NCBI GenBank assembly: GCA_963798485.1
Contig: CAWCTR010000021.1
Span: forward strand, 192,001-256,000
Direction of reading: 5' to 3'
Length of the DNA: 64,000 nucleotides
From: an uncultured delta proteobacterium
Lineage (GTDB): Bacteria; Desulfobacterota; Desulfomonilia; UBA1062
The position numbers and the translations under genes were made by a program. Below are positions 1 to 64,000 of this stretch, piece by piece. Below the pieces are notes generated by a model that had not been told where the DNA came from, searched no databases, and saw only the letters and a list, made by a program, of their open reading frames with translations. Every line of letters begins with the position of its first letter. Within the stretch, counting starts at the first letter, position 1.

Positions 1-241
1 GTATGGCCGTGCTCATGGCCGCCATGCCCGAGCTGAACAGAACCCCTGCCTCTGCGCCCTCCAAGGCGCAGAGCTTGCCCACCACTGCCTCCTGGTTTGG
101 GGTGTTGAAATAGCGCGGGTACGTCGCCTTTTCCCGGTCAAGGTAGGAGGTGGCCGACGAGGTGAAGATGGGGGTGTTGATGCCCCCGGTGATATCGTCC
201 CGGTATGTCCCGCTATGCACGCAAAGGGTTTCCTTTTTCAT
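1..241 (-). CDS. PLP-dependent trans-sulfuration enzyme (Cys/Met metabolism, cystathionine gamma-synthase/lyase family), 5' part; runs off window
   Basis: Manual translation from ATG at 241 with AGGAGG upstream: MKKETLCVHSGTYRDDITGGINTPIFTSS...YPRYFNTPNQEAVVGKLCALEGAEAGVLFSSGMAAMSTAI; the YxRxxNxP, LEGAE and FSSGMAA motifs fit this family. Confidence 0.85.
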   Translation of the reverse strand, partial: MKKETLCVHSGTYRDDITGGINTPIFTSSATSYLDREKATYPRYFNTPNQEAVVGKLCALEGAEAGVLFSSGMAAMSTAI

Positions 242-363
242 GGTTCGCTTCCTCCTGAGTACAGCATACATGAACCCGCGGGTGATTTCCATGTACAGGA
301 GGGGTGAAATATCAGATGAACAGTTATATTGCAGTGGTTTATAAATAATAATAGCATATTGTT

Positions 364-444
364 TTGCACTCAATATCCGGATATACTGCAATTGCGCTTC
401 GGATAATAATGGGGATATGCTGCAAAAGTTGCAGTATGTTAATG
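364..444 (+). other. attI-like structured recombination site, copy 1
   Basis: 31-bp perfect inverted match (364-394 vs 26347-26377) within ~75 bp of similarity to 26305-26377; internal repeats GATATACTGCAA/GATATGCTGCAA; ends in GTTAATG; followed by co-oriented cassette-like genes. Confidence 0.5.
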
Positions 445-477
445 CAGAAAACATGACCAACCAGGGCTAAGATCAAA

Positions 478-840
478 ATGAAGATGACAAGAAAATTTAG
501 TGGAATCATTTATGAACTCTTGTCACAAAAAAATAGACCTGAAGACATTGTTCTTCTCATTGAGAAGGCACTGCAAATAGAGTCAATTCGGCAAGGTAAA
601 TATAATCTTGGGTTGGAACTCTATAGGATGGCGTATAGCGGTGAGACATCTTTTTTAGTTTCAGATTACCCTTTTTTCAAATTACGTCCTGGTGTTGATG
701 ATTCAAGATACCCTGCAAAAGGTTTTGTTGCATCTGCCGCTGGACTTGAGGCTGCAAAAGAGTTCATCGATATCAGGGATATTGCAAAAGAACTCAACCT
801 TGAAGAAGACCGACTTGTACTGGTTATCAATTCGGACTAG
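478..840 (+). CDS. hypothetical protein (AT-rich, cassette-like)
   Basis: 120-aa ORF, no recognised motif. Confidence 0.6.
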   Translation: MKMTRKFSGIIYELLSQKNRPEDIVLLIEKALQIESIRQGKYNLGLELYRMAYSGETSFLVSDYPFFKLRPGVDDSRYPAKGFVASAAGLEAAKEFIDIRDIAKELNLEEDRLVLVINSD

Positions 841-845
841 CTGAG

Positions 846-1479
846 ATGACTGATGTATTTATTCAGCGAGGTGCATTAAAAATTGGAATTAAACCACGTA
901 GTCAAAAAATACTAAAAATGCCTCCACGTTCATATCCTGTGACTGACAATGAACGAAGGTCTGCATTGACACGGGGCCAAAAACCACCCATAGAAGAAGT
1001 AGGAACCAAACAAAGCAACAAAAAGAATCTAAATAAAAATCCTGGGCAGAAGTTTGATAACCCTTTATATGCAAAAGTAAGAACAGATTCGGAATCAAAT
1101 AAAGAAAATAAAGATATTACTCGAAAACTGCACGAAGCAACCATAGAGTCAATAATTTCACGAAATCTCGAGTTGATAGAAAAAGGGCTTGAGCTTATTC
1201 AAAGGCAATTTGTTTGCTCTGGTATCGGAAGGATGATCAACTTTGTAAGGACAGATCTTCAAATTTAGCGTGATCGAATTGAAGGGTTTCGGGACTAAAC
1301 AAGATACAATAATAGACCAGATAACGAGATACATGGGGTGGATCAAGGCACATATGGCTCAAGGAAATCAAAAAGTCCGAGGTTTTATTGGCGTACCTAA
1401 GGTAGATGAGAGATTAGTGTACGCTGTTGGGGCTATTCCTAACGTCGAAATAAAGACATTCAATATTTCTTTTCCTTAA
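846..1479 (+). pseudogene. NucS/DUF91-like PD-(D/E)XK endonuclease-domain protein, double frameshift
   Basis: Restoring two single-base deletions near 1235 and 1269 gives RQF..GR(I)DQLCKDRSSNLxVIELK...DQITRYMGWIK...VRG, a NucS C-terminal-type motif; split over ORFs 846-1268 and 1270-1479. Confidence 0.7.
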
Positions 1480-1634
1480 ACTTTCATAATAGGAAATCCA
1501 TACGAGATTAGGTAAATGGACTATAGCTATCAGTATTTTTAACAGGGGCTATCAAAAGGCGGGAAATTAGGGTGGGAAATTAGGGTCAGAGACGATTTTT
1601 CAGAGGTAAATGGAATAGATTTATTTTCTGAATG

Positions 1635-1727
1635 CGCTAATAAAGGCTGCACAAGGACAGCCAGGTCGTATCAGTGTTAAGTTAAAAATCCAACTGGTCC
1701 TGGCGGAACGTGATCCGCGAATCAGGC
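1635..1727 (+). other. degenerate attC site
   Basis: CGCTAAT aaa GGCTGCAC aaGGAC aGCCAGG...CCTGGC ggaacGTGAtCCGC ga ATCAGGC parallels the intact attC at 22732-22830, with both core sites mutated. Confidence 0.6.
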
Positions 1728-1746
1728 ACCATAATTCGAGGCTAAG

Positions 1747-2100
1747 ATGTTTGAACGAAAACATGAAAAACTTGCTCCCATGCCGGTTTTTGTCAGAAGG
1801 ATGGCCGCGTCTGTCGCGATGGCAGGTATCTTGATTGCCGTTGCTTTATCCATAGGTATCTCAGGCTATCATTGGCTGGCGGGATTTGGCCTCGTTGATT
1901 CTTTTTTGGAGGCGTCTATGATCCTTGGGGGAATGGGACCGGTCAATCCGCTTGCTACGACCGGGGCTAAATTATTTGCATCTGTATATGCGCTTTTCAG
2001 CGGGCTGGTCTTTATAGCGATAATGGGCATTGTCCTTGCCCCGGTAACCCATCGGATGCTGCATAAATTTCATATTGATGAAGAGGACCTGCAGCAGTGA
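1747..2100 (+). CDS. small membrane protein (ion-channel-like two-TM fold), cassette-borne
   Basis: Two hydrophobic helices around ASMILGGMGP; flanked by ATCAGGCA (1721) and TGCCTCAC (2101), a decayed core/inverse-core pair. Confidence 0.75.
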   Translation: MFERKHEKLAPMPVFVRRMAASVAMAGILIAVALSIGISGYHWLAGFGLVDSFLEASMILGGMGPVNPLATTGAKLFASVYALFSGLVFIAIMGIVLAPVTHRMLHKFHIDEEDLQQ

Positions 2101-2187
2101 TGCCTCACCATGTCATTCATTTTATAACAAAGATAGTAACACTCTGATCAAGGCTTCTGTTATAATATCCTAACATAGGAGGCTATC

Positions 2188-2469
2188 ATGCAATGGTCGG
2201 AAATACGCAAGGCTTATCCCAATCAGTGGCTTGTTGTGGAAGCCTTGCAGGCTCACACAACCCCTGATAACCGTCGGCTTCTCGATAAGATTGCCGTTGT
2301 CGAACATTGCAATGACGGTAGCGCTGCAATGGATAGTTACCGCCGTATTCACCAACAATATCCAGCCCGTGAGTTTTATTTTGTCCATACAAGCCGGGAA
2401 GAACTCGATATACGTGAACAGCAATGGTTAGGTATTCGGAGAAGCCATGCACGTACCGTTGAAGGATAA
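2188..2469 (+). CDS. hypothetical protein (MxWxEIRxxYPxQW type)
   Basis: AGGAGG RBS; overlaps the next ORF. Confidence 0.75.
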   Translation: MQWSEIRKAYPNQWLVVEALQAHTTPDNRRLLDKIAVVEHCNDGSAAMDSYRRIHQQYPAREFYFVHTSREELDIREQQWLGIRRSHARTVEG

Positions 2470-2535
2470 CCTCCCTTTCACTACGGTTACTATTTCTTAC
2501 AAGGGAGATACCATTGATATACCCAAGATTCTATT
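2447..2535 (+). pseudogene. truncated retropepsin-like aspartyl protease N-terminus
   Basis: MHVPLKDNLPFTTVTISYKGDTIDIPKILL stops resembling the family just before the expected DTG motif. Confidence 0.4.
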
Positions 2536-2678
2536 GACAGGCTGGAAACAAACCAGATCTCGTATACGAGTGATAATAGCTAAACGGCCCGACAAACGAA
2601 ATCAGGGGACCGGGGCTAGCTCCCCTACGTTGATTATGGTCGTCCAGTATCACTTCAAAGGAACCTCCCCAAAAAGAA

Positions 2679-2717
2679 TTGACATCGCACGTTAATGTGA
2701 TTACAATGTGATTACAT
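2679..2717 (+). promoter_or_regulatory. sigma70 promoter with overlapping TA operator
   Basis: TTGACA (2679-2684), 17 nt, TACAAT (2702-2707); tandem ATGTGATTACA quasi-palindromes overlap the -10. Confidence 0.75.
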
Positions 2718-2734
2718 CGGGAGGTGTCCAAACC

Positions 2735-2992
2735 ATGAGATCAAGAATCGTGAAAATCGGCAATTCCCAGGGTATACGCCTTCCAAAGCCCCTCATCGAC
2801 CAAACAGGCCTCAGGGAAGAGGTGGAGATTCTCGTGGAGGGGAACAGGCTGATCATCGCCCCGGTGGGCCGTCCTCGGGCAAGCTGGCCCGCCTCTTTCC
2901 AGAAGATGGCGAGCATGGGAGAGGATGCCCTGCTCGATGGTGATGTCCAGGTCTCTACCGCGTGGGATGAGGATGAATGGGAATGGAAATAA
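2735..2992 (+). CDS. mazE: AbrB/MazE-family antitoxin
   Basis: IVKIGNSQGIRLPK motif; acidic W-rich tail (WDEDEWEW); GGAGG RBS. Confidence 0.9.
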   Translation: MRSRIVKIGNSQGIRLPKPLIDQTGLREEVEILVEGNRLIIAPVGRPRASWPASFQKMASMGEDALLDGDVQVSTAWDEDEWEWK

Positions 2993-3306
2993 ACCGTTTC
3001 GATGTCTTTCTCGTGAATCCGGACCCGACAGTAGGTCATGAGATCAAGAAAACCCGGCCATGCCTGATTATCTCGCCTGACGAGATGAACCATCACATCC
3101 GGACAGTGATCATAGCGCCCATGACAACAAAGGGGCGACCCTACCCCACCAGGGTTCCCTGTAAATTCAAGGACAAATCCGGGTTGATCGTTCTGGATCA
3201 GATCAGGACGGTTGATTCGGCCCGCCTGGTGAGAAAGGTCGGCAGGATCAGCAGGAAAACAGCATCACAAGTCCTTGCCGTTCTGAATGAGATGTTCGCG
3301 GAATAA
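2983..3306 (+). CDS. mazF: PemK/MazF-family endoribonuclease toxin
   Basis: DPTVGHEIKKTRPCLIISP and DQIRTVD motifs; overlaps the antitoxin. Confidence 0.92.
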   Translation: MEINRFDVFLVNPDPTVGHEIKKTRPCLIISPDEMNHHIRTVIIAPMTTKGRPYPTRVPCKFKDKSGLIVLDQIRTVDSARLVRKVGRISRKTASQVLAVLNEMFAE

Positions 3307-3339
3307 AACCCCGTCCGGCGCACATGCAGTCAAACCTCC

Positions 3340-3436
3340 ATGGGGGCGCACATCCGATACGTGCCGTATTGGCTAGGCCCCTGATGTGTCTCTTTGTCGT
3401 GGCAACGGATTTGTCAGCTATAAGAACACCTCCTTT
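3340..3436 (-). pseudogene. decayed duplicate of the 5' end of the Hsp20 gene
   Basis: Aligns with 7031-7127 (GTGGCAACGGATTTGTCAGC identical); ATG changed to ATA. Confidence 0.75.
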
Positions 3437-3494
3437 GTGGTATACTGGAGATCTCTGTTTGACAGACTGAGCTGGTTGTTTGTGTGATCGAAGA

Positions 3495-3899
3495 TCATTT
3501 AGCCGGTGATGCCTTGCAGTCATTACCCTCATGGCTCCACGATGTGATTATTCCGTCTTGATCCAGAACAAAACTGGTTCTGCACCATAAGATCTTTTTA
3601 TAAATATCCGGGGTATCGATGTATTTGTCAGGAGATATGTATTCATGCCCATGATACTCTCCAGGCAGGTTTAGATTCGGCTCCCCGACGTTTTCTTCCA
3701 CGACACGGGACCTGCTGTATTCAATTACGGTTCTCCCATCCGGAAGGTTATAGCTTCTATTAGGTTGTCCGAAGAACGATACCAGGTCATCTTCATGAGA
3801 ACCGATAAGGGCATTCAACGCCTTTTCATAGTTCCTGGTCGTTGCACACCCTGATAAGGCAATGATGATGATGAGAATTATACTCGACCATACCTTCAT
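3495..3899 (-). CDS. putative lipoprotein
   Basis: Signal peptide with lipobox LSGC; FGQP...W..GNDC pattern. Confidence 0.8.
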   Translation of the reverse strand: MKVWSSIILIIIIALSGCATTRNYEKALNALIGSHEDDLVSFFGQPNRSYNLPDGRTVIEYSRSRVVEENVGEPNLNLPGEYHGHEYISPDKYIDTPDIYKKILWCRTSFVLDQDGIITSWSHEGNDCKASPAK

Positions 3900-4321
3900 G
3901 TGTCCTCGTCCTTTCCGGCTTACATTATTATTAACATATGGTTGTGCCCGCCTTTGTCAAGGGGCTGCATAACCCATGTGGGAATATCCAGTGCAAAGCA
4001 CCTGTGTTGCATTATGCCGTATTCGTCTTAATATACATACACTGGAGGAAAAAGGAAAAGGTTATGGAAAGCATTAATGTCCAACAGCCTCATATCGGGC
4101 ATATCAGAAAAAAATATTTCTCACTCTATACCGTTTGCATTATGGACATCGAAAGAAAATAGCAGAGCCTGATCTTGAACTGCTACCCGCCCCGCCGTTT
4201 TATCATGACGATAAAGCAAGGTCCGGCGGGACTTTGTACACCATCGACCTGAAGGTATGAATTGTATTTTTGAAAGATAAAAAGTGGAAATGATTATTTT
4301 CTGTTCGTAAAATTGCTCGGC

Positions 4322-4436
4322 GCATAGCAAGCGCATCCGAACGTGCGCTGCCGCCCGCGCTAAAGTTTGTGATCTTTCATAATTCAGATCTCTTTGTGTA
4401 ATGAACATACCTGGCCGGTGATTCGTCGTGTTCGCC
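4322..4436 (+). other. degenerate attC site
   Basis: GCATAGC ... GGCCGGTGATTCG tcgt GTTCGCC directly before the GGCT gene. Confidence 0.4.
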
Positions 4437-4447
4437 TGGAGATTGTG

Positions 4448-4873
4448 ATGGACCCTCATGAAAAAGAATTTGTTTTTGTTTACGGTACCCTCAGGCGTGA
4501 TATGAATGGTGGAATGTATCACCTTCTGGCGAAGTACGGAAATTTTGTGGATGAGGCCACATATCAAGGCAGGCTGTACAAAGTGGCCGACTACCCGGGT
4601 GTGGTCCCCTCGGATGACCCCAAAGACGCAGTCCATGGCGAAGTCTATCAACTTCACCATGCAGATGCCGTTCTTCCATGTCTTGATGAGTATGAGAGGT
4701 GCGGACCCGGCTTTCCGGAACCTACAGAGTACATACGTGTCAAGCAGGAGGTCTCTCTCAGGAACGGCAATGCGGTTTCCGCGTGGGTCTACCTATACAA
4801 TCGCCCCACAGAAGCACTCGAATTGATTGAGTCGGGAGATTTCTCGCTGGTCCGGAGCCCAGGGGCAAAATAG
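4448..4873 (+). CDS. gamma-glutamylcyclotransferase (AIG2-like) family protein
   Basis: VFVYGTLR, YPG, VHGEVY, LDEYE and AWVYLYN motifs. Confidence 0.92.
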   Translation: MDPHEKEFVFVYGTLRRDMNGGMYHLLAKYGNFVDEATYQGRLYKVADYPGVVPSDDPKDAVHGEVYQLHHADAVLPCLDEYERCGPGFPEPTEYIRVKQEVSLRNGNAVSAWVYLYNRPTEALELIESGDFSLVRSPGAK

Positions 4874-4930
4874 CCGAAGAACTCATCAAGCGGTCGCAGA
4901 AGAATGCGCCGCGTACACAGGTCATTGTAC
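4873..4930 (+). other. degenerate short attC site
   Basis: GCCGAAG..TCAAGCGGtCGCA gaagaa TGCGCCGCgT..ATTGTAC; ATTGTACAG is 8/9 complementary to CTGTAGAAT at the end of the next gene (5599-5607). Confidence 0.55.
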
Positions 4931-4965
4931 AGAATAATTAAGATGATGCATGAAAGGAGAAACTT

Positions 4966-5604
4966 ATGTTTGAAAACATCATCCATGAACACAGTGCGGC
5001 CCTTGATGTAATTATAAAATCGCGACGCTCGGTAAGGGTATTCAGTCCAACCCCGCCAAGCCGGGAGGCTATTGAGGCAATAATCCAAGCAGGACTGTTG
5101 GCTCCCTTTGCATCACTTGCGGTTGCCGGAAAACCGGACTTTAGAAAGGTTGTAGTTATTCGAGGCCCTTCATCAGTTATGGACGCCGCAGGGGATATTC
5201 TCAAAAATAAAATGGCAAGGTTTGCCGATGAACTTGAAAAGAAGGTGGGACCTGTTCCTTTTATTCAGAATCTGAAACGGATCGGACAACAAGGTGTGCC
5301 CGGCGTCGGTAACGCACCATACTATATCATTGTCGGAGAAAGAAAAGGAATGCCTCCGGTTGCTCCGCATTCGCTTTGCTACTGCCTGCAGAATATGTGG
5401 CTGAAAGCAACATCACTCAGCATAGGTCTTCAACTTGTCAGTGCAACCATGCAGATGGATAGCGACCCTGATTTTTGCAGGCTTTTAGATATTCCCTGTG
5501 GGGAATATGCGCTGGATGGGTGCGCGCTGGGATATCCGGCCGATAGCTATCAACCTTCTTTTGTCGAATATCCTACACTGGGAAAATCAGTTAAATGGCT
5601 GTAG
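4966..5604 (+). CDS. nitroreductase family protein
   Basis: IIKSRRSVRVF, AP, QNMWLKATSLSIG and LGYP motifs. Confidence 0.9.
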   Translation: MFENIIHEHSAALDVIIKSRRSVRVFSPTPPSREAIEAIIQAGLLAPFASLAVAGKPDFRKVVVIRGPSSVMDAAGDILKNKMARFADELEKKVGPVPFIQNLKRIGQQGVPGVGNAPYYIIVGERKGMPPVAPHSLCYCLQNMWLKATSLSIGLQLVSATMQMDSDPDFCRLLDIPCGEYALDGCALGYPADSYQPSFVEYPTLGKSVKWL

Positions 5605-5695
5605 AATCTAAAGATGATGGTGTCGCTATGTAACGCGACAGGAGACAGGGAGGGACCGATTGCCTCAATCCACAAATAGAACAGGGCTTCACACC

Positions 5696-6529
5696 ATGTC
5701 CGATCATAAAGCGAGTCGTACGGCGCTGGGAACCGCATACCTGAGGGCCGCGCATCAGCTGCTTGACGCATACCCGCACATCCTTGAAGACCCGGTTGCA
5801 TTAACGCTCCTCGGACCGGGGGCGTTGCAGCGGATCAACGATACGACGGATCAGTACCAAACGCCCGAAAGGCTTGCATTGCGCGCGCATGTGGTTCTGC
5901 GTTCGCGGTTCGCCGAGGACCGGCTTGCCGCTGCGGTTCATCGCGGAGTCACGCAGTATGTCATCCTCGGGGCAGGCTTCGATACCTTTGCACTCAGGCA
6001 GCCTGACTGGGCACAGGCATTGAAAATCCTCGAGGTCGACCATCCGGGGACACAGGCTATGAAACGCTCCCATCTTGCCGCAGCAGGCCTCACAATGCCT
6101 GAGAACGCAGACTTCGCCACCATCGACTTTGAACACGAATCGTTGCGTGACGGCCTCCTGCGGTATCATGCCTCCCTGGACGAACCGACCTTCTTCTCGT
6201 GGCTGGGTGTGACCATGTACCTCAAGGAAGACGCCATCGATGCCGTGCTCCGGTCTGTCGCAGCCTTTCCGGCGGGCAGCGAGATCGTGTTTACCTTCGT
6301 GACGCCACCAAGTGACTCCCCTTCGCCCCTGGCCCAGCGCACCGCAAGCCTCGGCGAACCCTGGGTGAGTTACTTCGAGCCTGATGCCATCGAAGCAAAG
6401 CTGCATGGCAACGGCTTTTCCAAGGTGGAGTTTCTTTCGCCCGCAGAGGCTGAGGCTAGGTACTTCCGGCAGCGCCCGGCAGACCTCCCGGTGCCGAAGA
6501 GAACGAACATTCTCAGCGCGGTGCTGTAA
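5696..6529 (+). CDS. SAM-dependent methyltransferase (leucine carboxyl methyltransferase-like family)
   Basis: RSRFAED, QYVILGAGFDT, EVDHP and WLGVTMYL motifs. Confidence 0.92.
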   Translation: MSDHKASRTALGTAYLRAAHQLLDAYPHILEDPVALTLLGPGALQRINDTTDQYQTPERLALRAHVVLRSRFAEDRLAAAVHRGVTQYVILGAGFDTFALRQPDWAQALKILEVDHPGTQAMKRSHLAAAGLTMPENADFATIDFEHESLRDGLLRYHASLDEPTFFSWLGVTMYLKEDAIDAVLRSVAAFPAGSEIVFTFVTPPSDSPSPLAQRTASLGEPWVSYFEPDAIEAKLHGNGFSKVEFLSPAEAEARYFRQRPADLPVPKRTNILSAVL

Positions 6530-6544
6530 TGTACGCCAACGAAC

Positions 6545-6574
6545 AAAAAACGGAGAGGCTTTTTAAGCCTCTCC
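6545..6574 (-). terminator. intrinsic terminator for hsp20 (possibly bidirectional)
   Basis: GGAGAGGCT/AGCCTCTCC stem followed by a T-run on the minus strand. Confidence 0.7.
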
Positions 6575-6605
6575 TGGAATTGCTGTCATTTCCCCCTCAC
6601 CTGAC

Positions 6606-7112
6606 TCATTGGCTCTTGACCGCTATCTTCCTGTGCGAACGCTTTTCTCCCGCGAGTTTGGGCAGGGTGATGTTGAGCACCCCTTTCTTGAAGACGGCCT
6701 CTACCTTGTCCACATCCACGTCCTCGATAGTGAGGACCCGGGTGAAAGATCCGTACGAGCGTTCCGAGCAGTAGTAGTTGTCACCCCTGCTCTCGGTCTC
6801 GTCCTTCTTCACACCCGAGATGGTGATGCTGTCGCTGCTCAGGCTGATGTCGATATCCTTTTCATCAAGACCGGGGAGCTCGGCATTCACATGGATGGCC
6901 TTTTCGTCCTCGGTCATGTCGATCCGCGGGCTGAAGGTTTCCATGTCGTCCATCAGACTTGATAATGGTCTGAGGGAGAAACCTGTGAAAAAATCGTCAA
7001 AGAGCCGGCCTATCCCGCCCCTAAACAGATCAAGGGGCTGCACGTCCGTCACGTGCCGTATGGGCAGGCCCCTGGTGTGTCCCTTTGCCGTGGCAACGGA
7101 TTTGTCAGCCAT
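6606..7112 (-). CDS. Hsp20/alpha-crystallin small heat shock protein
   Basis: AELPG, ERSYGSFTR and FKKGVLNITLPK motifs. Confidence 0.95.
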   Translation of the reverse strand: MADKSVATAKGHTRGLPIRHVTDVQPLDLFRGGIGRLFDDFFTGFSLRPLSSLMDDMETFSPRIDMTEDEKAIHVNAELPGLDEKDIDISLSSDSITISGVKKDETESRGDNYYCSERSYGSFTRVLTIEDVDVDKVEAVFKKGVLNITLPKLAGEKRSHRKIAVKSQ

Positions 7113-7361
7113 ACAAACACCTCCTTTACGTCTCGTGTTGCAAACTCATTGAACTGAGTTCCGATGCTTTTATAGGGTCACTTTGCAGGAATTCAAGGTG
7201 TGGTAAGGTATTGATAGTACAATATAGAGTGACCTTGGTGGCACGGAAGCTAAGGCTTAATTATTTTAGCAGCATGTTGCTTTGCTCTTAATATCTCTTA
7301 ATAATTGTTATGTTGCTCACACAGAGCGAATAAGGAATTGCAGCATCAAGAGGAGGAAGCA

Positions 7362-7601
7362 ATGAAAAATGAAGACAGAAAACGGATCGAAGAGATTATG
7401 GCGGGAATGAAATGCCCGAAGAACTTCAAGTGTGCGAAAGGAGGCTTCGAACATTTGTGCAAGGCAACAGATATCGGACTGGAGAATTATCTCGACTGCC
7501 TTGAGGAGAAACCGGCTAGTTGTTCCTTTGCTATGGCATATGGTCTCAGGCATTTTTGTCAATGCCCGTTGAGAGTCTACCTCGCCAAGAAACTTAAATA
7601 A
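7362..7601 (+). CDS. small Cys-rich hypothetical protein
   Basis: AGGAGG RBS; CPKNFKC...C...C...C...CQCPLR. Confidence 0.75.
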   Translation: MKNEDRKRIEEIMAGMKCPKNFKCAKGGFEHLCKATDIGLENYLDCLEEKPASCSFAMAYGLRHFCQCPLRVYLAKKLK

Positions 7602-7624
7602 AAAGAAATCCGGATGGAGTGCAA

Positions 7625-7807
7625 CTATTGCCTCTTCTTATAAAGATTCAACCCCACCTTGATTTCCTCATGACCTTCAATGGCAACATTCCCTTCAGTC
7701 GAAGCAATGATGATGGTCTTCCCCGATGATGACGGTCCGAATTCTTTAGTAAGATCAACCTTAATTGTCAGGATATTGCCTTCAGCCTTCATCTCTACGT
7801 TTTTCAT
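7625..7807 (-). CDS. small conserved hypothetical protein
   Basis: MKNVEM...GPSSSGKTIIIASTEGN; GAGGA RBS. Confidence 0.8.
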   Translation of the reverse strand: MKNVEMKAEGNILTIKVDLTKEFGPSSSGKTIIIASTEGNVAIEGHEEIKVGLNLYKKRQ

Positions 7808-7885
7808 GCCGGTCTTCCTCGTGAGATTGGAATGTCAGCAGATTAGCACTTATAGCTGATGTGTCAATAAATATATCTATCCACA

Positions 7886-9331
7886 TCATGCCCTTTCTGC
7901 ATAATCTCCATAGGCATCGACGTTTTGGCTTTGTCGGGTCTTGTAATACACCCTGCCGGACAATTCCTCCTTCATCAACTGGTAGTTGTATTGGCTATTT
8001 GAAACAGCGAGCGCCCTGACTGCCTCTTCAGGGGATTCGAACAGAGGGATTTTATAATTACTCCGGTAGGCTATGGTTTTATCCGCTGCGTTCGGGGTGT
8101 AGATGGCCGCCGGTTTGCCGTACTGATGGCATTTCTTAACGAGTTCCATTATGGCCTCGATCACCATGGGGTGCCACAGGCTCGGTACGGGCAGGAGCCC
8201 GTCTACCTCATCGGATGAAAGCAGGATGTCGAAGATCTCCATGAAGGTCTGCATGGACAGGGCGGGCCCAAGATCAATGGGGTTGGTCACATTGAAGATC
8301 CGGCCGGTCCTTGATAGTCTTTCCTGGGTCTTAAGGGAAAGCTTGGCCATCTCGAGTCCTGACTGGATAAGCAGATCCGCAGTGATGCCGCCGAAGGCGC
8401 CCGAGTTTGTAAACATCGCTATTCTCTTACCCTTCAGAGGCGGCATATGGGTGAATATCTTGGGCAGTGAATGTAGCTCGGAAATGGATTTCACACGGAT
8501 GACGCCGGCCTGTTTGCAGGCGTTCTCGAAGATGAGGTCATTGTTCGCCATACCGGCGGTGTGAGATTGTGCGGCGCGCACACCCTCCGATGTCCTGCCC
8601 ACCTTGAAGACAAGTATGGGTTTGGCCGTCTTCCTCGCAACCTCGATGAACTTCCTGCCATATTTGATGTTCTCCATATACAGGCAGATGACCTTGGTCT
8701 TTTCATCGGTATTGAAATATTCGATCATGTCCGACTCGTCGATGTCGCTCTTGTTGCCTATACTCACGATCTTTGCGGCCTTGACCACATCGCTCATAAA
8801 AGATTCCAGCACGATCACGACGATCCCGCCGCTCTGGATAATATACGATATCTCGCCTGATTCCTGGATAAAGGTGTCGAAGTTGTCCTTCTGGACACCA
8901 TAGAAGCAGCAGAACTTATTCTCTGTATTGAGAACCCCCAGACAGTTGGGACCCATGATGCGCATACCATAGGCATGCCTGATCTCATCAATCTCACGCT
9001 GGAGGGTCTTGCCCATCTCTCCACCCTCGGAGAATCCTGAGCTTTCGATGACAATATGCCTGATCCCCTTTTCCCCGCATTGTTTGACAAATCCCGGTAC
9101 AACCTGGGCCGGGGTAATAATCACGGCAAGGTCGGGATGACCCGGAATATCCATGATAGACGTGTAACCGGCGCAGCCGTAGACGTCTTCACCCTTTCTG
9201 TTTACTGCATAGACCGGCGGACTAAATGGTGAGAATTCATTGAGCGACCTGCATATCGTTGCACCAAGATTGAACGGCGAATTTGATGCCCCGATTACTA
9301 CAACAGATGACGGGTTGAAAAACGTATTCAT
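7886..9331 (-). CDS. acyl-CoA synthetase (NDP-forming) alpha-like, CoA-binding protein
   Basis: FFNPSSVVVIGAS, GPNCLG, SIGNKSD, SHTAGMA (phospho-His) and NPIDL motifs. Confidence 0.92.
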   Translation of the reverse strand: MNTFFNPSSVVVIGASNSPFNLGATICRSLNEFSPFSPPVYAVNRKGEDVYGCAGYTSIMDIPGHPDLAVIITPAQVVPGFVKQCGEKGIRHIVIESSGFSEGGEMGKTLQREIDEIRHAYGMRIMGPNCLGVLNTENKFCCFYGVQKDNFDTFIQESGEISYIIQSGGIVVIVLESFMSDVVKAAKIVSIGNKSDIDESDMIEYFNTDEKTKVICLYMENIKYGRKFIEVARKTAKPILVFKVGRTSEGVRAAQSHTAGMANNDLIFENACKQAGVIRVKSISELHSLPKIFTHMPPLKGKRIAMFTNSGAFGGITADLLIQSGLEMAKLSLKTQERLSRTGRIFNVTNPIDLGPALSMQTFMEIFDILLSSDEVDGLLPVPSLWHPMVIEAIMELVKKCHQYGKPAAIYTPNAADKTIAYRSNYKIPLFESPEEAVRALAVSNSQYNYQLMKEELSGRVYYKTRQSQNVDAYGDYAERA

Positions 9332-9406
9332 TGATGCGTCTCCTCTGGTTGCCTGTACTTTTCTTCCCTGGGTGCTTTATACAATCAGCTTATTTAAGGG
9401 CTGTCA

Positions 9407-9922
9407 TTAAGCCCTTTTTCTCTTCTTGAGCTCTTTTGTGTACCTTTCTTTCAACATCTGGATCATGCTGACTATGGTGGAATAGATAAACTGTCCGTCA
9501 TCATCGCTGCGGCCATCAACATCAAGGCATATCTGTTCAAGGTCCTCAAGCTGCTCATCCAGCGAGCTGATCTCCTGTTCAAACTGGGTGAACATCTCCT
9601 CTTTTGGCAGAAAACGAAAAAAGAAGGCCCTGGTTAGGAAGTCCAACTGGTAATCGATGGGCACAGGCGGTGAGGTCAAGGACTTATAAAAGCCGTCTCT
9701 TCCCCTTTCGGTAAGCGAGTAGACATGCATATTCGGCTTGCCTGTCTGGTAAACAACATCCTTCTTAACGAGCCCGCCCGCCTCCAATTTCCTCAGTGCG
9801 GGATAGATCTGGTTAAGGCTCAGGTTAAAGGCCATCATGAGCTTGCCCGTGATGTTTTTGATCTTGTATCCGCTCTTTGGGCCGGACATAAGTAGGCCGA
9901 GTATTACCTGATCCGTTTCCAT
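9407..9922 (-). CDS. PadR-family transcriptional regulator
   Basis: ILGLL..GPKSGY, QIYPALRKLE and YSLTERGR motifs. Confidence 0.92.
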   Translation of the reverse strand: METDQVILGLLMSGPKSGYKIKNITGKLMMAFNLSLNQIYPALRKLEAGGLVKKDVVYQTGKPNMHVYSLTERGRDGFYKSLTSPPVPIDYQLDFLTRAFFFRFLPKEEMFTQFEQEISSLDEQLEDLEQICLDVDGRSDDDGQFIYSTIVSMIQMLKERYTKELKKRKRA

Positions 9923-10133
9923 TCAGTGCCTTTCAAGGTGCTTTCCGACGCTATAGTTTGTTTCACCATAGTGTATGACAAAATATCATAGTTTTAGCTG
10001 GTTGTCAAGTGTTGTCTGGCAATAAGTGGTCTGATTGTATTACGAGCTTGAGTTTATGGTATGGTTTTTCAGTAGTTGACGATAATAATGTTACCAACGA
10101 AGACTCCGCATCTGTGAGACTTCTCCATAGAAG

Positions 10134-10158
10134 ACCGGGCAGCCTACTGCTGCCCGGT
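10134..10158 (-). terminator. hairpin after atpG
   Basis: ACCGGGCAGC/GCTGCCCGGT 10-bp stem just downstream of the operon. Confidence 0.55.
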
Positions 10159-10165
10159 TTCGCAT

Positions 10166-11089
10166 TTACTCTGTTGGCAAATCAGCCCTTTGCTTATCCA
10201 GCCTGGTATCACCCTTCATGGCCTCGTAGCCTGAAACGATGTCCAGCAGCTCCTCGGTTATGGTCATCTGGCGTTGGCGGTGATAGTCGGCAAAGATCTC
10301 TTCCAGGTGCTCCTGGATGTTCTTCTCGGCGTTCTGCATGGCCGCAAGCCTGCTCGCGTTTTCGCTGGCGAGCGATTCGGTGAACGCCCGGTAGATGGAT
10401 ACGAAGAGGTATTCGCGGATAAGGGCAGCGAACAGCGCATCCCATTCCATGGTAAAGAGCGGCAGGGTTTTAGATTCCCACTTCCTTTTCTTGAGCCCTT
10501 CCAGCCAGGTGTGGTCGACAGGCAGCAGCCGCAGGGTGTGCGGCTTGAAGATGGCCCCTGAGAGGTAGTGGTTGTAGAAGAGAAAGATGTGCTGGATGTG
10601 CAGCACAAAATGCCATTCCTGAAGGATCATGACAATCTCCTGCACCATGGGGGTGATCCCTGCAGTGGAGCTCGGCGTGGACAGGGTGTCATAGATCTGC
10701 TGGTCGGAACGCTCCATGTGGTCCTTCACCCGCTCGCCCACGGTCAGGATATACCGGCCTTCATCAGTAACGCCGAGCGCATCCATCTCTTCCACCGCAT
10801 GGGCCACGACCTGGGCGTTGAACTGGCCGCACAGGCCCTGGTCCGAACCGAACACGATGGCCCCGGCCTTGATAATGGGTACGGGCCTGGGGGCAAGCGG
10901 TTCTTCTTCCTGGGCCTTCAGGACGATCTGAAGGCCCCTTTCTACGGTGTCGTTATAGTCAATGAGCGATTCTACCGCCCTCTGATACTGGCGGATACTT
11001 ACCGCTGCCAAGGCCTTCATGGTCTTCACTACGGAAAGAAGGTCCTGGGTGCTCTTGATCTTTCTCCTCAACGACTCAATGGTCTGCAT
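10166..11089 (-). CDS. atpG: N-ATPase gamma subunit
   Basis: [19 protein letters not shown] and RQMTITEEL motifs. Confidence 0.95.
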
Positions 11090-12629
11090 CCGCTTTTTCC
11101 TTCATGGGCTCAGCCGCAGCCTGTGCCGTGTTCAGGATGGAATTGAAGTTGTCGATAGAGAGCTTCTCTCCCGTTTCTATCCTCCTGCAGAGGTCGGCCA
11201 AATGAACTGTCACCTCCTTGCGGACCAGGAGTTCGGCCTTGCTTATCTCTTCGATAGGAACACCATCGAGCGCCCCGCCGTTCACCGCGAGCAGTGCCGC
11301 GATCTGTTCGGCCACAGGGATAGGCTTAAGCTGGGGCTGCTTCAGGATCTCCCTTACACGCCATCCCCTCTCAAGACGCCTCCTTGTATCATCATCCAGC
11401 CTGGTCCCGAATCGGGAGAAGCTCTCCAGCTCCTCGAACTGCGAATAGGCGATGCGCAGGTCTCCGGCTACGGCCCGGTATGCCGGCAACTGGGCCTTCC
11501 CTCCTACCCGTGATACGGATTTCCCCACGTCGATGGCAGGCAGCAGCCCCTTCTGGAAAAGACTCGGAGAGAGATAAATCTGCCCGTCGGTGATGGAGAT
11601 GAGGTTGGTGGGGATATACGAGGACATGTCCTGGGCCTCGGTCTCGATAATGGGCAAGGCGGTGAGCGAACCGCCCCCGTACTCCTTGCGCAGGTGTGTG
11701 GACCGTTCAAGCATGCGCGAATGGATGTAGAAGATGTCACCGGGGAATGCCTCTCTGCCCGGAGGCCTGCGGAGCAGGAGTGAGAGCTCACGATAGGCCC
11801 GGGCATGCCTGGTGAGGTCGTCATAGATAATGAGCACATCGCGCCCATGCTCCATGAAGTATTCACCCATGGATGTGGCTGCATAGGCGGCTACGAACTG
11901 GACCCCGGGAGGTTCTTCGCCGGCCGCCACCACAACGATGCAGTACCTGAGAACATTAGTCTCTTTTAAGGAGGCAATGGTCTTGGCCACATCGGAGGAC
12001 TGCTTGCCGATGGCGCAGTAGATACAGATGACATCCTTGTCGTGCTGGTTGATGATGGTATCTAAGGCGATGGCCGTCTTGCCGGTCTGCCGGTCGCCCA
12101 GGATCAGCTCGCGCTGTCCCCTGCCGATGGGAATGAGCGCGTCGATGGCCTTGATACCGCTCTGCAGCGGGACGGTAACCGGGTCCCGGTGCATAATCGG
12201 CGGGGCCTCCCTCTCCACAGGCAGGCGCTCTGATGAGGCTATCTCCCCAAGATTGTCCAGAGGACGTCCCAAGGCATCCACCACCCGGCCCAAAAGGGCC
12301 TCCCCTACCGGGATATCAAGGACCCTTCCTGTCCTGTGCACCTCATTGCCGGCGCTGATGTCCTCGGAGGCATCCAGCATGATAATGCCGATCTCATCCG
12401 GGTCAATATTGAAGACCAGCCCATAGAGATCGCCGGGAAAGCGGACGAGTTCCTCGGCCTTCACACTGTCCATGCCGGTAACCCGGGCAATGCCCGAGCC
12501 GACATAGGTGACAATGCCCACCTCTTCGGGCCTCAGCTCGGGCTTGTGCTCTGAAAGGGCCCCTTCAAGCTTCTGAAAGGTATCTTTGAGCGTAGCGTTC
12601 AGCGCCCCTTCATCACTTCTCTTCTCCAT
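11076..12629 (-). CDS. atpA: N-ATPase alpha subunit
   Basis: GDRQTGKT Walker A; [12 protein letters not shown]. Confidence 0.97.
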
Positions 12630-13407
12630 CTAAACCCCCTTCTATCCGGATCTCTTCCTTGAGTGCTCGCACGAATTTTTCCTCGAGGCTTGCAAGATAG
12701 TCTTCGATGCTCCAGGAAAGCTTGTACCCATGGGCCATTATCTCGATGCCGGCGCCGATGATCCCTGAGATCTCGTATCGTATGGGGACCTTTGGACCCG
12801 CATAAGGTCTGATGGCCTCTTCGATCTGCTTTGCCTGTTCAACCTTAAGTGTAAAGGCGCTCCGCACGATGATCAGCGATCCCCCTGTCTTCAGGGAATC
12901 CTTGAGCTTGTCCTGCTGAACCTTGTCCATTGAGCGAATGCGGGAGATGAAGATCAGAACTATTCTGTCCTCAAGGTCTTCATTGGCCATGTCCCCAAGG
13001 ACATGCCGGATGGTGTCATAGATATACGTCCCGGCCCTTTTGCGCAGATCCTCAAGGAAGGCATCCTTCTCCCGGTTGAGCGTCTCGTACCAGCGCTGCC
13101 TGACCTGGTCAACCTCCTCGCGAACCTTGTCCATGAGCAGGTTTTTCTCGTGCTCCGATGCCTTTTGTGCCTGAAGCATCAGATCATCGGCCTTATCCTG
13201 AAGCTCCCGGTTCTTTTCATCATAGGCTTGGGCAGACTGCTTCGCCTCGGTCTTGAGCCGCTCCGCCTCGTCAAACCGTGAGGCGATCTTGGCCTCGCGG
13301 GCGTCCATGGCCCCCAGGATCCTGTTATAAAGCACGTACTTGAGAACGAGCACCAGGACAAGGAAGTTGAAAATCTGGGCACCCAGGACAAACAGGTCGA
13401 TGTGCAT
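12613..13407 (-). CDS. atpF: N-ATPase extended b subunit (b-delta-like)
   Basis: AQIFNFLVL membrane anchor, coiled coil, 264 aa. Confidence 0.92.
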
Positions 13408-13410
13408 CGA

Positions 13411-13692
13411 TTATCCTCTCTTGGCAATGGAGATGAAATGATCCCAGAACGGATTGGCAAAGATCAGGATCATTGAGATCACGAAGCAGTAAATGGCGAT
13501 GGACTCGATCATGGCCAGGCTCACAAACAAGGTCCTCATGATCGTGTTCTTTTCATCAGGCTGCTGGGCAATGGCGCTCACCGCCTGCTTGGCTGCCATG
13601 CCTTCTCCAAGGGCCGGACCTATGGCACCAAGGCACATTGTCAGCCCTGCGGAAATGATTGATGCAATTGCAATTAAGCTCAGGCTATCCAT
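13411..13692 (-). CDS. atpE: N-ATPase c subunit
   Basis: GPALGEG, AQQP loop and AMIESIAIY motifs. Confidence 0.96.
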   Translation of the reverse strand: MDSLSLIAIASIISAGLTMCLGAIGPALGEGMAAKQAVSAIAQQPDEKNTIMRTLFVSLAMIESIAIYCFVISMILIFANPFWDHFISIAKRG

Positions 13693-13730
13693 AGTACACC
13701 TTCCTTTCTTTCAAGCATTTTTATATTTTC

Positions 13731-14441
13731 CTACTGCTTTTCTTTGTGTGTCTCCTGCTCGTGCGCCTGCGTGGCCGAGGCGATATACACCATGGCAAGG
13801 ATAGCGAAGATGTATGCCTGGACCATTCCTATCAACAAACCTAACGCATGCATGACAATGGGGAAAAAGAGCGGGGTGATGGCAAGCAGGATGCCGATCA
13901 CCTTGTCGTGGCTCATGATGTTCCCGAAAAGCCTTATGGCAAGCGCCAGGGTCCTTGTGATCTCACCCATGACATGGAAGGGGAAGAAGATGAACGTAGG
14001 CTGGAAGTACTCCTTGAGATACCCGAGCAACCCGCGTTTTGTTATGCCGTACAGAGGAACGGCAATGAATACGCATATGGCAAGCGCTGCTGTTGTTGTA
14101 AGGGAAGAGGTCGGTGCGACATATCCGGGCACAATAAGAAGGAGGTTGGACAGCCCGATAAAGAGGAAGAGAGTCCCGATGAAGGCCAGGTAGTGATCCG
14201 GGTTGTCCTTGGTGATTTCCATAATCTGGCCCCTGATGGTCGACACAATGACCTCGAGCAGGTTCTGCCAGCGGGAAATGTGGATATCCTTGGATATCTT
14301 GCGGGTAACAAGCCACGAACCTATGATGAGGATGGCCATGATGAACCAGGTATAGAGCAGGGTGGCGGTTATCTTTGCAAACCCCATTTGCCATAAGATG
14401 AGTTGGTCGGGGCTGATCTGGTTGAGCCTTAGGATCTCCAT
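13731..14441 (-). CDS. atpB: N-ATPase a subunit
   Basis: LAIRLFGN and QAYIF motifs. Confidence 0.96.
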   Translation of the reverse strand: MEILRLNQISPDQLILWQMGFAKITATLLYTWFIMAILIIGSWLVTRKISKDIHISRWQNLLEVIVSTIRGQIMEITKDNPDHYLAFIGTLFLFIGLSNLLLIVPGYVAPTSSLTTTAALAICVFIAVPLYGITKRGLLGYLKEYFQPTFIFFPFHVMGEITRTLALAIRLFGNIMSHDKVIGILLAITPLFFPIVMHALGLLIGMVQAYIFAILAMVYIASATQAHEQETHKEKQ

Positions 14442-14450
14442 ACATTAGCC

Positions 14451-14732
14451 TCAGGACACACCTGGACTCTTGCCCAGCCTGCGCACCAGTATTCCCCGCA
14501 TAAGCACAAAGCCTGCAAGTGCAGCCATCATACTCTCCCAGTGTCCGTTCATGACGATATAAAACCCGACGGCCACAACCCCCATCCTGAGCATAAAATT
14601 CACGAACAAGACATGCCAGGGCGTTTGCTCATCGGTCATCTTTTTTACTGAAGACCACAGGTTCAACGAGAAAAAAGCACCCAATGCAAGGCCCGCAAGG
14701 AAAGCAATGATGAGGTGCGGTACATCCATCAT
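14451..14732 (-). CDS. atpR: N-ATPase AtpR subunit
   Basis: Small three-TM protein with conserved Arg residues between atpQ and atpB. Confidence 0.8.
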   Translation of the reverse strand: MMDVPHLIIAFLAGLALGAFFSLNLWSSVKKMTDEQTPWHVLFVNFMLRMGVVAVGFYIVMNGHWESMMAALAGFVLMRGILVRRLGKSPGVS

Positions 14733-14758
14733 GTATTGTCCTTATTTTTTTGTTTCAA

Positions 14759-15086
14759 TCATTCATCCTCTTCTTCACTCGCCTTCTCACTCCAACTCCC
14801 GCTCTTGCGCACCCAGTACCACGCATTCAGGCACCCGATCATGACGCCGGCGATGAGGAGCATAAGGGTCCATGAAAACTGGCTCGGCCAGGTTCTGTCG
14901 ATCCATATCCCTATAGCCACTCCTATGAGGGTGGGAATGGCGACCGACCAGCCGACAATGCCGAACATGCCGAGCCCGAACCAGACGGTCTCCCCTTTTT
15001 CCTTCCTGCCGCGGATCATGAGGGCCTCTTTCTTTTCAACTTCGCGAGCAAACTTCTTCATGATATCGCGGCGTCTCTTGAGCGAA

Positions 15087-15094
<8 letters not shown>
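14759..15094 (-). CDS. atpQ: N-ATPase AtpQ (AtpZ/AtpI-like) protein
   Basis: GLGMFGIVGWSVAIP and GCLNAWYW motifs. Confidence 0.85.
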
Positions 15095-16899
<1,805 letters not shown>

Positions 16900-17086
16900 T
16901 CATATGTACTACAAATCCTTGATGGGAACCGGACACTGCTATTGTTACTTAATTAAAGGGCATTTTAACTATAGTCAAGGGGTAGATGCTTGTTTCTCTT
17001 AAGAAAAATAGTGCACCACATAAATTTTCTTTGAAAATCATTTCAAAATTATCGGCGTAATATCTTCACATTGCCTTTTGAGGGAT

Positions 17087-17884
17087 TTAACGAAGATACG
17101 TGCAGGCTCCATAGAAGCGCTCGCGGTAGTAGGAGCCCGAAAGCGAATCGGCACAAATGGTCTTTCCTGTGCCCGGGGCATGGATGAACATATCACCCCC
17201 GATATAAATTCCCACATGGCTGACACGGCCGGTGCTCGAGGTGGTGAAAAAGACAAGATCTCCCTTTTCGAGCTGGTCCTTTGTGACGGGTATGCCGCTT
17301 TTGTACTGGTCTTCAGATGTTCTCGGGACATTCATACCATTAAGCTGATAGACAGCCATAACCAGCCCGCTGCAATCAAGCGGGGCATCGAGCGAGCAGC
17401 TTCCCCATTGGTAGGGCAGGCCGATAAAGCTCTGGGCAGTGTCTACGATTTCATCCCTGACAGATCCTTCACCTGAAGGTCTTCCCCTGGCTATGGCATA
17501 CTCACCGGGTTTCACAACATAGAACACGTCGATCATGCCAAGCTGCTGTAACCTGCGCGCCTCGGACATGGCCATACTCTGGGTGGTGTAGTTCCCGAAT
17601 CGCACCTTGTAGAGCCCGGAGCTATGGGCAAAATAAAAGGCATCAAGCCCCTGCTTCTCCAATTTCTTTGTGAGCCTTACAGCGTTGTCCACCTGGGAGA
17701 AGGCCCCCACCTGGACGGAAAAGCCCATCTTCATAGGGGCGGCATTGACCTGTGACTTTGCCTTGAGCCTGGTTTGATACGGAGGAATTATTGATCTGTT
17801 CGATGCACAGCCAGGCAGAAAAAGAGAAAAGATAAGTACAACCGGAATGATCCGTATACCGGTTTGCAAACTAATCCTTCCCAT
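17087..17884 (-). CDS. SPOR + NlpC/P60 cell-wall peptidase lipoprotein
   Basis: LPGC lipobox; VQVGAF SPOR domain; DCSGL, GDLVFF and HVGIY motifs. Confidence 0.93.
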   Translation of the reverse strand: MGRISLQTGIRIIPVVLIFSLFLPGCASNRSIIPPYQTRLKAKSQVNAAPMKMGFSVQVGAFSQVDNAVRLTKKLEKQGLDAFYFAHSSGLYKVRFGNYTTQSMAMSEARRLQQLGMIDVFYVVKPGEYAIARGRPSGEGSVRDEIVDTAQSFIGLPYQWGSCSLDAPLDCSGLVMAVYQLNGMNVPRTSEDQYKSGIPVTKDQLEKGDLVFFTTSSTGRVSHVGIYIGGDMFIHAPGTGKTICADSLSGSYYRERFYGACTYLR

Positions 17885-18010
17885 CCTCCTCCCTCATAAA
17901 CTCCGGCTTTGCTGCCTGAATACTGGAATGCAGATGAGTTATCGATCTTTTAATAACAAGTTAACGGTCATTTGTCTACAAAGGCTTTTATTATGCAATT
18001 ATCGTTGTTA

Positions 18011-19216
18011 TCAAGCACTCCCCTCCATCACCTCTATAAATCCTTCCAGTCTCGTTTTTACCTGCTCAGGCTGGTATCCTCGCGGATCGGATATGTCCAT
18101 ATCCAGCATGAGGAAGGGCTTATCAAGTTGTGCAAAGGCATCTTTGAGCAACATATGCGCGTTGTTTGAATGGCGGCAGGCAGGGGTTGCAAAAAGGAGA
18201 GCCCCGTCGATCCCGTACATATCGACAATTTTCTCAATCCCCTCAGTCCTCCTTATAGCAGGACCGATAAAGGGATTTTTCAGGCACTTCATTGCCAAAC
18301 CCTCAAAGGGATTATCCTCGTCAATCTCTTCCCAGTGTACGTGGAAGGTTTCACACAGGGGGATGCCCACCTTTCGTTCTCTCAAGATATCAAAGACATT
18401 GGTAGGATGGATGGGTGTCCAGGCAAACCAATAGATGCGGTGAGACTCCTGAGGGGTGATACCCTTTGCCATCTTCTCCTTGATATCTTTTATCAACTGT
18501 TCTTCCAACCTTTCCTTAACAGGACTCCCGCTGAAGAGCCGGCCGTTGATGGAGTAGGCTATCATGTCCTGCGGTTTCATGGGAGCGGGCCTGGTCTTGA
18601 GCAATTCAAGGATTTCCAGCTGGAGTCTGCGTGATCGGTTCGAGCTTCTCACCGCCTGCTTCAACCTGTCCATATCCAGCTTCTGTCCGCTCACCTGACT
18701 GATCTTTTGTGCAGACTCATAAAGCTGCCTGGCGACATAGCCAATAGATTCTTTGGTAATCGCATGGGGCACATCGAGATAAAATGTCTCGGTCCCTGTG
18801 ATGAGCGAGACCACGTCATTGGCCTTGCCCTTGCCCTCACAATAGTAAGAGGTAGTAATGAGGAGATCGGGCTTGGGAAAATATCCCTTGTAGAACCCGC
18901 CAAGACCTGCACGATGGAACGAGCAGATGTCCGGTGAATGTCCTCGTTCCTCTGCCTCGATCATCAAGGGCACCCCCTGATTCATGGTAGACATGAGTGC
19001 GCCGGCGATCTCAAAATCAAATGGTATGACATCGAAGGCGGCCAAGATCTCCATGGGGAAGGCATACTGCGACGTATACACGACCTTCTTCCCCGGCCCG
19101 TATGCCTTTAAAAACAGGTCGAACCATTCCTTGTACCAAAGTGTTAGGAATCTCTTTCTTTCCTTCAATGTAGCGTCCATCATCTGTGACATGTTCTCAA
19201 GCATGTGTCTGAACAT
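18011..19216 (-). CDS. 2-hydroxyacyl-CoA dehydratase / benzoyl-CoA reductase-type subunit
   Basis: DICSFH, C-E-GK, DG....C and TRLEGFIE motifs. Confidence 0.88.
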   Translation of the reverse strand: MFRHMLENMSQMMDATLKERKRFLTLWYKEWFDLFLKAYGPGKKVVYTSQYAFPMEILAAFDVIPFDFEIAGALMSTMNQGVPLMIEAEERGHSPDICSFHRAGLGGFYKGYFPKPDLLITTSYYCEGKGKANDVVSLITGTETFYLDVPHAITKESIGYVARQLYESAQKISQVSGQKLDMDRLKQAVRSSNRSRRLQLEILELLKTRPAPMKPQDMIAYSINGRLFSGSPVKERLEEQLIKDIKEKMAKGITPQESHRIYWFAWTPIHPTNVFDILRERKVGIPLCETFHVHWEEIDEDNPFEGLAMKCLKNPFIGPAIRRTEGIEKIVDMYGIDGALLFATPACRHSNNAHMLLKDAFAQLDKPFLMLDMDISDPRGYQPEQVKTRLEGFIEVMEGSA

Positions 19217-19228
19217 AGGCTGCCTCCC

Positions 19229-20278
19229 CTACCCCAACATCTCGATAAACGCCTCAACATTTATCCGTAGTTTCTCGATATCCGACCAATCGTAATCATT
19301 CTCGATCACGAGGCATCTTGCCCCTGCAGCAACAACTGCTTCCTTAAAGACCGGGATGTTATATGACAGGTTGTCGCAAAACTTTATCTTGCTTACGATT
19401 ACGCCATCGGCCCTGGTGTCTGTTATTTGGTTTGTAAGGTCCTTGATCTGATCTGCTATGCCTATCATCCGCGGACAGGAAGGCCTCAGCAAGTATCGCG
19501 CTGCAATAGCAGCCAGAGGATCCGGTGTGCCTTCGGCCACCTTCAAGTCATAGTTCTTCCTACCAAAGCAGGTATCGATTCCTACAACCGTTGCGCCTGC
19601 ATTCTCGATCATGGAAATAAGGTCCGGCTTATTCACCATGTTTCCGGTTATAAGGATGCGAGGGCCATTCTTTGTTAAAGTATTCATGGACTCTCGCTTG
19701 AGAATATTGGTGGCCTTTTGGCTGAATCCTCGCAGGTCAGAATCAGGTCTATCATGTAACAAGGCAAAGCATTCAGAGCCCGTAAGGCATCCTGGTTTGC
19801 TTCTCATGAGCATAAAAAGATCATTGCATTGACGTCTATGATGGTTCATTTGTTTTATAGCCGTCTCAAGCCGCCCTTTAGTCACCCTTTGAGCATCCGG
19901 GATCATGGAAAGATCCACAGAGATCCGGCCCAGCTCTGCGGTAAAGAGCCCTATGGAATCGGGGTCTTTTTTCTTGGGAATGTCCATGAACAAGGCAGCC
20001 GGGCTTTTTACATAGGCACCCCAGAGGTCGTAGAGCCTTCGCATGGCATCACACGAGTTTGCCAGGATTACGGCATCCACATGGGCAAAGGCGCCTGCCA
20101 TGGCATCGGAAAAGAGGCTTTTTACATAGAAACATGTGTTGGGGTGGATGTATCCTTCCGCCGTGGAGCATCTGCCTTGAGGGATGAGCCTCTCCGGCGT
20201 TAAACCGGCAGCCATGATCACCTCTACAGGCACATAGCAACAGGCATAAGCCACTGTCCTTGCCTTCTTTAAGCTCAT
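19229..20278 (-). CDS. 2-hydroxyacyl-CoA dehydratase family subunit
   Basis: CCYVPVEVI, NSCDAMRR, KFCD and VEAFIE motifs. Confidence 0.88.
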   Translation of the reverse strand: MSLKKARTVAYACCYVPVEVIMAAGLTPERLIPQGRCSTAEGYIHPNTCFYVKSLFSDAMAGAFAHVDAVILANSCDAMRRLYDLWGAYVKSPAALFMDIPKKKDPDSIGLFTAELGRISVDLSMIPDAQRVTKGRLETAIKQMNHHRRQCNDLFMLMRSKPGCLTGSECFALLHDRPDSDLRGFSQKATNILKRESMNTLTKNGPRILITGNMVNKPDLISMIENAGATVVGIDTCFGRKNYDLKVAEGTPDPLAAIAARYLLRPSCPRMIGIADQIKDLTNQITDTRADGVIVSKIKFCDNLSYNIPVFKEAVVAAGARCLVIENDYDWSDIEKLRINVEAFIEMLG

Positions 20279-20572
20279 GCCGCCTCCTTCATGCCTTTTG
20301 ATAGCACTCATCATGGGTGAACTTTTCTCTTTTGTCGCCTCAAGATAGGATCTTGAGGCCTTTGATAGTGTTTCTTGACCCGGATTTCCCGCTTTTTCTC
20401 GGAAGATATTCTGTACCTCTTGTCTTACTGAAACCGGTTGCTATTATAATGTGCCATAGCTAGCACGGCATATATTTCTTTCATGAATCGAACATCGGCA
20501 TGAAAACATCTCAAAATTACTAAGATACATAGAGTGAAAGGAACGGTTGGAGGCAGGTTGGAGGCCGGTTAG

Positions 20573-20603
20573 ATGAGTGGATATTTTTAAAATATCCACT
20601 CAT
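20573..20603. promoter_or_regulatory. perfect 15-bp inverted repeat before the USP remnant RBS
   Basis: ATGAGTGGATATTTT t AAAATATCCACTCAT. Confidence 0.45.
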
Positions 20604-20618
20604 AAAAGGAGGGTAGTC

Positions 20619-20779
20619 ATGTTTACCCCGAAGACAATACTTGTCCAGACAGATTTTTCCCAATCCTCATCATCATCGGGTCTCATGGGAAGAAAGGCAT
20701 AATGAAACACCTCATCGGCAGTGTCACCGACAAGGTGGTCCGCGCTGCAAAATCCCCTGTCATGGTGGTAAGGGAATAG
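20619..20779 (+). pseudogene. universal stress protein (UspA) remnant with central deletion
   Basis: AGGAGG + MFTPKTILVQTDFS joined out of frame to LIIIGSHGKKGIMKHLIGSVTDKVVRAAKSPVMVVRE*. Confidence 0.85.
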
Positions 20780-20936
20780 ATTGATAAAAGGGCATACAGA
20801 AGTCTCAGATCATATTACAATATGATCAGATCTTTGCATGCCCCTTTAGTAATATCTGTTTGTACTCTCCGGTGAATTGGTGTTTTGTACTTTGCAAACA
20901 GCGGTAATATCGTAATGATAGCGTGGAGATGATGGC

Positions 20937-21482
20937 ATGAAACCAATAGGTCCTTTGATGTGGGAACACAGGCTCATTGAGCGTCTGCTCCATCTGTTCG
21001 ATGGGCAGATTACAAAAATCCGTCAGGAAAATTCCATTGACCCGGTATTCATCGACAATGCCGTTGACTTTATCCGGACCTATGCAGACCGGACACATCA
21101 CGGCAAAGAGGAGGACATTCTTTTCAGGGATCTTGCCAAAAAGCAGCTCTCTGCCGGGCACGCAAAGATTATGGATGAACTGGTTGAAGAGCACAAGTAT
21201 GCCCGCAAAGTGGTTGGGAAATTAGTTGAGGCCAAGGAAATGTTTCTGACGGGAAACAAGGCTGCCTTGCAGGATGTCATTGCATGTCTCAAGGAACTCT
21301 CCGAGTTTTACCCCAAACATATCGAGAAAGAGGATAAACACTTTTTCTTCCCCATACTGGACTACTTCTCGCAAGATGAACAAGATGCAATGCTCAGCGA
21401 ATTCCGGGAATTCGACAGAAACATGATCCACGAAAAATATACCAAATTAGTTGATGCTTTGGGGCAAAGAAAACGCAAGTGA
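20937..21482 (+). CDS. hemerythrin/HHE cation-binding domain protein
   Basis: EHRLI, HHGKEEDILF, EH and HIEKED motifs. Confidence 0.92.
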   Translation: MKPIGPLMWEHRLIERLLHLFDGQITKIRQENSIDPVFIDNAVDFIRTYADRTHHGKEEDILFRDLAKKQLSAGHAKIMDELVEEHKYARKVVGKLVEAKEMFLTGNKAALQDVIACLKELSEFYPKHIEKEDKHFFFPILDYFSQDEQDAMLSEFREFDRNMIHEKYTKLVDALGQRKRK

Positions 21483-21514
21483 TATGTGATGAAAATTGGT
21501 TGGGCTTCACGCTT

Positions 21515-21970
21515 CTACCCTTCGATAGGAGCTGCCGCAGCCTCAGAAACGCCAAAACTCTGTGCTAGCTCAGTGAGGAGCATGCCGAAAGCTTGGGAGT
21601 CGTCAATGGTGAGTATGTCGACTGCCTTGAACCATTTCAGCGTGACCATTTGTAGAGCAACATTTTCATACAGGCGTCCATCCGGGCGCTTCCATGAAAC
21701 TTGTAGCCTTACAACCACAATCGTTTTCCAGGGCCAGCCCTTTACCACCACATTGACGGGCACAAACTGAAACCCGGGAAGAATGCGCAAGAAGCGCTCG
21801 AACCATTTTGTGATGAGCGCGCGACTATGGCGATGTCCTCCAAGGGCGTGGTGGCCGACGAAGTGATAGTGACACTTCTCAGACATGAGGCCGGTGGCGG
21901 CTTGATAGTCGCCCTGACTGAGGCGCCTGAAACTCCTTCGAACAATTCGTGCCACGACAAAGTGATACAT
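21515..21970 (-). CDS. NTF2/SnoaL-like family protein
   Basis: HALGGHRH...WFERF, GWPW and YEN pattern; AGGAG RBS. Confidence 0.8.
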   Translation of the reverse strand: MYHFVVARIVRRSFRRLSQGDYQAATGLMSEKCHYHFVGHHALGGHRHSRALITKWFERFLRILPGFQFVPVNVVVKGWPWKTIVVVRLQVSWKRPDGRLYENVALQMVTLKWFKAVDILTIDDSQAFGMLLTELAQSFGVSEAAAAPIEG

Positions 21971-22165
21971 ACACCTACTCCTTCAAACGAGGAATCTCGT
22001 TGTGCCTGCTTCCTTCCCCAATAAAATGGCTTTTGATGTTGCTTCCTTCATTTCAGGGGCGGTCAATGGCCCACTGTGGGTCGTTTCGATAATGCCAAGC
22101 ACGGGGTTAAACTTTGAGGTCCAGGACATATCTTCCTCCTCTTGTGTCTATGAAACTATGCATAA

Positions 22166-22216
22166 GTGTTACCCATGTACCCAGAATATTGTGTTACCTA
22201 TGTCCCCGTTCGCTCA
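22166..22216. mobile_element. IS481-like terminal remnant interrupting the attC of the VOC cassette
   Basis: Tandem GTGTTACCCATGTACCC / GTGTTACCTATGTCCCC repeats of the kind seen at IS481 ends; no transposase nearby. Confidence 0.45.
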
Positions 22217-22232
22217 ATCAGTTGTTTTTTGC

Positions 22233-22712
22233 TTACTTTCCATCATACGCCTTTTGTAGAGCAGCAATGTCAAACTTCTTCATCTTAAGGAATGCTTGAG
22301 TTACCCGTGCCAATTTCTTAGGATCATTCGATTGCATCATTTCGTTCATAATGGTAGGAACGATCTGCCATGACAGGCCATACTTATCTTTAAGCCAACC
22401 GCATTCAATTTCTTGGCCACCGCCGCTGGTTAGGTTATCCCAGTAGTAATCAATTTCTTCCTGTGTATCACACTTGACAATAAATGATATTGACTCATTG
22501 AACTTGAAAAGCGGACCTGCACTAATAGCCATGAACTCTTGCCCAAAAAGTTCGAAAGTTACGATATCCACTGCCCCCGAAGGGGTATCCTGAAGTGTTA
22601 TAATGCTTTTGATCCGTGAATCCTTGAATACAGACATGTAAAACTTGGCCGCTTCCTTGGCTTCCTTATCAAACCACAGGTGCGGGATGATTTTGTTTTT
22701 GATGGTTGCCAT
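22233..22712 (-). CDS. VOC/PhnB-like (3-demethylubiquinone-9 3-methyltransferase domain) protein, gene cassette
   Basis: KIIPHLWF, FNESISF, QEEIDYYW and CGWLKDKYGLSWQIVP motifs; follows core site GTTTAGC. Confidence 0.93.
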   Translation of the reverse strand: MATIKNKIIPHLWFDKEAKEAAKFYMSVFKDSRIKSIITLQDTPSGAVDIVTFELFGQEFMAISAGPLFKFNESISFIVKCDTQEEIDYYWDNLTSGGGQEIECGWLKDKYGLSWQIVPTIMNEMMQSNDPKKLARVTQAFLKMKKFDIAALQKAYDGK

Positions 22713-22731
22713 AGAGTTTCCTCCTATAAAG

Positions 22732-22830
22732 GCTAAACGCTGCGGCTCACCGGCTGCCAGGGCCAAGTTGGGCTGACAAGTCTACACGCAAGTGCGGCAC
22801 TGGCAGTCCGCGTGCAGCCGATGGTTGGGC
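22732..22830 (-). other. integron attC site (intact)
   Basis: Minus strand: GCCCAAC catc GGCTGCACGCGGACTGCCAG...CTGGCAGCCGGTGAGCC gcagc GTTTAGC, right after the stop of the upstream gene. Confidence 0.9.
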
Positions 22831-22837
22831 ATTTTCA

Positions 22838-23623
22838 CTAAAAAAATTGAAGTTCCCCAAACTTTTTCTCAATAGTAATTGAACGATAACCATGATGATA
22901 GAAATCCACACGTACTGATTTGTTAAAGAGATCACCTCTGTTAAAATAAATATCGTGGTCCATAAAATATTCGATCGCCATTACAATAATGGTGTCACCT
23001 GGAAAGAATTTTATTGTGGGACAATGTCTCTCTGATATCAATCGGAAAAATGCAAAATCACGTGTGCTTCGACTAGGCACAAAATACATGTTATCTTGCG
23101 GGTTTTTTATGACTATCGCGGGCATCTGGAGATCAATATGGAAATTACCTAAAGGAACTGTTCCGCGATTAGTTAAGGATATTTCTAGATGATAAGTATG
23201 TATTTCCGAACGTTGTTTAACTATCCTATACGCTAAATCAATCTCTGTTGTAGTTTCTATTGGCTCATTTGATGTATTACCTTCAATTTCCATTAGGGCC
23301 GCACTTTCAGCTCTTTGTTTCCATTCTTGTAATAATTCAACTGTGTACCGCATTGGATCATTATCAATAAGCTTTGCGCAATTCTGACAAAGCCAAATGC
23401 CATTCTCAATTGATTGGCGTTGTTCAGATGTAATGGTTGCATCATAACGAGGACCGCCAGGTGATGCTGCAGTAATGTGAGCTGCAACACCGATATTAAC
23501 TATAAGTGAAGAGTCTGATCGCGGCCCCGTAGTAAGTTTTTTACAGGTGGGATTTGAGCACCTGACGCCTACACGTTTAGCTAAAACATCTATTGTCGGT
23601 TTTGAAAAGTCGTCACGTTCCAT
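22838..23623 (-). CDS. HNH-like zinc-binding nuclease domain protein, gene cassette
   Basis: RCSNPTC...AAHITAASPGGPRYD...NGIWLCQNCAKLID; cassette starts GTTGGGCATT (23639) and ends with complementary AATGCCCAAC; AT-rich. Confidence 0.85.
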   Translation of the reverse strand: MERDDFSKPTIDVLAKRVGVRCSNPTCKKLTTGPRSDSSLIVNIGVAAHITAASPGGPRYDATITSEQRQSIENGIWLCQNCAKLIDNDPMRYTVELLQEWKQRAESAALMEIEGNTSNEPIETTTEIDLAYRIVKQRSEIHTYHLEISLTNRGTVPLGNFHIDLQMPAIVIKNPQDNMYFVPSRSTRDFAFFRLISERHCPTIKFFPGDTIIVMAIEYFMDHDIYFNRGDLFNKSVRVDFYHHGYRSITIEKKFGELQFF

Positions 23624-23632
23624 ATTATTAAT

Positions 23633-23764
23633 GCCCAACGTATAGCGTTTTATCCATTGTCCCGCCGAAATTATAGCAGGAGGAGATCAGGGGAGCAATG
23701 GTCATAATTTTAGGATGATATATGATTACTAAGCTGCGGGATGATGGATAAAAGGCCGTTGGAC
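23633..23764 (-). other. attC-like hairpin (non-canonical spacing) at the end of the IS91-family element
   Basis: GTCCAAC ggcc TTTTATCCATCATCCCGC ... GCGGGACAATGGATAAAA cgctatac GTTGGGC; 16/18 stem. Confidence 0.65.
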
Positions 23765-24042
23765 TGTGCCGCTCCGGGCATACTTATTATCTATGGGCAT
23801 TGTATCCGGATACTTCGCTAAAGAATAGTGGTTGATGATCTTGTTTGTGAAGGAGACGGCGTCTCTCGATATGGTAATCGGTCGAAGATGTTGATCTTGA
23901 GACTGGATGTGAACCGTGAAAGTGAAGCATTTTGGTGGTATCTCAGACCTCAAGGCGTACCACTCCTGCACCCCAGTTGAACAAAGAACCTTGGGGCTGT
24001 CAGGAGCATGCAGTGTATGCGTATGTGTTTTTTGTTTGCTCA

Positions 24043-25317
24043 TCACGGAGAATTCAAGATCAATGGTTGATTGGGGCCAGCCTTAGTAACGCCCATTGCC
24101 TGGAAAGGAATTTCGGAGATCCGCTTCATGGTGCCTTTCCGGCAGGAAGGGCACTGGGTGATATCCATGCCGGTAAGCTGGAGCATCAATTCCTGAGTTG
24201 ATTTATCAGCCGGACTCGAAGACTGAGAAGTGCAGTTGAGAAGCACTCTGATCCTGTTCAAGTCCTGTTTTTTCGACCTGTTGGCCAGAAAGCCGTAATG
24301 ACGGATGCGCATGAAGCCATCGGGAAGGACATGGAGCAGGAACCGTCGAATGAATTCCACGGCATCAAGCGTCATGATCTTGCGGGTGTTCCGGTCCTTT
24401 CGGTCCTGGTAGTGGAACATGACCTTGTCGTCATGCATCGCAATGATGCGATGGTTGGAGATGGCCACCCGGTGGGTGTACCGGCCGAGGTAATCGAGCA
24501 CCTGTTCAGGTCCGGCAAAGGGTTTCTTGGAGTAGACCACCCATTCTTGCTCTTTAAGTTTCCGGATCAGCTTCTTGAACCCGGATGGAACGCCGAGGTG
24601 AACGGAACTGCCGGGGAAGCTCAGTTCGCTGGAACGATAGGATCTCTCCAGATAATCGATGAACTTGCCTCTGAAGACGCGGGAGAGTGCCCTGACCGGA
24701 AAGAGGAAATGCCGGCGAGAAGCTATCCAGCGTTCTCTGTCGAAGGAGAGTGCACCGGCCGGGATTACGCAATGCAGATGGTAATGATCCAGGAGCACTT
24801 GGCTCCAGGTATGGAGGATCAGGATGAAGCCCATCTTGCCGCCCAGAGAGTTCCGTGGATTATGGCCGAACTCAGCTAGGGTCTCGGATACCGACTTGAA
24901 GAGAATGGAGTAGATCTCCTTCTTGTTGCACTGGGCGATGGGGTTGATATCATGAGGCAGGGTGAACACCGTGTGGAAGTACCCTACCGGAATGAGCTCC
25001 TCAATCCGTGCTTCGAGCCACCTCGCCTTGGCCATAGTCTGGCACTTGGGGCAGTGCCTGTTGCGGCAAGAGTTGTAGAACGGTCGTTCATAACCGCACC
25101 TGTCGCAACGCTCGATATGTCCCCCCTGGAACTCGGTACGACAGCGGATGATGGCGGATATGACTCTTCTGTGGGCAAGGGGAGTCGGATAGGCCGCCTG
25201 GTAGTCACTGCCATGGACACGGAAGATATCTGCCACCTCGCAACTCTGTACAGGATGCTTCTGGGTACAGGCTTGCGTGATTGGGGCTAACATGACTGGC
25301 CTCCCTCTAGATGGCAT
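24043..25317 (-). CDS. IS91-family (Y2 HUH) transposase
   Basis: NSCRNRHCPKCQ zinc finger, YFHTVFTLP, HYHLHC (HUH), YLGRYTHR (YxxxY) and RIRHYGFL motifs. Confidence 0.95.
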   Translation of the reverse strand: MPSRGRPVMLAPITQACTQKHPVQSCEVADIFRVHGSDYQAAYPTPLAHRRVISAIIRCRTEFQGGHIERCDRCGYERPFYNSCRNRHCPKCQTMAKARWLEARIEELIPVGYFHTVFTLPHDINPIAQCNKKEIYSILFKSVSETLAEFGHNPRNSLGGKMGFILILHTWSQVLLDHYHLHCVIPAGALSFDRERWIASRRHFLFPVRALSRVFRGKFIDYLERSYRSSELSFPGSSVHLGVPSGFKKLIRKLKEQEWVVYSKKPFAGPEQVLDYLGRYTHRVAISNHRIIAMHDDKVMFHYQDRKDRNTRKIMTLDAVEFIRRFLLHVLPDGFMRIRHYGFLANRSKKQDLNRIRVLLNCTSQSSSPADKSTQELMLQLTGMDITQCPSCRKGTMKRISEIPFQAMGVTKAGPNQPLILNSP

Positions 25318-26147
25318 GCCTCAATGTCCAGAGGGCTCCTGACGGAAGAGAGTCCGGTGCGCGTAAGATGCAGGTAACGCGCGGTGGTATTGATGTAGCT
25401 ATGTCCCATCAGTTCCTGGATAGTACGAAGGTTGACACCGGACTCCAGTAGGTGCGTGGCGAAGCAATGCCGCAGGGTATGAATACCCCGGCCTCCGGTG
25501 ATTCCTGCCTTTCTCCTGGCTTTGTCATAGATTCGCTGTGCAGTGGTAATGTGCATGGTGTTCTTGCGGTCACGACCAGAAAACAGCCATACTGTGGGGC
25601 GGTACATCTTCATAAAGACCTGCATCTCATCCCAAAGTCGCTGGGAGAGGATCGTGTACCGATCCTTGTTGCCTTTTGCCTGCTCAATGCGGATGGTCAT
25701 GCGCGATCCGTCGATATGCTTCGGCTTCAAGCGCACCACTTCGCTGACTCGCAAGCCTGCTGAGTAAGTCGTCATGAGCAGGAGGCGATGCTTGGGGTTG
25801 GCGGTACAGTCAAAGAGACGCTCTATGGCTTCCCTGCTCATAATCTCGGGCAACTGGGACTTGTTCTTACGGGGCGGTATGCTTAGGCGTATAGATTCAT
25901 AGCCAAGAGTCTCCGAGTAGAAAAACCGGAAGGCGGACACCGCTAAGTTGCATGAGCTCCAGGCAAGCTTCCTTTCTTTCATCAGGTAAAGCAGATAATC
26001 CTGTACTTCCGTATTCGTGATCTTGTCGGGTGACCTCCCAAAATACTTCGCAAGCGCGGCAACAGCCATAACATAAGACTTCTGAGTCCGCTGTGAAAAC
26101 CTCCTGAGCTGCATCTCACGAATCATCTTCTCCCGTAGTTCCGTCAT
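25287..26147 (-). CDS. tyrosine recombinase with N-terminal SAM-like domain
   Basis: GLRVSE, KGNKDR, HTLRHCFATHLLE, MGH and TARY catalytic set. Confidence 0.95.
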   Translation of the reverse strand: MTELREKMIREMQLRRFSQRTQKSYVMAVAALAKYFGRSPDKITNTEVQDYLLYLMKERKLAWSSCNLAVSAFRFFYSETLGYESIRLSIPPRKNKSQLPEIMSREAIERLFDCTANPKHRLLLMTTYSAGLRVSEVVRLKPKHIDGSRMTIRIEQAKGNKDRYTILSQRLWDEMQVFMKMYRPTVWLFSGRDRKNTMHITTAQRIYDKARRKAGITGGRGIHTLRHCFATHLLESGVNLRTIQELMGHSYINTTARYLHLTRTGLSSVRSPLDIEACHLEGGQSC

Positions 26148-26290
26148 GCCATACCTCCTTGTTTTTGTGGTTTAGTGAACAGGGAGATATGATACCGTAA
26201 CTATAGATTATCGAAGGGTATTAATCGGGTGAGCTGTTGCTTAAGGACAATTTGATCAGCAAATTCAAGAGACTCCGCGACAGCGGCTTA

Positions 26291-26377
26291 GTTCAACAAT
26301 TACTATACTGCACTTTTGCAGTATATCACCATTATTATTCGTTGCACAATTGCAGTATATCCGGATATTGAGTGCAA
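26291..26377 (-). other. attI-like structured recombination site, copy 2
   Basis: Inverted copy of 364-437; TATACTGCA aaag TGCAGTATA palindrome, then gtaatt GTTGAAC; heads the minus-strand cassette array. Confidence 0.6.
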
Positions 26378-26625
26378 GGCATTATGATGTTATAAATATA
26401 TAAATAACCGATTTACAGCTCTCGCAAATTATAAAAAAGCCCGCTCGACCGCATTACCTAAGAACGCGCATACTCCGTCCCCTAAGGGTGGATTCATGTG
26501 CGTGTCCCTGGCCCTCTTTCATGTTTCATCGTGCGGATAATCATTCTATTTCATGTTGTGGCGGCAACCATGCCGTTTGAATGGATATTAGTGGAAAGTA
26601 AAAATATAGGTCAAAGGAATCAAAT

Positions 26626-26660
26626 GAGATTGCCACGTTGTCGCCGGCACCTCGCAATGA
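26626..26660. repeat. degenerate REP-like dispersed repeat
   Basis: GAGATTGCCACG...CCTCGCAATGA resembles a common intergenic repeat type; single copy in window. Confidence 0.3.
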
Positions 26661-26693
26661 ATCTGAAATAATACACTTTCACGCAACTTGGTA

Positions 26694-27815
26694 CTAGTCC
26701 AGCTTCTTATGGAATCTGCCGACAGCCCCGGCAAAGAGGACAAGCCCCAGGATCACCAGCGCGAGATACTGCGGCCAGAGGACATAGAACCCTACGCCCT
26801 TCAGAAAGATACCCCTGATGATCACGAGGAAAAAACGGAGCGGGTTTAAATATGTAAGCCACTGGACAACCACAGGCATGTTGGCAATGGGGAATATAAA
26901 GCCCGAGAGCATGAAGAAAGGCAGGATGAAAAAGAAAGTCGTCATCATAGCCTGCTGCTGGGTGGATGAGACCGTCGAGATGAAGAGGCCTACCCCCAGA
27001 GTGCTCAGGAGGAAAAGGCAGGCAGCAAAAAACAGGAGCACCAGACTGCCTGCAATAGGGATATTGAACCAGATCTTGGCGATGATAGTGACTACGATCA
27101 TTTGGACAATCGAGATCACGATGTACGGCAAGGTCTTTCCTATGATGAGTTCGGTGGCCTTTAGCGGGGTGACGATGAGCTGCTCCATGGTGCCTTGCTC
27201 CCTTTCCTTGATGACTGCTATGGATGTCAAAAGCAGAGATATAAGCATGATTACAAAGGCCACGATTCCCGGGATAAAGAAGTTTTGGCTGTCCAGATTC
27301 GGGTTATACCAAGTTCTTATCCTGGCATCCACATGACCGTAATCCATGCGCCGGCCTTTGAGTTCTCGAAGCATGTTCGTATTGAATGCATCCAGCACAA
27401 GCACGGTGTAGCCGATCCTGATGGATGCCATGTTGCTTATGCTCCCATCGACAAGGATCTCAACAGATGCGCTCTGGCCCTTCCTGATGCGGCTCCCCAT
27501 ATCAGGCGCGATCTTTATACCGATATCAACCTTACCCTTCAGGAGTAATTGTTCCAATTCTTTTTGATCCTGCGGGTAGTCTGTGATCCTGAAAATCCTG
27601 TTGCCGTAAATGGACTCAATGAATTTTCTGCTCTCACCGGTATGGGACTGGTCAATGACTGCCACCCGGATGTTCCTTATGTCATAGTTGACAACATAGC
27701 CGAAGAGAAGGAGCATGAGTATGGGGGCAATGACCAGCACGTGCCTGTTCCTCTTGTCTCTAAAGAGTACGATGAACTCCTTGCGCACGAGCTCCCTGAT
27801 GCGCAGCCAGCTCAC
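26694..27815 (-). CDS. ABC-2 type permease (YbhR-like)
   Basis: WYNPNL, KEREQGTMEQL and LSGFIFP motifs. Confidence 0.93.
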   Translation of the reverse strand: MSWLRIRELVRKEFIVLFRDKRNRHVLVIAPILMLLLFGYVVNYDIRNIRVAVIDQSHTGESRKFIESIYGNRIFRITDYPQDQKELEQLLLKGKVDIGIKIAPDMGSRIRKGQSASVEILVDGSISNMASIRIGYTVLVLDAFNTNMLRELKGRRMDYGHVDARIRTWYNPNLDSQNFFIPGIVAFVIMLISLLLTSIAVIKEREQGTMEQLIVTPLKATELIIGKTLPYIVISIVQMIVVTIIAKIWFNIPIAGSLVLLFFAACLFLLSTLGVGLFISTVSSTQQQAMMTTFFFILPFFMLSGFIFPIANMPVVVQWLTYLNPLRFFLVIIRGIFLKGVGFYVLWPQYLALVILGLVLFAGAVGRFHKKLD

Positions 27816-28945
27816 AGGCCCTCCCTCTTGAGCATGAGCATATTCATTACCGTAAGGAGCATGAACATGAATGCCAGGACTGCAAAGCTCTGCCAGAGGC
27901 GGAAGAACCCGAGGTTCTTCATATAGATACCGCTCAGTATGTCTATGTAGTACGTGGCAGGGACAATGTACGTGACGAACTGGAGGACCTTGGGCATGTT
28001 CGTGATGGGGAAAACGAAATTCGATAGGAGAAACGAAGGAAGATAGGTGAGCAGGATGGCACCCTGATTTGCCAAGAGCTGTGATTTTGTAACAGTAGAT
28101 ATCAGCAGTCCAAGTGCGAGCGCTACAAAGATATAGAGCGACGAGGCCAGGATCATGAGCCAGAAGCTTGCCTTCATGACTACATTGAAAAGCACCTGGC
28201 CGAGAAATACCGATATGAGGACATCGGTGAGTGTGATGAAAAAGTAGGGGATAGCCTTTCCCAAGAGCAGTTCAATGGCATTTATGGGAAGTGATCTGAT
28301 GGTCTCCATGGTCCCGTTCTCATACTCCCTCGCAATCACGAGCGAGGTGAGTATGGCGCCTACGATCATGATTATCACGGCGATGATCCCGGGTATGATG
28401 AATTGCCTGCTCTCCAGGTCCTCGTTAAACCAGATCCTGATGCGGCCATCCACCGGCGGATTTATCTTCTCCATGCTGTTTCTACTCAAGAACTTCAAGA
28501 GGAGATTCTGATTATACCCTTCCATAAAGATATTGACATACCCCCGAGCAATGTTTGCAAAATTCGGGTCGCTTCCGTCCATGAGGATCTGGATGGGGGC
28601 TTCTTCATCGGACCTGATCTTGCGTGTGAAATCCGGAGGTATGATCACCCCCAAGGCAGCCGTACCATGGTCAAGATATTCGGTCACTTCCGCTGCATTG
28701 CGCACATACCCCTTCACCTTGAAATAGGTAGAGGCATCCAGGTGCCTAATGAGGTCGCGGCTCATGTCGGTCCGGTCATAATCCACGATAATGGTTTCCA
28801 ACTCGTTCACATCCAGGCTTAAGGCATACCCAAAGATCAGGATGAGGCACAACGGGATGATAAAGGCAAGGATAAGGCTCCTCGTGTCCCTGATGAGGTG
28901 GTAGAATTCCTTTTTCATGATAGCCATGATCTTCCGCAGGCTCAT
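27812..28945 (-). CDS. ABC-2 type permease (YbhS-like)
   Basis: IFGYALSLD, AREYENGTME and GKAIPY motifs. Confidence 0.93.
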   Translation of the reverse strand: MSLRKIMAIMKKEFYHLIRDTRSLILAFIIPLCLILIFGYALSLDVNELETIIVDYDRTDMSRDLIRHLDASTYFKVKGYVRNAAEVTEYLDHGTAALGVIIPPDFTRKIRSDEEAPIQILMDGSDPNFANIARGYVNIFMEGYNQNLLLKFLSRNSMEKINPPVDGRIRIWFNEDLESRQFIIPGIIAVIIMIVGAILTSLVIAREYENGTMETIRSLPINAIELLLGKAIPYFFITLTDVLISVFLGQVLFNVVMKASFWLMILASSLYIFVALALGLLISTVTKSQLLANQGAILLTYLPSFLLSNFVFPITNMPKVLQFVTYIVPATYYIDILSGIYMKNLGFFRLWQSFAVLAFMFMLLTVMNMLMLKREGL

Positions 28946-29697
28946 GAGGCGCTCCTCGCCATGAGAGAGATAAAGGCGTCATTTAGGTTCGCATTGGGCT
29001 CGTTTGGACAAACCTTTTCAATGATCTCATGCGGGCTCCCTTGGGCCACGATAGTACCCAGGTTGATCATTATGATTCTTCCGCAGTTCTGCGCCTCGTC
29101 CATATAGTGCGTGGTCACAAAGACCGTGATACCCTGACCCGTAATATCCCGTATGAACTCCCAGAAATGCCTCCGGGTGATGGGGTCTACCCCTGATGTC
29201 GGTTCGTCAAGAAAGAGGATATCGGGTTTATGGAGCAGTGCGCAGCCGAGTGCGAGCCGTTGCCGCCACCCCTGTGGAAGATCTCTGGTCAGGCGGTTCT
29301 TCACCTCCTGGAGTTGGGCCATGTCGAGTATCCATTTTATGCGTTCCTTCCATTCTTCCTGAGGAACGCTGTAGAGGCCGAGGTAGAATCTGATGTTCTC
29401 GAAGGGGGTCATTTCTTCATAGAGTGAGAACTTCTGGGACATGTAACCGATTGAGTGCTTGACCTCCTCGGATTCGGTTATGATATCGTGACCTGCCACA
29501 AAGCCCTGGCCCGAGGTGGGGGTGATGATGCCGCAGAGCATACGGATGGTGGTGGATTTGCCGCTTCCATTGGAGCCCAGGAATCCAAATATTTCCCCCT
29601 TCTTGACCGAAAAGGTGATCTTGTTCACGGCAACGAAGTCGCCGAATCTTTTTTCAAGGTTTTCGACAAAGATCACATCATCGTTTGAAGGTGTCAT
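28942..29697 (-). CDS. ABC transporter ATP-binding protein (YbhF C-terminal half-like)
   Basis: GSNGSGKST and LDEPTSGVDP motifs. Confidence 0.95.
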   Translation of the reverse strand: MTPSNDDVIFVENLEKRFGDFVAVNKITFSVKKGEIFGFLGSNGSGKSTTIRMLCGIITPTSGQGFVAGHDIITESEEVKHSIGYMSQKFSLYEEMTPFENIRFYLGLYSVPQEEWKERIKWILDMAQLQEVKNRLTRDLPQGWRQRLALGCALLHKPDILFLDEPTSGVDPITRRHFWEFIRDITGQGITVFVTTHYMDEAQNCGRIIMINLGTIVAQGSPHEIIEKVCPNEPNANLNDAFISLMARSAS

Positions 29698-30442
29698 GGA
29701 TGAGTCCCTTGTCTACATTTAAGATGCGCTGGATCATGGCCTCTTCCAGGTTATCATATTGGGAACGGATCTCCTGGGGAGATGCAACGGCTAAGAGGTG
29801 TGACTTGTGCATGAGGCCCAGCCGGTCGCACCTCTCTCCCTCATCAAGATATGCGGTGGAGACTATGATGGTCATGCCATGATCTCGCATCTGCAGTAGG
29901 ATGTCCCAGAATTCCCGGCGAGACACCGGGTCCACCCCGTTGGTGGGCTCGTCAAGGATAAGGGCCTCCGGTTCGTGCACGAGCACGCAGGCAAGCCCGA
30001 GTTTCTGCTTCATACCCCCCGAGAGGTTTCCTGCAAGACGATCGAGATAGGGCAGCAGGTTGGAAAACCCCAGATATTTCTCCTTTCTCAGCCTTCTTTC
30101 CTTGCCTCGAACTCCGAAGATGTCCATGAAGAAATCCATGTTTTCCTCAACGGTAAGGTCCTGGTAGAGCCCGAAGCGTTGGGGCATGTATCCGATGAGT
30201 GGTTTGACCTTCCACCTCTGGCCCGCCACGTCGATGCCCCCCACAAAGATATGTCCGGATGTGGGTTTGATCATGGTGGCGATCATCCTAAGCAGGGTCG
30301 ACTTGCCGGCCCCGTCGGAGCCCACGAGTCCGAAGATGGTCCCTTTTTCCACCTCCATGCTCACCTCCCTGACAGCCTCGGTCTGTCCGAAGCGCATGGA
30401 GACGGCATCTACCTTTATAAAACCGTTATTTGAGGTAGGCAT
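29678..30442 (-). CDS. ABC transporter ATP-binding protein (YbhF N-terminal half-like)
   Basis: GSDGAGKST, LSGGMKQKL and LDEPT motifs. Confidence 0.95.
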   Translation of the reverse strand: MPTSNNGFIKVDAVSMRFGQTEAVREVSMEVEKGTIFGLVGSDGAGKSTLLRMIATMIKPTSGHIFVGGIDVAGQRWKVKPLIGYMPQRFGLYQDLTVEENMDFFMDIFGVRGKERRLRKEKYLGFSNLLPYLDRLAGNLSGGMKQKLGLACVLVHEPEALILDEPTNGVDPVSRREFWDILLQMRDHGMTIIVSTAYLDEGERCDRLGLMHKSHLLAVASPQEIRSQYDNLEEAMIQRILNVDKGLIHDTFKR

Positions 30443-31436
30443 CCGCGGGCATCCCTGTCTTCAGCTCGAATGCGGGGTTTGGGAGAGAAACCTTTACCAG
30501 ATAGACGAGCTTCACCCGCTCTTTTTTTGTCTGGATGATCTTGGGCGTGAACTCGGCCTCAGGGGATACGTAGGAAACCAGGCCTCTGAAAACCTTGTCC
30601 TTGAAGGTATCCACCTTCACCTCCACCTTTTGGCCCGGTCTGACATTGGCGATATCGGTTTCATCAACAAATATCTTCAGATCCACGCGTGAGAGGTCGG
30701 ACATGGTAAGAACCTCCCTGCCCGGGCTCACCACCTCACCGGGCTCCACATTCCTGCTCGTTATGATACCGTCATACGGCGCGATAAGCTTTGTATATCC
30801 AAGTTGAATCCTTGCCTGGTCAAGGGTGGCCTTAGCGAGATCGATCTGGGATTGGGCGGAATCTATATCCTTCTTTGTCGTGTCGATCTTTTTCAGGTTG
30901 CTCTTTGATTGCTGATAAATGGCCTCGCTTTCATTGACCTTTGAGAGTGCGTTATCAAAGCCGAGTTTTACCGTATCCCGTTCCTTCTCGGATATGACAC
31001 CCTGCTTGAACAGTTGCTGGAACCTGTCATTGTTTTTCCGGGCATCGAGCATGGTATTGCGCGCCATGGAGACATTGGCCTCGGCCCGCTTGACGTCGTC
31101 AGGAAGTGTGCTTGTATAGATAGTCAAGAGCTGTTCCAGTTCTTCTTTTGCCTTTATTGCCTTATCCAGGCCGGCCTTTGCCTGGTCGAGTTGTGCCTGA
31201 TACTCGGCCGAATCGAGTTCTGCAAGCACTTGGCCCTTTTTAACGGCCTTGCCTTCCTCGGCCTGGATAATCGTCACATGCCCTGATGCCTGGAAGGCGA
31301 GGTCGGACTGAATTGCCTCGATGGTGCCGGAGTAGTACATCCCGCCATTCCTGGCCCTTTGCTGTGCAAAGTAAACCAGGGCGCTTACCCCAACGAGAAG
31401 TACGATGAAGACAATAATGATAATCCGCTTTTTCAA
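30426..31436 (-). CDS. HlyD-family membrane fusion protein (YbhG-like)
   Basis: N-terminal TM; AEFTPK and LKTGMPAD motifs. Confidence 0.93.
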   Translation of the reverse strand: MKKRIIIIVFIVLLVGVSALVYFAQQRARNGGMYYSGTIEAIQSDLAFQASGHVTIIQAEEGKAVKKGQVLAELDSAEYQAQLDQAKAGLDKAIKAKEELEQLLTIYTSTLPDDVKRAEANVSMARNTMLDARKNNDRFQQLFKQGVISEKERDTVKLGFDNALSKVNESEAIYQQSKSNLKKIDTTKKDIDSAQSQIDLAKATLDQARIQLGYTKLIAPYDGIITSRNVEPGEVVSPGREVLTMSDLSRVDLKIFVDETDIANVRPGQKVEVKVDTFKDKVFRGLVSYVSPEAEFTPKIIQTKKERVKLVYLVKVSLPNPAFELKTGMPADAYLK

Positions 31437-31467
31437 AATTCTTCCTCCTGTCTGGAGTTGTCAGTGA

Positions 31468-32097
31468 TCACTTTCTCATTGCATTCAGAATCAGTTTTTC
31501 TATCTCTGCAGCGATCTTACCTGAAACATTCTTGTTGAGGTCTTTCAGCTCTTCAGGTACTTGCTGTGCTGCCAGGAGGATAGGTGCAATGGTCTTGTAT
31601 ATTACCGTTGCCCCGATCGCCATGAAATGAACCAAGAGCGGCGGTGAATCAATGAACACGCCCTCAGACTTCCCTTCTTCAATTATGCCGCTCAAGGTAC
31701 GGAATATGGAAAACAGATCCTGGAAAAAAATCTCGGGCAGGTTCTGACCGCCTGAAGCCATCTCCCTCATCATCATGCGTGGAACCTGAGGGTTTTCATC
31801 AAAGGTGTTCGCAAGGGTTTTGAGGTAGGTCTTCATCTTCTCTTCAGGCGTTTTTACCCCCTTGATGCCATCTATCAGCCTTTGGGCGGCAGTCCCGATT
31901 ACCTTGTGAAATGCATCTGCATAGAGCGCCTTCTTGTCGCCGATGTGGTAATACAGTGCAGCCTTATTAACCCCTGCCCTGCGGGCTATCTCATCCACCC
32001 GTGCGCCTGCAAATCCCTTTTCAGCAAACACATCCTTAGCCGCCTCAAGGATCCTAGTTACTGTTTCGCACTTCTTCTCTCCTTGTCCGTCTTTCAT
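31468..32097 (-). CDS. TetR/AcrR-family regulator
   Basis: FAEKGFAGARVDEIARRAGVNKAALYYH HTH. Confidence 0.95.
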   Translation of the reverse strand: MKDGQGEKKCETVTRILEAAKDVFAEKGFAGARVDEIARRAGVNKAALYYHIGDKKALYADAFHKVIGTAAQRLIDGIKGVKTPEEKMKTYLKTLANTFDENPQVPRMMMREMASGGQNLPEIFFQDLFSIFRTLSGIIEEGKSEGVFIDSPPLLVHFMAIGATVIYKTIAPILLAAQQVPEELKDLNKNVSGKIAAEIEKLILNAMRK

Positions 32098-32130
32098 CGC
32101 GTGCTCCAGTGAAAAACCATACTTTTAAAC

Positions 32131-32157
32131 TAACCGTTTGGTTTAACCATTTGGTTA
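32131..32157. promoter_or_regulatory. tandem palindromic TetR operator candidates
   Basis: TAACCGTTTGGTTT and TAACCATTTGGTTA upstream of tetR. Confidence 0.55.
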
Positions 32158-32265
32158 TATATGGGGCAACGTACTCTTTGTCAATAGTTATAGACTTTGA
32201 GAAGGCAGAATCAATGGCAGAGGCATGAACTATACTATTTTAAATTTATCTTAATTTTATGATCT

Positions 32266-33207
32266 CTATGCACTTACTGACTCCCACTTCAGCATTTCAT
32301 CAATACGTCTGTCTTTTTCCAGCCACAGTTTATTCATCCATTCCTGAAAATATATACGATAGTGAGGATCGTTGTAGTAGTCACCCATCAGATCGCTGGT
32401 TACCGGCAGGAGTTCCACATGCACCCTTATCTCATCGACCTTGCCGCACAGGTATTCCCAGAAATTTCTCACCCCTTTGGGATACACGATCGTAACGTTC
32501 AGAATGCTCTGGATCTTCTCACCCATGGCCCCAAGCACTAACGCGGTTCCCCCTGCCTTAGGCCTAAGGAGATGGGCAAAAGGCGATTTCTGCTTAAGAT
32601 GTTTTTCAATGCGGAAGCGGGTACCTTCCACGAAGTTGAACACAGACACCGGCATATTCTTGAACTTCTCACACGCCTTCCTCGTGATCTCCAAGTCTTT
32701 GTCCTTCAGATATGGCTTTTTTCTCAACAAGGCATCGGAGTAACGGTTCATGATGGGAAAATCAACTGCCCAGAATGCCTGGCCGATGATGGGAAGCCAG
32801 AGGAGATCTTTCTTTACGAAGACCTTAAAATCCGGAATCTTTCGGTAAAAAAGTTTGACGAGTATCATGACGTCCACCCAGGTCTGGTGGTTTACCATGA
32901 GCAGGCATGATGTATTGAGGTGGAGTGACTCCACGCCGCGCGTCACTAATCGTGTCTTTGTAAAGAGCGTCTGCGGGAGGTTCAGGAAATAGATCCATAC
33001 ATCGGCAATGCGATGGAGCACCCAAGAGCAAAAAAACTTCCATGACTTCACAGGGATGATCCATTTTAAAAATGCTACCGTATAAAACGGTATGGTTACT
33101 ATAAAGGTATCCACAATAAAGAATAGTAGTGTGACTATACCTCGAATTTGAGCAACCATACGGTTCCACATTCTCTTGTGAGCCCTTTCCATGGGGAGAT
33201 CTTTCAC
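32266..33207 (-). CDS. lysophospholipid acyltransferase (YihG-like)
   Basis: NHQTWVD, FVEGTRF and LLRPKAGG motifs. Confidence 0.92.
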   Translation of the reverse strand: MKDLPMERAHKRMWNRMVAQIRGIVTLLFFIVDTFIVTIPFYTVAFLKWIIPVKSWKFFCSWVLHRIADVWIYFLNLPQTLFTKTRLVTRGVESLHLNTSCLLMVNHQTWVDVMILVKLFYRKIPDFKVFVKKDLLWLPIIGQAFWAVDFPIMNRYSDALLRKKPYLKDKDLEITRKACEKFKNMPVSVFNFVEGTRFRIEKHLKQKSPFAHLLRPKAGGTALVLGAMGEKIQSILNVTIVYPKGVRNFWEYLCGKVDEIRVHVELLPVTSDLMGDYYNDPHYRIYFQEWMNKLWLEKDRRIDEMLKWESVSA

Positions 33208-33213
33208 ACTTCT

Positions 33214-34005
33214 TTAACACTTTTTGCTCTCGATGTCAGCATGCTTTGACTCTTCCCATATTTGATCCATCTCCTGTAGATTCATTTCTTCGAGACTGAT
33301 ACCTCGACTCTTAGACTCCTTCTCGATTGTCTTAAAACGTTTTCTGAACTTGCGGTTGGTTCTCCGTAATGCGGCTTCCGGATCTACCCTGCACTTGCGG
33401 GCAAGGTTCACAACACTGAAGAGCAAATCGCCTATTTCATCTTCCATCGAGTCCGTATTCTTGGAATGAATGGCTTGGTCAAGCTCTTCAATTTCTTCCC
33501 GGATCTTCTCCATCACACCGAGGGCATCCTTCCAATCGAACCCCACCCGGGAAACAATGGACTGGATCTTGCGTGCTGCAAGGATAGAGGGCAGAGACTT
33601 GGGTATCCCGTCCAGGATGGATTCCCTGGCAATCTTGCCCTTCTCACTTTTTTTCAGTTTTTCCCAGTTGCGAATGACCTCTTTTGATGAATTCAGCGCT
33701 ACATCGGCGAAAACATGGGGGTGCCTTGAGATCAGTTTATCAGCCAGGCCATTGATGACATCCCTTAGGCAGAACTCACCAAGGTCTCTGGCAATAATAC
33801 TATGAAAGATCACCTGCAGGAGGACATCTCCGAGTTCCTCTTGCATATGAACCTTGTCTTCATTGAGAATGGCATCGAAAAACTCATAGGACTCCTCAAT
33901 AATGCACTGGGATATGCTCTTATGGTCCTGCTCTGCATCCCAAGGGCAACCGCCGGGCGCTCGCAACCTTTCAAATATCTGCACCAACCTATCAAATTCT
34001 TCCAT
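33214..34005 (-). CDS. mazG: nucleoside triphosphate pyrophosphohydrolase
   Basis: GCPWD, EELGDVLLQ, RHPHVF and EIGDLLF motifs. Confidence 0.96.
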   Translation of the reverse strand: MEEFDRLVQIFERLRAPGGCPWDAEQDHKSISQCIIEESYEFFDAILNEDKVHMQEELGDVLLQVIFHSIIARDLGEFCLRDVINGLADKLISRHPHVFADVALNSSKEVIRNWEKLKKSEKGKIARESILDGIPKSLPSILAARKIQSIVSRVGFDWKDALGVMEKIREEIEELDQAIHSKNTDSMEDEIGDLLFSVVNLARKCRVDPEAALRRTNRKFRKRFKTIEKESKSRGISLEEMNLQEMDQIWEESKHADIESKKC

Positions 34006-34018
34006 GCGTATTACTGGA

Positions 34019-34492
34019 TTACATTAAACCATTCGACTCAGCCCACAGGGTCTTCTCATAAGAAACTCTTGCCTTTACAGGGGCCTCTTGATGGTGTGTC
34101 ATAGGCTGTCTCTTTTCGAGCTTCTTGATCAAACCCGAAAGGCCGATTAAGAGGCTGCCGGCGAATAGGGGAATCAAAAGATCTTCGAGCTGCTTACCGG
34201 CCTGGCGCAATGCGGCTACATCCCCTGATTGCAGAACCCACATCCCGGCAAGAACCGTTTCCGGCTCAATAGTATGTGCATCAAGACCTTTGGCTAATGG
34301 AAAATGCAAAGAAAAATTATCATTGTCAAAATTATCTAAGGAGATTAAACAGTTCTCCATGAGGCAAGAGTAATCAAGGCCTGTTCTGGATGCACTATAG
34401 TCATTCAATTGGACTATTGGTTCAGCGCCGGCGGATGCAGCGACAAAAAGCATAGACATACCAGCAATAATCAAAAAAACAATTACCCTCAT
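34019..34492 (-). CDS. secreted/membrane-anchored hypothetical protein
   Basis: Signal peptide; late TM LFAGSLLIGLSGLIKK followed by basic residues. Confidence 0.65.
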   Translation of the reverse strand: MRVIVFLIIAGMSMLFVAASAGAEPIVQLNDYSASRTGLDYSCLMENCLISLDNFDNDNFSLHFPLAKGLDAHTIEPETVLAGMWVLQSGDVAALRQAGKQLEDLLIPLFAGSLLIGLSGLIKKLEKRQPMTHHQEAPVKARVSYEKTLWAESNGLM

Positions 34493-34936
34493 ATTGCCTT
34501 ATTCCCCCCTTCAAGATAAGTTATTCATCTCATAATGCCCATAAAACCTGCCTGCTTTTTAAACACCACTCATTTTTCAAGGTTTCCAAAACGTAATGAA
34601 GTCTCGTTGGAATGCAACACCAGATAAGGAAACCCCTTCTTACAAAAGAAATTGTCTTGCAAAAATCAGGCCTTTAGAATGAACCATGTCAATAGTCTCA
34701 TTTCATCATATGAAAGAAATGTGATAATAGTAACTTATGATAAAATCCAGGGCTGCAAAGATTCCTCGCTATTTTTAAACAGAATAGAAAATCTATTCTC
34801 TTTTTATGAAAACATTTTCTTCATGACGGTAAACATATGAGATTTTCCTTCATATATTCTTATGGCTCAAATTTGGTGTCAGGACACTCTGAACTAACCG
34901 GCGGTATCAGGTGAATGACAGACTTCTCCTCTATTA

Positions 34937-36670
34937 CTACTCACCTTCCATATATCTCTCAATGATATTTACTCCTAGACCTGTGCGTGAGCTTAATTTA
35001 ATTTTAAATCTTTTATCAAAAAGAAATTTCTTTACCCTGTCTATTTCATCCTTCTTATAATTAAAAGAATCTTCATTTCTTACAGAAATATCCACCCAGA
35101 TAAATCCATCTGAATAACCAATATCATCTAGCCTTGCGGCTGTTTCTTCGTAATTTCTACCAACCCTACCCCATTCTTGAATTGTGTCGCAAAATATAAG
35201 TATAAAAGATAAGGGATCTTCCTTGAAAGTTAAGGATTCTAAAATTTTCTTATGGGAAAAAGCACTATCAGCCCTTCCAGAAAAATGCCCCCAGATTCCT
35301 TCATCATGTAAAGCAATAGCCCTTGAAGCTTTTAGAAGGGCCTCCTTGTTCAATCCCTTGGGACGTTGTTTATCGAATAATTTTAATAACGATAACGCAC
35401 CTAAAAGACCATGATTTTTTTCATCGATGATTTTTTCATAAAAGAATAACAATGCAATTCTATCAATGGGGAGGTTATCAAATGTATCGCATAATTCCTT
35501 TGTTTTAAACATGTAATCTTCTTTTACATAGCATTCATCAAGGTTTAATCTTGAAGGATTTTTATCAAGAAACAAGGTATTTTTAAAAAATGTAGCTATC
35601 CATTCATTATAGTTTTGAATATTATAATTATAATCATGATAGGTCGAAGCCAAAAGCCACATATTTTCTAGTGAATTACCAAACTTTTTCTGGAAAGAAG
35701 ATATCGATTTATCAGTATATAATTTGTCTATTATGTAGCATCCTAAAAGAAATACATGAAGTTGATGCAAAAAATGATCCCTATATCTTGGATTGAGCAG
35801 TAGTACAGGTTCAAAATCTTTTTGAAATTCTGGATATTCTAAGCCGATTTTATTCCAAAGTTTTTTTATCAATTCTAATGCAATATCATAATCGTCTTCA
35901 ATTCTGGTTCTATATTCAGCAGCCAATTGTTGTAAATTATCAGTGTATTCTAGATGTTGGATTTCAGCAATCCGATCTATAAGCGTTAAACTAATATTTC
36001 TTCCTTCGGTCCTGCCAACAATTTCTCTTCTTTTATATTCTGGTTCAGGATAGTAAATAAGATATTTATTTGTTTCTTCAATATGAAGATCTAATTTTTC
36101 GAACAGCCTATGCTGTATATCTGGTATTAATTCCTTTGGAAGAGCCTTTTTATGTTCTTTGAGGTATTCTTGAAGTGGTAATATTACCTTGCTGAACTCT
36201 TCAAAGGAAATATCAATGAGTGGAATTGACGATATGATTTCTTCTACGGTCTTTTCTCCAACCTTAAAAAGACCGACTTTATAAGATTGACACAACTCTT
36301 TAAATCTATCGAATTCATTATCTTCACTTAAATAATCAGGATATGCCCAATACACTTTTGCTTTGGGAAAGTAGTATTGAAAGAATGTTGCTGAAGATGC
36401 ATCATTAAGCTCAATACCTCCTTTCACCAATGTACGTGGTATATGCAAATGATAGAAGAAGTCATTACTTTTTATTGTACGGCTATTGATAACATCAACT
36501 ACTACTTCATTAATAGATTCACTTTTCTTTGTAACTCCCCTCTTTCTTGCGTATACAGGCACTCGTGCAGGAAGGAACTTATCTGAGTATACCTCTGTCT
36601 CATATCCCTCTTTTTTGAAGTAGGCGGACAACCAGTTTGTCATTTGTTTCACTGTATATGTGCTTTTCAT
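34937..36670 (-). CDS. HD-superfamily phosphohydrolase domain protein with unassigned N-terminal domain
   Basis: RDHFLH, YHD, NHG, LHD and CDTIQEWGR motifs in the C-terminal half. Confidence 0.75.
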   Translation of the reverse strand: MKSTYTVKQMTNWLSAYFKKEGYETEVYSDKFLPARVPVYARKRGVTKKSESINEVVVDVINSRTIKSNDFFYHLHIPRTLVKGGIELNDASSATFFQYYFPKAKVYWAYPDYLSEDNEFDRFKELCQSYKVGLFKVGEKTVEEIISSIPLIDISFEEFSKVILPLQEYLKEHKKALPKELIPDIQHRLFEKLDLHIEETNKYLIYYPEPEYKRREIVGRTEGRNISLTLIDRIAEIQHLEYTDNLQQLAAEYRTRIEDDYDIALELIKKLWNKIGLEYPEFQKDFEPVLLLNPRYRDHFLHQLHVFLLGCYIIDKLYTDKSISSFQKKFGNSLENMWLLASTYHDYNYNIQNYNEWIATFFKNTLFLDKNPSRLNLDECYVKEDYMFKTKELCDTFDNLPIDRIALLFFYEKIIDEKNHGLLGALSLLKLFDKQRPKGLNKEALLKASRAIALHDEGIWGHFSGRADSAFSHKKILESLTFKEDPLSFILIFCDTIQEWGRVGRNYEETAARLDDIGYSDGFIWVDISVRNEDSFNYKKDEIDRVKKFLFDKRFKIKLSSRTGLGVNIIERYMEGE

Positions 36671-36680
36671 AAGATATTCC

Positions 36681-37174
36681 TCATCTATTTACCGTAAGCA
36701 ACTTCTCAATTTCTTCATATCCCTTATCTATATTATTAACTATAATTGTTTTATCTTTGAGTTCTTTCTTAATAATCCCAAGTTCTGTCAGACCCATTGT
36801 TCACGATATAAGATATTTTTCATAACTATCTTAAAGATTATTGGTATGTTTGATAATGCATAAGGCTTAATAACACCTTTTGGATCAGACAAATCAACTA
36901 CCCCTCTAGAATACCAGGCCCATGCTCTCCTCAACCATAAGATAATATGTATAGAGGGTGGCAGAAGATAAATGATCTTGTCATACTGTTCAGGATTTCT
37001 ATCAAGGCCATGCACATCTTCAACCAATATAGCCTTTGAAGAAGACTGAGGAATGTCTTCATGGGCATAGTAGTCCATATCGATTTGTAAAACCTTTCCA
37101 GGGAGTTTATCAGCTATTTTTCCACGTAAAGTGCTTTTCCCTATGTTTCCAATACCAGTGATTAGAATTTTCAT
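36681..37174 (-). pseudogene. P-loop nucleotide-kinase-like protein, apparent single-base frameshift near 36791
   Basis: MKILITGIGNIGKST Walker A; shifted frame continues LTELGIIKK...LLTVNR* to 36681, at the RBS of the next gene. Confidence 0.65.
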
Positions 37175-37191
37175 GATACCACAATGTTTAG

Positions 37192-38307
37192 TTATACCCT
37201 TTCATATACTCTAAGCGTTTCCTCTAGATATCGATCATATCCATAGCCAATCTTGATGTTGCATCTTGATGGGCCACTCCATTTATCGATTAATTCGGTG
37301 ATTTCCTTCTGTGTTATTTTCATATCATCAAGATCCACTCTTACAATCTGATTCTCTGGAATACCCTGTGTAAACTGCTCATATTCATTTACATCCAAAG
37401 TCAGGTCCGTGATTATCGTAAGGCCCGACCAGAGCGCTTCACACACGATGTTGGAAAAATCTTTGATAGGATTATCTCTTTCAAAATAAAGAAGGTAATC
37501 AATGTTTCCTAATAGAGCGGGCATATGGGCAGGATGAACAAAATTATTATGCTTATAATATCTTAAACCATTTCCCTCGACGAACTTGGCAAACTCAGAA
37601 AAACCACTTCCCTGTCCAACTATTTTCAATGCATGTCGATTTTTGATTTCCGAGAAGATCTCAATGATTTTGTCGAGACTTTTATATTTCCAATGGTAAT
37701 TTATTTTGCCAATGTAGGCAAAAGCAGGCACCTCATGTACATTGATTGCTGGTTTAAAGAACTTTTCATCGGGGATATATCTTGGGAGTGTAACTATATT
37801 TGAGTTGATAGCTTCAAAAATATTTCTGTTCTTGTCATCAGTAATAATTACTGCCGCATTTCGGATTACCTCCTTTAGGAGATTACTGAAAACACCCTGC
37901 TTCAGAAATTTAACTATATCACTACCCCCGTGCCTCAATACATAGGGAAGACCGGTTATATTGGATAGCAGATAGCCGACAATACCATATGGTATGAGGT
38001 AATTCGTATCTATTAAATCAATTTGGTTGTCGCAAATTATTTCCAGTGCCTTGTCCAAGAGTTTAGGCACGTAAAGAGCTGAGTAGGGAATGTGCCAGGG
38101 TGTATCTGGATCGATATAGTGAACTATCAGATTTGGAGGCAGTTCAGGGATTTGATCATTGATATAATATTCCTGTTCGACGCAATTTGCATTAGTGACT
38201 ACATGAACCGTAGCACCTTTTTCAGCAAACCCCTTTGCCATCCAGAAAGTCTGGGCTGATATTCCTCCCTGAGTAGGCGGGAACTTGCTGATCATACATA
38301 CGTTCAT
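37192..38307 (-). CDS. GT4-like glycosyltransferase
   Basis: SKFPPTQGGIS, YLIPYG, HGGSD and EALWSG motifs; GT-B pattern. Confidence 0.85.
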   Translation of the reverse strand: MNVCMISKFPPTQGGISAQTFWMAKGFAEKGATVHVVTNANCVEQEYYINDQIPELPPNLIVHYIDPDTPWHIPYSALYVPKLLDKALEIICDNQIDLIDTNYLIPYGIVGYLLSNITGLPYVLRHGGSDIVKFLKQGVFSNLLKEVIRNAAVIITDDKNRNIFEAINSNIVTLPRYIPDEKFFKPAINVHEVPAFAYIGKINYHWKYKSLDKIIEIFSEIKNRHALKIVGQGSGFSEFAKFVEGNGLRYYKHNNFVHPAHMPALLGNIDYLLYFERDNPIKDFSNIVCEALWSGLTIITDLTLDVNEYEQFTQGIPENQIVRVDLDDMKITQKEITELIDKWSGPSRCNIKIGYGYDRYLEETLRVYERV

Positions 38308-40036
38308 TTATTCGTCCTTTACAAAAATCGTCTATTGAAAAACCGGGTTCAAACCGACCCCTATTATGGACCATGAAATAATAAAAGAGATCAAACATAA
38401 GGACATCCGTGGCACTTTTACAATATTTTGCAAAAGGATGTTTTTTAATGGAATCAGCAGGAATAAGGCTATCAATTATCTTCGTAACTTGAGGGCCAAC
38501 ATACCCCAAGGCAGCAGGCATACCATATTTCTTTCTGCTAATAATATCTTCAAGGTTATACTTCTTTAAGTATGATGATGCTGCGTCTTTGAATATTCTT
38601 TTAGTTCTGTCTTTGTCAGGCACCTTGAACTCGATGGGCAGCGACAAAGCAAACTCTGCAATGTCGTCATAAAGATACGGAGGTCTCGTCTCAAAACCAA
38701 AGGCGGCGCACGATCTGTCAACGCTCCACAGGTGGTAATTCGAAAGCCCGGTTCTCACCAGTGTGTCGAAAAGATTTTTTCTATATGCCCTCTCATCTTC
38801 GGGTTGAGGGAAAAGGTCATGTACAATCTTTTGGACCTTTGAGCTCCCGGGAAGATGCGATGCCCTTTGTCGAATTCTGTCAGAAAAGCCGAGGGGATGT
38901 GTATACGGCCAATAATAACCCCCGAACAGCTCGTCTGCCCCTTCGCCGGTAAAGGCAACCTTATGGTGCTGGGAGATATATTTTGAAAGAATGTGAAAAG
39001 CCAATGCACCCTGAATATCAAAGACTCCACCTGACATGATATTCTCGTAGTGATATATAAAATCAGGCAGTTCATCGATGTAGCCCGAGGTATTGACACA
39101 AATCTCGTTATGTTCAGAGCCAATTGCTGTCGATACTTTCCGCGCATAATCAAGATCAGGGGCATCCTCTGAGTCATAAAGGGTATATGTCTTTACAGGC
39201 TTGTTGAGTATCTCGGTGGACAGAACAGCCATCATCGTTGAATCAAGACCGCCCGATAAATAGATAACCGTTTCATGATTTCCATGCTTGAGTAATCGGG
39301 TAAAAGCATGGAACAAGGTTTCAGTAAGTTGATCAACAGATTCCTGATAATCCATATTGCCATTGCTTACATAATCTGAAGGTTGTGGTGCGTAATATCT
39401 TCTAGATAAGATTTCATGCCCATCAAATTGTACGACGGTTCCCGGTGTGATCTGGCGGATGGATGAAAGCGGTGTGAGGTCCTCTGAAAAGACATACCCA
39501 AAGACTGTCAATTCCTCCAATGCATCTATATCGATCGCCGCAGGTACATCGGGGTGTTGCAGCAAGACTTTCATCTCTGAGCCGAAAATGAGCTTTTCCC
39601 CGGACCGGTGGTAATATAAGGGCTTAATGCCAAATCGATCCCGTGCAAGGAGGATCTTGTTTTTCTCCACGATGACAATCGCATACATACCCTTCAGGTG
39701 TTTTACAAAGTCAGGTCCATATTTTATGTATAGTGGTATAATAACTTCAGCGTCGGTGCCTGAGGTAAACTGAAATTCGTCTTGTAAGAGTTCTCTTTTA
39801 ATCTCCCTATAGTTATAAATCTCTCCGTTGAACAGAAGGGCGATATTGTGTCTCCTGTCTATGAAAGGCAGCACGTCATCTTGAGTGCTGACAATATTCA
39901 AGCCGCATTCACCGAGAGAATGGTTTCCAAATAATGTTGTTATGAACGAGTCTGGCCCGCGATGGCGTATTGATGAAAGCATGGCGGATACCACCACTTC
40001 GTTTCTCTCATTGAATATACCGCAGATGCCGCACAT
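38222..40036 (-). CDS. asparagine synthetase B-like glutamine amidotransferase
   Basis: MCGICG start at 40036 (TGATG overlap with upstream gene); HRGPD, FNGEIYN, RDRFGIKPLY, LSGGLDS and GEGADE motifs. Confidence 0.92.
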   Translation of the reverse strand: MCGICGIFNERNEVVVSAMLSSIRHRGPDSFITTLFGNHSLGECGLNIVSTQDDVLPFIDRRHNIALLFNGEIYNYREIKRELLQDEFQFTSGTDAEVIIPLYIKYGPDFVKHLKGMYAIVIVEKNKILLARDRFGIKPLYYHRSGEKLIFGSEMKVLLQHPDVPAAIDIDALEELTVFGYVFSEDLTPLSSIRQITPGTVVQFDGHEILSRRYYAPQPSDYVSNGNMDYQESVDQLTETLFHAFTRLLKHGNHETVIYLSGGLDSTMMAVLSTEILNKPVKTYTLYDSEDAPDLDYARKVSTAIGSEHNEICVNTSGYIDELPDFIYHYENIMSGGVFDIQGALAFHILSKYISQHHKVAFTGEGADELFGGYYWPYTHPLGFSDRIRQRASHLPGSSKVQKIVHDLFPQPEDERAYRKNLFDTLVRTGLSNYHLWSVDRSCAAFGFETRPPYLYDDIAEFALSLPIEFKVPDKDRTKRIFKDAASSYLKKYNLEDIISRKKYGMPAALGYVGPQVTKIIDSLIPADSIKKHPFAKYCKSATDVLMFDLFYYFMVHNRGRFEPGFSIDDFCKGRINERMYDQQVPAYSGRNISPDFLDGKGVC

Positions 40037-40875
40037 CAGCCTGTCTCTCTCGATAAATATTTCAAAGCCTCGACCAAACCCCAATAGGCATAGGCAGATC
40101 CCTCTTCAATGTAATGATAAGGCCAGAATCCGTTGGGAAGCTGTGTGTCTACCAGCCAGTTAACCGCTTTTTCTATTACCTTTCTTTTCACTAGTTCTGG
40201 ATAAGAAAGAAGCCCCAGCAACACAATCCCTGTTGACCACGGGTCACTTCCGATAGGATGGTCTTTCCAGGGGCCAAAGCCACCATCTTCATTCTGTTCC
40301 TCAGCAAGGAATAAATAAGTATCTTTTATTGATGGACAATCTTCAACGGAAACATTTGATGCTGCCAGTCCCAGTAAAAAGAAACCACCCTTATACGTGA
40401 GTTTCGTAGCACCCTTAAAATCTTTTGCCCATTCCCTTTGCAACCAGTTTACAGCCCTTGGGTCGGAAAGTGATGGAAAAAGATTCAAAAGAAGTCCTGT
40501 TATGGGGATACGGGATATATCACGATTAGTACGCCCCCACCCACCATCTGGATTGCGTTGGGATAAAATCCATTTATTTCCTTTTTCTACCAAAGAGCTA
40601 TAAACATTGCCAATTAATGAGAGGATCTTAACAGAAAGTAAAGACTCTTCCACATCTGACCAGCCACCATCAATGTGTTGATGGTCAGCAGTATATTGAG
40701 CTACCTGTTTGTACAAGATGCTCTTAGAATTAGCCCCTGCACTAATAAGTGATAGGGCACAGATATTTATTCTTCTGACTTCTATCTGATTTTTTAGAGC
40801 TGACCTTATAAAGTCAGTAAGCTGAATGGAAGCTACAATGACACATTGAGTATTATTTTTTTGATTCTTATTCAT
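40036..40875 (-). CDS. prenyltransferase/squalene-cyclase (QW-like) repeat protein
   Basis: Four repeats: QHIDGGW, QRNPDGGWG, QNEDGGFG, QLPNGFW. Confidence 0.85.
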   Translation of the reverse strand: MNKNQKNNTQCVIVASIQLTDFIRSALKNQIEVRRINICALSLISAGANSKSILYKQVAQYTADHQHIDGGWSDVEESLLSVKILSLIGNVYSSLVEKGNKWILSQRNPDGGWGRTNRDISRIPITGLLLNLFPSLSDPRAVNWLQREWAKDFKGATKLTYKGGFFLLGLAASNVSVEDCPSIKDTYLFLAEEQNEDGGFGPWKDHPIGSDPWSTGIVLLGLLSYPELVKRKVIEKAVNWLVDTQLPNGFWPYHYIEEGSAYAYWGLVEALKYLSRETG

Positions 40876-43800
40876 GAGCTTTTTGGAGTGGCAGACCTAC
40901 TTCACAGATCATACGCATTTCTTCTTGAATGATGTTTTCAGGTTTAGATTTTAAACAGACGTCGCAGAAATAGAAGAGGGCTTCATCCATTCCATATCCA
41001 AAGTGCCTATATTGTATATTTAAAGCATCAACAAAACGCTTGCAACCGTAGCACCAGACTTTATAGTGCCTTTCTTTGCAATCCGGCTTTATCCATTCAA
41101 GTTCTTTTTCAGGTAGTTTTTCCTGTCTTGCCAGAATAACATTCAACCCGATATCTACGGGGAGACATACCCGTTTACACGTTTCATTTTCGAATATCCG
41201 GTTAAGGCGTTTTATAAGATCGATTCGAATGCCCCCTTTCAGCTCCTCACCAAATTCTGATATTAATATAAGCTTGTTCTTATTGCCCTCGTTTTTATTG
41301 CCCTTGTTTTCTTTGATCGATTTAATGAATCGCAATAAACCAAAGAGATATGGATGCTTTGCTTTCTCGATAAGTTTCTCGCACTGCGGACCTCTATAAT
41401 ATGAAAACTTCTTCTTCTCTTCATTCACACTTTCACTTTCTATTAAAGCGCCTAGATGGATACAGACAGCATCGCATTTTTCATATTGTTCCGGTATTTT
41501 TTCTTCCCATTTTGTATCTCCTGTGTATCCAAATGAATATACAGGATCTCCTCCTTCCTTACCATTTTTATGATCAATAAAGTCAATGACATAACCAAAG
41601 GAATCTGACCTTTCAGAGTAGTCGTTGTGATAAGCTATAGTTGGTGTTATTTTTAACTCTCCCTCTTCATTTTCTTTATCTCTTATGATCGATTCGAATA
41701 CATCTTTACTCCCATTTTTTGATGAACGCTTAAATTCAAATGACGGAGGTTTCTTTTTATTATCAGGAGGATAGATTTCCTTATCTATATCCACTATATA
41801 CGTGTCAGCCAAGAATTCCCGTAAAGTAGTATTATTTATAATATGTTCTAATTTACGATAGACTCCCAATGACATGATAGCATGTATTTTCTTTTCAGAG
41901 CCCTTTACTCTCTTCGTAAGATCGAGCAATGATGACACGATCGGCTCGAAATCCCGTATATGATCGGAATGGGCGTGCGATATCAGGATGAAGTCTATGT
42001 CATTGAGCGTAAAACCCATATGAAACAGATTCTTGACAAAATCAAAACCCGGATCAATGGCGATTCCAAGCGTCACAGATCCTTTTTCATCCTGTTTATA
42101 GAGGAGGTAGCCTCCGCCCAGTGATAAGGTAAGCGTGGGTGTCTGGGAATTCCATCTTTGAAGGCCTACAAAGTGATATGACTTTTGTGTTGAATCGGAA
42201 TATAAATGATGACTGCTACGATATTGCAAGCGAGCGAGAAAATGCTCGTTTTCCTGCTTCATGATCCCTTCATATATATTTGCCTCTAGTGTTCTTATAT
42301 CCGCATGCGGAGATTGAGACAAAGAATGATTCCTCACTGGATTTCTAATCGTTCCGAATAAACAACAGGAGGATAGTATGTTCTGCTGCTTTATAGGACA
42401 GTTACCTAGAAGGCCATCAAAGGCTTTACGATCTTCCGGTTCAGAAAAACAACTAACACATTTCCTCTCATCCAAATGATTCTTCAATCTATTAATTCTC
42501 TGATGCCTTTCAAGCTCTTTAAATCGATAAAGTAGAAACTTTTCACGTTCATAATCGTTCAGTGCCCCTAAGAAATATTTTTCGTCTTCAATGTAATCTT
42601 TAGAGTCTAAATTTCTATAAAACTTTTCTAAAGAGTCTGCATACCGGTCGTAATCATATTTGTCGAAGTCTTTAAGTTTAACTCCATTCTCTTTTTTTTC
42701 AGGTAGAATATATTCTTTAATCTTCTCATAGAGATTTTTTATTATTGTATCCTGATAATATTTATCCTCAGGCTTAGAATTCTTATGAAATTCCGAAAGC
42801 AATTTCAGAAACCTTGCGATTTGTTGATAATAACGTGTCCTTTCATTTTTGATTTGAAGAACTGCGCCTTTATTGTTTGGATCTATATAGTTCGGGAATT
42901 TATTACTAAGAGATTCTAAGTCTTTTTTAAATATATCATAATTAACTTCTTTATCTTCTATTTGTTTAAGCCGTTGAAGTTTATCCCAACTAATTTCGAA
43001 TTTTAAAAGAAAGTATTCAAATAAAAGCCCACGAGTCTTACTAATGCTATTTTTTCTAATATTATTTTTTCTGGTTCCCCAAGTATCAAATGCTTTAAAA
43101 AAAGATTCAATGTTATCCATATTGGTTTTAAGCTCTTGGGATGCCAGAAGTTCTATAATTTTTTCTTTTGCCATCTCCATTCTTCCAATATCTCTGTAAG
43201 CAAGAGCCACCTTTATGAGTCTGTTTTCTTTTTTCCTGTCATTAAGCTTTTGTAAGGTCACTATTGTATGATATGAAAATTGCAGAGCTTCTTGGAGCTC
43301 GGCCCTAAAAAGAACAGCCTGGTCATAGAGAAGACTTCTCCACAGCACCTTTTCATCTTTAGCTTGCAGGCATTGTGCAGCATTATCATAATCAAATCCT
43401 CTGATTACTTCACTAAAGGCGAGGGCTGCTTGCATCTTTTGGTTTGAATGCCAATATCCGATACCTTCATTCAATCGCGCCCAGAGCTTATACAGCTCAA
43501 ACCTATAATGGGATGCGCTTCCGTTCTCCGTTTTACCTTTGATGGCCTCCTCACGGGCTCGAATTGCAAATCCAAGAGATTCGAGACCTGGTTTTCCACA
43601 GGCAGAAAGTTCCTGAAAATAAAGATGTTGAAGAATTATTTCGTGATTTGTTTGTGGATATGGATACGGGAGCTTACGTTGCAGATATACGATAAGTTCG
43701 TCTAGATGCTTCATGTAGCTGTCTGTGCCTTGTTGCATGATTTTTGCACGGAGGTACTTGGCAAAGAATAAGCGCCTCCATTTAATATTTGTTGTTTCTA

Positions 43801-44071
43801 TTTTGCAGGAACCGATATCTTGAATGGATTGTTCAGGATATTCTTCTTTATTATCGTCATTAATATTAATAAAAATTGATTGGAAATCTTGCTCGCCGCA
43901 GAAAACCTTATTTATTTTTTCCTTTAATGTTTTCTCAATTGCAATACAGTCATATAACTTTTCATACTCCTCTTCATCAATCCAGACATCAACTTTTACA
44001 TTTAGCAGCTCAAGTTCTTGGAAATCTTCATTGGTCACATAATCACCCCGTCCCCCCAAACAGTTAGGCAA
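40868..44071 (-). CDS. large protein with helical N-terminus, C-terminal MBL-fold metallo-hydrolase and possible Zn ribbon
   Basis: IDPG, SHAHSDH (HxHxDH), HND, YTGDT; terminal CYGC...CDVC; start may be GTG at 44038. Confidence 0.85.
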   Translation of the reverse strand: MPNCLGGRGDYVTNEDFQELELLNVKVDVWIDEEEYEKLYDCIAIEKTLKEKINKVFCGEQDFQSIFININDDNKEEYPEQSIQDIGSCKIETTNIKWRRLFFAKYLRAKIMQQGTDSYMKHLDELIVYLQRKLPYPYPQTNHEIILQHLYFQELSACGKPGLESLGFAIRAREEAIKGKTENGSASHYRFELYKLWARLNEGIGYWHSNQKMQAALAFSEVIRGFDYDNAAQCLQAKDEKVLWRSLLYDQAVLFRAELQEALQFSYHTIVTLQKLNDRKKENRLIKVALAYRDIGRMEMAKEKIIELLASQELKTNMDNIESFFKAFDTWGTRKNNIRKNSISKTRGLLFEYFLLKFEISWDKLQRLKQIEDKEVNYDIFKKDLESLSNKFPNYIDPNNKGAVLQIKNERTRYYQQIARFLKLLSEFHKNSKPEDKYYQDTIIKNLYEKIKEYILPEKKENGVKLKDFDKYDYDRYADSLEKFYRNLDSKDYIEDEKYFLGALNDYEREKFLLYRFKELERHQRINRLKNHLDERKCVSCFSEPEDRKAFDGLLGNCPIKQQNILSSCCLFGTIRNPVRNHSLSQSPHADIRTLEANIYEGIMKQENEHFLARLQYRSSHHLYSDSTQKSYHFVGLQRWNSQTPTLTLSLGGGYLLYKQDEKGSVTLGIAIDPGFDFVKNLFHMGFTLNDIDFILISHAHSDHIRDFEPIVSSLLDLTKRVKGSEKKIHAIMSLGVYRKLEHIINNTTLREFLADTYIVDIDKEIYPPDNKKKPPSFEFKRSSKNGSKDVFESIIRDKENEEGELKITPTIAYHNDYSERSDSFGYVIDFIDHKNGKEGGDPVYSFGYTGDTKWEEKIPEQYEKCDAVCIHLGALIESESVNEEKKKFSYYRGPQCEKLIEKAKHPYLFGLLRFIKSIKENKGNKNEGNKNKLILISEFGEELKGGIRIDLIKRLNRIFENETCKRVCLPVDIGLNVILARQEKLPEKELEWIKPDCKERHYKVWCYGCKRFVDALNIQYRHFGYGMDEALFYFCDVCLKSKPENIIQEEMRMICEVGLPLQKAHE

Positions 44072-44139
44072 TAAATTAAATCTTGGTTAACTCTTATACT
44101 AACCTTGAGTCCAGACTGTAGATAATTAAAATTTGGAAA

Positions 44140-44280
44140 TTAACGGCAACCATGGCATCCGGAGCACTGACGGCAGACGATCCGTTTGTCGGATGCATTG
44201 ATAATTTCAACGGGGAAATTCATAGTCTTTTCTTTTCTCAACAGAGGTTTTTCGTACTTTTTTAATTTATCCTTTTTCAT
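44140..44280 (-). CDS. putative RiPP precursor peptide, 46 aa (MKKDKLKKYEKPLLRKEKTMNFPVEIINASDKRIVCRQCSGCHGCR)
   Basis: Manual translation; AGGAG RBS; ATGA overlap with the PqqD stop; YxxPxL motif; C-terminal CxxCxxCxxC. Confidence 0.85.
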   Translation of the reverse strand: MKKDKLKKYEKPLLRKEKTMNFPVEIINASDKRIVCRQCSGCHGCR

Positions 44281-44570
44281 CTTTCTCTCCTTTTAAGAAT
44301 ACCTTCGTTAATATAATTTGTGATGATTTCATTAAAATCACTTTTCCCCTCTGCTTCATTGACGTTAAAACTGCTCAGAAAACCTTTTAAAATGCTCTGA
44401 AGGGGTATGTTCTCCGCAATCTGCTCGAGGATCCAATAGGAGGTTTCATTCAGAGTATAATGTTCCCCTGTGTCAATATTGAAGACCCAGTATTTCCCGA
44501 GCTCCCCAATTTTTTGAAGAAAAATATTGTCCTGCAATACAAACGAATCGATCTCTTTTATTTCCAGCAT
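44277..44570 (-). CDS. PqqD-family / RiPP recognition element protein
   Basis: 97 aa; TGEHYTLNETSYWILE...FNV...D...EGIL pattern; overlaps the radical SAM gene. Confidence 0.88.
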   Translation of the reverse strand: MLEIKEIDSFVLQDNIFLQKIGELGKYWVFNIDTGEHYTLNETSYWILEQIAENIPLQSILKGFLSSFNVNEAEGKSDFNEIITNYINEGILKRRER

Positions 44571-45583
44571 TGAGTGTCCTCTGCAAGGTAATCACCGGTT
44601 GCAGTGAAAGCTGAGGCCCTGCATCCCCGGCAAGCAGCTAAAAATTCACATCCGGAGCATTTACCTTTAATGTTCTTGGGATTTCTTATGTCCCATAGAA
44701 CTTTGGACGTATACCACACCTTATAAAAGCTATCATTAAGGGCGTTCCCTATGGGGATCGGTAATCGCCGGCATGGGAGAATTGTGCCATCATGCATAAT
44801 GGTTAATGCGTTCGTGCCTGCAGAACACATGGCGCCTACAGTGGGATCATGTCCGTTAAGAAGACTAAAGAGGGGGCGGTATAATAAGATACGCGGTTTT
44901 TTCTGTTTCAATGCCCGGGTATAAATCTTGGTGAATATCTGTTTCAGCTGAACCGATGAAAGAAATTGATCCTCCAGACCAGCCCCTTTCCCCTCAGGGA
45001 TAAATCGCTCGGCTGCAAATGTATCGACCCCTTCTTTTTCTAACAGATCAATCACGGGATCAAACTCATCTTTATTGAAATTGCTGATCGTCATCATGAC
45101 AGCTATTTGAAAATCATTTTTCTTTAGCAATCGAATGGCATCAAGCGCCTTTTGAAAACTGCCGGAGCCCCTGATCTGATCATTAATATGGGGCGACGAT
45201 CCTTCGAGAGAGAGCTGTATCCGCCTCAGTTTTTTCAGACTCTTCAAGTCGCCAAGAATATCTTCATGAATAAAGCACCCATTGGTCAGGATATCGAAAT
45301 GATGCACAGATTGAAGTGTATCAATATGATTCAGAAGGGAAAACATTTTGTCTTGAACAACAAATGGCTCACCGCCGGTGATGGATAATGTCCCCTTCTT
45401 GTTCCATTTTCTTAATGTGTCATCTATTTCATCTGCCACAATAATGAGTTTATCCAGGCTCAGCTCGTTATCTGATGAATACTTGTCATGATAGCAGTGT
45501 TTGCATCTAAGGTTGCACCTTTCAGTGATGTGCCACTGAAAATAGAATTCTTCATCTATGTTTAATTCATCAAACTGATTCAT
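44558..45583 (-). CDS. radical SAM/SPASM peptide maturase
   Basis: CNLRCKHC, TGGEP; SPASM CSAG..DGTILPC..GN..CSGC..CRGC..DTQC. Confidence 0.95.
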   Translation of the reverse strand: MNQFDELNIDEEFYFQWHITERCNLRCKHCYHDKYSSDNELSLDKLIIVADEIDDTLRKWNKKGTLSITGGEPFVVQDKMFSLLNHIDTLQSVHHFDILTNGCFIHEDILGDLKSLKKLRRIQLSLEGSSPHINDQIRGSGSFQKALDAIRLLKKNDFQIAVMMTISNFNKDEFDPVIDLLEKEGVDTFAAERFIPEGKGAGLEDQFLSSVQLKQIFTKIYTRALKQKKPRILLYRPLFSLLNGHDPTVGAMCSAGTNALTIMHDGTILPCRRLPIPIGNALNDSFYKVWYTSKVLWDIRNPKNIKGKCSGCEFLAACRGCRASAFTATGDYLAEDTQCWK

Positions 45584-45779
45584 CTCTTCATAAAGTTATG
45601 ACAGGATCTAATTCCATCTAATTTTATTGGTGCAGAGATAGCACAACTCAATCAAAATTAATATCAAAAGAAATTGTATTAAAAACCTAGCACATCATCT
45701 ATCAAATTGATAATACATAATTTTATCTGATTTCCTGATCGTATTTTTAATGTACTTTTAGGATTCAATCACCAGCTGA

Positions 45780-47225
45780 TCATGGTTCGAACTTTGGATC
45801 AGGGCATTCAGGGTATGTCGGAGGAAGAGGCCTGCATGCCGGCAGCTCCTCGATAACTCGCATGGACTTCCACTTCCCCTGAAGGAAACGTCCAAAGAAG
45901 GCAAATCCCAGAATAGTCACATAGGCAGTGGCACTATACCAAGCCGCCATTAACCCAAACCCGAGAACCGTGATGGCTATATAGGTTGGAATGACGAGAA
46001 TGAAGGCAGAGACCAGAACGTTCATGTACATGACGAAGCGTGTGTCCCCTGCTCCCTTTATGGCATATGCAAAGATAACATTCATGGTATCAAAGACAGA
46101 GTAAAATGCCACAAACCTGAGCAGCATTATACTGAGGCGTTCAATCTCGGTATATGCCCCTGCATGAGCATGCGCAGCAAAGGGTGCTACAAGAACACCA
46201 GGCACCACCACGAAAAGGATCGCGATGGTACTCATATAGATAAACGTCATACCGAATCCCGAATATACGCTTCTGGCGGCAATGGCAGGCCGGTTTTTGC
46301 CAAGATACTGCCCCACGAGAACAGATACCGCAATGCCGACCCCAATCATGGGCATGAAGGCAAGCGTGTTGATGTTGAATGCTATGTTTGTTGCAGCAAG
46401 GCTTACTGTGCCAAGACGCCCAAGGATCAGTACAAATACTGTGAACCCTACCATATCGAGGAAGAACTGCACCCCTGACGGAACTCCGAATTTAAGCAGT
46501 CGCACGAACAGCTCCCTCTCTGGTTTCCAACCTGAGATAGTATGATAGACTGCATCGTAGGAAGGATGAGCAATAAGTGCCACATAGGCCAAGAAGGAAA
46601 AGCTCCCAGAGATAACCGCAGCAATGGCTGCACCTTTCATCCCCATCTCAGCGAACCCCCACTTTCCGAAGATGAGCATGTAACCCAGAACGAGATTGAC
46701 AGCGGTGGCGAGCACATTTACCCACATGACAGGCCAGGGCTTCCCCCTGCCAGAGAAGAATCCGGCCAAGGCGGAGGCGGCTATCACCGGGAAGCCGCCA
46801 AGGCAGAGGTACTGGAAATAAACCACTTCATTTTTCTGCACTGCAGGGTCATGACCTACAAAGGCAAAAAAAGGCCCGGCAAACGGGATCAGGCATAAGA
46901 TAATCAGACCCCCGATAAGTGACAAGTAGATGCCCTGCCACAGGGCCGGGCCGATCCTGTCATATCTTCGGGCGCCATAGTATTGTGCCACAAAGGTGTT
47001 CACATAACTCGCAGTCCCGATGAAAAAGCTCATGACTGCGAAGTTCACCATACTTGAGGGCATGGCTGCGGCTATGGTCTCAGGTGAATACCAGGAAAGA
47101 AACATCCGGTCCACGAAGTGCTGGATAGACCAAGAGCCGGTGCTGAGCACCAGCGGGAAGGCGAGCACGAGCACTTCCCGGACTCCACCTTGGCCTGACC
47201 ATCTTTCTTTTAAGTAATTATTCAT
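45780..47225 (-). CDS. MATE-family efflux transporter
   Basis: VAQYYGA, GMKGAAIA, VGQYLG and KGAGDT motifs; multi-TM. Confidence 0.93.
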   Translation of the reverse strand: MNNYLKERWSGQGGVREVLVLAFPLVLSTGSWSIQHFVDRMFLSWYSPETIAAAMPSSMVNFAVMSFFIGTASYVNTFVAQYYGARRYDRIGPALWQGIYLSLIGGLIILCLIPFAGPFFAFVGHDPAVQKNEVVYFQYLCLGGFPVIAASALAGFFSGRGKPWPVMWVNVLATAVNLVLGYMLIFGKWGFAEMGMKGAAIAAVISGSFSFLAYVALIAHPSYDAVYHTISGWKPERELFVRLLKFGVPSGVQFFLDMVGFTVFVLILGRLGTVSLAATNIAFNINTLAFMPMIGVGIAVSVLVGQYLGKNRPAIAARSVYSGFGMTFIYMSTIAILFVVVPGVLVAPFAAHAHAGAYTEIERLSIMLLRFVAFYSVFDTMNVIFAYAIKGAGDTRFVMYMNVLVSAFILVIPTYIAITVLGFGLMAAWYSATAYVTILGFAFFGRFLQGKWKSMRVIEELPACRPLPPTYPECPDPKFEP

Positions 47226-47417
47226 GTGAATACCATGTCCGGGATATGTAAGCTCATCGGTGATGAATTCATAGCACGACCGAAATACTTTGGAAATTGC
47301 CAGGACATGATTCGGACTTGATTCATTCCCTATCATCAATTAAGAATGAACCTCACAAGCTTGTTTCTCCATCAAAAGTGCATCCATGTGAATAGGGCTA
47401 TACAAAGGAGTATGATA

Positions 47418-47651
47418 ATGGCTGTGAGTTTTGATCAAGTTGAAAAGGCACTCGAAAAGACCCGCACCGTACTCAAGAGTGACGGCGGAAATGTTGAACT
47501 CGTAGATGTCTCACCAGATGGAATTGTACAGGTTCGGCTTAAGGGTGCATGTAACGGATGTCCTATGGCCACCATGACACTCAAGTCTCTCATCGAAAGG
47601 GTAATCAAGAAAGAGGTGCCTGAGGTCAAGGAAGTGAAGGCTGTGGCTTAG
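47418..47651 (+). CDS. NifU-like (Nfu) Fe-S carrier protein
   Basis: DGGNVELV and GACNGCP motifs. Confidence 0.93.
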   Translation: MAVSFDQVEKALEKTRTVLKSDGGNVELVDVSPDGIVQVRLKGACNGCPMATMTLKSLIERVIKKEVPEVKEVKAVA

Positions 47652-48667
47652 TGACCATTAAACCCTTCCCCCGTATTGGATCCATCCACTCGCTGACGGT
47701 TCCCCTACCCGGATTCCCTGCCCTCATCTGCTCCAATATGTTTGTTCTGGGGGATGGCCCCATAACACTCATCGACTGTGCCCCCAAGTTCCCGGGCTCA
47801 TTGCTTACTCTGGAGAGGCAACTCCATGAAATCGGCTTTGGTTGGAATGACGTCGAGCGCATCATCATCACCCATGGCCATATCGACCACTTCGGCCTGG
47901 TGGGCCGGATCCGCAACGCCTCCGGACATGCGATCCCCTGCTATATCCACCATGACGATCTGTGGAAACTATCCGGTGATTATCTTAAGAGCGGTATGTG
48001 GGACGAGGATGCCGACGTCTTCTATGCAAAGATAGGTATGCCTGAACAAACAGTGGAACGGATGAAGCGCCGGTCGCACTTCTTTAAAAATCTCTGCGAT
48101 CCGGTAGATGATGCAATCCCTATGAAGGGGGGCGATATCTTCCAGGGTAGCGGGTTCGATCTTCAAGTCATCCACACCCCCGGTCACTCGATAGGATGCT
48201 GCTGCCTGTATGAGCGGAATCACAAAATCCTTTTCAGCGGCGACCATCTCCTCAAGCACATCACACCCAACCCTTTCCATGAGGTGAACCGTTCCCGCCT
48301 GAGAGACCCTTCATATAAGAGCCTTAAGGCATATATGGAATCTCTTGTGAAACTTGAACATCTCAAAGTAAGCTTCATCTTCCCAGCACATGGAGAATAT
48401 ATTATCGACCTGGAATCCCTTATAGCAGGCTACCGGAAGCATCATGAGAAACGTACCGAGGAAATATGGCAGACCCTGAAAAATGGGGTGTGTTCTATCT
48501 ACGGGCTTATGACAGATGTTTTCCCCGGCATCGAAGAATCCGAGGCCTTCCTTGCTGTCTCTGAGATCCTTGTCCACCTGGAACTCCTGATTGAGGCAGG
48601 CAAGGCCGAACTTGTAGGGGAAGGGCCGCCTGCACTCTTTCACGCAAGCTTAGTCAACACAAATTAG
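47651..48667 (+). CDS. MBL-fold metallo-hydrolase
   Basis: THGHIDH, HTPGHS, SGDH and PAHG motifs. Confidence 0.93.
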   Translation: MTIKPFPRIGSIHSLTVPLPGFPALICSNMFVLGDGPITLIDCAPKFPGSLLTLERQLHEIGFGWNDVERIIITHGHIDHFGLVGRIRNASGHAIPCYIHHDDLWKLSGDYLKSGMWDEDADVFYAKIGMPEQTVERMKRRSHFFKNLCDPVDDAIPMKGGDIFQGSGFDLQVIHTPGHSIGCCCLYERNHKILFSGDHLLKHITPNPFHEVNRSRLRDPSYKSLKAYMESLVKLEHLKVSFIFPAHGEYIIDLESLIAGYRKHHEKRTEEIWQTLKNGVCSIYGLMTDVFPGIEESEAFLAVSEILVHLELLIEAGKAELVGEGPPALFHASLVNTN

Positions 48668-48686
48668 TGATCCCAGGGTTGAGGTT

Positions 48687-49295
48687 ATGCCTACTATACG
48701 AGAAAAAACTCAACACATCATCGAGGACTGGATTGCGCCGCAGAGCCGGGTGCTTGACTTGGGCTGCGGTGACGGCACGCTTTTGAGCCGCCTTACGGAA
48801 AGGAAGCAGGTTGACGGCATCGGTGTCGAGATTTCCCGGGATATGATCGTGAAGTGTCTGGGCAAGGGCATCAGTGTCTATCAGGCGGACATCGACCACG
48901 GCCTGTCTCAATGGGACGAGCTCAGCTTCGATTACGTTATTCTCACCGCCACCCTGCAGGTGATCCACAGACCCTATAATGTTATCAATGAGATGCTCCG
49001 GGTGGGGAGATGCGCTGTCATTTCAGTGTCCAACTTTGGTTATGCGGCGAACAGATTGGGTATCATGTTGAAAGGCCGCATGACGGATGATATGAGGCTC
49101 ATCGGGGACTGGCACGACACCCCGGTGATTCGATTCGTCTGCCTTAAAGAGTTCATCAGGTCGCTTACGGGAATGGGTATTGATATTCTGGATGCAAGGT
49201 TTTTTCTCCCCTTTGACCTAACAGTGAGAACCAAGATGCCCCTTGATAACCTGATTGTGAAAGAAGCCATCTTTATGCTGGGGCACAATAGATGA
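48687..49295 (+). CDS. metW: methionine biosynthesis protein MetW
   Basis: VLDLGCGDG, FDYVIL..TLQ, EMLRVG; adjacent to metX. Confidence 0.92.
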   Translation: MPTIREKTQHIIEDWIAPQSRVLDLGCGDGTLLSRLTERKQVDGIGVEISRDMIVKCLGKGISVYQADIDHGLSQWDELSFDYVILTATLQVIHRPYNVINEMLRVGRCAVISVSNFGYAANRLGIMLKGRMTDDMRLIGDWHDTPVIRFVCLKEFIRSLTGMGIDILDARFFLPFDLTVRTKMPLDNLIVKEAIFMLGHNR

Positions 49296-50446
49296 GCACA
49301 AGCCCCATTGTTGAGACCAGCATCCTCTCTATCGAGAGGCCTTTCAGGCTGGAATCCGGTGAAATACTCTCAGAGATGAACATTGCCTATGAGACCTACG
49401 GGGAGCTCAACAAGTCGAAAGACAATGCCATTCTCATTGAACACGCACTTTCAGGCAGCGCCCATGCCGCATTCTGCCATAAGGGCGATACAAAGCCGGG
49501 TTGGTGGGATGTCATGATCGGACCGGGCAAGGCCTTTGACACGGATAAACACTTTATTATCTGTGCAAACGTCATCAGCGGTTGTAATGGAACAACCGGG
49601 CCATCTTCCGTCAATCCGGCCACGGGCGAGCCCTATGCCCTTACCTTCCCGCCGGTGACCATCCGCGACATGGTGGAGGTACAAAGGCTCCTGCTCAGCC
49701 ACCTCGGTATCGAACGTCTTAAAAGCGTTGTGGGAGGTTCCATGGGAGGTATGCAGGCCTTGCAGATCTTCTGTGACTACCCATCGCTGTTTGCTTCATT
49801 CATCTGTATCGCATCCACCATGCGGCACTCGGCCCAGCAGATTGCCTTTAACGAGGTAGGCAGGCGGGCCATCATGGCAGACCCGAGATGGAACGGTGGC
49901 AATTATTACGGGGAAATACCCCCGGAGGGCGGGCTGTCGGTTGCACGGATGATCGGCCATATCACCTATATCTCGGAAAAAATGATGCAAGAAAAATTCG
50001 GCCGGATTCGCAAGGGCAAAGACTCCAAGGCCGTATTCAGACCATCCTTCGAGGTAGAACACTACCTGGACTACCAAGGCATAGCCTTTGTCCGCCGGTT
50101 CGACGCCAACAGCTATCTTTATATCACAACAGCCATTGATAACTTCGATCTGGTCTCCTCCATCAGCGGCTCTACACGATTACGGGGCGAAAACCGGGCC
50201 AGGGGTAGAGGCTTTGACACATTAAAAAAGAAAAAAGGCCTCGTCATCTCCTTCACCTCAGACTGGCTCTACCCCTCTCAACAATCCCACGACATTGTCC
50301 GGTTCTTTTCGGGGTTGAATGTACGTGTCTCGTATGCAGAGATCGCGACTGACCACGGCCATGATGCCTTTCTTACGGATTATGGGCAACTCTGTCTGAT
50401 AGTGAGCAGCTTTCTAGACTCGCCCAATGAATTAAGCAGATTATAA
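49292..50446 (+). CDS. metX: homoserine O-acetyltransferase
   Basis: HALSG, GWWD, GGSMGG, RFDANSY and HGHDAFL motifs. Confidence 0.95.
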   Translation: MSTSPIVETSILSIERPFRLESGEILSEMNIAYETYGELNKSKDNAILIEHALSGSAHAAFCHKGDTKPGWWDVMIGPGKAFDTDKHFIICANVISGCNGTTGPSSVNPATGEPYALTFPPVTIRDMVEVQRLLLSHLGIERLKSVVGGSMGGMQALQIFCDYPSLFASFICIASTMRHSAQQIAFNEVGRRAIMADPRWNGGNYYGEIPPEGGLSVARMIGHITYISEKMMQEKFGRIRKGKDSKAVFRPSFEVEHYLDYQGIAFVRRFDANSYLYITTAIDNFDLVSSISGSTRLRGENRARGRGFDTLKKKKGLVISFTSDWLYPSQQSHDIVRFFSGLNVRVSYAEIATDHGHDAFLTDYGQLCLIVSSFLDSPNELSRL

Positions 50447-50525
50447 TAGCTCAAGTTCTACCCCTTTGATCTTTTCAGGACCGCTGCCGAAAAGAGTGGT
50501 TGGTATGTAAAGGAAGGACAATAAA

Positions 50526-50927
50526 ATGAAGACACTCATTGTTGAAGACGAATTAACGAGCAGGATCATCCTGGAAAAGATCCTGGCACTCTTTGGGGAA
50601 ATTCATCTGTGCTATAACGGTAATGAAGCGATTGACGCCTTTCGCTCTATGCTCGATCAGGGTACTCCATTCGACCTGATCTGTATGGACTTCATGATGC
50701 CCGAGATAGACGGCCATGCCGCACTGACCCAAATCAGGGCCATGGAGAAAGAACGAGGTATTTCTCGTGCCGAAGGGGTAAAGGTCATTATGACTACGGG
50801 TTTAAGCAATATTGAAACAGAATATGTCGACATTACCTCCATGTGCGATGCGATCCTTCTCAAACCTATCCGCAAGGATGTGCTCCTCAAGTCTCTTCAG
50901 GATCTTGGATATTCAAGGCCCGGTTGA
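50526..50927 (+). CDS. single-domain response regulator (CheY-like)
   Basis: VED, DLICMD..MP, T and KP motifs. Confidence 0.92.
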   Translation: MKTLIVEDELTSRIILEKILALFGEIHLCYNGNEAIDAFRSMLDQGTPFDLICMDFMMPEIDGHAALTQIRAMEKERGISRAEGVKVIMTTGLSNIETEYVDITSMCDAILLKPIRKDVLLKSLQDLGYSRPG

Positions 50928-51036
50928 AAACGGACCTGCTGCCTTGTATCACAGGGTTTATGACTAAAAAAGAGATCAGCGGCCGATAACCAATTCATGC
51001 GCTGTCATTTACAAAAAGAAGGAGACGCTTCACTTC

Positions 51037-51061
51037 TCTGAGCGGAAAATATCCCGCTCAG
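51037..51061. terminator. hairpin between convergent response regulator and HU genes
   Basis: CTGAGCGG/CCGCTCAG stem. Confidence 0.5.
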
Positions 51062-51098
51062 CAAAGAAGAAACGCCCCCCCTTTTATCAGCGGAGTTG

Positions 51099-51380
51099 TT
51101 ACCTGCCTTTATTTACGGTTTCCTTCAGGGCCTTACCTGCCTTAAAGCGAGGAACCTTGCTGGCCTTGATCTTGATCTTCTTCTGGGTGCGCGGGTTGAT
51201 TCCTTCGCGTGCAGCCCTCTTGGCAACTTCGAACGTACCGAAGCCTACCAAGGTGACCTTCTCGCCCTTCTTAAGGGCCGCCTTGATGGCATCGAGAATG
51301 GCATCCACCACCGTTGCCGAAGCTACCTTTGACTTGCTTGTCTTTTTTGCAATTGCATCTACCAATTCCGACTTCGTCAT
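51099..51380 (-). CDS. hup: DNA-binding protein HU
   Basis: GFGTF, REGINPRT and PRFKAGKALK motifs. Confidence 0.97.
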   Translation of the reverse strand: MTKSELVDAIAKKTSKSKVASATVVDAILDAIKAALKKGEKVTLVGFGTFEVAKRAAREGINPRTQKKIKIKASKVPRFKAGKALKETVNKGR

Positions 51381-51508
51381 ACTACATCCCCCTCTTCTAG
51401 ATTAAGTATTTTCCTGCTTCCACGTCTCTATAACTACCTGAAAGCAAGTGTTCATCACATTCTTCGGCAAAAGGCTCCTGAAACATTAATTTCTTTATAA
51501 GCTTACAA

Positions 51509-52351
51509 CTATCTCAGCTCCATATTGTCGATGAGTCTTGTGTTTCCTATTTTCACGGCAAGCGCCATAATAGCCTTTGTTTCGATGCGATCGATACATT
51601 CCAGGGTATCGGGATGGACAATCTCAACATAGTCTATAACAGCCCCTGGAGTGGATGATATCATGTCGAGAGCCATCTGAGCGATCTTTGAAGTATTGTT
51701 CTCCCCGTGCTTCACGAGTTCACGCGCCTTATGCAAAGACCTGCTAAGCACAAGTGCATTCTTGCGTTGCTCGGAATTCAGATACTTATTTCTCGAACTC
51801 ATGGCCAGACCGTCTTCTTCCCTGACCGTTGGATGTGCAAAGATCTTTACATTCATATTGAGGTCATCAACCATGCGTTTGATAACCGTGAGCTGCTGGT
51901 AGTCCTTTTGACCGAAGACCGCAACATCAGGCTCGATGATGTTGAAGAGCTTGGCAACCACTGTTGTTACTCCGCGGAAATGGGTCGGTCTGGCTATACC
52001 GCAAAGTTTGCCGGTAATGCCTTCCACATTGACATACGTTGCATACCCTTGAGGGTACATCTCCTGTACATCAGGGAAGAAGATGCATTCTACGCCGACG
52101 CCATCCGAGAGATTCCTGTCATTCTCCAAGTCACGGGGGTACGTAGAAAGGTCTTCATCAACTCCGAATTGGGTGGGATTCACAAAAATGCTGATAACGA
52201 GGTGGTCCGCAAGGGTCTTGCCCATCCGCATGAGGTCGAGGTGACCCTTATGGAGATAACCCATGGTGGGCACGAGACATATGGTCTCTCCACGCTGTTT
52301 TATGCCTTTAACATAAGTCTTTATGCCTCGGATCGTGGTGATGAGTTCCAT
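51509..52351 (-). CDS. panC: pantoate--beta-alanine ligase
   Basis: VPTMGYLHKGH, FVNPTQF, FGQKDYQQ and RLIDN motifs. Confidence 0.97.
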   Translation of the reverse strand: MELITTIRGIKTYVKGIKQRGETICLVPTMGYLHKGHLDLMRMGKTLADHLVISIFVNPTQFGVDEDLSTYPRDLENDRNLSDGVGVECIFFPDVQEMYPQGYATYVNVEGITGKLCGIARPTHFRGVTTVVAKLFNIIEPDVAVFGQKDYQQLTVIKRMVDDLNMNVKIFAHPTVREEDGLAMSSRNKYLNSEQRKNALVLSRSLHKARELVKHGENNTSKIAQMALDMISSTPGAVIDYVEIVHPDTLECIDRIETKAIMALAVKIGNTRLIDNMELR

Positions 52352-52364
52352 CCTCAGACGTCTC

Positions 52365-53168
52365 CTAGCTTTTGAAACAGTGTTCTTCATCCGGGAACTC
52401 ACCGTTTCTCACCTCTTTGGAATAGGCATTCACCGCATCTTTGATGATATCATACAGGCCGGCATAACGCTTTACGAATTTGGGTTTAAAGTCTTTGTTC
52501 ATACCCAGAAGGTCCTGGATCACCAGGACCTGCCCGTCGCAATACGGCCCTGCTCCTATGCCGATGGTAGGTATGGAAAGGGCCTCGGATACCTCTTTGG
52601 CTACAAGTGTCGGGACACATTCAAGCACAAGGGAGAACGCCCCTGCATCTTGAAGCAGGAGGGCATTTTCCTTCAAGAGCTTCGCCGCATCTTCTCCCCT
52701 GCCCTGCACCTTGTAGCCGCCGAAGGCATGGATTGATTGCGGGGTGAGCCCCAGGTGGCCCATCACCGGGATATCGGCCTTCACAATGGCCTTTACCTGC
52801 TCGATTACCCGCTGCCCGCCTTCGAGTTTTATTGCCTGGGCGCCCGCCTCCTGGAGAAAACGCCCTGCATTGCGGACAGCGTCAGCGACGCTGGTCTGGT
52901 AGGAGAGGAATGGCATATCGGCAACTACGAGGGCCTTGGGCTTCGTATTGGTGACGCTTTTTACAAAAAGGAGCATCATGTCCATGGTAGCGCCTAAGGT
53001 ATTGTCGAGTCCTGCCATCACCATACCTGCAGAGTCGCCTACAAGGATGGTATCTATATCGGCATCGTCTACAATGCGGGCCATGGTCGCATCGTAGGAG
53101 GTGACCATGACGATAGGCTGCTTGCCTTTCTTGCCGAGGATGTCCAGAACCGTGACAGACTTCTTCAT
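52365..53168 (-). CDS. panB: 3-methyl-2-oxobutanoate hydroxymethyltransferase
   Basis: LVGDS, KLEGG, HLGLTPQ and IGIGAG motifs. Confidence 0.97.
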   Translation of the reverse strand: MKKSVTVLDILGKKGKQPIVMVTSYDATMARIVDDADIDTILVGDSAGMVMAGLDNTLGATMDMMLLFVKSVTNTKPKALVVADMPFLSYQTSVADAVRNAGRFLQEAGAQAIKLEGGQRVIEQVKAIVKADIPVMGHLGLTPQSIHAFGGYKVQGRGEDAAKLLKENALLLQDAGAFSLVLECVPTLVAKEVSEALSIPTIGIGAGPYCDGQVLVIQDLLGMNKDFKPKFVKRYAGLYDIIKDAVNAYSKEVRNGEFPDEEHCFKS

Positions 53169-53360
53169 ACCTCACCTTCCTCTAAACCATTGGTACACTT
53201 GATTCTGTAAACGATCAAGGAAATTTTCATAGAAAGCACCTGTAAGCTGGAAAAAGGCATTTTCTTGAAAGTGGGCACGAATTGGGCTAAAACACAAATG
53301 CTCTCAGGGATGGGTATTGATGATATTCATAAAAACAAAAAAGATCTTAAAGGTAATCCT

Positions 53361-54725
53361 ATGACCGGGATGCGTACTTTATTTTCGATCATTCTCCTTA
53401 TTCTCATTTCTTCCCAGGTTCTTATGGCCCAAGCGCATGCTGCAGAAAATCAATATCAGCAAAAGCCGGTGCTTGGAATAGTCACGGGAAAGTCCGCCGG
53501 TCAGAACACCCCATCGCAAGACCTCCTTGCCTCAGGAAAAATTACAAGCAACAAGATCGACCTGGTAACTAAAAAGTTTGCCGACGTTCTGGGAGACTGG
53601 GTGGCGGACAAGATCTATCTCGACATCACATGGCTCAAAATCATTTACTGCCTGATGCTGCTTTTGGGAGTTCTCATCCTTGAGCGCATCATAAAGTATA
53701 TCCTTAACAAGCAGATCTACAGAAAATTCGCTGCGCGCATGCGTATGCAAACGCTTGCATCGTTGATCGATGCCCAGCGCGGTCCTCTTTCCTTGTTCAT
53801 CCTGTCGTACGGGGCCCTATGGTCTTTCTCCCCCATCCTAGTGCAATTCAAGTCTGTCAAGGACTTGCAGTTTATTCCTATTGTTGCAGGAAAGGCCGCT
53901 GATATCGCCTGCTATTTTGCCATCCTGTGGTATCTCTACCGCCTGGCATTCTTTTTTGAGAATTACCTCAAAGACAAGGCTGATAAATCCGAGAAAGGCC
54001 TCGGCGATATGCTGCTGCCGTTCCTCGGTAAGACTCTACGTATCCTGATCATCTTTATCGGATTTGCCGTCATACTCCATCGACTCACAGGCATGAACTT
54101 CGGTCCCATGATCGCATCATTGGGTATCGGCGGAGCAGCCATTGCCTTTGCAGCCAAAGAGTCTATAGGCAATTTCCTGGGCTCGCTCACCATCATCTTC
54201 GACAAGCCATTTACCGTAGGAGACCGGATCGTTCTCGACAACTACGATGGGGTGGTGGAACAGTTAGGGTTCAGGAGCACGCGGATCAGGACAACCGAAG
54301 GCAGCCTCGTGAGCATCCCCAATGAAAAGATCATCACCAGCGCCCTGGAGAATATTGGACAGAAACCACATATCCGCTGGCTCGACAACTTCACCCTTGC
54401 TGCTGATACACCACCTGCCAAGGTGGAGCAGGCCGTTAGCATCATCAAGAACATCCTGGAAAAACATGAAGGCATGAACCCTGACTTTCCACCGCGGGTT
54501 TACTTCAACGGCTTCAACGGCACAGGCCTTAACATCCAGGTGCAGGCGTGGTACCACCCTGCCACCGAAAACTGGCAATACATGGATTGGCTCCAGCTGA
54601 CCTGCTTCAAAATCCTGAACGCCTTTAAGTCTGAGGGCATTGAATTCGCATCTACATCTCAGAAGGTCTATCTCTCAGGGGACAAGAAGAGGGAGATAGG
54701 ACTTAAAGAGAACAGTGATCAGTGA
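53361..54725 (+). CDS. MscS-family mechanosensitive channel
   Basis: SLGIGGAAIAFAAK, PFTVGD, GFRSTRIR and IPN motifs; start uncertain. Confidence 0.93.
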   Translation: MTGMRTLFSIILLILISSQVLMAQAHAAENQYQQKPVLGIVTGKSAGQNTPSQDLLASGKITSNKIDLVTKKFADVLGDWVADKIYLDITWLKIIYCLMLLLGVLILERIIKYILNKQIYRKFAARMRMQTLASLIDAQRGPLSLFILSYGALWSFSPILVQFKSVKDLQFIPIVAGKAADIACYFAILWYLYRLAFFFENYLKDKADKSEKGLGDMLLPFLGKTLRILIIFIGFAVILHRLTGMNFGPMIASLGIGGAAIAFAAKESIGNFLGSLTIIFDKPFTVGDRIVLDNYDGVVEQLGFRSTRIRTTEGSLVSIPNEKIITSALENIGQKPHIRWLDNFTLAADTPPAKVEQAVSIIKNILEKHEGMNPDFPPRVYFNGFNGTGLNIQVQAWYHPATENWQYMDWLQLTCFKILNAFKSEGIEFASTSQKVYLSGDKKREIGLKENSDQ

Positions 54726-54753
54726 TCATAGCAGCATTCAACTTTTTCGCTGA

Positions 54754-55461
54754 TCACTGGTTGTTCAGATTTCCCAACCAGCCCAGAGTCTTCCCGAGGA
54801 TTCTTGCGTAGACCTGTTCTTCGGTCACACCGGAATTGACAGGCATCTTGAAGGAATGTTCCGCCCCTTCGATGACCTCTAACGTCCAGGGGGCCTTTAT
54901 CCGGCTGAGCACATCCTGAAGAATGCTAATATCGCAGAATGGATCGTGGCTCCCTTCAAAGAAGAGCAAGGGGACATCGATCTTATGGAGATGGGCATCA
55001 CGCAGGATATCCTTCTTGCCTGGCGGGTGGAGGGGATATCCCATCAGAATCAATCCGCAGGCATTCAGGAGCCCTGTTGCTACCGCCTGACTGGCGATCC
55101 TTCCGCCAAGGGATTTGCCCGCCACTACCACCCGTTCGGGTTGATAGACCGGATGATTCTTGAAATATTGATATACGCTCAACCAGGTGGTCACAAGTAC
55201 ATCATCGCTGTCAGGGTTCCTCCTGCCCTTGTCCCGGTAGGGGAAGTTGAACCTCACACATAAATATCCGGCCTGTTCCAGGACATTGGCCATATGGGTG
55301 AGCAGCGGATTGAACATATCATTGCCGGCGCCATGGGCAAGGATCACCGCAGGTTTTTTCGATGCATCGTAGTTCTGGGGGAAAGATACTAAGGTAGATA
55401 TCTTTCCACCATATTCAGCGGGTACAAACACATATTCATCAGCAGCCACAATCACCTCCAA
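54754..55461 (-). CDS. alpha/beta hydrolase (dienelactone hydrolase/KANL3-like)
   Basis: AHGAG, GKSLGG, GYPLHPPG, D and H motifs. Confidence 0.9.
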   Translation of the reverse strand: MEVIVAADEYVFVPAEYGGKISTLVSFPQNYDASKKPAVILAHGAGNDMFNPLLTHMANVLEQAGYLCVRFNFPYRDKGRRNPDSDDVLVTTWLSVYQYFKNHPVYQPERVVVAGKSLGGRIASQAVATGLLNACGLILMGYPLHPPGKKDILRDAHLHKIDVPLLFFEGSHDPFCDISILQDVLSRIKAPWTLEVIEGAEHSFKMPVNSGVTEEQVYARILGKTLGWLGNLNNQ

Positions 55462-55576
55462 TTCACTACAGATATACTATACGTCTTCATAAATGCCTCT
55501 GTGACTCAGCACTTAAGGATGTAATATCCTTATCAACCATATAATGATGCCCGATGTCAAAACCCAGATGACATTC

Positions 55577-56404
55577 TTATATAAGGCAATGGATATTCAC
55601 CATATAAGTAAACATGTGGTGGGGATTCGTAATGGCAAGACCAGCCCAGTTCAGCCCCAAGGCAACCTCTCTTCCGCAGAAGACTTGAAAGGATGTGCAA
55701 TCCTCTCTCACGCCCGGGGTAAGCGAGAACCCGGCTTTAAGAACCGAGCTCGCCAATATGGTATTATATGATACCTTCTTCCATGCAGGTATCTCTAAAT
55801 CGTGCAATGAATGATCATCTGTTGTCAGCCGATCGAAAGTACTCCCGTCCACCTCATTGAGCATGAGCAGCCTGCCCTGCCCCATTATGGATCTGCCGTC
55901 GATCTTCACAATGAACCCTTTAGGGGTTGCTTCATAAACTATACGGCATTGTCCCCTAGCAGGCCCCGGCTCCATGGAACTTCGAATACCAAGGCATGAC
56001 ATGACAATCGTGCGCAGCTTCAGCAATGGATGTTGGATGACAGGCCCTCTCATAAACCCTTCAACAAGTTTTTCGACAAGGCAGCTGAACCATGCCGGCA
56101 TCTTTCTGCCTGCAATGTGCCATACAAGGACCCGGTCCATCTTAAATACCTTTTCCATGGCGGTCTCACTGATTACCTTGGCTGAAGATAGCGTGGGGAA
56201 GATTGTCTGGTGAGCGGTTTTCCACACAGGCAGGCCGATGCCTGACGACTCGCCGGCACATAGTCTCCCCTTGCAGCACAGAAAAAGGCCTTTTGCCATA
56301 TCCGTCGTCTTGCCGCAGTGCACGGATACATCATGGATCAGTGAAATATCATCCGAGAGTTTAAGCTCGATTCTGTCTTCCTTATTCACGGGTTCAATAG
56401 GCAT
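55577..56404 (-). CDS. hypothetical protein coupled to the B12 radical SAM gene
   Basis: Probable start overlaps the upstream gene end; C-terminal GRE...LNWAG. Confidence 0.7.
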   Translation of the reverse strand: MPIEPVNKEDRIELKLSDDISLIHDVSVHCGKTTDMAKGLFLCCKGRLCAGESSGIGLPVWKTAHQTIFPTLSSAKVISETAMEKVFKMDRVLVWHIAGRKMPAWFSCLVEKLVEGFMRGPVIQHPLLKLRTIVMSCLGIRSSMEPGPARGQCRIVYEATPKGFIVKIDGRSIMGQGRLLMLNEVDGSTFDRLTTDDHSLHDLEIPAWKKVSYNTILASSVLKAGFSLTPGVREDCTSFQVFCGREVALGLNWAGLAITNPHHMFTYMVNIHCLI

Positions 56405-57716
56405 TCGATCTCTTTTGAAGAGCAAATTGCATATAGGTCTCTTCAATGCGTTTATTGAGATATGCCTCATCGAATTCAGACTGGTAGATCATACGGTTCT
56501 CATTCTCATAACTCCAGTCTTCATTGTCCTTAATACCGCATACCTTTTCGAAGAGTTTTGTGCCCGGAAGGGGAAAGGGGATTGTAAAAGAGATCTCGTT
56601 CAGGGGGAGCTTTAAAGCCCAGGCAAAGGTAGTCTCGATAGTTTCATACGTCTCCCCGGGATAGCCCACCATGAAGAAGCCTGCCGTCTCAATGCCGCAC
56701 CGGGTAAAGAGATCGAGCATCTTTTCCGCCGCCTCGACGGTGCTGTGTTTGTTCATAAGTATGAGAACTTCATCGCTTCCTGATTCCAACCCGAAGAAGA
56801 CCTTCGAACACCCTGATCGTTGCATGAGTTTCACATCTTCAAGGGGGATCGGCTCTGTACGTGACAGGCAGGTCCATTTCATCCGGAGATCATCCCGGAT
56901 CATTCTCTCACAGAAGGCCCTTACATGATTGAGGTCTAAGGTGAAGCAATCATCGGCTATCCAGAGACCCTCGTATCCGAATGATTTGATATCATGGATC
57001 TCTTCAATAATATTGTCTATGCCCCGTCTTCGAAAATTGTGGCCGAAAATGGGTTTTGCGCAGAAATCACAATTATAAGGGCAGCCATAGGTGGTCATGA
57101 TGCCGGCATAGGTAATACCCTCTTTCTCCAGCCAGAACTTCTGGTAGCTATCATGGTCAAAATCAGTCCTGTCAGGTATGGGCAATTGATTTATAAGCGC
57201 TTTATCAGTCGCTTTCGCAGGGGTTTTGATAACCTTGTTGGTTTGCATGTCACGCATAGAGATGCCCGGATAACGCTCATGATGTGAAAGCACGTCAGAA
57301 ATGCCTCCGGCGTCCAGGAAATCCTTGCAGAATAGCGGGAAGGAGAGAATGGACTCACCCCTGAAGATGAGGTTGAAATCCCGGCTGAACTGCTCCGGTC
57401 GAAGGGTCGGCATGGGACCACCGCAAACAAGGAGGGTTTCAGGGCTGATCGCTCGTATCTTTCTTGCCAGATCGAGTGCGTTACCGATCATAGTAAGCAT
57501 GACATAGATACCTACTACCCTGGGCTTAATCTCAGAGATTTCCATAAGGGCTTCATCCGGATTCCTGAAGGTGAGATCAATAATCGTGGTGTTCATGCCT
57601 TGCTGCCGTAACAAAGCACTCAGCTGTGCGATGCCCAATGGGTGAAACAGCATGGAATTGCGTGCATGTTTATATATATACGGATAGATCAGGACAATAT
57701 CAGACATATTTTTCAT
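56394..57716 (-). CDS. B12-binding domain radical SAM protein
   Basis: PLGI..L and GGP..T B12-binding region; GCPYNCDFC; GLESGS. Confidence 0.93.
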   Translation of the reverse strand: MKNMSDIVLIYPYIYKHARNSMLFHPLGIAQLSALLRQQGMNTTIIDLTFRNPDEALMEISEIKPRVVGIYVMLTMIGNALDLARKIRAISPETLLVCGGPMPTLRPEQFSRDFNLIFRGESILSFPLFCKDFLDAGGISDVLSHHERYPGISMRDMQTNKVIKTPAKATDKALINQLPIPDRTDFDHDSYQKFWLEKEGITYAGIMTTYGCPYNCDFCAKPIFGHNFRRRGIDNIIEEIHDIKSFGYEGLWIADDCFTLDLNHVRAFCERMIRDDLRMKWTCLSRTEPIPLEDVKLMQRSGCSKVFFGLESGSDEVLILMNKHSTVEAAEKMLDLFTRCGIETAGFFMVGYPGETYETIETTFAWALKLPLNEISFTIPFPLPGTKLFEKVCGIKDNEDWSYENENRMIYQSEFDEAYLNKRIEETYMQFALQKRSNAY

Positions 57717-57862
57717 CCTTCATTATACATATCATTAGAATGGTTCTGAGCCTATAAGAACCTGAATGGATGTCGATAATTCAGTTTTTTATCTTTTATT
57801 TGACGCAACACCAGAAATAATTTATTTATACTGTATCAGTTCATTTGGTATAAGGTTATGCT

Positions 57863-58432
57863 ATGAAAGTATGCAATGAAGTCATCAGAGAGAGAATCAT
57901 TCAAACTACCTGCGATTTATTGAGAAAAACAGGTCTTAAGGGGTGGAACATGGACCTTCTCGCCCATGAGACCGGCCTTGCCAAAAATACCCTCTACAAG
58001 ATCATCGGCTCGAAAGAGCAGTTGTTGGAGCAGGTCGTCATCTCAAAGATGACCCAGGACCTTGAGCACATAGATCTGATCATGCAAGAAGAGAAAGACT
58101 ACATGACGGCAGTAAACAAAATGATAGAGAAATTTGTCGATCTTACAAAAAATAATAATTTTATTTCAAAAATCTATTTCGAGTATCCCTCCATGGAGAT
58201 GAAGATCAAGGGAACGCGGAGGGAAATTTCTGCATCCATTTTCCGTTTTATCAGAAACGGTATGGACATGGGGCTGGTAAGGGATGATATGGCCCCGGAA
58301 TTCATATTTGATCTCATCGAAGGCACAGCCATGCATTATTTCCGCATAGGTCTTACAGGATCTGAATTCGAAAAGGCCTTTCAGTGCGCCATGGACTGCC
58401 TGGTGAACGGCTTGAAAAAGAGAGAACAATAG
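57863..58432 (+). CDS. TetR-family regulator
   Basis: MDLLAHETGLAKNTLY..IGSKEQL HTH. Confidence 0.88.
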   Translation: MKVCNEVIRERIIQTTCDLLRKTGLKGWNMDLLAHETGLAKNTLYKIIGSKEQLLEQVVISKMTQDLEHIDLIMQEEKDYMTAVNKMIEKFVDLTKNNNFISKIYFEYPSMEMKIKGTRREISASIFRFIRNGMDMGLVRDDMAPEFIFDLIEGTAMHYFRIGLTGSEFEKAFQCAMDCLVNGLKKREQ

Positions 58433-58511
58433 CGCCTTGATTGATGTTTGCTTCGGCATGAACATGCTTCATGAAGGATTATGAAAAAGGCTTTTTTACA
58501 AAAGGGGGCGT

Positions 58512-59483
58512 ATGGCCGGCAAGGGGAAGGTTTTCAAAAAAGTCATAGCAATAGGGGCTGTTGTTATTCTTGTGGGGGTTCTGGGCTTCACCTTCTTTTT
58601 TAACAAGGATAAAAATTCAATACCGCAAGGTTTTGTGAAGGGTAACGGCCGTCTTGAAGCCACTGAAGTAGATATTGCCACAAAATTATCAGGCCGATTG
58701 GCAGAGGTCCTTGTGAAAGAGGGCGATTTTGTAGACAAAGACCAGGTCTTAGCCAAGATGGACACGACAACACTTCAGGCTCAGATCAGACAGGCAGAGG
58801 CAGAGGTGAGCCGGATGAAGCAGGCACGTCTGACAGCGCTTTCCAAGGTAGAGGGGATCCGTCTCAGGTGTATCCTTGCAGGAAAAGAGCTTGAACGTTC
58901 AAAAAATCTCTTTGCACAGGGCATTGTAACCCAACAGCAATATGATCGTGACCTGACAACCAAGCAGGCCCTGGAGGCTGATTATTCAGCAATAAAATCT
59001 TCCGTATCAGAGGCTGATGCTGCTATTGAAGCAGCCATTGCCCAGGCAGAGAGACTAAAGGCGGAGTTCAATGACTGCATACTGAAGAGCCCCATCAAGG
59101 GACCGGTCCTCTCCCGCCTTGCGGAACCGGGCGAGGTCCTGCCGAATGGCGGAAAGGTGCTGACCATCGTTGACCCTACCGATGTTTATATGAATGTCTA
59201 CCTGTCTGAACGAGTCGCCGGAGAGATACCCATGGGCGGTGAGGCGAAGGTAGTTCTCGATGCCATTCCTGATAAATCGTTTCTTTCAAAGGTAGCCTAT
59301 GTCTCTCCAAAGGCGCAATTCACCCCCAAAGAGGTGGAGGCTGCGGAGGAACGTCAGAAGCTCGTTTTCCGCGTGACAATCAGTTTACAGGAATATAATG
59401 ATCCCCGGTTGAAGCCGGGCATGCCCGGTGTTGCATATATACGTTTGAATCCGTCCGCGAAATGGCCGGAACTCTTTAAGTGA
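58512..59483 (+). CDS. HlyD-family membrane fusion protein (YhiI-like)
   Basis: GNGRLEATEVDIATK, AQFTPK and GMPG motifs. Confidence 0.93.
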   Translation: MAGKGKVFKKVIAIGAVVILVGVLGFTFFFNKDKNSIPQGFVKGNGRLEATEVDIATKLSGRLAEVLVKEGDFVDKDQVLAKMDTTTLQAQIRQAEAEVSRMKQARLTALSKVEGIRLRCILAGKELERSKNLFAQGIVTQQQYDRDLTTKQALEADYSAIKSSVSEADAAIEAAIAQAERLKAEFNDCILKSPIKGPVLSRLAEPGEVLPNGGKVLTIVDPTDVYMNVYLSERVAGEIPMGGEAKVVLDAIPDKSFLSKVAYVSPKAQFTPKEVEAAEERQKLVFRVTISLQEYNDPRLKPGMPGVAYIRLNPSAKWPELFK

Positions 59484-62233
59484 ATGCCTGCATGAACGGC
59501 CATGTTACCATCGCACATATTGAAGGGGTGAAGCATCGCTACGGCAAAAAGCTCGCCCTTGATTCAATCGATCTCGATATCCCTGCCGGTTGCCAGGTGG
59601 GCTTCATCGGCCCGGATGGGGTGGGGAAATCAACCCTGCTCGGCCTCATAGCAGGCCAGAAAAAGATACAGACGGGCGCGGTCCATGTCCTGAACGGAGA
59701 TATGCGATCGGGTATCCACCGCCATGATGTCTGTTCCGAAATAGCCTACATCCCGCAAGGCCTTGGCCAGAACCTCTATGCAACCCTTTCGGTATATGAG
59801 AATGTGGATTTTTTCGGAAGCCTCTTCGGGTTCACACGCGCGGAGAGAAAGGAGCGCATTGAGCGGCTGCTTACCGCCACCAACCTTGCACCCTTTGCCA
59901 ATAGGCCTGCAGGTCAGCTTTCAGGAGGCATGAAACAAAAACTGGGGCTATGCTGCGCCCTGATCCACAACCCTGATGTGCTCATCATGGACGAGCCCAC
60001 TACAGGCGTCGACCCCCTGTCCCGGCGCCAGTTCTGGGAACTCGTCAAGGATATGAGCAGACACCATGCGGGTATGAGCATCCTCATCGCAACGGCATAT
60101 ATGGAGGAGGCAGAGCACCTCGACTGGCTGGTTATGATGGAGGGCGGCCGGGTCCTTGCCTCAGGTACGCCCGAAGAGCTTAAGAAGAGGACCGGGAAAT
60201 CGACCATAGAGGATGCATACATCGCCATGCTGCCTGAGGAGATGCGCTACGGGCACCATAGCTTCACGACCCCTGCCAGGATAATCTCGGATGACGGCTC
60301 GGCAATCGAGGCCAACCACCTCACCAAACGTTTTGGCGACTTCACCGCAGTGGAAGATGTCTCATTCACCATACCCAAGGGAGAGATCTTCGGTTTTGTC
60401 GGATCGAACGGCTGTGGTAAGACCACGACCATGAAGATGCTCACCGGGCTCCTTCATCCGACTCATGGAGAAGCCTATATCTTCGGCAGCTCCGTAGAAA
60501 CCGGGAGCATCGAACTCAAGAAGCGCATCGGATACATGTCGCAGTCTTTCTCGCTTTATGGAGAGCTGACTGTGCGGCAGAACCTGGATATGCATGCCCA
60601 CCTCTTTGACCTGCCGCCTGCCGGTGTCCCCGCCAGAGTAAGAGAAATGGCCGATCAGTTCGGACTGAACGATGTCATGGATGATCAGACCGAACGGCTG
60701 CCGCTGGGCATACGCCAGCGCCTCTCTCTGGCAGTGGCCGCTATCCATGAACCCGAGATACTTATCCTTGACGAGCCGACATCAGGTGTTGATCCGGTAG
60801 CCAGGGACCACTTCTGGGAACTCCTCATAAAACTCTCCAGGGAACGTGGCGTGACGATCTTTGTGACTACCCACTATATGAATGAGGCCTACCGATGTGA
60901 CAGGGTCGCACTCATGAGCATGGGACGGGTCCTTGCCTGCGAATCACCCAATGAGCTTGTCCGCATGCGCGGCTGTTCAAGCCTCGAAGAGGCCTTCATA
61001 GCTTACATGAAGGATGATATCGCCAGAAACACCACCATCGAAGAGGATGATGAAACACAGAGCATGCCTTTCATGCTCGCCCCTGAACGTGTCCGCACGC
61101 ACGGCCGCCTCTTCGATATCCAACGGCTGGCCGCCTTGGCCCGGAGGGAAACCATCGAACTGTTCCGCGACCCTGTCAGGCTCATAACCTCATTCATTGT
61201 CTCTCCATTCCTCCTCATCGTTTTCGGCTTCGGCATATCGACCGATATCGAAAATATCAAATTCAGTAGGCTGGACTATGATCAGAAACTGTGGAGCCGT
61301 GACTATCTGGAGTATTTCTCCGGTTCCCGGTACTTCAGTGAACAACCACCTATACATTCTCCCTCCGAGATCGAAAAGGGGTTTCAGAACGATGACTTCA
61401 AGATGGTCGTGGAGATCCCGCCGGGGTTCGAAAAAGACATTAAGAGGGGCAAGAGTCCTTCCGTAGCGCTCTGGATAGACGGCACCATGCCTTTCAGGGC
61501 TGAGACTACCAAGAACTATGCAGAGGCCGTGCATTTATCTTATCTCATAGACCTTGCCGCTTTATCCCCTGTAACGGTTGGGAATTCATCCGCCAATGTC
61601 CAGCCCCGGTACTGGTACAATCCCTTGGTTAGGAGCCGCTTTGCTATCGTCCCCGGGCTTCTTGCCGTTGTGTTGATGCTTGTTCCTGCAATGCTCACGG
61701 CCATCGGCGTAGTGAGAGAAAAGGAACTGGGTTCCATTTCAAACTTCTATTCAAGCCCCATGACCAGGCTTGAATTTCTCTGGGGCAAGCAGATCCCTTA
61801 TGTTGTGATTACTGCCATAACCTTTGTGATACTTATTGGTGTGATCAGGTTCGTGTTCGATATCCCCTTTAAGGGCAGTCCTTCGGCCCTGGTTACAGGG
61901 GCGATGCTCTATATCATGACGAGCACCGGCATAGGCCTCTTAATCTCCACCTTTACCCGGACCCAGATCGCCTCGCTCGTGGCCGCTTTTGTCATTACCC
62001 TGGTGCCTTCTTTCGATTTCTCAGGCCTTACCACCCCGGCCTCAACCCTTATCGGTGGGGCAAAGTTCATGTCATGGATCTTCCCTGCCCGTTATTTCCT
62101 GAACATCAGTGTCGGCACCTTCACCAAGGGTATCGGTTTTCCGGAGCTTGTGTGGAACTTTGTCTTCCTGGTCATTATCTATACGACCATACAGACTATG
62201 ACGGTCTTCTTACTGAAAAAACAGGATAACTAG
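59480..62233 (+). CDS. rbbA: ribosome-associated ATPase / ABC transporter RbbA
   Basis: Two ABC domains (GPDGVGKS, GSNGCGKT) fused to an ABC-2 membrane domain; yhiI-rbbA-yhhJ order. Confidence 0.9.
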   Translation: MNACMNGHVTIAHIEGVKHRYGKKLALDSIDLDIPAGCQVGFIGPDGVGKSTLLGLIAGQKKIQTGAVHVLNGDMRSGIHRHDVCSEIAYIPQGLGQNLYATLSVYENVDFFGSLFGFTRAERKERIERLLTATNLAPFANRPAGQLSGGMKQKLGLCCALIHNPDVLIMDEPTTGVDPLSRRQFWELVKDMSRHHAGMSILIATAYMEEAEHLDWLVMMEGGRVLASGTPEELKKRTGKSTIEDAYIAMLPEEMRYGHHSFTTPARIISDDGSAIEANHLTKRFGDFTAVEDVSFTIPKGEIFGFVGSNGCGKTTTMKMLTGLLHPTHGEAYIFGSSVETGSIELKKRIGYMSQSFSLYGELTVRQNLDMHAHLFDLPPAGVPARVREMADQFGLNDVMDDQTERLPLGIRQRLSLAVAAIHEPEILILDEPTSGVDPVARDHFWELLIKLSRERGVTIFVTTHYMNEAYRCDRVALMSMGRVLACESPNELVRMRGCSSLEEAFIAYMKDDIARNTTIEEDDETQSMPFMLAPERVRTHGRLFDIQRLAALARRETIELFRDPVRLITSFIVSPFLLIVFGFGISTDIENIKFSRLDYDQKLWSRDYLEYFSGSRYFSEQPPIHSPSEIEKGFQNDDFKMVVEIPPGFEKDIKRGKSPSVALWIDGTMPFRAETTKNYAEAVHLSYLIDLAALSPVTVGNSSANVQPRYWYNPLVRSRFAIVPGLLAVVLMLVPAMLTAIGVVREKELGSISNFYSSPMTRLEFLWGKQIPYVVITAITFVILIGVIRFVFDIPFKGSPSALVTGAMLYIMTSTGIGLLISTFTRTQIASLVAAFVITLVPSFDFSGLTTPASTLIGGAKFMSWIFPARYFLNISVGTFTKGIGFPELVWNFVFLVIIYTTIQTMTVFLLKKQDN

Positions 62234-62234
62234 T

Positions 62235-63353
62235 ATGATCAGAAAACTCTGGCACATCTATCGGCTGGGTTTGAAGGAACTCATCAGTTTCCGTTATGAC
62301 TATGTCCTGGTTGTCCTGGTCATCTATTCCTTCACCGTCATGGTCATTGTCCCGTCGAGGGGTACCGGGCTGCAGGTGCGCAACTCATCTGTCGCCTATG
62401 TCGACGAAGATCAGTCACGCCTTTCCGCCCGGATTATCGATGCTATTCAGCCGCCCTATTTCCAAAAACCCCAGGCGATCACATTTGATAAGATCAACCA
62501 AGTCCTGGACAGGGCGGAGTATATCTTTGTCATTCATATCCCAACGGGTTTTCAGAAGGACATCCTGTCGGGTAAAAAATCCGAGGTCGGAATAGATGTC
62601 GATGCCACGGCCATCGGCCATGCCAAACTTGGTGCTTCCTACCTGAGCAGGATTATCAATGACGAGATAAGCACCTATCTCCTCGGTTCCCGGAAGCCCC
62701 CCGCCTACCCCATTCAGGTGACAACCCGCGTGCTTTATAACCAGAACCGCGAAAGCTCCTGGTTCATGAGTGTTGTGTTCCTTACGCACATGATCACGCT
62801 GCTCTCCATCATCCTGCCTGCCGCAGCCCTCATCAAGGAAAAGGAGCGCGGGACGGTGGAGCACCTGCTCGTCATGCCGCTCGTCCCCTTGGAGATCACC
62901 ATAGCCAAGGTCTGGGCGAACAGTTTTATCGTGGTGGTCGGGGCGATGTTTTCACTCTTCTTTTCCATTAAATGGGTCGTCGGCGCCCCTATCCACGGTT
63001 CGACTCCGCTTTTCTTTCTGGGGACTATTGTCTTTCTCTACGCGACAACCGAACTGGGTGTCTTCCTAGCCACTATTGCCAAGAATCAGCCCCAGGCAGG
63101 TCTTCTGAGCATGCCCATTATCGTGCCCATCTCCATGCTGAGCGGCGGGACAACCCCGCTGGAGTCCATGCCCAGGTTCCTTCAGATCATCATGCAATTC
63201 GCCCCGACCACGCACTATATGGAATTTTGCTCCCGCGTGCTGTTCAGGGATGCCGGAATCGGTGTGGTCTGGCCGCAGCTGGCTGCCATGGCCGCCATCG
63301 GGACTGTCCTGTTCATCGGCGCCATGATGCGCTTCCGCGCCACATTCAGGTAA
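62235..63353 (+). CDS. ABC-2 permease (YhhJ-like)
   Basis: EKERGTVEHLLVMP and LSGGTTPLESMP motifs. Confidence 0.92.
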   Translation: MIRKLWHIYRLGLKELISFRYDYVLVVLVIYSFTVMVIVPSRGTGLQVRNSSVAYVDEDQSRLSARIIDAIQPPYFQKPQAITFDKINQVLDRAEYIFVIHIPTGFQKDILSGKKSEVGIDVDATAIGHAKLGASYLSRIINDEISTYLLGSRKPPAYPIQVTTRVLYNQNRESSWFMSVVFLTHMITLLSIILPAAALIKEKERGTVEHLLVMPLVPLEITIAKVWANSFIVVVGAMFSLFFSIKWVVGAPIHGSTPLFFLGTIVFLYATTELGVFLATIAKNQPQAGLLSMPIIVPISMLSGGTTPLESMPRFLQIIMQFAPTTHYMEFCSRVLFRDAGIGVVWPQLAAMAAIGTVLFIGAMMRFRATFR

Positions 63354-63362
63354 GGACAAGTT

Positions 63363-63415
63363 GTAGTTGTAGGTTGGGTTGAGTTGTAGGTTGGGTTGAG
63401 CCTGCGAAACCCAAC
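63363..63415 (+). repeat. GTAG-type REP with nested partial duplications
   Basis: GTAG GTTGGGTTGAGC ctg CGAAACCCAAC at 63386-63415, preceded by partial copies at 63369 and 63363. Confidence 0.85.
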
Positions 63416-63420
63416 ACTTC

Positions 63421-63957
63421 TTATTCCATCCCGATATCGCCTTCGAATCGAATCTCACAACCTGAGCCCCAATCAGGTTTGTACAAGCCTCTTTGAACAA
63501 ACCGATGAAAGCTTGAATAAGGCCAATTATAAGGGATACTAACCAGGCCATGTTTTACAGGGTTGTAATGGATATATTCAACATGGCGAATAAAATCATC
63601 ACGGATTGAATGCTCCCAGAACCGACGCTGCCAAAGGGTTTGTTCATTCTTTAATGAGCGAGAACTGACTGAATGCTGTTTTGTTGGAGAATCCATAGAG
63701 CGGGTGAAGTATGATTTTAACAGTCTCCAACGGTTGGAATAATCACAATCACCTTCCGGTAAGGTCCATATACAATGTATGTGATCAGGAAGGACTACCG
63801 CTGCTTCGATTTCAAATGGATGGCCTTCCTTGACCTTCATGAAAGCCTTCCGCAGTTTGTCAACAACCTCCCCGGATGCAAGTACCTTCTGTCGGTTGAA
63901 GGTCACAACAGTGAAAAAGAATGTACCACCTCTAATCCGGCTCCTCCGATAGTACAT
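63421..63957 (-). CDS. REP-associated tyrosine transposase (RAYT, Y1 HUH)
   Basis: FFFTVVT, LPDHIH, WQRRFWEH, YIHYNPVKHG and WPYSS motifs; flanked by inverted REPs. Confidence 0.95.
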   Translation of the reverse strand: MYYRRSRIRGGTFFFTVVTFNRQKVLASGEVVDKLRKAFMKVKEGHPFEIEAAVVLPDHIHCIWTLPEGDCDYSNRWRLLKSYFTRSMDSPTKQHSVSSRSLKNEQTLWQRRFWEHSIRDDFIRHVEYIHYNPVKHGLVSIPYNWPYSSFHRFVQRGLYKPDWGSGCEIRFEGDIGME

Positions 63958-63980
63958 AAAGCTGATTATCCTTTTGGATT

Positions 63981-64000
63981 GTTGGGTTTCGCTCTGCTCA
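63981..64000 (-). repeat. inverted REP copy (truncated by window end)
   Basis: GTTGGGTTTCGC tct GCTCA is the reverse complement of the left REP. Confidence 0.8.

Follow-up and report, generated by a model that had tools for sequence, protein, structure and literature searches.

An IS91-type element with an IntI-like recombinase and cassette-like ends beside integron integrase sequences in an uncultured delta proteobacterium

Bacteria acquire resistance genes and other accessory genes to a large extent through integrons, which are a main route of this kind, and IS91 and ISCR elements are a main route for the movement of such genes. ISfinder lists members of the IS91 family with an upstream integrase gene. 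In the IS91 layout, as given in the accessible part of PMC13181058, the target tetranucleotide lies beside oriIS downstream of tnpA and has a T at position 2. The same part of that source describes one palindrome at terIS, a functional single-stranded circle and a list of the tetranucleotides of the family that includes the GTCC type. A published classification places IS91-borne recombinases beside IntI, at least in its accessible text (10.1101/542381). Other mobile elements are specialised on attC sites, namely the IS1111-attC group (PMC10232235) and the group IIC-attC introns (PMC9229058), according to the accessible parts of both papers.

Here, we compare with these systems a 2.66-kb unit found in a 64,000-nt stretch of DNA (the window) from an uncultured delta proteobacterium. 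Read on the minus strand, GTTGAAC (26297-26291) is followed by the genes of a tyrosine recombinase and of an IS91/Y2 transposase and then by a hairpin of 132 nt (23764-23633). A preliminary description had reported the core-like start, the two genes and the hairpin running from GTCCAAC to GTTGGGC, and all of them are in place. The unit is autonomous, with an IntI-related tyrosine recombinase ahead of an HUH-Y2 rolling-circle transposase, and the catalytic motifs of both predicted proteins are intact. We give a probability of roughly 0.55 to the reading that it is an intact, recently active element of an IS91 subgroup, that its cassette features are its own ends and that it targets (G)TTR, a sequence overlapping with the core site of integrons. 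The features of the locus are the following (a slash in a motif marks the junction here and below).

26435..26516, plus strand: remnant of an intI gene (its last ~27 bases and conserved downstream sequence), aligning with the intI 3' ends on contigs C5, C12 and C19
26395-26299, minus strand: 97-bp repeat that abuts the left end and contains the palindrome TATACTGCA-N4-TGCAGTATA
26291..26297, minus strand: left junction heptamer GTTGAAC, in which TTGAAC is the conserved hexamer that opens the element
26273..26290, minus strand: left subterminal palindrome TAAGCCGC-TGTC-GCGGAG, terIS-like, an inverted copy of the right-end GCGGCACA
26147-25287, minus strand: tyrosine recombinase, 286 aa (PF00589 113 bits, Phage_int_SAM_4 75 bits)
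25317-24043, minus strand: IS91-family HUH-Y2 transposase, 424 aa (PF04986 209 bits, PF14319 106 bits, NF033538 440 bits with a cut-off of 125)
23729..24046, minus strand: 105-aa open frame, probably spacer sequence that separates the transposase gene from the right end
23765..23772, minus strand: right inverted repeat GCGGCACA, followed by GTCC
23633..23764, minus strand: attC-like and oriIS-like hairpin, composed of GTCCAAC, a 2-nt spacer, arm, loop, arm, CTATAC (23645-23640), GTT (23639-23637) and the flank GGGC
23670..23678, minus strand: extended -10 element TGCTATAAT in the hairpin loop, read from the sequence and facing outward to the downstream gene
22732..23623, minus strand: downstream cassette with a 261-aa ORF (weak HNH_2) and an attC-like site, GCCCAAC...GTTTAGC, at 22830-22732

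A second copy is present on another contig (C5) of the same genome. Pairwise comparison showed that the two copies share an exact block corresponding to positions 26295..23637 of the window (2659 bp, 100% identity), in which the hairpin is repeated letter for letter. Because the source genome was obtained by binning and contains 6.96% contamination, the two copies do not necessarily come from one cell. Their flanks differ and the likeness ends right after GTT, which leaves the earlier suggestion that the element co-mobilises downstream cassettes unsupported. The window copy has GTTGAAC at its left junction and GTTGGGC at its right junction (...GCTATAC/GTTG), and the second copy has GTGAAC, one T short, and GTTAGAC (...GCTATAC/GTTA). 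The stretch of identity at the two junctions of the window copy is GTTG. IS91-family elements make no target-site duplication; when such duplications were searched for here, GTT (up to GCGTT) was found at both junctions and is assignable to neither element nor target; the cut is therefore not placeable to the base and the enzyme is not nameable from it. The G of the left GTTGAAC probably derives from the target.

The two copies occupy similar positions relative to integron integrase genes. The window copy lies 140 bp from the intI remnant, and one cassette with an attC-like site lies downstream of it. On C5, the second copy occupies the place of the first cassette and is oriented like one, at a distance of 120 bp from an intact intI (460 bits with TIGR02249, whose cut-off is 265), and cassettes with attC sites come after it. 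It is conceivable, although we consider it quite unlikely, that both copies are true cassettes, passively shuffled by a host integron integrase that used the attC-like hairpin to cut the unit out as a circle and then placed it at attI. The second copy has the place and orientation that this explanation predicts. In addition, the remnant at the window copy is only 83% identical to the C5 intI and the elements themselves are 100% identical, which points to two separate recent arrivals at the first position. However, the junctions fit this explanation less well, since the second copy is one T short on the left and the window copy is preceded by the 97-bp repeat and not by an attI. The preliminary description had taken this preceding sequence for an attI-like site. 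We rejected that assignment: the repeat has at least nine dispersed copies in the genome, each ahead of an unrelated ORF, and is missing upstream of the genome's intI genes. In other metagenomes it is likewise multi-copy, and contigs diverge exactly at 26295. An empty site for the window copy was not found among relatives from the same family, in which only the transporter genes are conserved. Downstream, the cassette had been called an HNH cassette; it does end in an attC-like site, but the HNH_2 match of its 261-aa ORF is weak (E = 0.064; 13.6 bits, below the cut-off of 21). Finally, a home-made genome-wide attC scan gave 153 matches under its looser filter, mostly chance matches and with known sites missed, and we drew no counts from it.

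The right end combines features of an attC site and of an oriIS. The boxes of the hairpin, R'' GTCCAAC (23764-23758) and R' GTTGGGC (23639-23633; GTTAGAC in the second copy), fit the attC consensus and agree with movement as a cassette. The spacers of attC sites are near-symmetric. Here they measure 2 and 6 nt, which is unlike attC, as is a length of 2.66 kb with two genes and a promoter-like element of its own unlike usual cassettes. The arms are 21 nt long and 86% complementary, and folding as single-stranded DNA gave -19.1 kcal/mol (z = -2.08; 5 of 200 shuffles equally good), which is modest alone. That the hairpin is more than a chance structure is better supported by its identity in the second copy and by the design kept across relatives. 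The GTCC that follows GCGGCACA constitutes the first four bases of the R''-like box and is a tetranucleotide of an IS91-family type. Judged by their layout, the left (G)TTGAAC with its one small palindrome would correspond to terIS, where cleavage may take place, and the right end, in which the left end recurs inverted ahead of a long co-varying hairpin and CTATAC, would correspond to oriIS. The hairpin end agrees with the canonical oriIS of the IS91 family, so that its resemblance to a cassette may come from the transposase system and not from the recombinase.

The extended -10 element TGCTATAAT may act as a promoter toward the downstream gene, although its -35 is weak and a consensus promoter scan for that reason did not list it. 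The 105-aa frame is probably not a gene: it matched no Pfam or NCBIfam family, and tblastn against 30 loci recovered its own copy only. An Rfam scan of window positions 23500-26800 gave no meaningful match.

Both proteins carry the residues expected of their families. The recombinase gene lies directly upstream of tnpA in the same orientation, and the start of the transposase overlaps the recombinase stop. In the transposase, whose PF14319 match represents an N-terminal zinc-binding domain, H178, H180 and H182 together with Y276 and Y280 are invariant in 11 relatives. The recombinase is IntI-like, with the catalytic residues R133, K158, H223, R226, H249 and Y258 and a C-terminal SPLD tail as in IntI. 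Among NCBIfam models, it is matched best by that of the integron integrase (TIGR02249; 185.9 bits over two stretches, with a cut-off of 265 that is not reached). These properties raise the question of whether the element's own recombinase integrates it in integron style, such that the joined ends fold like an attC, with an R box (GTyCAAC and GTTGAAC), an unpaired spacer and L-box arms, and recombine with GTTRRRY at G/TT, the transposase merely supplying single-stranded circles. We consider this somewhat unlikely. The catalytic residues, the tail, the best match and the published placement of IS91-borne recombinases next to IntI (10.1101/542381, accessible text) are in its favor, as is the retention of the recombinase in 77 of the 78 loci that we fetched. 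Such consistent retention of an intact IntI-like recombinase argues for an essential role, possibly integration itself. On the other hand, the protein is without the IntI-specific insertion: positions 181-242 of TIGR02249 are skipped, and the same gap appears in an alignment with two IntI proteins. In IntI, this insertion reads the flipped-out bases of the folded attC. A tree of the recombinases also left its position unresolved, with nine open forks; five long rows in it are probably wrong-frame ORFs.

Relatives of the element are spread over many phyla, and recombinase and transposase are paired in 25 of the 30 loci of one set. A search for the pair matched at least 605 loci. Their ends follow a common design: on the left, a TTGAAC-nAAGCCGC palindrome; on the right, the left end in inverted form, then a hairpin that co-varies, CTATAC and N/TT. 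In 36 of 41 rows, the left 15-mer recurs as its reverse complement in the right motif. Arm pairs of 10 nt or longer are present at 36 of 43 right ends, compared with 48 of 1000 random anchors, and the arms of these 36 right ends comprise 29 distinct 10-mers and thus co-vary. The left heptamer and the right box also co-vary (GGGGAAC with GTTCCCC, GAAGAAC with GTTCTTC, TTAGAAC with GTTCTAA and GATGGAC with GTCCATC). Of 35 left ends, 29 have TT ahead of GAAC, preceded by a variable base (G in 14, T in 6, A in 5 and C in 4). At the right ends, the flank after NTT reads RRRY in 10 of 34 parsed cases against ~2 by chance, some ends being mis-cut by the parsing pattern. Tandem copies occur at three loci (L088, L089 and L102), and their joined ends read ...CTAAACG/TTGAAC at L102 and ...CTATACA/TTGAAC at L088. 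In the latter, the leftmost flank base is C and the right end keeps A, so that the unit runs TTGAAC...CTATAC-N. The element was found at 90-99% identity in contigs of all four public runs examined; no circle or excision joint was seen in these contigs, which are contigs and not reads.

Several of these patterns are what integration by the element's own recombinase would leave behind. The R- and L-box layout, with a stem extending over the joint, and the RRRY enrichment in flanks agree with it, and the short junction identities (GTTG in the window, CGTTT at L089 and GCGTT in a class 1 integron) are as site-specific recombination predicts. However, the right end is that of a canonical IS91 oriIS, which needs no recombinase, and a relative that has no recombinase presents the same junctions. 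Irregularities of one base at two left junctions are moreover unusual for tyrosine recombinases. These two junctions, GTGAAC in the second copy and GTTGGAAC at L048, are each one base off and also sit uneasily with the reading that we prefer.

The preliminary description had proposed that the element integrates site-specifically at integron sites, and the relatives bear this out in part. In the window, at the right junction of the second copy and in relatives, the boundaries lie inside the GTT of GTTRRRY-like sites; to this extent, the comparison of homologue flanks that had been suggested as a check agrees with the proposal. Three copies stand at the first-cassette position beside intI: those on C5 and in the window (remnant) and L102 in another genome, whose same arrangement speaks for carriage as a cassette. 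However, IntI-specific upstream matches were found in just three of the 44 loci having at least 1.2 kb of upstream flank, and most relatives do not adjoin an integron, which goes halfway to refuting the proposal on the terms set in the preliminary description and does not favor movement as true cassettes. Upstream flanks were weakly enriched in hairpins under a looser stem test (15 of 46 against 83 of 500 controls). Under a strict test for an upstream attC ending at the junction, one of 28 flanks was positive, and that one was the tandem. A test for an ORF starting just past the right junction was uninformative (9 of 23, controls 417 of 1000). In three of the five multi-copy genomes, one of which is closed and 99% complete and carries two copies that are 99.8% identical, no IntI scored above the cut-off of TIGR02249. 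At the level of the family, movement by the integron integrase thus does not hold.

The clearest relative within an integron lacks a recombinase. It lies exactly at the GTT of the aadA2 attC R' in a class 1 integron, as confirmed against the empty site, with a junction identity of GCGTT. It was found in 11 plasmid records that are all 100% identical and hence represent one event. This position at an attC R' supports the site-specific part of the earlier proposal and also agrees with insertion as a cassette. In such an integron, IntI1 could have moved this element, which counts against the reading that we prefer.

If the unit is an IS91-subgroup element with ends of its own, as we prefer, its movement may be pictured as follows. 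The Y2 transposase would nick at the oriIS hairpin and release a single-stranded circle in which the ends are joined as ...CTATAC-N/TTGAAC..., the hairpin stem extending across the joint. The circle would then insert at N/TTR. Since N/TTR is contained in the core site GTTRRRY, the element would land at various GTT sites, among them the integron crossover point (attI beside intI, and attC boxes). The same palindrome is probably a substrate of the recombinase, which may resolve tandem or double-stranded circular forms or provide a second integration route. The outward extended -10 in the hairpin loop would transcribe the downstream gene and could switch on the cassette behind the element.

These results may connect two classes of mobile DNA that are mostly considered separately. 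The subgroup joins integrons with IS91 and ISCR elements, in that its recombinase is nearest to IntI and its ends imitate a cassette. Copies sit at the crossover point of integrons, next to intI in three genomes, and a clinical class 1 integron holds a relative at such a point. The subgroup therefore offers a handle on two questions, the role of the recombinase in IS91 members and the origin of integrons. A further conjecture, which we regard as improbable, is a two-enzyme single-strand pathway in which the transposase makes a single-stranded circle that folds like an attC and the IntI-like recombinase integrates the folded strand at GTTRRRY. If true, these elements would be living relatives of the integron ancestor, with attC derived from IS91-type oriIS hairpins and IntI from the element recombinase, and the source of single-stranded cassette substrates without conjugation or replication would be explained. 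We found no description of the end design, the N/TT junction rule or the intI adjacency in the searchable literature, ISfinder/TnPedia and subscription journals being outside its scope.

Among known systems, the element shares most of its layout with the canonical IS91 family (IS91, IS801, IS1294 and IS1294b): an HUH-Y2 transposase, a terIS with one palindrome beside a tetranucleotide, and an oriIS downstream of tnpA with a subterminal palindrome that ends in CTATAC and abuts a GTnn tetranucleotide. IS1294-like copies end in ...TTTCCTATAC/GT and then diverge in three of three copies (...CCTATAC/GTGA, GTCA and GTGC), and the transposase shows ~24% protein identity to theirs. In contrast to the canonical family, the present element has an additional IntI-like recombinase gene, a much longer hairpin, a (G)TTR target as opposed to GTTC or CTTG, and mutually inverted ends that each bear a GAAC/GTyC box, so that the joined ends resemble an attC. 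Circular intermediates are known for the canonical family; for the present element, tandem joins were seen in contigs of relatives.

With integron cassettes, the element shares a TTRRRY start, an imperfect palindrome RYYYAAC...G/TT at its end and the first position beside intI. Unlike cassettes, it carries its own enzymes, among them a recombinase whose nearest relative is IntI but which is without the IntI insertion; it spreads in IntI-less genomes, its spacers are uneven, and its stem runs 8 bp past the R box when the ends are joined. The IS1111-attC group (for example ISUnCu1, of the IS110 family) and the group IIC-attC introns are likewise mobile elements specialised on integron recombination sites, but they use a DDE-type IS110 transposase and a reverse transcriptase, respectively, and insert inside attC, whereas the present element has its own attC-like end and sits at the cassette boundary. 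Membership in either group is excluded by the Y2 transposase and the tyrosine recombinase, and neither flank in the window is an attC interior. ISCR1 in complex class 1 integrons, as the accessible part of PMC8876359 describes it, also ties an IS91-related transposase physically to integrons; it differs in having no recombinase and in its fusion to the 3' conserved segment, whereas the present element is placed at a core site. Finally, ISShvi3 in a Shewanella integron presents the same gene pair as the element described here.

The element occurs twice in its genome. An exact common block of 2659 bp (window 26295..23637) was found at 100% identity on a second contig, C5, between unrelated flanks, and because the hairpin lies inside the identical block of both copies, it moves together with the genes. 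Contamination of the binned source genome is 6.96%. The element was also present at 90-99% identity on metagenome contigs in all four runs examined, three of them from other studies, and the contig cover begins at 23633 and stops near 26300. The unit is mobile and recent. The heptamer, gene pair and 132-nt hairpin named in the preliminary description were all located where it had placed them.

Features of the element (window positions) and junctions of its two copies
26297-26291, minus strand: left heptamer GTTGAAC
26290-26273, minus strand: small left palindrome TAAGCCGC-TGTC-GCGGAG
26147-25287, minus strand: tyrosine recombinase gene, 286 aa
25317-24043, minus strand: IS91/Y2 transposase gene, 424 aa, its start overlapping the recombinase stop
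between the transposase gene and GCGGCACA, minus strand: about 270 bases without a supported gene
23772-23765, minus strand: GCGGCACA, directly before the hairpin
23764-23758 (GTCCAAC) to 23639-23633 (GTTGGGC), minus strand: 132-nt imperfect palindrome, end of the unit
23678-23670, minus strand: extended -10 element TGCTATAAT in the hairpin loop, facing the downstream gene
window copy, minus strand: left junction aattgt|TGAAC, right junction ACGTT|gggc
C5 copy, minus strand: left junction gtatg|TGAAC, right junction ACGTT|agac

The hairpin folds with only a modest gain over shuffled sequences (z = -2.08, 5 of 200 equally good), and TGCTATAAT is a putative outward promoter. Both right junctions lie inside GTT, followed by GGGC in the window and AGAC on C5, and both fit GTTRRRY. 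On the left, GTTGAAC in the window compares with GTGAAC on C5, one T fewer. Nothing favored the earlier proposal that downstream cassettes are mobilized with the element; the identity of the two copies stops at GTT.

Judging from their sequences, both element proteins appear active. All 11 relatives compared keep the HUH histidines and the two tyrosines of the transposase without exception, and the recombinase carries R133, K158, H223, R226, H249 and Y258. The best NCBIfam match of the recombinase was the integron integrase model (185.9 bits, in two stretches, with the IntI-specific insertion skipped), nearly equaled by a XerA-type model (185.4 bits), and its C-terminal SPLD tail is common to IntI. 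In one study, IS91-borne recombinases are classed beside IntI and the missing insertion is remarked upon (10.1101/542381).

Transposase relatives with 34-54% identity were detected in 44 of 401 sampled genomes of the phylum, the window's own genome included, and the species collection yielded at least 605 matching stretches from many phyla. The recombinase gene lies directly upstream of the transposase gene in 25 of 30 loci (of the rest, three are truncated at a contig edge and two are decayed copies) and upstream in 77 of 78 loci, the single exception having no flank. The relatives have a common end design: TTGAAC and then nAAGCCGC-N3-5-GCGG on the left; GCGGyTyn, GTyCAAC, a short spacer, an arm, a loop, the second arm, a CTATAC-like sequence and NTT on the right. 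The 15 bases before the hairpin are an inverted copy of the left end (36 of 41 rows), so a stem would cross the joint in the joined form. Behind the motif, 36 of 43 right ends have an arm pair spanning 10 nt or more with no more than one mismatch, versus 48 of 1000 random anchors; with 29 different arm sequences among the right ends, structure is therefore kept while sequence varies. Left heptamers other than GTTGAAC still match the right box (GGGGAAC/GTTCCCC, GAAGAAC/GTTCTTC, TTAGAAC/GTTCTAA, GATGGAC/GTCCATC). When joined, the terIS and oriIS ends, upstream and downstream of tnpA, are predicted to form an attC-like site.

Some right ends were found in other arrangements. In one related locus (L075), the last ~21 bases (arm, CTATAC, GTT) are present twice in tandem. 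The hairpin loop and 3' arm, with TGCTATAAT and CTATAC/CTATAT-GTT, also stand alone on two contigs of the genome (C14 173560-173860 and C22 47750-48000), before genes and without the two element genes. These pieces resemble residual right ends, or promoter modules that arose from such ends.

In 29 of 35 left ends GAAC is preceded by TT, and any of the four bases can stand ahead of that TT (G 14, T 6, A 5, C 4). Right ends, in an automatic parse of 35 ends of which some are wrongly parsed, read GTT (24), ATT (7) or CTT (4), and the next four bases in this partly erroneous parse were RRRY in 10 of 34 versus about 2 by chance. Tandem elements have the joints …CTAAACG|TTGAAC (L102) and …CTATACA|TTGAAC (L088), and the outer ends of L088 show C as the leftmost flank base and A kept before TTGACG at the rightmost end. 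The unit is therefore TTGAAC…CTATAC-N, and the L088 target C|TTG. GTT is common to both junctions of the element, so its cut is not placeable to the base; the inferred position is that of the integron crossover (G|TT), and the (G)TTR target overlaps the integron core site.

The C5 copy occupies the first cassette position, oriented as cassettes are, and an intact gene for an integron integrase (331 aa; TIGR02249 460 bits, cut-off 265) lies 120 bp away; cassettes bearing plain attC sites stand downstream. In this genome both copies are on the start side of a cassette, at attI on C5 and behind a GTT-ended repeat in the window, rather than within an attC. All three intI genes of the genome align, over their final ~27 bases and the sequence beyond, with window 26435-26516 (plus strand); the window therefore holds a decayed integron that has lost intI and attI. 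The elements are identical but this remnant matches C5 at 83%, a contrast in favor of two separate arrivals, both recent. One cassette, previously labeled HNH, a weakly founded label, follows the window element with an attC-like site at 22830-22732, and the array then fades. Two direct repeats, GTGTTACCCATGTACCC and GTGTTACCTATGTCCCC, lie at 22166-22207 between a methyltransferase-like cassette and a small ORF and mark where the array loses attC sites. About 80-90 bases directly 3' of the intI stop codon are conserved (78-83% identical) in the three intI loci and the window remnant, which suggests a functional element:

window 26435-26516: conserved post-intI stretch
C5 13713-13794: the same
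C19 1156-1236: the same
C12 6463-6543: the same

Of 44 loci in the species collection whose upstream flank spans 1.2 kb or more, 3 have true IntI or IntI-specific fragments just upstream of the left end, far above chance for one small gene, yet a minority. An intact, co-oriented intI stands ~115 bp ahead of the left end in L057; in L090 and L115 only short 3' IntI-specific fragments occur directly upstream of that end. In L102 (a Desulfobacterales genome record, 350-8800), a divergent intI, matched in two pieces ~470 bp apart, lies directly upstream of the left end of two tandem elements, the second with a ~1.6 kb insert between its recombinase and transposase genes. Upstream flanks of relatives were in general not attC-like. 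Movement of the element by IntI is improbable: among five multi-copy genomes, two encode true IntI at other loci, and the remaining three yield no match above the model cut-off. One IntI-less genome is closed and 99%-complete, and its two copies are 99.8% identical.

The sequence before the left end had been described as attI-like. It was rejected as such, being a dispersed 97-bp repeat with at least nine copies in the genome, each before a different ORF (always 10-50 nt away), and it was not found upstream of the genome's intI genes. It contains two direct copies of ATATACTGCA and a palindrome, TATACTGCA-N4-TGCAGTATA.

Copies of the 97-bp repeat
window: 26299-26395, 338-443
C17: 187979-188084, 215132-215226
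C7: 126732-126832
C24: 40120-40216, 60687-60793
C16: 1479-1523
C13: 34972-35050

The repeat is multi-copy in other metagenomes (on 13 contigs in one run, X3), where contigs part exactly at 26295, right after its terminal GTT. GTTAGAC or GTTAGAT follows two other copies. The repeat may serve as an operator/promoter module or, alternatively, as an att-like site. A crude attC scan also picked up ~60-nt perfect-ended palindromes, ACCCAAC...GTTGGGT, on many contigs (e.g., C21 256001-256053; C32 77938-77997; C24 88250-88309), which look like REP-type repeats. Window 34500-38000 (ORFs 34937-36670 and 37192-38307) has a G+C of 0.28-0.39 versus ~0.5 around it and is probably foreign DNA.

A 31%-identical relative without a recombinase gene was found in a class 1 integron on an IncN plasmid (L152, 2394-3866), in the order aac(6')-Ib, blaIMP-6, aadA2, element, qacEdelta1. 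It starts with TTGAAC, ends GTTCAAC-hairpin-…GCG and sits exactly between …GGCTTAACTCCGGCGTT and AGATGCACTAAG…, a cassette position flanked by aadA2 and the 3' conserved segment, with GCGTT at both junctions; in a plasmid that lacks it, the aadA2 attC and the 3' conserved segment are uninterrupted. Eleven plasmid records (E. coli, Klebsiella, Phytobacter) carry it in identical form and therefore represent one event. The proposed site-specific integration at integron att sites fits this attC insertion and the first cassette of C5, but not the IntI adjacency of only 3 of 44 loci. Integration driven by the element's own recombinase is a possible but doubtful alternative, since L152 has a cassette-like junction without that protein, which is therefore not needed for such a junction; either the transposase or IntI1 may have made this junction.

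The IS91-family layout and this relative shifted our reading toward the transposase. The element is an autonomous IS91-subgroup element in which, with a probability of roughly 0.55, the transposase would make the N|TT joint and the recombinase would act on the same palindrome. As described for IS91, IS801 and IS1294 (PMC13181058), oriIS is located downstream of tnpA, holds one or two subterminal palindromes and adjoins a target tetranucleotide whose second base is T (CTTG, GTTC, GTCC); terIS has one palindrome next to a cleavage tetranucleotide, and the single-stranded circle is functional. Three IS1294-like copies from enterobacterial plasmids end …TTTCCTATAC|GT and are divergent beyond, the same terminal motif as the …GCTATAC|GTT of the element.

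Follow-up and report, generated by a model that had tools for sequence, protein, structure and literature searches.

A mobile gene island centred on a Cys-rich peptide with phage-borne relatives, possibly an undescribed conflict system

What does a block of nine co-oriented genes around a short Cys-rich peptide do in an uncultured delta proteobacterium? The block lies in a 64,000-nucleotide stretch of contig CAWCTR010000021.1 (the window), and the initial annotation described it as an AT-rich run of overlapping or nearly abutting genes that lacks a dedicated peptidase or ABC exporter. We found the nine open reading frames (ORFs) at 34937-45583, all on the minus strand and in full agreement with that description (Table 1). 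Overlaps of 13 nt (rSAM/PqqD), 4 nt (PqqD/peptide), 8 nt (MBL/SHC), 1 nt (SHC/AsnB) and 86 nt (AsnB/GT4) were detected, and GC content was 0.380 in 34938-45845 vs 0.492 to the left and 0.499 to the right. Family searches of the block ORFs detected neither a peptidase nor an ABC exporter, as had been claimed. The island was inserted at the 3' end of a MATE gene, for which it brings a surrogate gene end, and its edges take in exactly the nine genes. A search of 40 relatives for the island's SHC-like gene found it in none. The island is mobile, and the window's own flanks consist of housekeeping genes.

Table 1. Coordinates, strand and supporting evidence for the island and its genes
Feature	Position	Strand	Evidence and remarks
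Whole inserted island	34938..45845	-	10,908 bp, GC 0.38; flanks colinear with congener G007 in blastn, alignment interrupted at 34937 and 45846
Surrogate MATE 3' end brought by the island, 22 codons	45780..45845	-	Congener MATE homology ends at 45846; C-terminus unlike congener's
Radical SAM/SPASM enzyme, 341 aa	44558..45583	-	PF04055 4e-21, PF13186 1e-7
Stand-alone PqqD/RRE peptide chaperone, 97 aa	44277..44570	-	PF05402, 26.1 bits vs gathering cut-off 23.4
Precursor-like peptide, 46 aa	44140..44280	-	Basic N-terminus, YEKPLL motif, C-terminus VCRQCSGCHGCR
Candidate effector, MBL protein, 1056 aa, GTG start	40868..44038	-	PF12706 on residues 670-880 only; AF2 pLDDT 86.6
SHC/prenyltransferase-repeat protein, 279 aa	40036..40875	-	PF13243 2.5e-12
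Glutamine-hydrolysing AsnB-type amidotransferase, 604 aa	38222..40036	-	TIGR01536, 323 bits vs cut-off 267
GT4-family (GT-B) glycosyltransferase, 371 aa	37192..38307	-	PF13477, PF13439, PF13579
Small P-loop NTPase gene	36681..37174	-	128-aa ORF 36788-37174 plus ~35 codons in another frame; Walker-A/B
Second candidate effector, 577 aa	34937..36670	-	Conserved motifs and fold; AF2 pLDDT 78
Original MATE 3' end, displaced, 26-codon remnant	34860..34937	-	~90% identity to G007 MATE 3' end; translation VIEEKSVIHLIPPVSSECPDTKFEP*

Conserved synteny in other genomes indicates that the cluster is more than a product of chance. A core of seven genes (rSAM/SPASM, PqqD, peptide, MBL protein, SHC-like barrel, AsnB and GT4) was found, at times reshuffled, in Desulfobacterota, Chloroflexota, Syntrophorhabdia, Calditrichota and KSB1. 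When the search was seeded with the MBL protein, 16 of 35 loci contained the peptide with cluster genes, and 15 of these 16 were complete for the seven core genes, the contig of the sixteenth ending early. An independent test seeded with the peptide, limited to loci whose flanks reached 1.4 kb or more upstream and 7.5 kb or more downstream, detected rSAM, MBL, SHC and AsnB in all 12 cluster-context metagenome loci and GT4 in 11, the exception (L038) lying on a contig that ends early; 11 of these 12 loci thus had the full set of seven core genes. Gene order differed in L009, and in L017, L019 and L020 the maturation genes were inverted relative to the MBL gene.

That a RiPP trio, a sugar- and amide-modifying set and stand-alone nucleases came to lie on one island by mere juxtaposition is scarcely credible. 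The P-loop and 577-aa genes are not universal, relatives of the 577-aa protein also occur in unnamed clusters of other phyla, and a STAND NTPase gene is inserted in the cluster of L001, all of which would suit such an assembly. Against it stand the joint occurrence of the core across phyla despite rearrangement, which largely refutes chance for these seven genes, the overlapping coding regions and the island boundaries. The nine-gene system originally proposed thus stands for its seven core genes; the P-loop gene, seen in 9 other loci, and the 577-aa gene, an alternative or add-on to the MBL gene, fall outside it. The downstream genes do co-occur with the rSAM-PqqD-peptide trio in distant taxa, and no characterised system matched the cluster.

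We examined the putative maturation genes. The radical SAM enzyme contains a CNLRCKHC motif and a 7-Cys SPASM tail. Its best NCBIfam match was TIGR04340 (190.6 bits vs a cut-off of 400), its nearest solved sequences were SkfB and CteB-type sacti/ranthipeptide maturases, and its target is presumably the Cys-rich C-terminus of the peptide. The best NCBIfam matches of PqqD, all weak, were lasso-type PqqD. The SHC-like protein is a single alpha/alpha-barrel with DGGW repeats that, in the alignment, has neither a DxDD motif nor a conserved Cys, and its solved relatives are class II terpene-cyclase-like (~1e-6). In the distant variant locus L154, the SHC-like gene is linked to the trio, with MBL, GT4 and AsnB missing, suggesting that the SHC-like protein acts on the peptide. 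AsnB starts with MCGI, carries an SGGLDS PP-loop and has the hydroxyamidotransferase 7ylz as its nearest solved sequence (3e-44). The domains detected in the glycosyltransferase were N-terminal GT4 ones only, and the protein is weakly nearest to BshA-type enzymes. A nucleotide had also been suggested as the object of this downstream tailoring, which was not borne out as stated.

The peptide contains four Cys among its last ten residues, with the family pattern VC[RK]QCS[SG]CH[GSN]CR at its C-terminus. P12, F22, V35, C36, Q38, C39, C42, H43, C45 and R46 were invariant in a 15-sequence alignment, and no NCBIfam model matched. Metagenomes yielded at least 426 relatives, and 27 came from viral contigs (IMG/VR). 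The majority (21 of 27) of the IMG/VR loci contained the peptide among terminase, portal, adaptor or capsid genes, and the maturases were absent from all 27 within the fetched flanks. Phage lineages with the peptide in the morphogenesis module included those with P22-type, SU10-type and HK97-type portals and those with a gpA-type terminase. The phage peptides match distinct host-cluster subtypes, the KGLGF-leader subtype included, with identities that reach 89% over 38 residues, and they retain the leader and core motifs and so should be acceptable to the host enzymes. Next to the peptide, some phage-like loci have a short AsnB, a methylase or a B12-rSAM of their own, suggesting that the phage peptide may have a separate function. 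A near-invariant core across phyla, with no peptidase or exporter, would fit a ligand better than an antibiotic.

These loci could also mean that the peptide was originally a phage head/packaging-module protein, and that the island decorates a captured copy, or the phage's own copy reached via the shared leader, so that a "poisoned" subunit would halt packaging or assembly while the nucleases act on phage DNA. The occurrence of the peptide in phage morphogenesis modules across many lineages, its basic character and Zn-knuckle-like C-terminus, and the motifs common to phage and host copies are consistent with this idea. We nevertheless consider it improbable: nothing points to the peptide as a virion component, we did not find it in any PHROG family or GenBank phage, the host's own copy at every locus is left unaccounted for, and the peptide is self-tailored in some phage-like loci.

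Two proteins of the island are candidate effectors. The MBL protein is predicted to comprise a TPR solenoid (residues 1-540), an RNase Z/ElaC-like MBL phosphodiesterase domain (~600-970), which carries an HAHSDH motif, and a C-terminal CxxC..CxxC Zn ribbon. Foldseek matched its model to RNase Z, ElaC, YhfI and Apyc1 at E values of 1e-7 to 1e-5, and VIA on the MBL domain gave Z 23.0 for ZipD, Z 20-23.5 for the RNase Z/ElaC range and Z 18.2 for PqqB. For the N-terminal part, VIA gave phage phi105 Rap with peptide (8rte; Z 17.3 over 322 residues) and NprR-NprX (4gpk; Z 16.0). The best matches of the modelled N-terminal 500 residues were thus peptide-binding RRNPP receptors, although this could be generic solenoid likeness. 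The 577-aa protein is predicted to join a restriction-endonuclease-like fold (1-150) to an HD/PDE-superfamily domain (~230-570), and contains the conserved motifs H..HD..H..HD..D. VIA matched it to the GppA/PPX HD domain (Z 10.1), PDEs (Z 9-10) and the nuclease folds AF2093, XisH, PaqCI, Card1 and Can2 (Z 6.5-9.5). In seven loci (L075, L078, L098, L099, L107, L109 and L113) the MBL gene gives way to a member of the 577-aa family, this island has both, and hhalign detected no domain in common between the two proteins.

The P-loop gene is frameshifted here, as tblastn of its 161-171-aa relatives changes frame near residue 128-131; in L019 the MBL protein has a P-loop domain fused at its N-terminus. 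Three labels of the initial annotation required adjustment. "MBL hydrolase" is right for the fold and covers one part only of a three-part protein, "HD protein" agrees with motifs and fold in the face of no Pfam match, and "kinase" reduces to a Walker-A/B P-loop protein for which we found neither a family match nor a solved relative.

The rSAM/SPASM enzyme, RRE and precursor form the canonical RiPP triad. A classical pathway, whose product would be a cofactor, metallophore or natural product made from the peptide and kept inside the cell, is the strongest of the alternatives weighed here, although we judge it unlikely. The rSAM and PqqD would crosslink the Cys-rich core, AsnB would amidate it, GT4 would glycosylate it, and the SHC-like barrel would bind or cyclise it; the MBL or HD protein would be a tailoring or processing hydrolase, like PqqB in PQQ synthesis, and the phage copies would be a stoichiometrically consumed precursor, that is, an auxiliary metabolic gene. 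Mycofactocin genes include an rSAM, PqqD and a glycosyltransferase, and PQQ synthesis involves the MBL-fold protein PqqB, so that both offer precedents, the latter with its structural match to the MBL domain. Cofactor precursors typically have an invariant core, L154 pairs the SHC-like protein with the trio, and the carriers are mostly sediment/groundwater anaerobes by their record titles. However, both alternative hydrolases have predicted phosphodiesterase/nuclease folds rather than peptidase ones, the neighbourhood conserves neither a redox partner nor a client enzyme, and mycofactocin and PqqE models score far under their cut-offs. Absence from the 40 relatives and a mobile island would be unusual for a cofactor, and the phage peptide tracks host subtypes in head/packaging modules of many lineages.

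We investigated the neighbourhood of the loci for defence genes. Twelve of the 24 flanked loci contained R-M, Lamassu-, Druantia/BREX-, AbiE-, Hhe- or PDC-type genes within 10 kb. PADLOC matches (E<=1e-12) were found for 26 of 124 flank ORFs vs 7 of 119 in 9 control loci (Fisher by ORF, p = 6e-4, with ORFs of one locus not independent), and by locus the excess was not significant (12/24 vs 2/9, p = 0.24). R-M neighbours also tend to be common to mobile islands of any kind. PADLOC v2.0.0 on the island genes themselves returned a generic viperin rSAM match only and no known defence family. With TIGR04340 also missed, the view that this architecture belongs to no named class held up.

Because phages have look-alike copies of the peptide, a previously undescribed bacterium-versus-phage conflict system is probable. 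We tentatively propose, as a serious possibility, a mobile, peptide-centred anti-phage system: the peptide, once matured, would control a phosphodiesterase/nuclease effector, and the phage copies would be mimics. Going by the enzyme families, PqqD would bind the 46-aa peptide at its YEKPxL leader, the SPASM radical SAM enzyme would modify the invariant Cys-rich C-terminus of the peptide, and the SHC-like barrel, glutamine-dependent AsnB (by carboxylate amidation) and GT4 would tailor it further. The anatomy of the island suggests that the matured peptide stays unexported and may serve as ligand or regulator of the following gene's product, either the putative TPR (RRNPP-like peptide-receptor fold), RNase Z-like MBL and Zn-ribbon protein or the restriction-endonuclease-like and HD protein. 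Most likely, the peptide would keep the nuclease off, infection would lead to its loss or displacement, and the nuclease would be released; phages would counter with subtype-matched copies of the peptide gene in late/head modules.

The earlier preference for a conflict role over a secreted bacteriocin gains support from the phage-borne peptides, the effector-gene swapping and the defence-gene neighbours. The apparent swap between two unrelated phosphodiesterase-type proteins after the peptide counts for the conflict reading. Against it count, as judged from sequence, the lack of any gene matching a known defence family and four extra enzymes that seem lavish for a regulator. The 577-aa alternative has no TPR domain, leaving a common mode of peptide reading unexplained. 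The phage copies lie in late/structural modules, not early anti-defence regions, and the housekeeping flanks of the window and the by-locus test also count against it.

Among known systems, ranthipeptide/sactipeptide clusters share the SPASM rSAM with CX3CX2C and a 7-Cys tail, the stand-alone PqqD and an adjoining short Cys-rich precursor with a leader. The island differs in falling below the cut-off of the nearest RiPP model (NCBIfam "ACGX system"), in lacking a protease or exporter, in its invariant core peptide without an NCBIfam match, in the fixed company of AsnB, GT4, SHC-like barrel and nuclease-type protein, and in the phage-borne copies of its precursor. Mycofactocin (MftABC...F) and PQQ (PqqA-E) likewise combine rSAM/SPASM, PqqD and a small peptide with an invariant C-terminus, but the island scores 106.9 vs 265 for TIGR03962 and 74.8 vs 381 for PqqE. 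Its MBL domain is nearer to RNase Z/ElaC than to PqqB, its MBL protein has predicted TPR and Zn-ribbon parts and is interchangeable with a REase-like and HD protein, and it lies on a mobile island. Lasso peptide clusters resemble it in their PqqD-type RRE, their AsnB homologue and the YxxPxL-like motif, which is the lasso leader motif. The island AsnB, by contrast, still has the glutaminase nucleophile Cys2 and scores above the cut-off of the true asparagine-synthase model, the score against the lasso cyclase model is 127.5 vs 525, and a transglutaminase-like leader peptidase is lacking.

RRNPP systems (Rap-Phr and NprR-NprX) are similar by fold only: peptide-bound Rap and NprR are the best structural matches of the modelled TPR solenoid, and here too a small peptide gene adjoins that of the candidate receptor. 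Where those systems have an HTH or phosphatase as output domain, the island has an RNase Z-like hydrolase, and its 46-aa peptide has an RRE-type leader, dedicated maturases and no signal sequence. Phages take part in RRNPP signalling through arbitrium AimR-AimP and phage Rap. Phage antitoxin mimics are also found in toxin-antitoxin abortive infection, as in ToxIN with pseudo-ToxI and RnlA with T4 Dmd. The small partner of the island would, unlike theirs, need multi-enzyme maturation, and there is no sequence relation; in both, a nuclease-type gene directly follows a small gene, and look-alikes of the small partner occur in phages.

The nine co-oriented genes reported in the initial annotation were recovered as open reading frames (ORFs) in series on one strand, and the block is indeed AT-rich, with a GC content of 0.380 within it versus 0.492 and 0.499 outside. 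Translation of the radical SAM gene (rSAM) revealed a CX3CX2C motif (CNLRCKHC) and the SPASM cysteine motif C..GxxxxC..CxxCx5CxxxC..C. Three labels given earlier needed qualification: the 'MBL hydrolase' contains an MBL domain, but its gene encodes a large multi-domain protein; the 'HD protein' of 577 aa has HD metal motifs and a helical fold, but Pfam HD gave no match at E ≤ 0.01; and the 'kinase' has Walker-A/B motifs, but family scans matched nothing and the gene is frameshifted here. The frameshift lies near codon 128-131, and the last ~35 codons, which are in another frame, are conserved in relatives of 161-171 aa; it is either a sequencing error or the sign of a decaying accessory gene. 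As first noted, none of the nine proteins matched a peptidase family. PDB sequence searches gave no match for the P-loop protein, the MBL protein or the 577-aa protein, the window contains no tRNA genes, and promoter and terminator scans gave no signal above shuffled expectation.

Coordinates of the island, its genes and related features (unprefixed positions are in the window; L numbers denote loci in other genomes and in metagenome or IMG/VR contigs)
Feature	Position (strand)	Size	Observations
Island	34938-45845 (-)
Nine-gene block	34937-45583 (-)		ORFs in series, most junctions overlapping
rSAM/SPASM enzyme		341 aa	PF04055 4e-21; PF13186 1e-7
Stand-alone PqqD		97 aa	PF05402 above cut-off
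Peptide	44140-44280 (-)	46 aa	Basic N-terminus; YEKPLL motif; C-terminus VCRQCSGCHGCR
MBL protein	40868-44038 (-)	1056 aa	MBL model matches residues 670-880 only
SHC-like protein		279 aa	Squalene-hopene-cyclase/prenyltransferase repeats
AsnB (asparagine synthase)			Begins MCGI; passes TIGR01536 (323 bits, cut-off 267)
GT4 glycosyltransferase			Assigned in family scans
P-loop protein	36681-37174 (-)	128 aa	Walker-A/B; family scans without match
577-aa protein	34937-36670 (-)	577 aa	Family scans without match
Breaks in blastn alignment with congener G007	34937 and 45846
Remnant of original MATE 3' end	34860-34937	26 codons
Island-derived end of present MATE gene	45780-45845	22 codons
Direct repeat	34643 and 45665	13 bp
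IS91-family (Y2) transposase and phage-integrase-family recombinase	24043-26147 (-)		~9 kb from island
Zeta-toxin-family P-loop kinase gene	L006:6253-6846; L010:5844-6470; probably L012:5704-6294		Directly upstream of rSAM, one sub-lineage
Second radical SAM gene, in L017 and L020 with a B12-binding rSAM	L017:11248-13946; L019:11489-12592; L020:4587-7213		Divergent sub-lineage
Distant variant cluster	L154:4001-10143		IMG/VR contig of 133 kb; rSAM/SPASM (37% identity), PqqD-like, SHC-like barrel (34% identity), split B12-rSAM; different Cys-rich peptide of 40 aa, YEAPVF leader, C-terminus CKGKWCFGCTNCNCN; 404-aa protein; 378-aa protein (class II aaRS-like by eye)
Two different peptide paralogues on one contig	L063:517-845; L136:10001-14254		Also L137, L138
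Orphan peptide copies	L056/L057:10001-10120; L112 (= L120):10001-10114		Apparently cellular context; no cluster gene within 10 kb

Comparison with related genomes delimited the island. The congener genomes G007 and G008 have an uninterrupted run of MetW, a small MBL gene, MATE, a 157-aa gene and MazG, and a search of 40 relatives (14 congeneric, 10 from the same family, 16 from the same class; completeness 71-100%) did not find the SHC-like gene. The boundaries follow from the breaks in the blastn alignment, the surviving 3' end of the original MATE gene and the codons from the island in which the present MATE gene terminates; integration occurred at the MATE 3' end, at a conserved ...MRVIE site. 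The island holds exactly nine genes plus an upstream region and contains no integrase, and the window flanks carry ordinary genes (MazG, acyltransferase, TetR, HlyD/ABC-2 transporter, MetW/MetX and PanBC). A MATE gene is likewise the immediate upstream neighbor of rSAM in L028 and L046, and L013 has one close to the cluster. This recurrence may reflect the integration site and suggests a preferred integration target, though the island lacks an integrase. MATE was rejected as a dedicated exporter here, being a host gene that congeners lacking the island have at this position too. A direct repeat bracketing the island region was rejected as an att site and is probably due to chance, because its left copy falls within sequence that runs colinearly in the congener. 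The transposase and recombinase genes in the window lie beyond the ABC-2/HlyD transporter operon, and no link to the island was seen.

An MBL-seeded scan, with the MBL-family alignment as seed and one genome per species, was used to examine conservation of the gene set. Among the candidates scored, the MBL family had 254 relatives at E ≤ 1e-3, named at source only 'MBL fold metallo-hydrolase', 'ribonuclease BN' or 'hypothetical'. The scan gave 35 loci, 16 of which contained the peptide and cluster genes by tblastn. The full seven (rSAM, PqqD, peptide, MBL, SHC-like, AsnB and GT4) were present in 15 of these 16, the PqqD of L017, L019 and L020 being recognized only through Pfam and a second tblastn; in the sixteenth, L012, the contig stops within AsnB. 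L002 and L008 are truncated by contig ends, and the remaining 17 loci contained distant MBL domains or fragments only. Loci from the scan came from Desulfobacterales, Desulfosalsimonadaceae, Syntrophaceae, Syntrophorhabdus, Chloroflexota, Calditrichaeota and KSB1. An independent peptide-seeded scan found at least 426 relatives in metagenome contigs, and 46 of the best 80 adjoin cluster genes. Twelve of the 46 had at least 1.4 kb upstream and 7.5 kb downstream, and all 12 contained rSAM, MBL, SHC and AsnB; GT4 was found in 11 (L038 ends early) and a detectable PqqD in 11. The rSAM-PqqD-peptide trio is adjacent in the 16 genome loci and in the 46 metagenome loci from the best 80 of at least 426. 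The downstream genes thus accompany the trio elsewhere. Chance juxtaposition of unrelated genes is highly improbable, the seven core genes being together in 15/16 genome loci. L009 has a reshuffled gene order, and in L017, L019 and L020 the maturation genes have the opposite orientation to the MBL gene, which argues for selection on the gene set rather than one inherited arrangement. Of 1.84 billion representatives, 38 belong to the SHC-like family at E ≤ 1e-30, which makes it a small one.

The two non-core genes are more sporadic. The P-loop gene was found in nine other loci (L001, L002, L013, L014, L028, L050, L066, L070 and L019), in the last as a P-loop domain joined to the N-terminal end of a 1197-aa MBL protein, and the 577-aa gene adjoins the MBL gene in L001, L002 and L066. 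A Zeta-toxin-family kinase gene in one sub-lineage may be the counterpart of the P-loop gene of the window's lineage. In the divergent sub-lineage with a second radical SAM gene, L017 and L020 contain a 503-aa B12-binding rSAM between the MBL and GT4 genes.

Alignment of 15 peptide copies showed that P12, F22, V35, C36, Q38, C39, C42, H43, C45 and R46 are invariant and that Y9 and S40 are nearly so. The C-terminal dodecamer of 63 cluster-context copies is mostly VCRQCSSCHGCR and close variants. YxxPxL is the RRE-binding motif of lasso leaders, and the best NCBIfam matches of PqqD were lasso PqqD models, at sub-threshold scores. Given the trio, the safest inference is that rSAM and PqqD mature the peptide. 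In the distant variant cluster, which lies beside a sigma-54 activator and gave no MBL, GT4 or AsnB matches, an SHC-like gene is paired with rSAM, PqqD and a Cys-rich peptide, and this pairing supports a peptide-directed role for the SHC-like barrel. AsnB retains the glutaminase nucleophile and the PP-loop and is therefore expected to amidate a carboxylate in an ATP-dependent reaction, that of the peptide's invariant C-terminal Arg being a candidate substrate; GT4 should add a sugar. Orphan peptide copies were also seen, with TrmB, a cyclase-like protein and TyrRS as neighbors in one case and a 3187-aa protein and a Wzy-like ligase in the other.

The peptide is more constant between phyla than antimicrobial RiPP cores are, which would fit a role as ligand, as cofactor precursor or as metal site. 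The invariant core is therefore also compatible with the main rival reading, a RiPP or cofactor pathway in which the hydrolases would be tailoring enzymes and the phage copies of the peptide auxiliary genes. We judge this reading somewhat unlikely; under it, the cluster would define a new RiPP/cofactor family of wide phylogenetic range, marked by an unusual set of enzymes and by the invariant core CxxCxxCHxC.

The MBL protein was modeled with AF2 (81 sequences, pLDDT 86.6, pTM 0.89). The model comprises an all-helical solenoid (residues 1-540), an MBL domain (~600-970) and a C-terminal beta ribbon bearing an invariant CxxC...CxxC pair. HAHSDH, which conforms to HxHxDH, and H804, D841, H861 and H895 are invariant over the 81 sequences. 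The MBL domain is closest to RNase Z, ElaC, ZipD, YhfI and PNGM-1 and then to Apyc1, PhnP, RNase J and CPSF (Foldseek E 1e-7 to 1e-5, with probability 1.0 for RNase Z, ElaC and YhfI; VIA Z 20-23.5), and it matched PqqB at Z 18.2. By this model, the protein is a fold-level relative only of RNase Z/ElaC-type phosphodiesterases, because it misses the tRNase Z equivalog score (17.8 versus 293). The best VIA matches of the solenoid were peptide-bound RRNPP receptors, namely phage phi105 Rap (Z 17.3, 322 residues aligned), NprR-NprX (Z 16.0) and RapI (Z 14.3), followed by generic TPR proteins. The TPR part matched no sequence family, the likeness being one of fold, and for the N-terminus ESM Atlas gave nothing beyond weak TPR leads (0.83). 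This resemblance between helical repeats is suggestive only. Complex prediction of TPR residues 1-545 with the peptide gave a score of 0.02, which speaks neither for nor against binding.

A model of the 577-aa protein (8 sequences, pLDDT 78) has a PD-(D/E)xK-nuclease-like N-terminal 150 residues, resembling AF2093 (Z 9.5), XisH, PaqCI and NucS as well as the nuclease domains of Card1, Can2 and Cdn1. Residues 230-570 resemble the HD domains of GppA/PPX, cyclic-nucleotide PDEs, YhaM and HD-GYP (VIA Z 9-10), a fold that agrees with the conserved H..HD..H..HD..D motifs; the conserved motifs are YRDHFLHQ, TYHDYNY, KNHG, LHDE and FCDxxQE. Whole-model Foldseek matches were weak (best E 0.011), and the recognizable folds came from the VIA wide search. 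In ESM Atlas, the nearest clusters were unnamed (0.96 and 0.95) and HD appeared at 0.78 only. In seven metagenome loci (L075, L078, L098, L099, L107, L109 and L113), the place of the MBL gene is occupied by a member of the 577-aa family (34-40% identity), and no MBL gene was detected; the cluster runs intact from rSAM to GT4 in L109 and almost so in L075, and the other five loci are cut downstream. Comparison of the two families by hhalign found no common domain. Such alternation of two unrelated phosphodiesterase/nuclease-type proteins at a single position is what swappable effectors would show.

The surroundings of the cluster were scanned in 24 loci with at least 2.5 kb of flank, four near-duplicates having been dropped, which yielded 124 flank ORFs of at least 150 aa. 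Type I restriction-modification (R-M) genes lie directly upstream of the cluster in L006 and L111 (Pfam, PADLOC), type IIG or DrmMI-like methylase-nucleases were found in L007, L050 and L101, and an Eco29kI R-M pair in L071 and L087. Other defence genes were LmuB (L007), an AriA/HEC-01A-like ATPase (L012), a DruE/BrxL-like protein (L014), a 1794-aa Hhe/PDC-S37 helicase-nuclease (L017), PDC-S02 (L080), dCTP-deaminase-like genes (L085) and AbiEi (L006). In total, 12 of the 24 loci and 26 of the 124 ORFs (E ≤ 1e-12) were positive. Nine control loci from the same scan, which contain unrelated MBL genes only, gave 7 of 119 ORFs, with plausible defence genes in two loci (AbiE in L027 and a weak LmuA-like match in L031) and R-M genes in none of the nine. 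By ORF the difference gave p = 6e-4 (Fisher), the ORFs not being independent, and by locus (12/24 versus 2/9) p = 0.24. The association of the cluster with defence genes is suggestive, not established. In L001, a 1291-aa metallophosphatase-STAND-TPR gene is inserted within the cluster.

An alignment search of IMG/VR with the peptide identified 27 loci, within the fetched flanks of which none of the other eight island genes was found. Neighbors were identified by clustering, with one representative per family identified. Phage structural or packaging genes lie within ~7 kb of the peptide in 21 of the 27 (all except L116, L119, L120, L122, L124 and L142), including small and large terminases, P22-, SU10- and HK97-type portals, a head-tail adaptor and a major head protein. 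Six more long metagenome loci contain the peptide only, three of them (L064, L067 and L094) with phage head genes. The phage copies retain leader and core and are 39-89% identical to the nearest cluster copy over the last 38 residues, aligned ungapped from the C-terminus. Phage and cluster copies pair by subtype: L123 with L007 (CKQCSSCHNCR type), L117 and L118 with L041, and L134 with L017 ('KGLGF' leader type). A phage-type mini-module surrounds the peptide in L077, L082, L110, L126, L130 and L135, consisting of a 224-241-aa AsnB fragment (PP-loop part only) and a His-rich protein of 81-136 aa of no known family, with a B12-binding rSAM in L110. Searches of GenBank phages (INPHARED) by tblastn with the peptide gave no match, and PHROGs had no family for six peptides, the D8 protein, PqqD, SHC, the 577-aa protein or the P-loop protein. 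With regard to the copies in phages, a 'poisoned phage subunit' model was also considered, and we find it improbable.

Some contigs contain two different peptide paralogues; in L136-L138, one copy lies beside portal and capsid genes and the second, more divergent, follows the adaptor gene. A small N6_N4 methylase gene lies between the peptide and MBL genes in six full clusters (L013, L014, L028, L038, L042 and L070) and beside the peptide in a short contig (L037) and, with the short AsnB, in the mini-module of L082. The methylase in these eight loci was not taken as evidence of DNA-level R-M logic, because the peptide is an equally possible methylation target.

Our preferred reading, tentative and in our view quite possible, is a conflict system whose nuclease/phosphodiesterase effector is under the control of the matured peptide, with phages supplying mimics. 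It is favored because the TPR-RNase Z-like partner is exchangeable with the REase-like and HD protein, and because of the mobility, the patchy distribution, the defence-gene neighbors and the subtype-matched phage copies. rSAM and PqqD would mature the peptide, on which the SHC-like barrel would also act, AsnB would amidate a carboxylate, GT4 would attach a sugar, and the product would control the effector encoded next. Because phages carry the peptide, we infer that the direction of control is one in which the peptide holds the effector off; phages would then provide peptide mimics. RiPP pathways are generally regarded as sources of antibiotics or cofactors, and defence as the work of protein- or nucleotide-based machines. 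In this cluster, interchangeable nuclease-type proteins on a mobile island accompany a canonical rSAM-RRE-peptide module, whose peptide is also found in many uncultivated phages. The conflict system, if right, would represent a new class of immune signaling based on a matured peptide ligand and a new class of phage counter-measure, and it would give a function to rSAM clusters otherwise filed as orphan 'ranthipeptide-like' BGCs.

A more specific, RiPP-based form of immunity appears distinctly unlikely. In it, an rSAM-matured, amidated and glycosylated peptide would silence the TPR-RNase Z or REase-HD nuclease, and subtype-matched precursor mimics encoded in phage head modules, some with tailoring enzymes of their own, would be matured by host enzymes, perhaps packaged, and disarm the nuclease. 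If true, this would be the first ribosomal peptide natural-product pathway to serve as the core of anti-phage signaling, with a matching phage counter-defence.

The defence reading, if true, would make the system categorically new. The ACGX family, defined by its repeats (TIGR04340/TIGR04341), differs in that the island rSAM scored 190.6 bits against a cut-off of 400 and the island peptide ends in CxxCxxCxxC and matched no NCBIfam family at E ≤ 0.01. Mycofactocin (MftC; TIGR03962, 106.9 against 265) and PQQ (PqqE; TIGR02109, 74.8 against 381) differ by the rSAM score. A lasso cluster differs in its AsnB, that of the island scoring 127.5 against 525 for NF033535 while passing TIGR01536, and in its leader peptidase family, which is absent from the nine island proteins. 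The curated scores of the SbtM, GeoRSP and SCM models were also missed. The initial annotation had recognized no named class, and this stood: PADLOC-DB v2.0.0 missed eight of the nine proteins, matching only the rSAM to pVip (viperin) models through the generic rSAM domain, and the curated RiPP scores were not reached. A full-text literature search covering the enzyme combination, 'ACGX', the peptide motifs, phage-encoded precursors and rSAM with defence, in a body of text with few subscription journals and no supplements, returned no description of the system, and the available portion of PMC11118758 does not mention radical SAM. Judged by its sequences, the system belongs to the broad rSAM/SPASM and RRE kind, with both Cys motifs in the rSAM and with a conserved PqqD and a short precursor gene adjacent to it.

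Follow-up and report, generated by a model that had tools for sequence, protein, structure and literature searches.

Small stand-alone PqqD proteins encoded beside a precursor with an N-terminal Y-x-x-P-x-L are found in the lasso-peptide B1 systems (TfuB1, TbiB1), while the sacti- and ranthipeptide maturases (SkfB, AlbA, PapB, CteB/SCIFF) pair a radical SAM (rSAM)/SPASM enzyme with a Cys-rich peptide. In the PQQ (PqqA/B/D/E) and mycofactocin (MftA/B/C/F) pathways, a tiny precursor, near-invariant in its reactive C-terminal part, is accompanied by a PqqD-like chaperone and an rSAM/SPASM enzyme. A locus with the same kind of parts was analysed here in a window of 64,000 nucleotides from an uncultured delta proteobacterium (contig CAWCTR010000021.1), where a 46-aa peptide gene follows the genes of a PqqD-family protein and an rSAM/SPASM enzyme (Table 1). 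The reading that we favour, with confidence a little above even for the whole of it, is that this peptide is the precursor or scaffold of an undescribed rSAM peptide-modification (RiPP-type) pathway, encoded by 8-9 genes in a cassette that has spread horizontally.

Table 1. Position, strand and best-supporting evidence for the peptide gene and its neighbours, in window coordinates
Feature	Coordinates	Strand	Evidence
MATE efflux transporter, directly upstream	45780..47339	(-)	TIGR00797 222 bits
Radical SAM/SPASM enzyme, 341 aa	44558..45583	(-)	Pfam Radical_SAM 76.3 bits, SPASM 32.5 bits
PqqD-family protein, 97 aa, discrete RiPP recognition element (RRE)	44277..44570	(-)	Pfam PqqD 26.1 bits vs GA 23.4
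AGGAG Shine-Dalgarno of peptide gene	44287..44291	(-)	within last codons of PqqD gene
46-aa peptide gene	44140..44280	(-)	ATG ORF, translation MKKDKLKKYEKPLLRKEKTMNFPVEIINASDKRIVCRQCSGCHGCR
MBL-fold protein, ~1060 aa	40868..44071	(-)	Pfam Lactamase_B_2 47.5 bits
Alpha/alpha-toroid protein, 279 aa	40036..40875	(-)	Pfam SQHop_cyclase_C 46.9 bits, Prenyltrans 28.5 bits
AsnB-type glutamine-dependent amidotransferase	38222..40036	(-)	TIGR01536 323.1 bits vs cutoff 267.1
GT4-type glycosyltransferase, 371 aa	37192..38307	(-)	Pfam Glyco_trans_4_2 34.7 bits
128-aa protein, N-terminal GxGNIGKST	36788..37174	(-)	no Pfam or NCBIfam match
577-aa soluble protein	34937..36670	(-)	no Pfam, NCBIfam or PDB match

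The preliminary description of this DNA had proposed a hidden 46-aa ORF with an AGGAG ribosome-binding site, an ATGA overlap with the PqqD gene, a Lys-rich leader containing YEKPLL and four C-terminal Cys spaced CxxCxxCxxC, and these elements were all found in place. The AGGAG is separated by a 6-nt spacer from the peptide ATG (44278-44280, minus-strand reading), and the ATGA is common to this start and the PqqD stop (TGA, 44277-44279). The rSAM/SPASM gene in turn overlaps the PqqD gene by 13 nt. Within the translation, the Lys-rich N-terminus is followed by YEKPLL at residues 9-14 and MNFPVEII at residues 20-27, and the C-terminal tail CRQCSGCHGCR places the Cys at positions 36, 39, 42 and 45 of 46. 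The gene was indeed hidden from the ORF track used for that description, but public gene callers had already called its homologues, one of which carries the NCBI name 'hypothetical protein'. The interval between the peptide and MBL genes contains no terminator or attenuator (fold z-score 0.46), and the window's genome holds no second copy of the peptide, the sole other match having an E-value of 0.8. A search of sequencing runs listed no RNA run with the sequence, and all DNA runs had small word shares.

An ORF of 46 codons that is covered by no model in Pfam, NCBIfam or PHROG invites the reading of a chance frame located between the PqqD and MBL genes. This reading was ruled out by the homologues and by the codon pattern, and the probability that we would still assign to it is negligible. 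Thirty other proteins of 42-59 aa were found to share 61-88% identity with the peptide, and an unbiased profile search gathered 232 clusters of homologues (50% identity) at E<=1e-3. When codons were compared in 14 pairs, synonymous sites were observed to be saturated (pS 0.67-1.05) at low non-synonymous divergence (pN 0.09-0.34), and the differences per codon position were 965/604/2334. The peptide gene is therefore real and under strong purifying selection. The ribosome-binding site, the overlapping start and the gene position, which is kept across phyla, also speak against a chance frame.

The conserved positions are distributed over the entire 38-residue body of the peptide. In the YxxPxL motif, Y9 and P12 show at least 90% conservation among 150 family members and, besides the Cys, residues Q38, S40 and H43 are invariant or nearly so. 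The tail seen in the unbiased profile search is C-x-Q-C-S-x-C-H-x-C with a variable second residue, and CxxCxxCxxC plus 0-2 residues forms the C-terminal end in 142 of the 150 matches listed. The loci used for the neighbourhood counts were retrieved by the patterns CRQCS[GS]CH and KE[KP][TA]MNF(P), so the invariance of the tail within those loci is partly by construction. With the peptide profile no significant solved relative was obtained (best, bS21 at E 0.69), and the ESM Atlas gave unnamed 'hypothetical protein' clusters only, one of which is labelled viral on account of the one member whose phylum is known.

The preliminary description had made conservation beside homologous PqqD and rSAM genes the check on its proposal, and such conservation was observed. 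Cellular genomes and metagenomes gave 88 informative copies, those with an upstream flank of 400 bp or more, and in 53 of these (15/24 genome and 38/64 metagenome copies) the peptide directly follows a PqqD-profile ORF with its rSAM/SPASM gene. PqqD is absent from this position in the other 35 of the 88. The PqqD profile matches 61 of 63 cassette loci, and in two loci missed by tblastn (L024 and L025) PqqD-like ORFs are present. The order of the cassette is rSAM/SPASM, PqqD, peptide, MBL giant, toroid, AsnB and GT4. In the 33 cassette loci whose downstream flank reaches 6 kb, the MBL gene was found in 32, the toroid and AsnB genes in all 33 and the GT4 gene in 31.

Record titles of the cassette loci name Desulfobacterales, KSB1, Chloroflexota, Calditrichaeota, Syntrophorhabdus and Methanoperedens. 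In the window the cassette lies in a low-GC island (30-44% against about 50% in the flanks). No relatives of the rSAM enzyme were found in 14 genomes of the same genus at E<=1e-40, and clear matches to the peptide occur in 3 of 401 genomes of the phylum, the window's genome included. Horizontal spread of the cassette is part of the favoured reading and shares its confidence. A prophage location was not indicated, as no relatives of TerL or portal were detected in the window or in any of the 63 cassette loci. A defence system was considered and rejected; in PADLOC the only similarity was of a generic rSAM kind, to pVip models (74 bits), and the other 9 cassette proteins had 0 matches.

The best solved relatives of the PqqD profile are lasso-peptide B1 chaperones, namely TfuB1 (6jx3_B, E 5.5e-6) and 9x90_B, a 'lasso peptide biosynthesis PqqD family chaperone' (E 1.9e-5). 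The top NCBIfam match of the protein itself is lasso_PqqD_Bac, where its 22.2 bits stay under the cutoff of 80. The earlier statement that YxxPxL is the leader motif bound by RREs in lasso systems agrees with PMC12710340, which gives YxxP as the recognition motif that has been characterised for lasso peptides. Taken with the YxxPxL spacing in the leader and the Asn-synthase homologue in the cassette, these relatives raise the possibility that the peptide is a lasso precursor, with the PqqD protein in the B1 role and lactam closure carried out by the AsnB homologue. We consider this very improbable. The AsnB homologue passes the asparagine-synthase model (Table 1) and fails the lasso cyclase model NF033535 (127.5 bits against a cutoff of 525), and it retains the N-terminal MCG nucleophile; its start is likely Met17 of the listed ORF, which would give the N-terminus MCGICG. 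Furthermore, Pfam scans of the cassette ORFs found no transglutaminase-type B2 protease, the peptide has no Asp or Glu 7-9 residues past a plausible cleavage site, and a lasso pathway would leave the rSAM/SPASM enzyme, which is the partner of the PqqD protein here, unaccounted for.

This enzyme carries a CX3CX2C motif (C23/C27/C30) and seven C-terminal Cys (residues 253, 271, 309, 312, 318, 321 and 339). Its best solved relative is SkfB (6efn, E 5.8e-14), and it reaches no curated family cutoff. The sacti- and ranthipeptide models remain well separated from it (PapB 71.2 against 340, AlbA 64.6 against 850, StsB 66.1 against 625), and it differs from these maturases in having no fused N-terminal RRE and in the other tailoring genes that accompany it. 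The contiguous CxxCxxCxxC at the extreme C-terminus of the peptide likewise matched no curated precursor family (0 NCBIfam). The top NCBIfam match of the enzyme is TIGR04340, 'radical SAM/SPASM domain protein, ACGX system', to which it aligns from end to end (residues 12-341 against 2-339 of the 341 model positions). The score of 190.6 bits is below the cutoff of 400, and the peptide is without ACGX repeats, the repeat being deduced from the family name alone. Titles and abstracts on ACGX or TIGR04340 yielded nothing on the peptide family and no ACGX paper.

The enzyme is not a member of the PqqE or MftC families because it scores 74.8 against 381.35 for TIGR02109 and 106.9 against 265 for TIGR03962. 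The cassette MBL-fold protein recalls PqqB and the cassette glycosyltransferase recalls MftF. The reactive residues differ, being four Cys with Q, S and H in place of Glu/Tyr or Val-Tyr, and neither PQQ nor mycofactocin has a counterpart of the AsnB, toroid, P-loop-like and HD-like proteins.

Three features of a generic RRE-dependent rSAM/SPASM RiPP system are present at this locus, namely the CX3CX2C motif with a seven-Cys SPASM region, a PqqD-like element and an adjacent co-directional precursor gene. Because of the synteny, the conservation of Y9 and P12, the lasso B1 relatives and the YxxP recognition motif given in PMC12710340, the peptide is best supported within the window as the substrate of the RRE/rSAM pair. 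The PqqD protein would bind the N-terminal Y-x-x-P-x-(L/I/F) in the way that lasso B1 proteins bind their leaders, and would then offer the C-x-Q-C-S-x-C-H-x-C tail to the rSAM enzyme. The enzyme probably holds two auxiliary clusters, which are typical of peptide cross-linking SPASM enzymes. If the peptide is the substrate, the most likely chemistry, at about even odds, would be Cys-S to carbon thioether bridges or other oxidative change of the Cys-rich tail; plain metal binding is an alternative. Amidation by AsnB, glycosylation by the GT4 protein and hydrolysis by the MBL protein may follow as tailoring steps. Pfam scans of the cassette recognised no leader-cleavage motif or dedicated peptidase family.

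By analogy, the tail is closer to the precursors of cofactors (PqqA, MftA) than to those of antibiotic RiPPs. Since it is nearly invariant in bacteria, archaea and viruses, the product may be a small, conserved molecule with redox or metal activity and not a bacteriocin. If the substrate reading holds, the cassette would represent an uncurated, widely transferred rSAM peptide pathway, and an almost invariant Cys-Gln-Ser-His core from Desulfobacterales to Methanoperedens would suggest a conserved small molecule or cofactor instead of a fast-evolving antibiotic. Its tailoring set (MBL giant, toroid, AsnB, GT4, P-loop-like and HD-like proteins) would then be without precedent in the family libraries searched. 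Titles and abstracts in the literature gave nothing on the tail motif or on combinations of the gene set; the PqqD group could be among those in the RRE data sets of PMC12710340 and PMC7470986. ORFs of 40-50 aa beside PqqD genes are worth annotating in this light.

The downstream proteins were characterised further. In the MBL giant, the motif HAHSDH starts at residue 699, CxxC pairs occupy the C-terminus and the N-terminal ~570 aa are variable; its start is uncertain, as the ORF begins with TTG and the alignments begin at residues 8-18, and no sequence in the PDB matched it. The toroid protein resembles prenyltransferase and class-II terpene cyclase repeat proteins and matched squalene-cyclase C-terminal-domain proteins in the PDB (E about 5e-6). 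In the 128-aa protein the GxGNIGKST motif suggests a P-loop. This protein was found in 10 of the 33 loci whose flank reaches 6 kb downstream, many flanks ending before the gene. The invariant residues of the 577-aa protein (H299, H302, H345-D346, H420, H455-D456 and D495) include His and His-Asp positions that may be HD-like. The MATE transporter may serve as exporter. Its relatives were found upstream in L008 (44% identity) and, weakly, in L055 (22%), and its membership of the cassette is doubtful because it recurs in only these two other loci; the GC content of its gene is above that of the island.

The proposal in the preliminary description that the peptide is the rSAM substrate is thus strengthened by its conservation beside PqqD and rSAM, the retention of Y9 and P12 and the lasso-B1-like PqqD protein, but in its simple form it does not explain the copies that stand alone or in viruses. 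About 40% of the cellular and metagenomic copies are without any PqqD or rSAM/SPASM gene nearby, and so is the peptide in all 41 viral contigs found. Cassette genes occur within 10 kb of the viral copies in 0 of 41 loci, and PqqD lies upstream in 0 of 40 informative viral copies. Solitary copies were also observed in CPR/DPANN-type genomes without any PqqD match. Five orphan-bearing genomes, which are small MAGs whose completeness is not established, gave no match to the PqqD profile (0/5) or the toroid (0/5) and weak generic rSAM matches in three. The orphan copies keep Y-x-K-P and M-x-F. Conservation extends over the entire peptide and not just the tail, which counts against a precursor, as a mere leader is not expected to persist without an RRE.

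The viral copies often stand beside terminase or portal genes. TerL or portal was found within 3 kb in 24 of the 41 viral loci, 13 of them with TerL and 11 less certain because the portal set, built by iterative phmmer, drifted into a methyltransferase domain; in L060 and L151, Pfam and PHROGs identify the protein as a methyltransferase. The packing with late structural genes can be tight. As examples, a portal gene starts 1 nt after the peptide gene in L138, TerL overlaps the peptide gene in L144, and in L085 a portal gene ends at its start.

Such tight packing, the solitary copies, the five genomes unmatched by the PqqD profile and the conservation along the whole body, Q38, S40 and H43 included, would fit a self-sufficient mini-protein whose CxxCxxCHxC tail binds a metal, an Fe-S cluster or heme, or acts as a dithiol relay. 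Within the cassette such a protein would not be consumed but would serve as accessory subunit, chaperone or regulator, and its phage and symbiont relatives would have this function by themselves. We regard this as rather unlikely, although it is the likeliest of the alternatives. PqqD proteins are a family of peptide-binding chaperones, and a substrate is the better explanation for the strict adjacency and translational coupling in 53 of the 88 informative copies. For one Zn or one 4Fe-4S site, a spacing of four Cys within 10 residues would be unusual, and the profile has no significant solved relative. A c-type cytochrome was also considered, since CSGCH matches CXXCH; a Kyte-Doolittle scan of the peptide found no hydrophobic signal segment for export, which makes canonical periplasmic heme c attachment unlikely.

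The copies in parasites, in phage head-packaging modules and in CPR/DPANN-type episymbionts, could act in trans on host machinery, either as decoys that jam a peptide-derived defence or signal of the host or as hijacked precursors through which the host would produce the compound on the parasite's behalf. This suggestion arises from the retention of Y-x-K-P and the Cys tail in genomes that encode neither RRE nor maturase, and we hold it as speculative and improbable. If true, it would describe a RiPP precursor encoded by a virus or symbiont without its own pathway. Titles and abstracts on phage and RiPP combinations contain no description of such a host-parasite interaction. In the cultured phages of INPHARED and the plasmids of PLSDB, tblastn with the window peptide or a viral variant found nothing, maybe because of uncultured hosts or the low-complexity filter. 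The orphans in many uncultured phages, where they stand between terminase and portal genes, and in CPR/DPANN genomes offer a concrete test of parasites tapping or blocking host peptide modification.

Other neighbours of the peptide were observed outside the common order. The 577-aa protein directly follows the peptide in some loci (L020, L095, L112, L116 and L117), and a homologue of the 128-aa protein adjoins an orphan peptide in L031. In L096 and L106/L115 the peptide adjoins an rSAM of a second type, which is unrelated to the first and has weak B12-rSAM-like matches.

The peptide, translated as MKKDKLKKYEKPLLRKEKTMNFPVEIINASDKRIVCRQCSGCHGCR, was found together with all the elements that the preliminary description had reported at its locus, among them the ORF, an AGGAG, an ATGA overlap, a PqqD gene and a radical SAM (rSAM)/SPASM gene. 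The peptide start and the TGA of the upstream PqqD ORF form the common ATGA, and the PqqD and rSAM ORFs overlap by 13 nt. The rSAM protein carries CX3CX2C at C23/27/30 and seven C-terminal cysteines, which make up the full SPASM cysteine set.

Features of the peptide locus, its cassette and the second rSAM type
Feature	Position	Strand	Remarks
Peptide ORF, 46 aa	44140..44280	-	ATG start; ORF list
AGGAG	44287-44291	-	six bases ahead of peptide ATG, read from sequence
PqqD-family ORF, 97 aa	44277..44570	-	Pfam PqqD 26.1 bits vs gathering score 23.4
Radical_SAM + SPASM protein, 341 aa	44558..45583	-	Pfam
MBL-fold protein, ~1060 aa	downstream of peptide	-	Lactamase_B_2 47.5 bits, HAHSDH motif, C-terminal Cys pairs
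Alpha/alpha-toroid protein, 279 aa	downstream	-	squalene-cyclase/prenyltransferase repeat type
AsnB-type amidotransferase	downstream, 38222-40084	-	passes TIGR01536, 323.1 vs 267.1; MCG N-terminal nucleophile retained
GT4 glycosyltransferase	37192-38307	-	
128-aa protein	downstream	-	Walker-A-like GxGNIGKST
577-aa soluble protein	downstream	-	no family; invariant His and His-Asp positions
MATE exporter	upstream of rSAM/PqqD/peptide block		
Second rSAM type	L096:307-1323; L115:468-1412; L106:1681-2413		CX4CX2C-like motif

A word-indexed protein search returned 30 further homologues of 42-59 aa with 61-88% identity, and an unindexed profile search covering 1.84 billion representatives gave 232 homologue clusters at E<=1e-3, of which 83 pass E<=1e-10. 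In nearly all profile matches the alignment runs to the last residues of the protein, and CxxCxxCxxC followed by 0-2 residues forms the C-terminus in 142 of the 150 matches listed. Across 150 family members Q38 and C39 are invariant, and conservation reaches 90% or more at Y9, P12, M20, F22, C36, S40, C42, H43, C45 and R46, giving the signature Y-x-K-P-x-h ... M-x-F-P ... C-x-Q-C-S-x-C-H-x-C-(R/K) at the C-terminus. Fourteen codon-wise comparisons with homologous loci gave saturated synonymous differences (0.67-1.05) against non-synonymous differences of 0.09-0.34, with 965, 604 and 2334 differences at first, second and third codon positions. The ORF thus encodes a protein that is subject to strong purifying selection; the codon statistics and the 232 clusters exclude a chance ORF. 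No model in Pfam, NCBIfam or PHROG covers the peptide or names it or its maturase, and profile search found no solved structural relative of the peptide.

The window peptide is best read as a putative substrate delivered by an RRE to the rSAM enzyme because its gene is tightly coupled to those of the rSAM and PqqD proteins, PqqD proteins are peptide-binding recognition elements, the nearest relatives of the window PqqD are lasso B1 proteins and Y-x-x-P is conserved in the peptide family. This Y-x-x-P matches the motif named for lasso recognition in PMC12710340. A lasso pathway itself fails on the cyclase and on the protease, and a defence system found no support from PADLOC. The best solved relative of the rSAM protein is the thioether-forming SkfB. 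The window enzyme reaches no curated family cutoff in NCBIfam (ACGX 190.6 bits vs cutoff 400, AhbD 162, SbtM 160, MftC 107, PqqE 75, PapB 71). Thioether bridges from the four cysteines would be the simplest guess, and the conserved residues Q38, S40 and H43 might serve as acceptors or matter for catalysis. Judged by family membership, a carboxylate could be the target of amidation by AsnB, GT4 might attach a sugar and the MBL protein might act as a hydrolase. PQQ and mycofactocin are cofactor-type pathways, to which the near-invariant core across domains is nearer than to bacteriocins; the PqqB-like fold and the glycosyltransferase in the enzyme set likewise recall them more than bacteriocins. 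Full-text searches of the articles of open-access journals found nothing relevant on the motif, the gene set or phage-borne RiPP precursors, and the peptide or PqqD group may already be mentioned in some RRE or rSAM network.

The downstream cassette genes of the window all lie on the minus strand, and a simple hydropathy scan predicts no membrane segments in its cassette proteins. The N-terminal half of the MBL protein is variable and has no family assignment, and the invariant positions of the 577-aa protein look HD-like. At the end of AsnB, ~85 nt are shared with the GT4 ORF; because this overlap recurs in homologous loci (e.g. L008, L009), either GT4 starts further downstream or the overlap is conserved. 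GC content is 30-44% at ~34.5 to 45.6 kb against ~50% in the surroundings, 14 genomes of the same genus hold no close relative of the rSAM protein, and the peptide profile has clear matches in only 3 of 401 sampled phylum genomes, the window's own included. This block is therefore a horizontally acquired island. Just past it, the plus strand at 47651-50446 encodes a second MBL-fold protein, 338 aa long and stand-alone, together with an alpha/beta hydrolase and a MetW-type methyltransferase-like protein; this group looks like a MetX/MetW-type pair.

Pattern-seeded scans yielded 25 loci in species genomes, 41 in viral contigs and 80 in metagenomes, the last from at least 368 relatives; retrieval by motif patterns biases motif counts within these loci. 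Cassette genes were scored by tblastn with the window proteins and an HMM of 14 PqqD homologues, giving context classes that vary with flank length, with IMG/VR and MAG assignments taken as given. A PqqD-profile ORF ending -60 to +200 nt from where the tblastn peptide match begins was observed upstream of 15 of 24 genome copies and 38 of 64 metagenome copies with at least 400 bp of upstream flank. The profile matches 61 of 63 cassette-class loci. L024 and L025, two seeming exceptions by tblastn, contain divergent PqqD-like ORFs on inspection. In the 33 cassette loci whose downstream flank reaches at least 6 kb, MBL was found in 32, the toroid in 33, AsnB in 33 and GT4 in 31. Lack of conservation next to homologous rSAM/PqqD genes, which the preliminary description held would count against its proposal, was looked for; since PqqD adjacency and the cassette recur across related loci, the peptide is conserved beside both. 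Cassette record titles include Desulfobacterales, KSB1, Chloroflexota, Calditrichaeota, Syntrophorhabdus and Methanoperedens. The 577-aa gene directly follows the peptide in one subtype (L020, L095, L112, L116, L117) and is flanked by two peptide genes inside one cassette in L099 (4223-6531). A second, divergent peptide copy with the tail CKQCSSCHNCR or CHQCSSCHNCR occurs in L013:1738-2024 and L077:517-845.

PqqD is missing from 35 of 88 informative non-viral peptide copies. No cassette gene lies within 10 kb in any of the 41 viral loci (GC 25-67%), and the PqqD profile matches none of these and none of the 42 other loci lacking cassette genes nearby. We class the system as putative RRE-dependent rSAM peptide modification, a class that does not explain why the peptide, unexpectedly, also occurs in viruses and symbionts. 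Viral peptides retain Y-x-K-P, M-x-F and the Cys tail, with M-T-F-M-F-(D/E) replacing M-N-F-P-I-E in a subgroup. Genes for head and packaging functions surround them. As examples from PHROGs, the terminase large subunit (TerL) is directly upstream of the peptide in L125 and L121 and overlaps its stop in L144, a portal protein lies 1 nt (L138) or 35 nt (L133) downstream, and L130 has a head-tail adaptor. The 50 nearest large flanking ORFs include phrog_2 (TerL, 8), phrog_2662 (portal, 5) and further portal, head-morphogenesis and methyltransferase families. In 13 of 41 viral loci, a local seeded search placed TerL no more than 3 kb away; a portal-seeded set adds 11, but it drifted to include a methyltransferase domain. 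In the viral L124:397-9960, a single 3187-aa ORF ends 56 nt ahead of the peptide gene. Several metagenome loci without cassette genes are also phage: in L085 the end of a portal gene coincides with the start of the peptide, head-completion and connector genes occur in L078 and TerL in L105 and L108, and a DNA methylase is downstream in L041, L049 and L097.

Other orphans lie amid ordinary cellular genes, including a TrmB-like regulator, an aminoacyl-tRNA synthetase, ribosomal protein L21 and an ABC exporter, in MAGs titled Woesearchaeota, 'archaeon', Paceibacterota, Stahlbacteria and Uhrbacteria. Five orphan-bearing genomes of 0.5-1.9 Mb gave no PqqD-profile match and no toroid, and in three of them the rSAM query had only weak, distant matches, all located on other contigs; these genomes may be incomplete and may still have such genes. 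A mini-protein that is autonomous and metal- or redox-active would agree with these standalone copies and with conservation over the whole peptide length; we consider this alternative unlikely. The tail contains CSGCH, a CXXCH motif, but the hydropathy scan found no export signal. Phage and episymbiont orphan precursors might act in trans on host RRE/rSAM machinery, a bolder proposal that seems quite improbable.

In L023:7401-8722 (Paceibacterota), the orphan sits between two low-molecular-weight phosphatase/ArsC-like genes (Pfam LMWPc). On the archaeal contig L029 (7983-8048), all that is left of the peptide frame is its final ~20 codons, and a start codon is missing. The TrmB-like regulator beside this remnant also adjoins full copies in L010 and L013, so the remnant is likely to be a decayed copy. 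On two contigs of 67% GC (L028:2360-3571, L030:623-1837), the 3' end of a peptide variant is overlapped by a ~403-aa ORF that is conserved, has no Pfam match and could be a new peptide partner. A different rSAM protein, unrelated to that of the cassette, abuts the peptide in three metagenome loci as two distinct sequences, with weak matches to B12-binding rSAM methyltransferase families.
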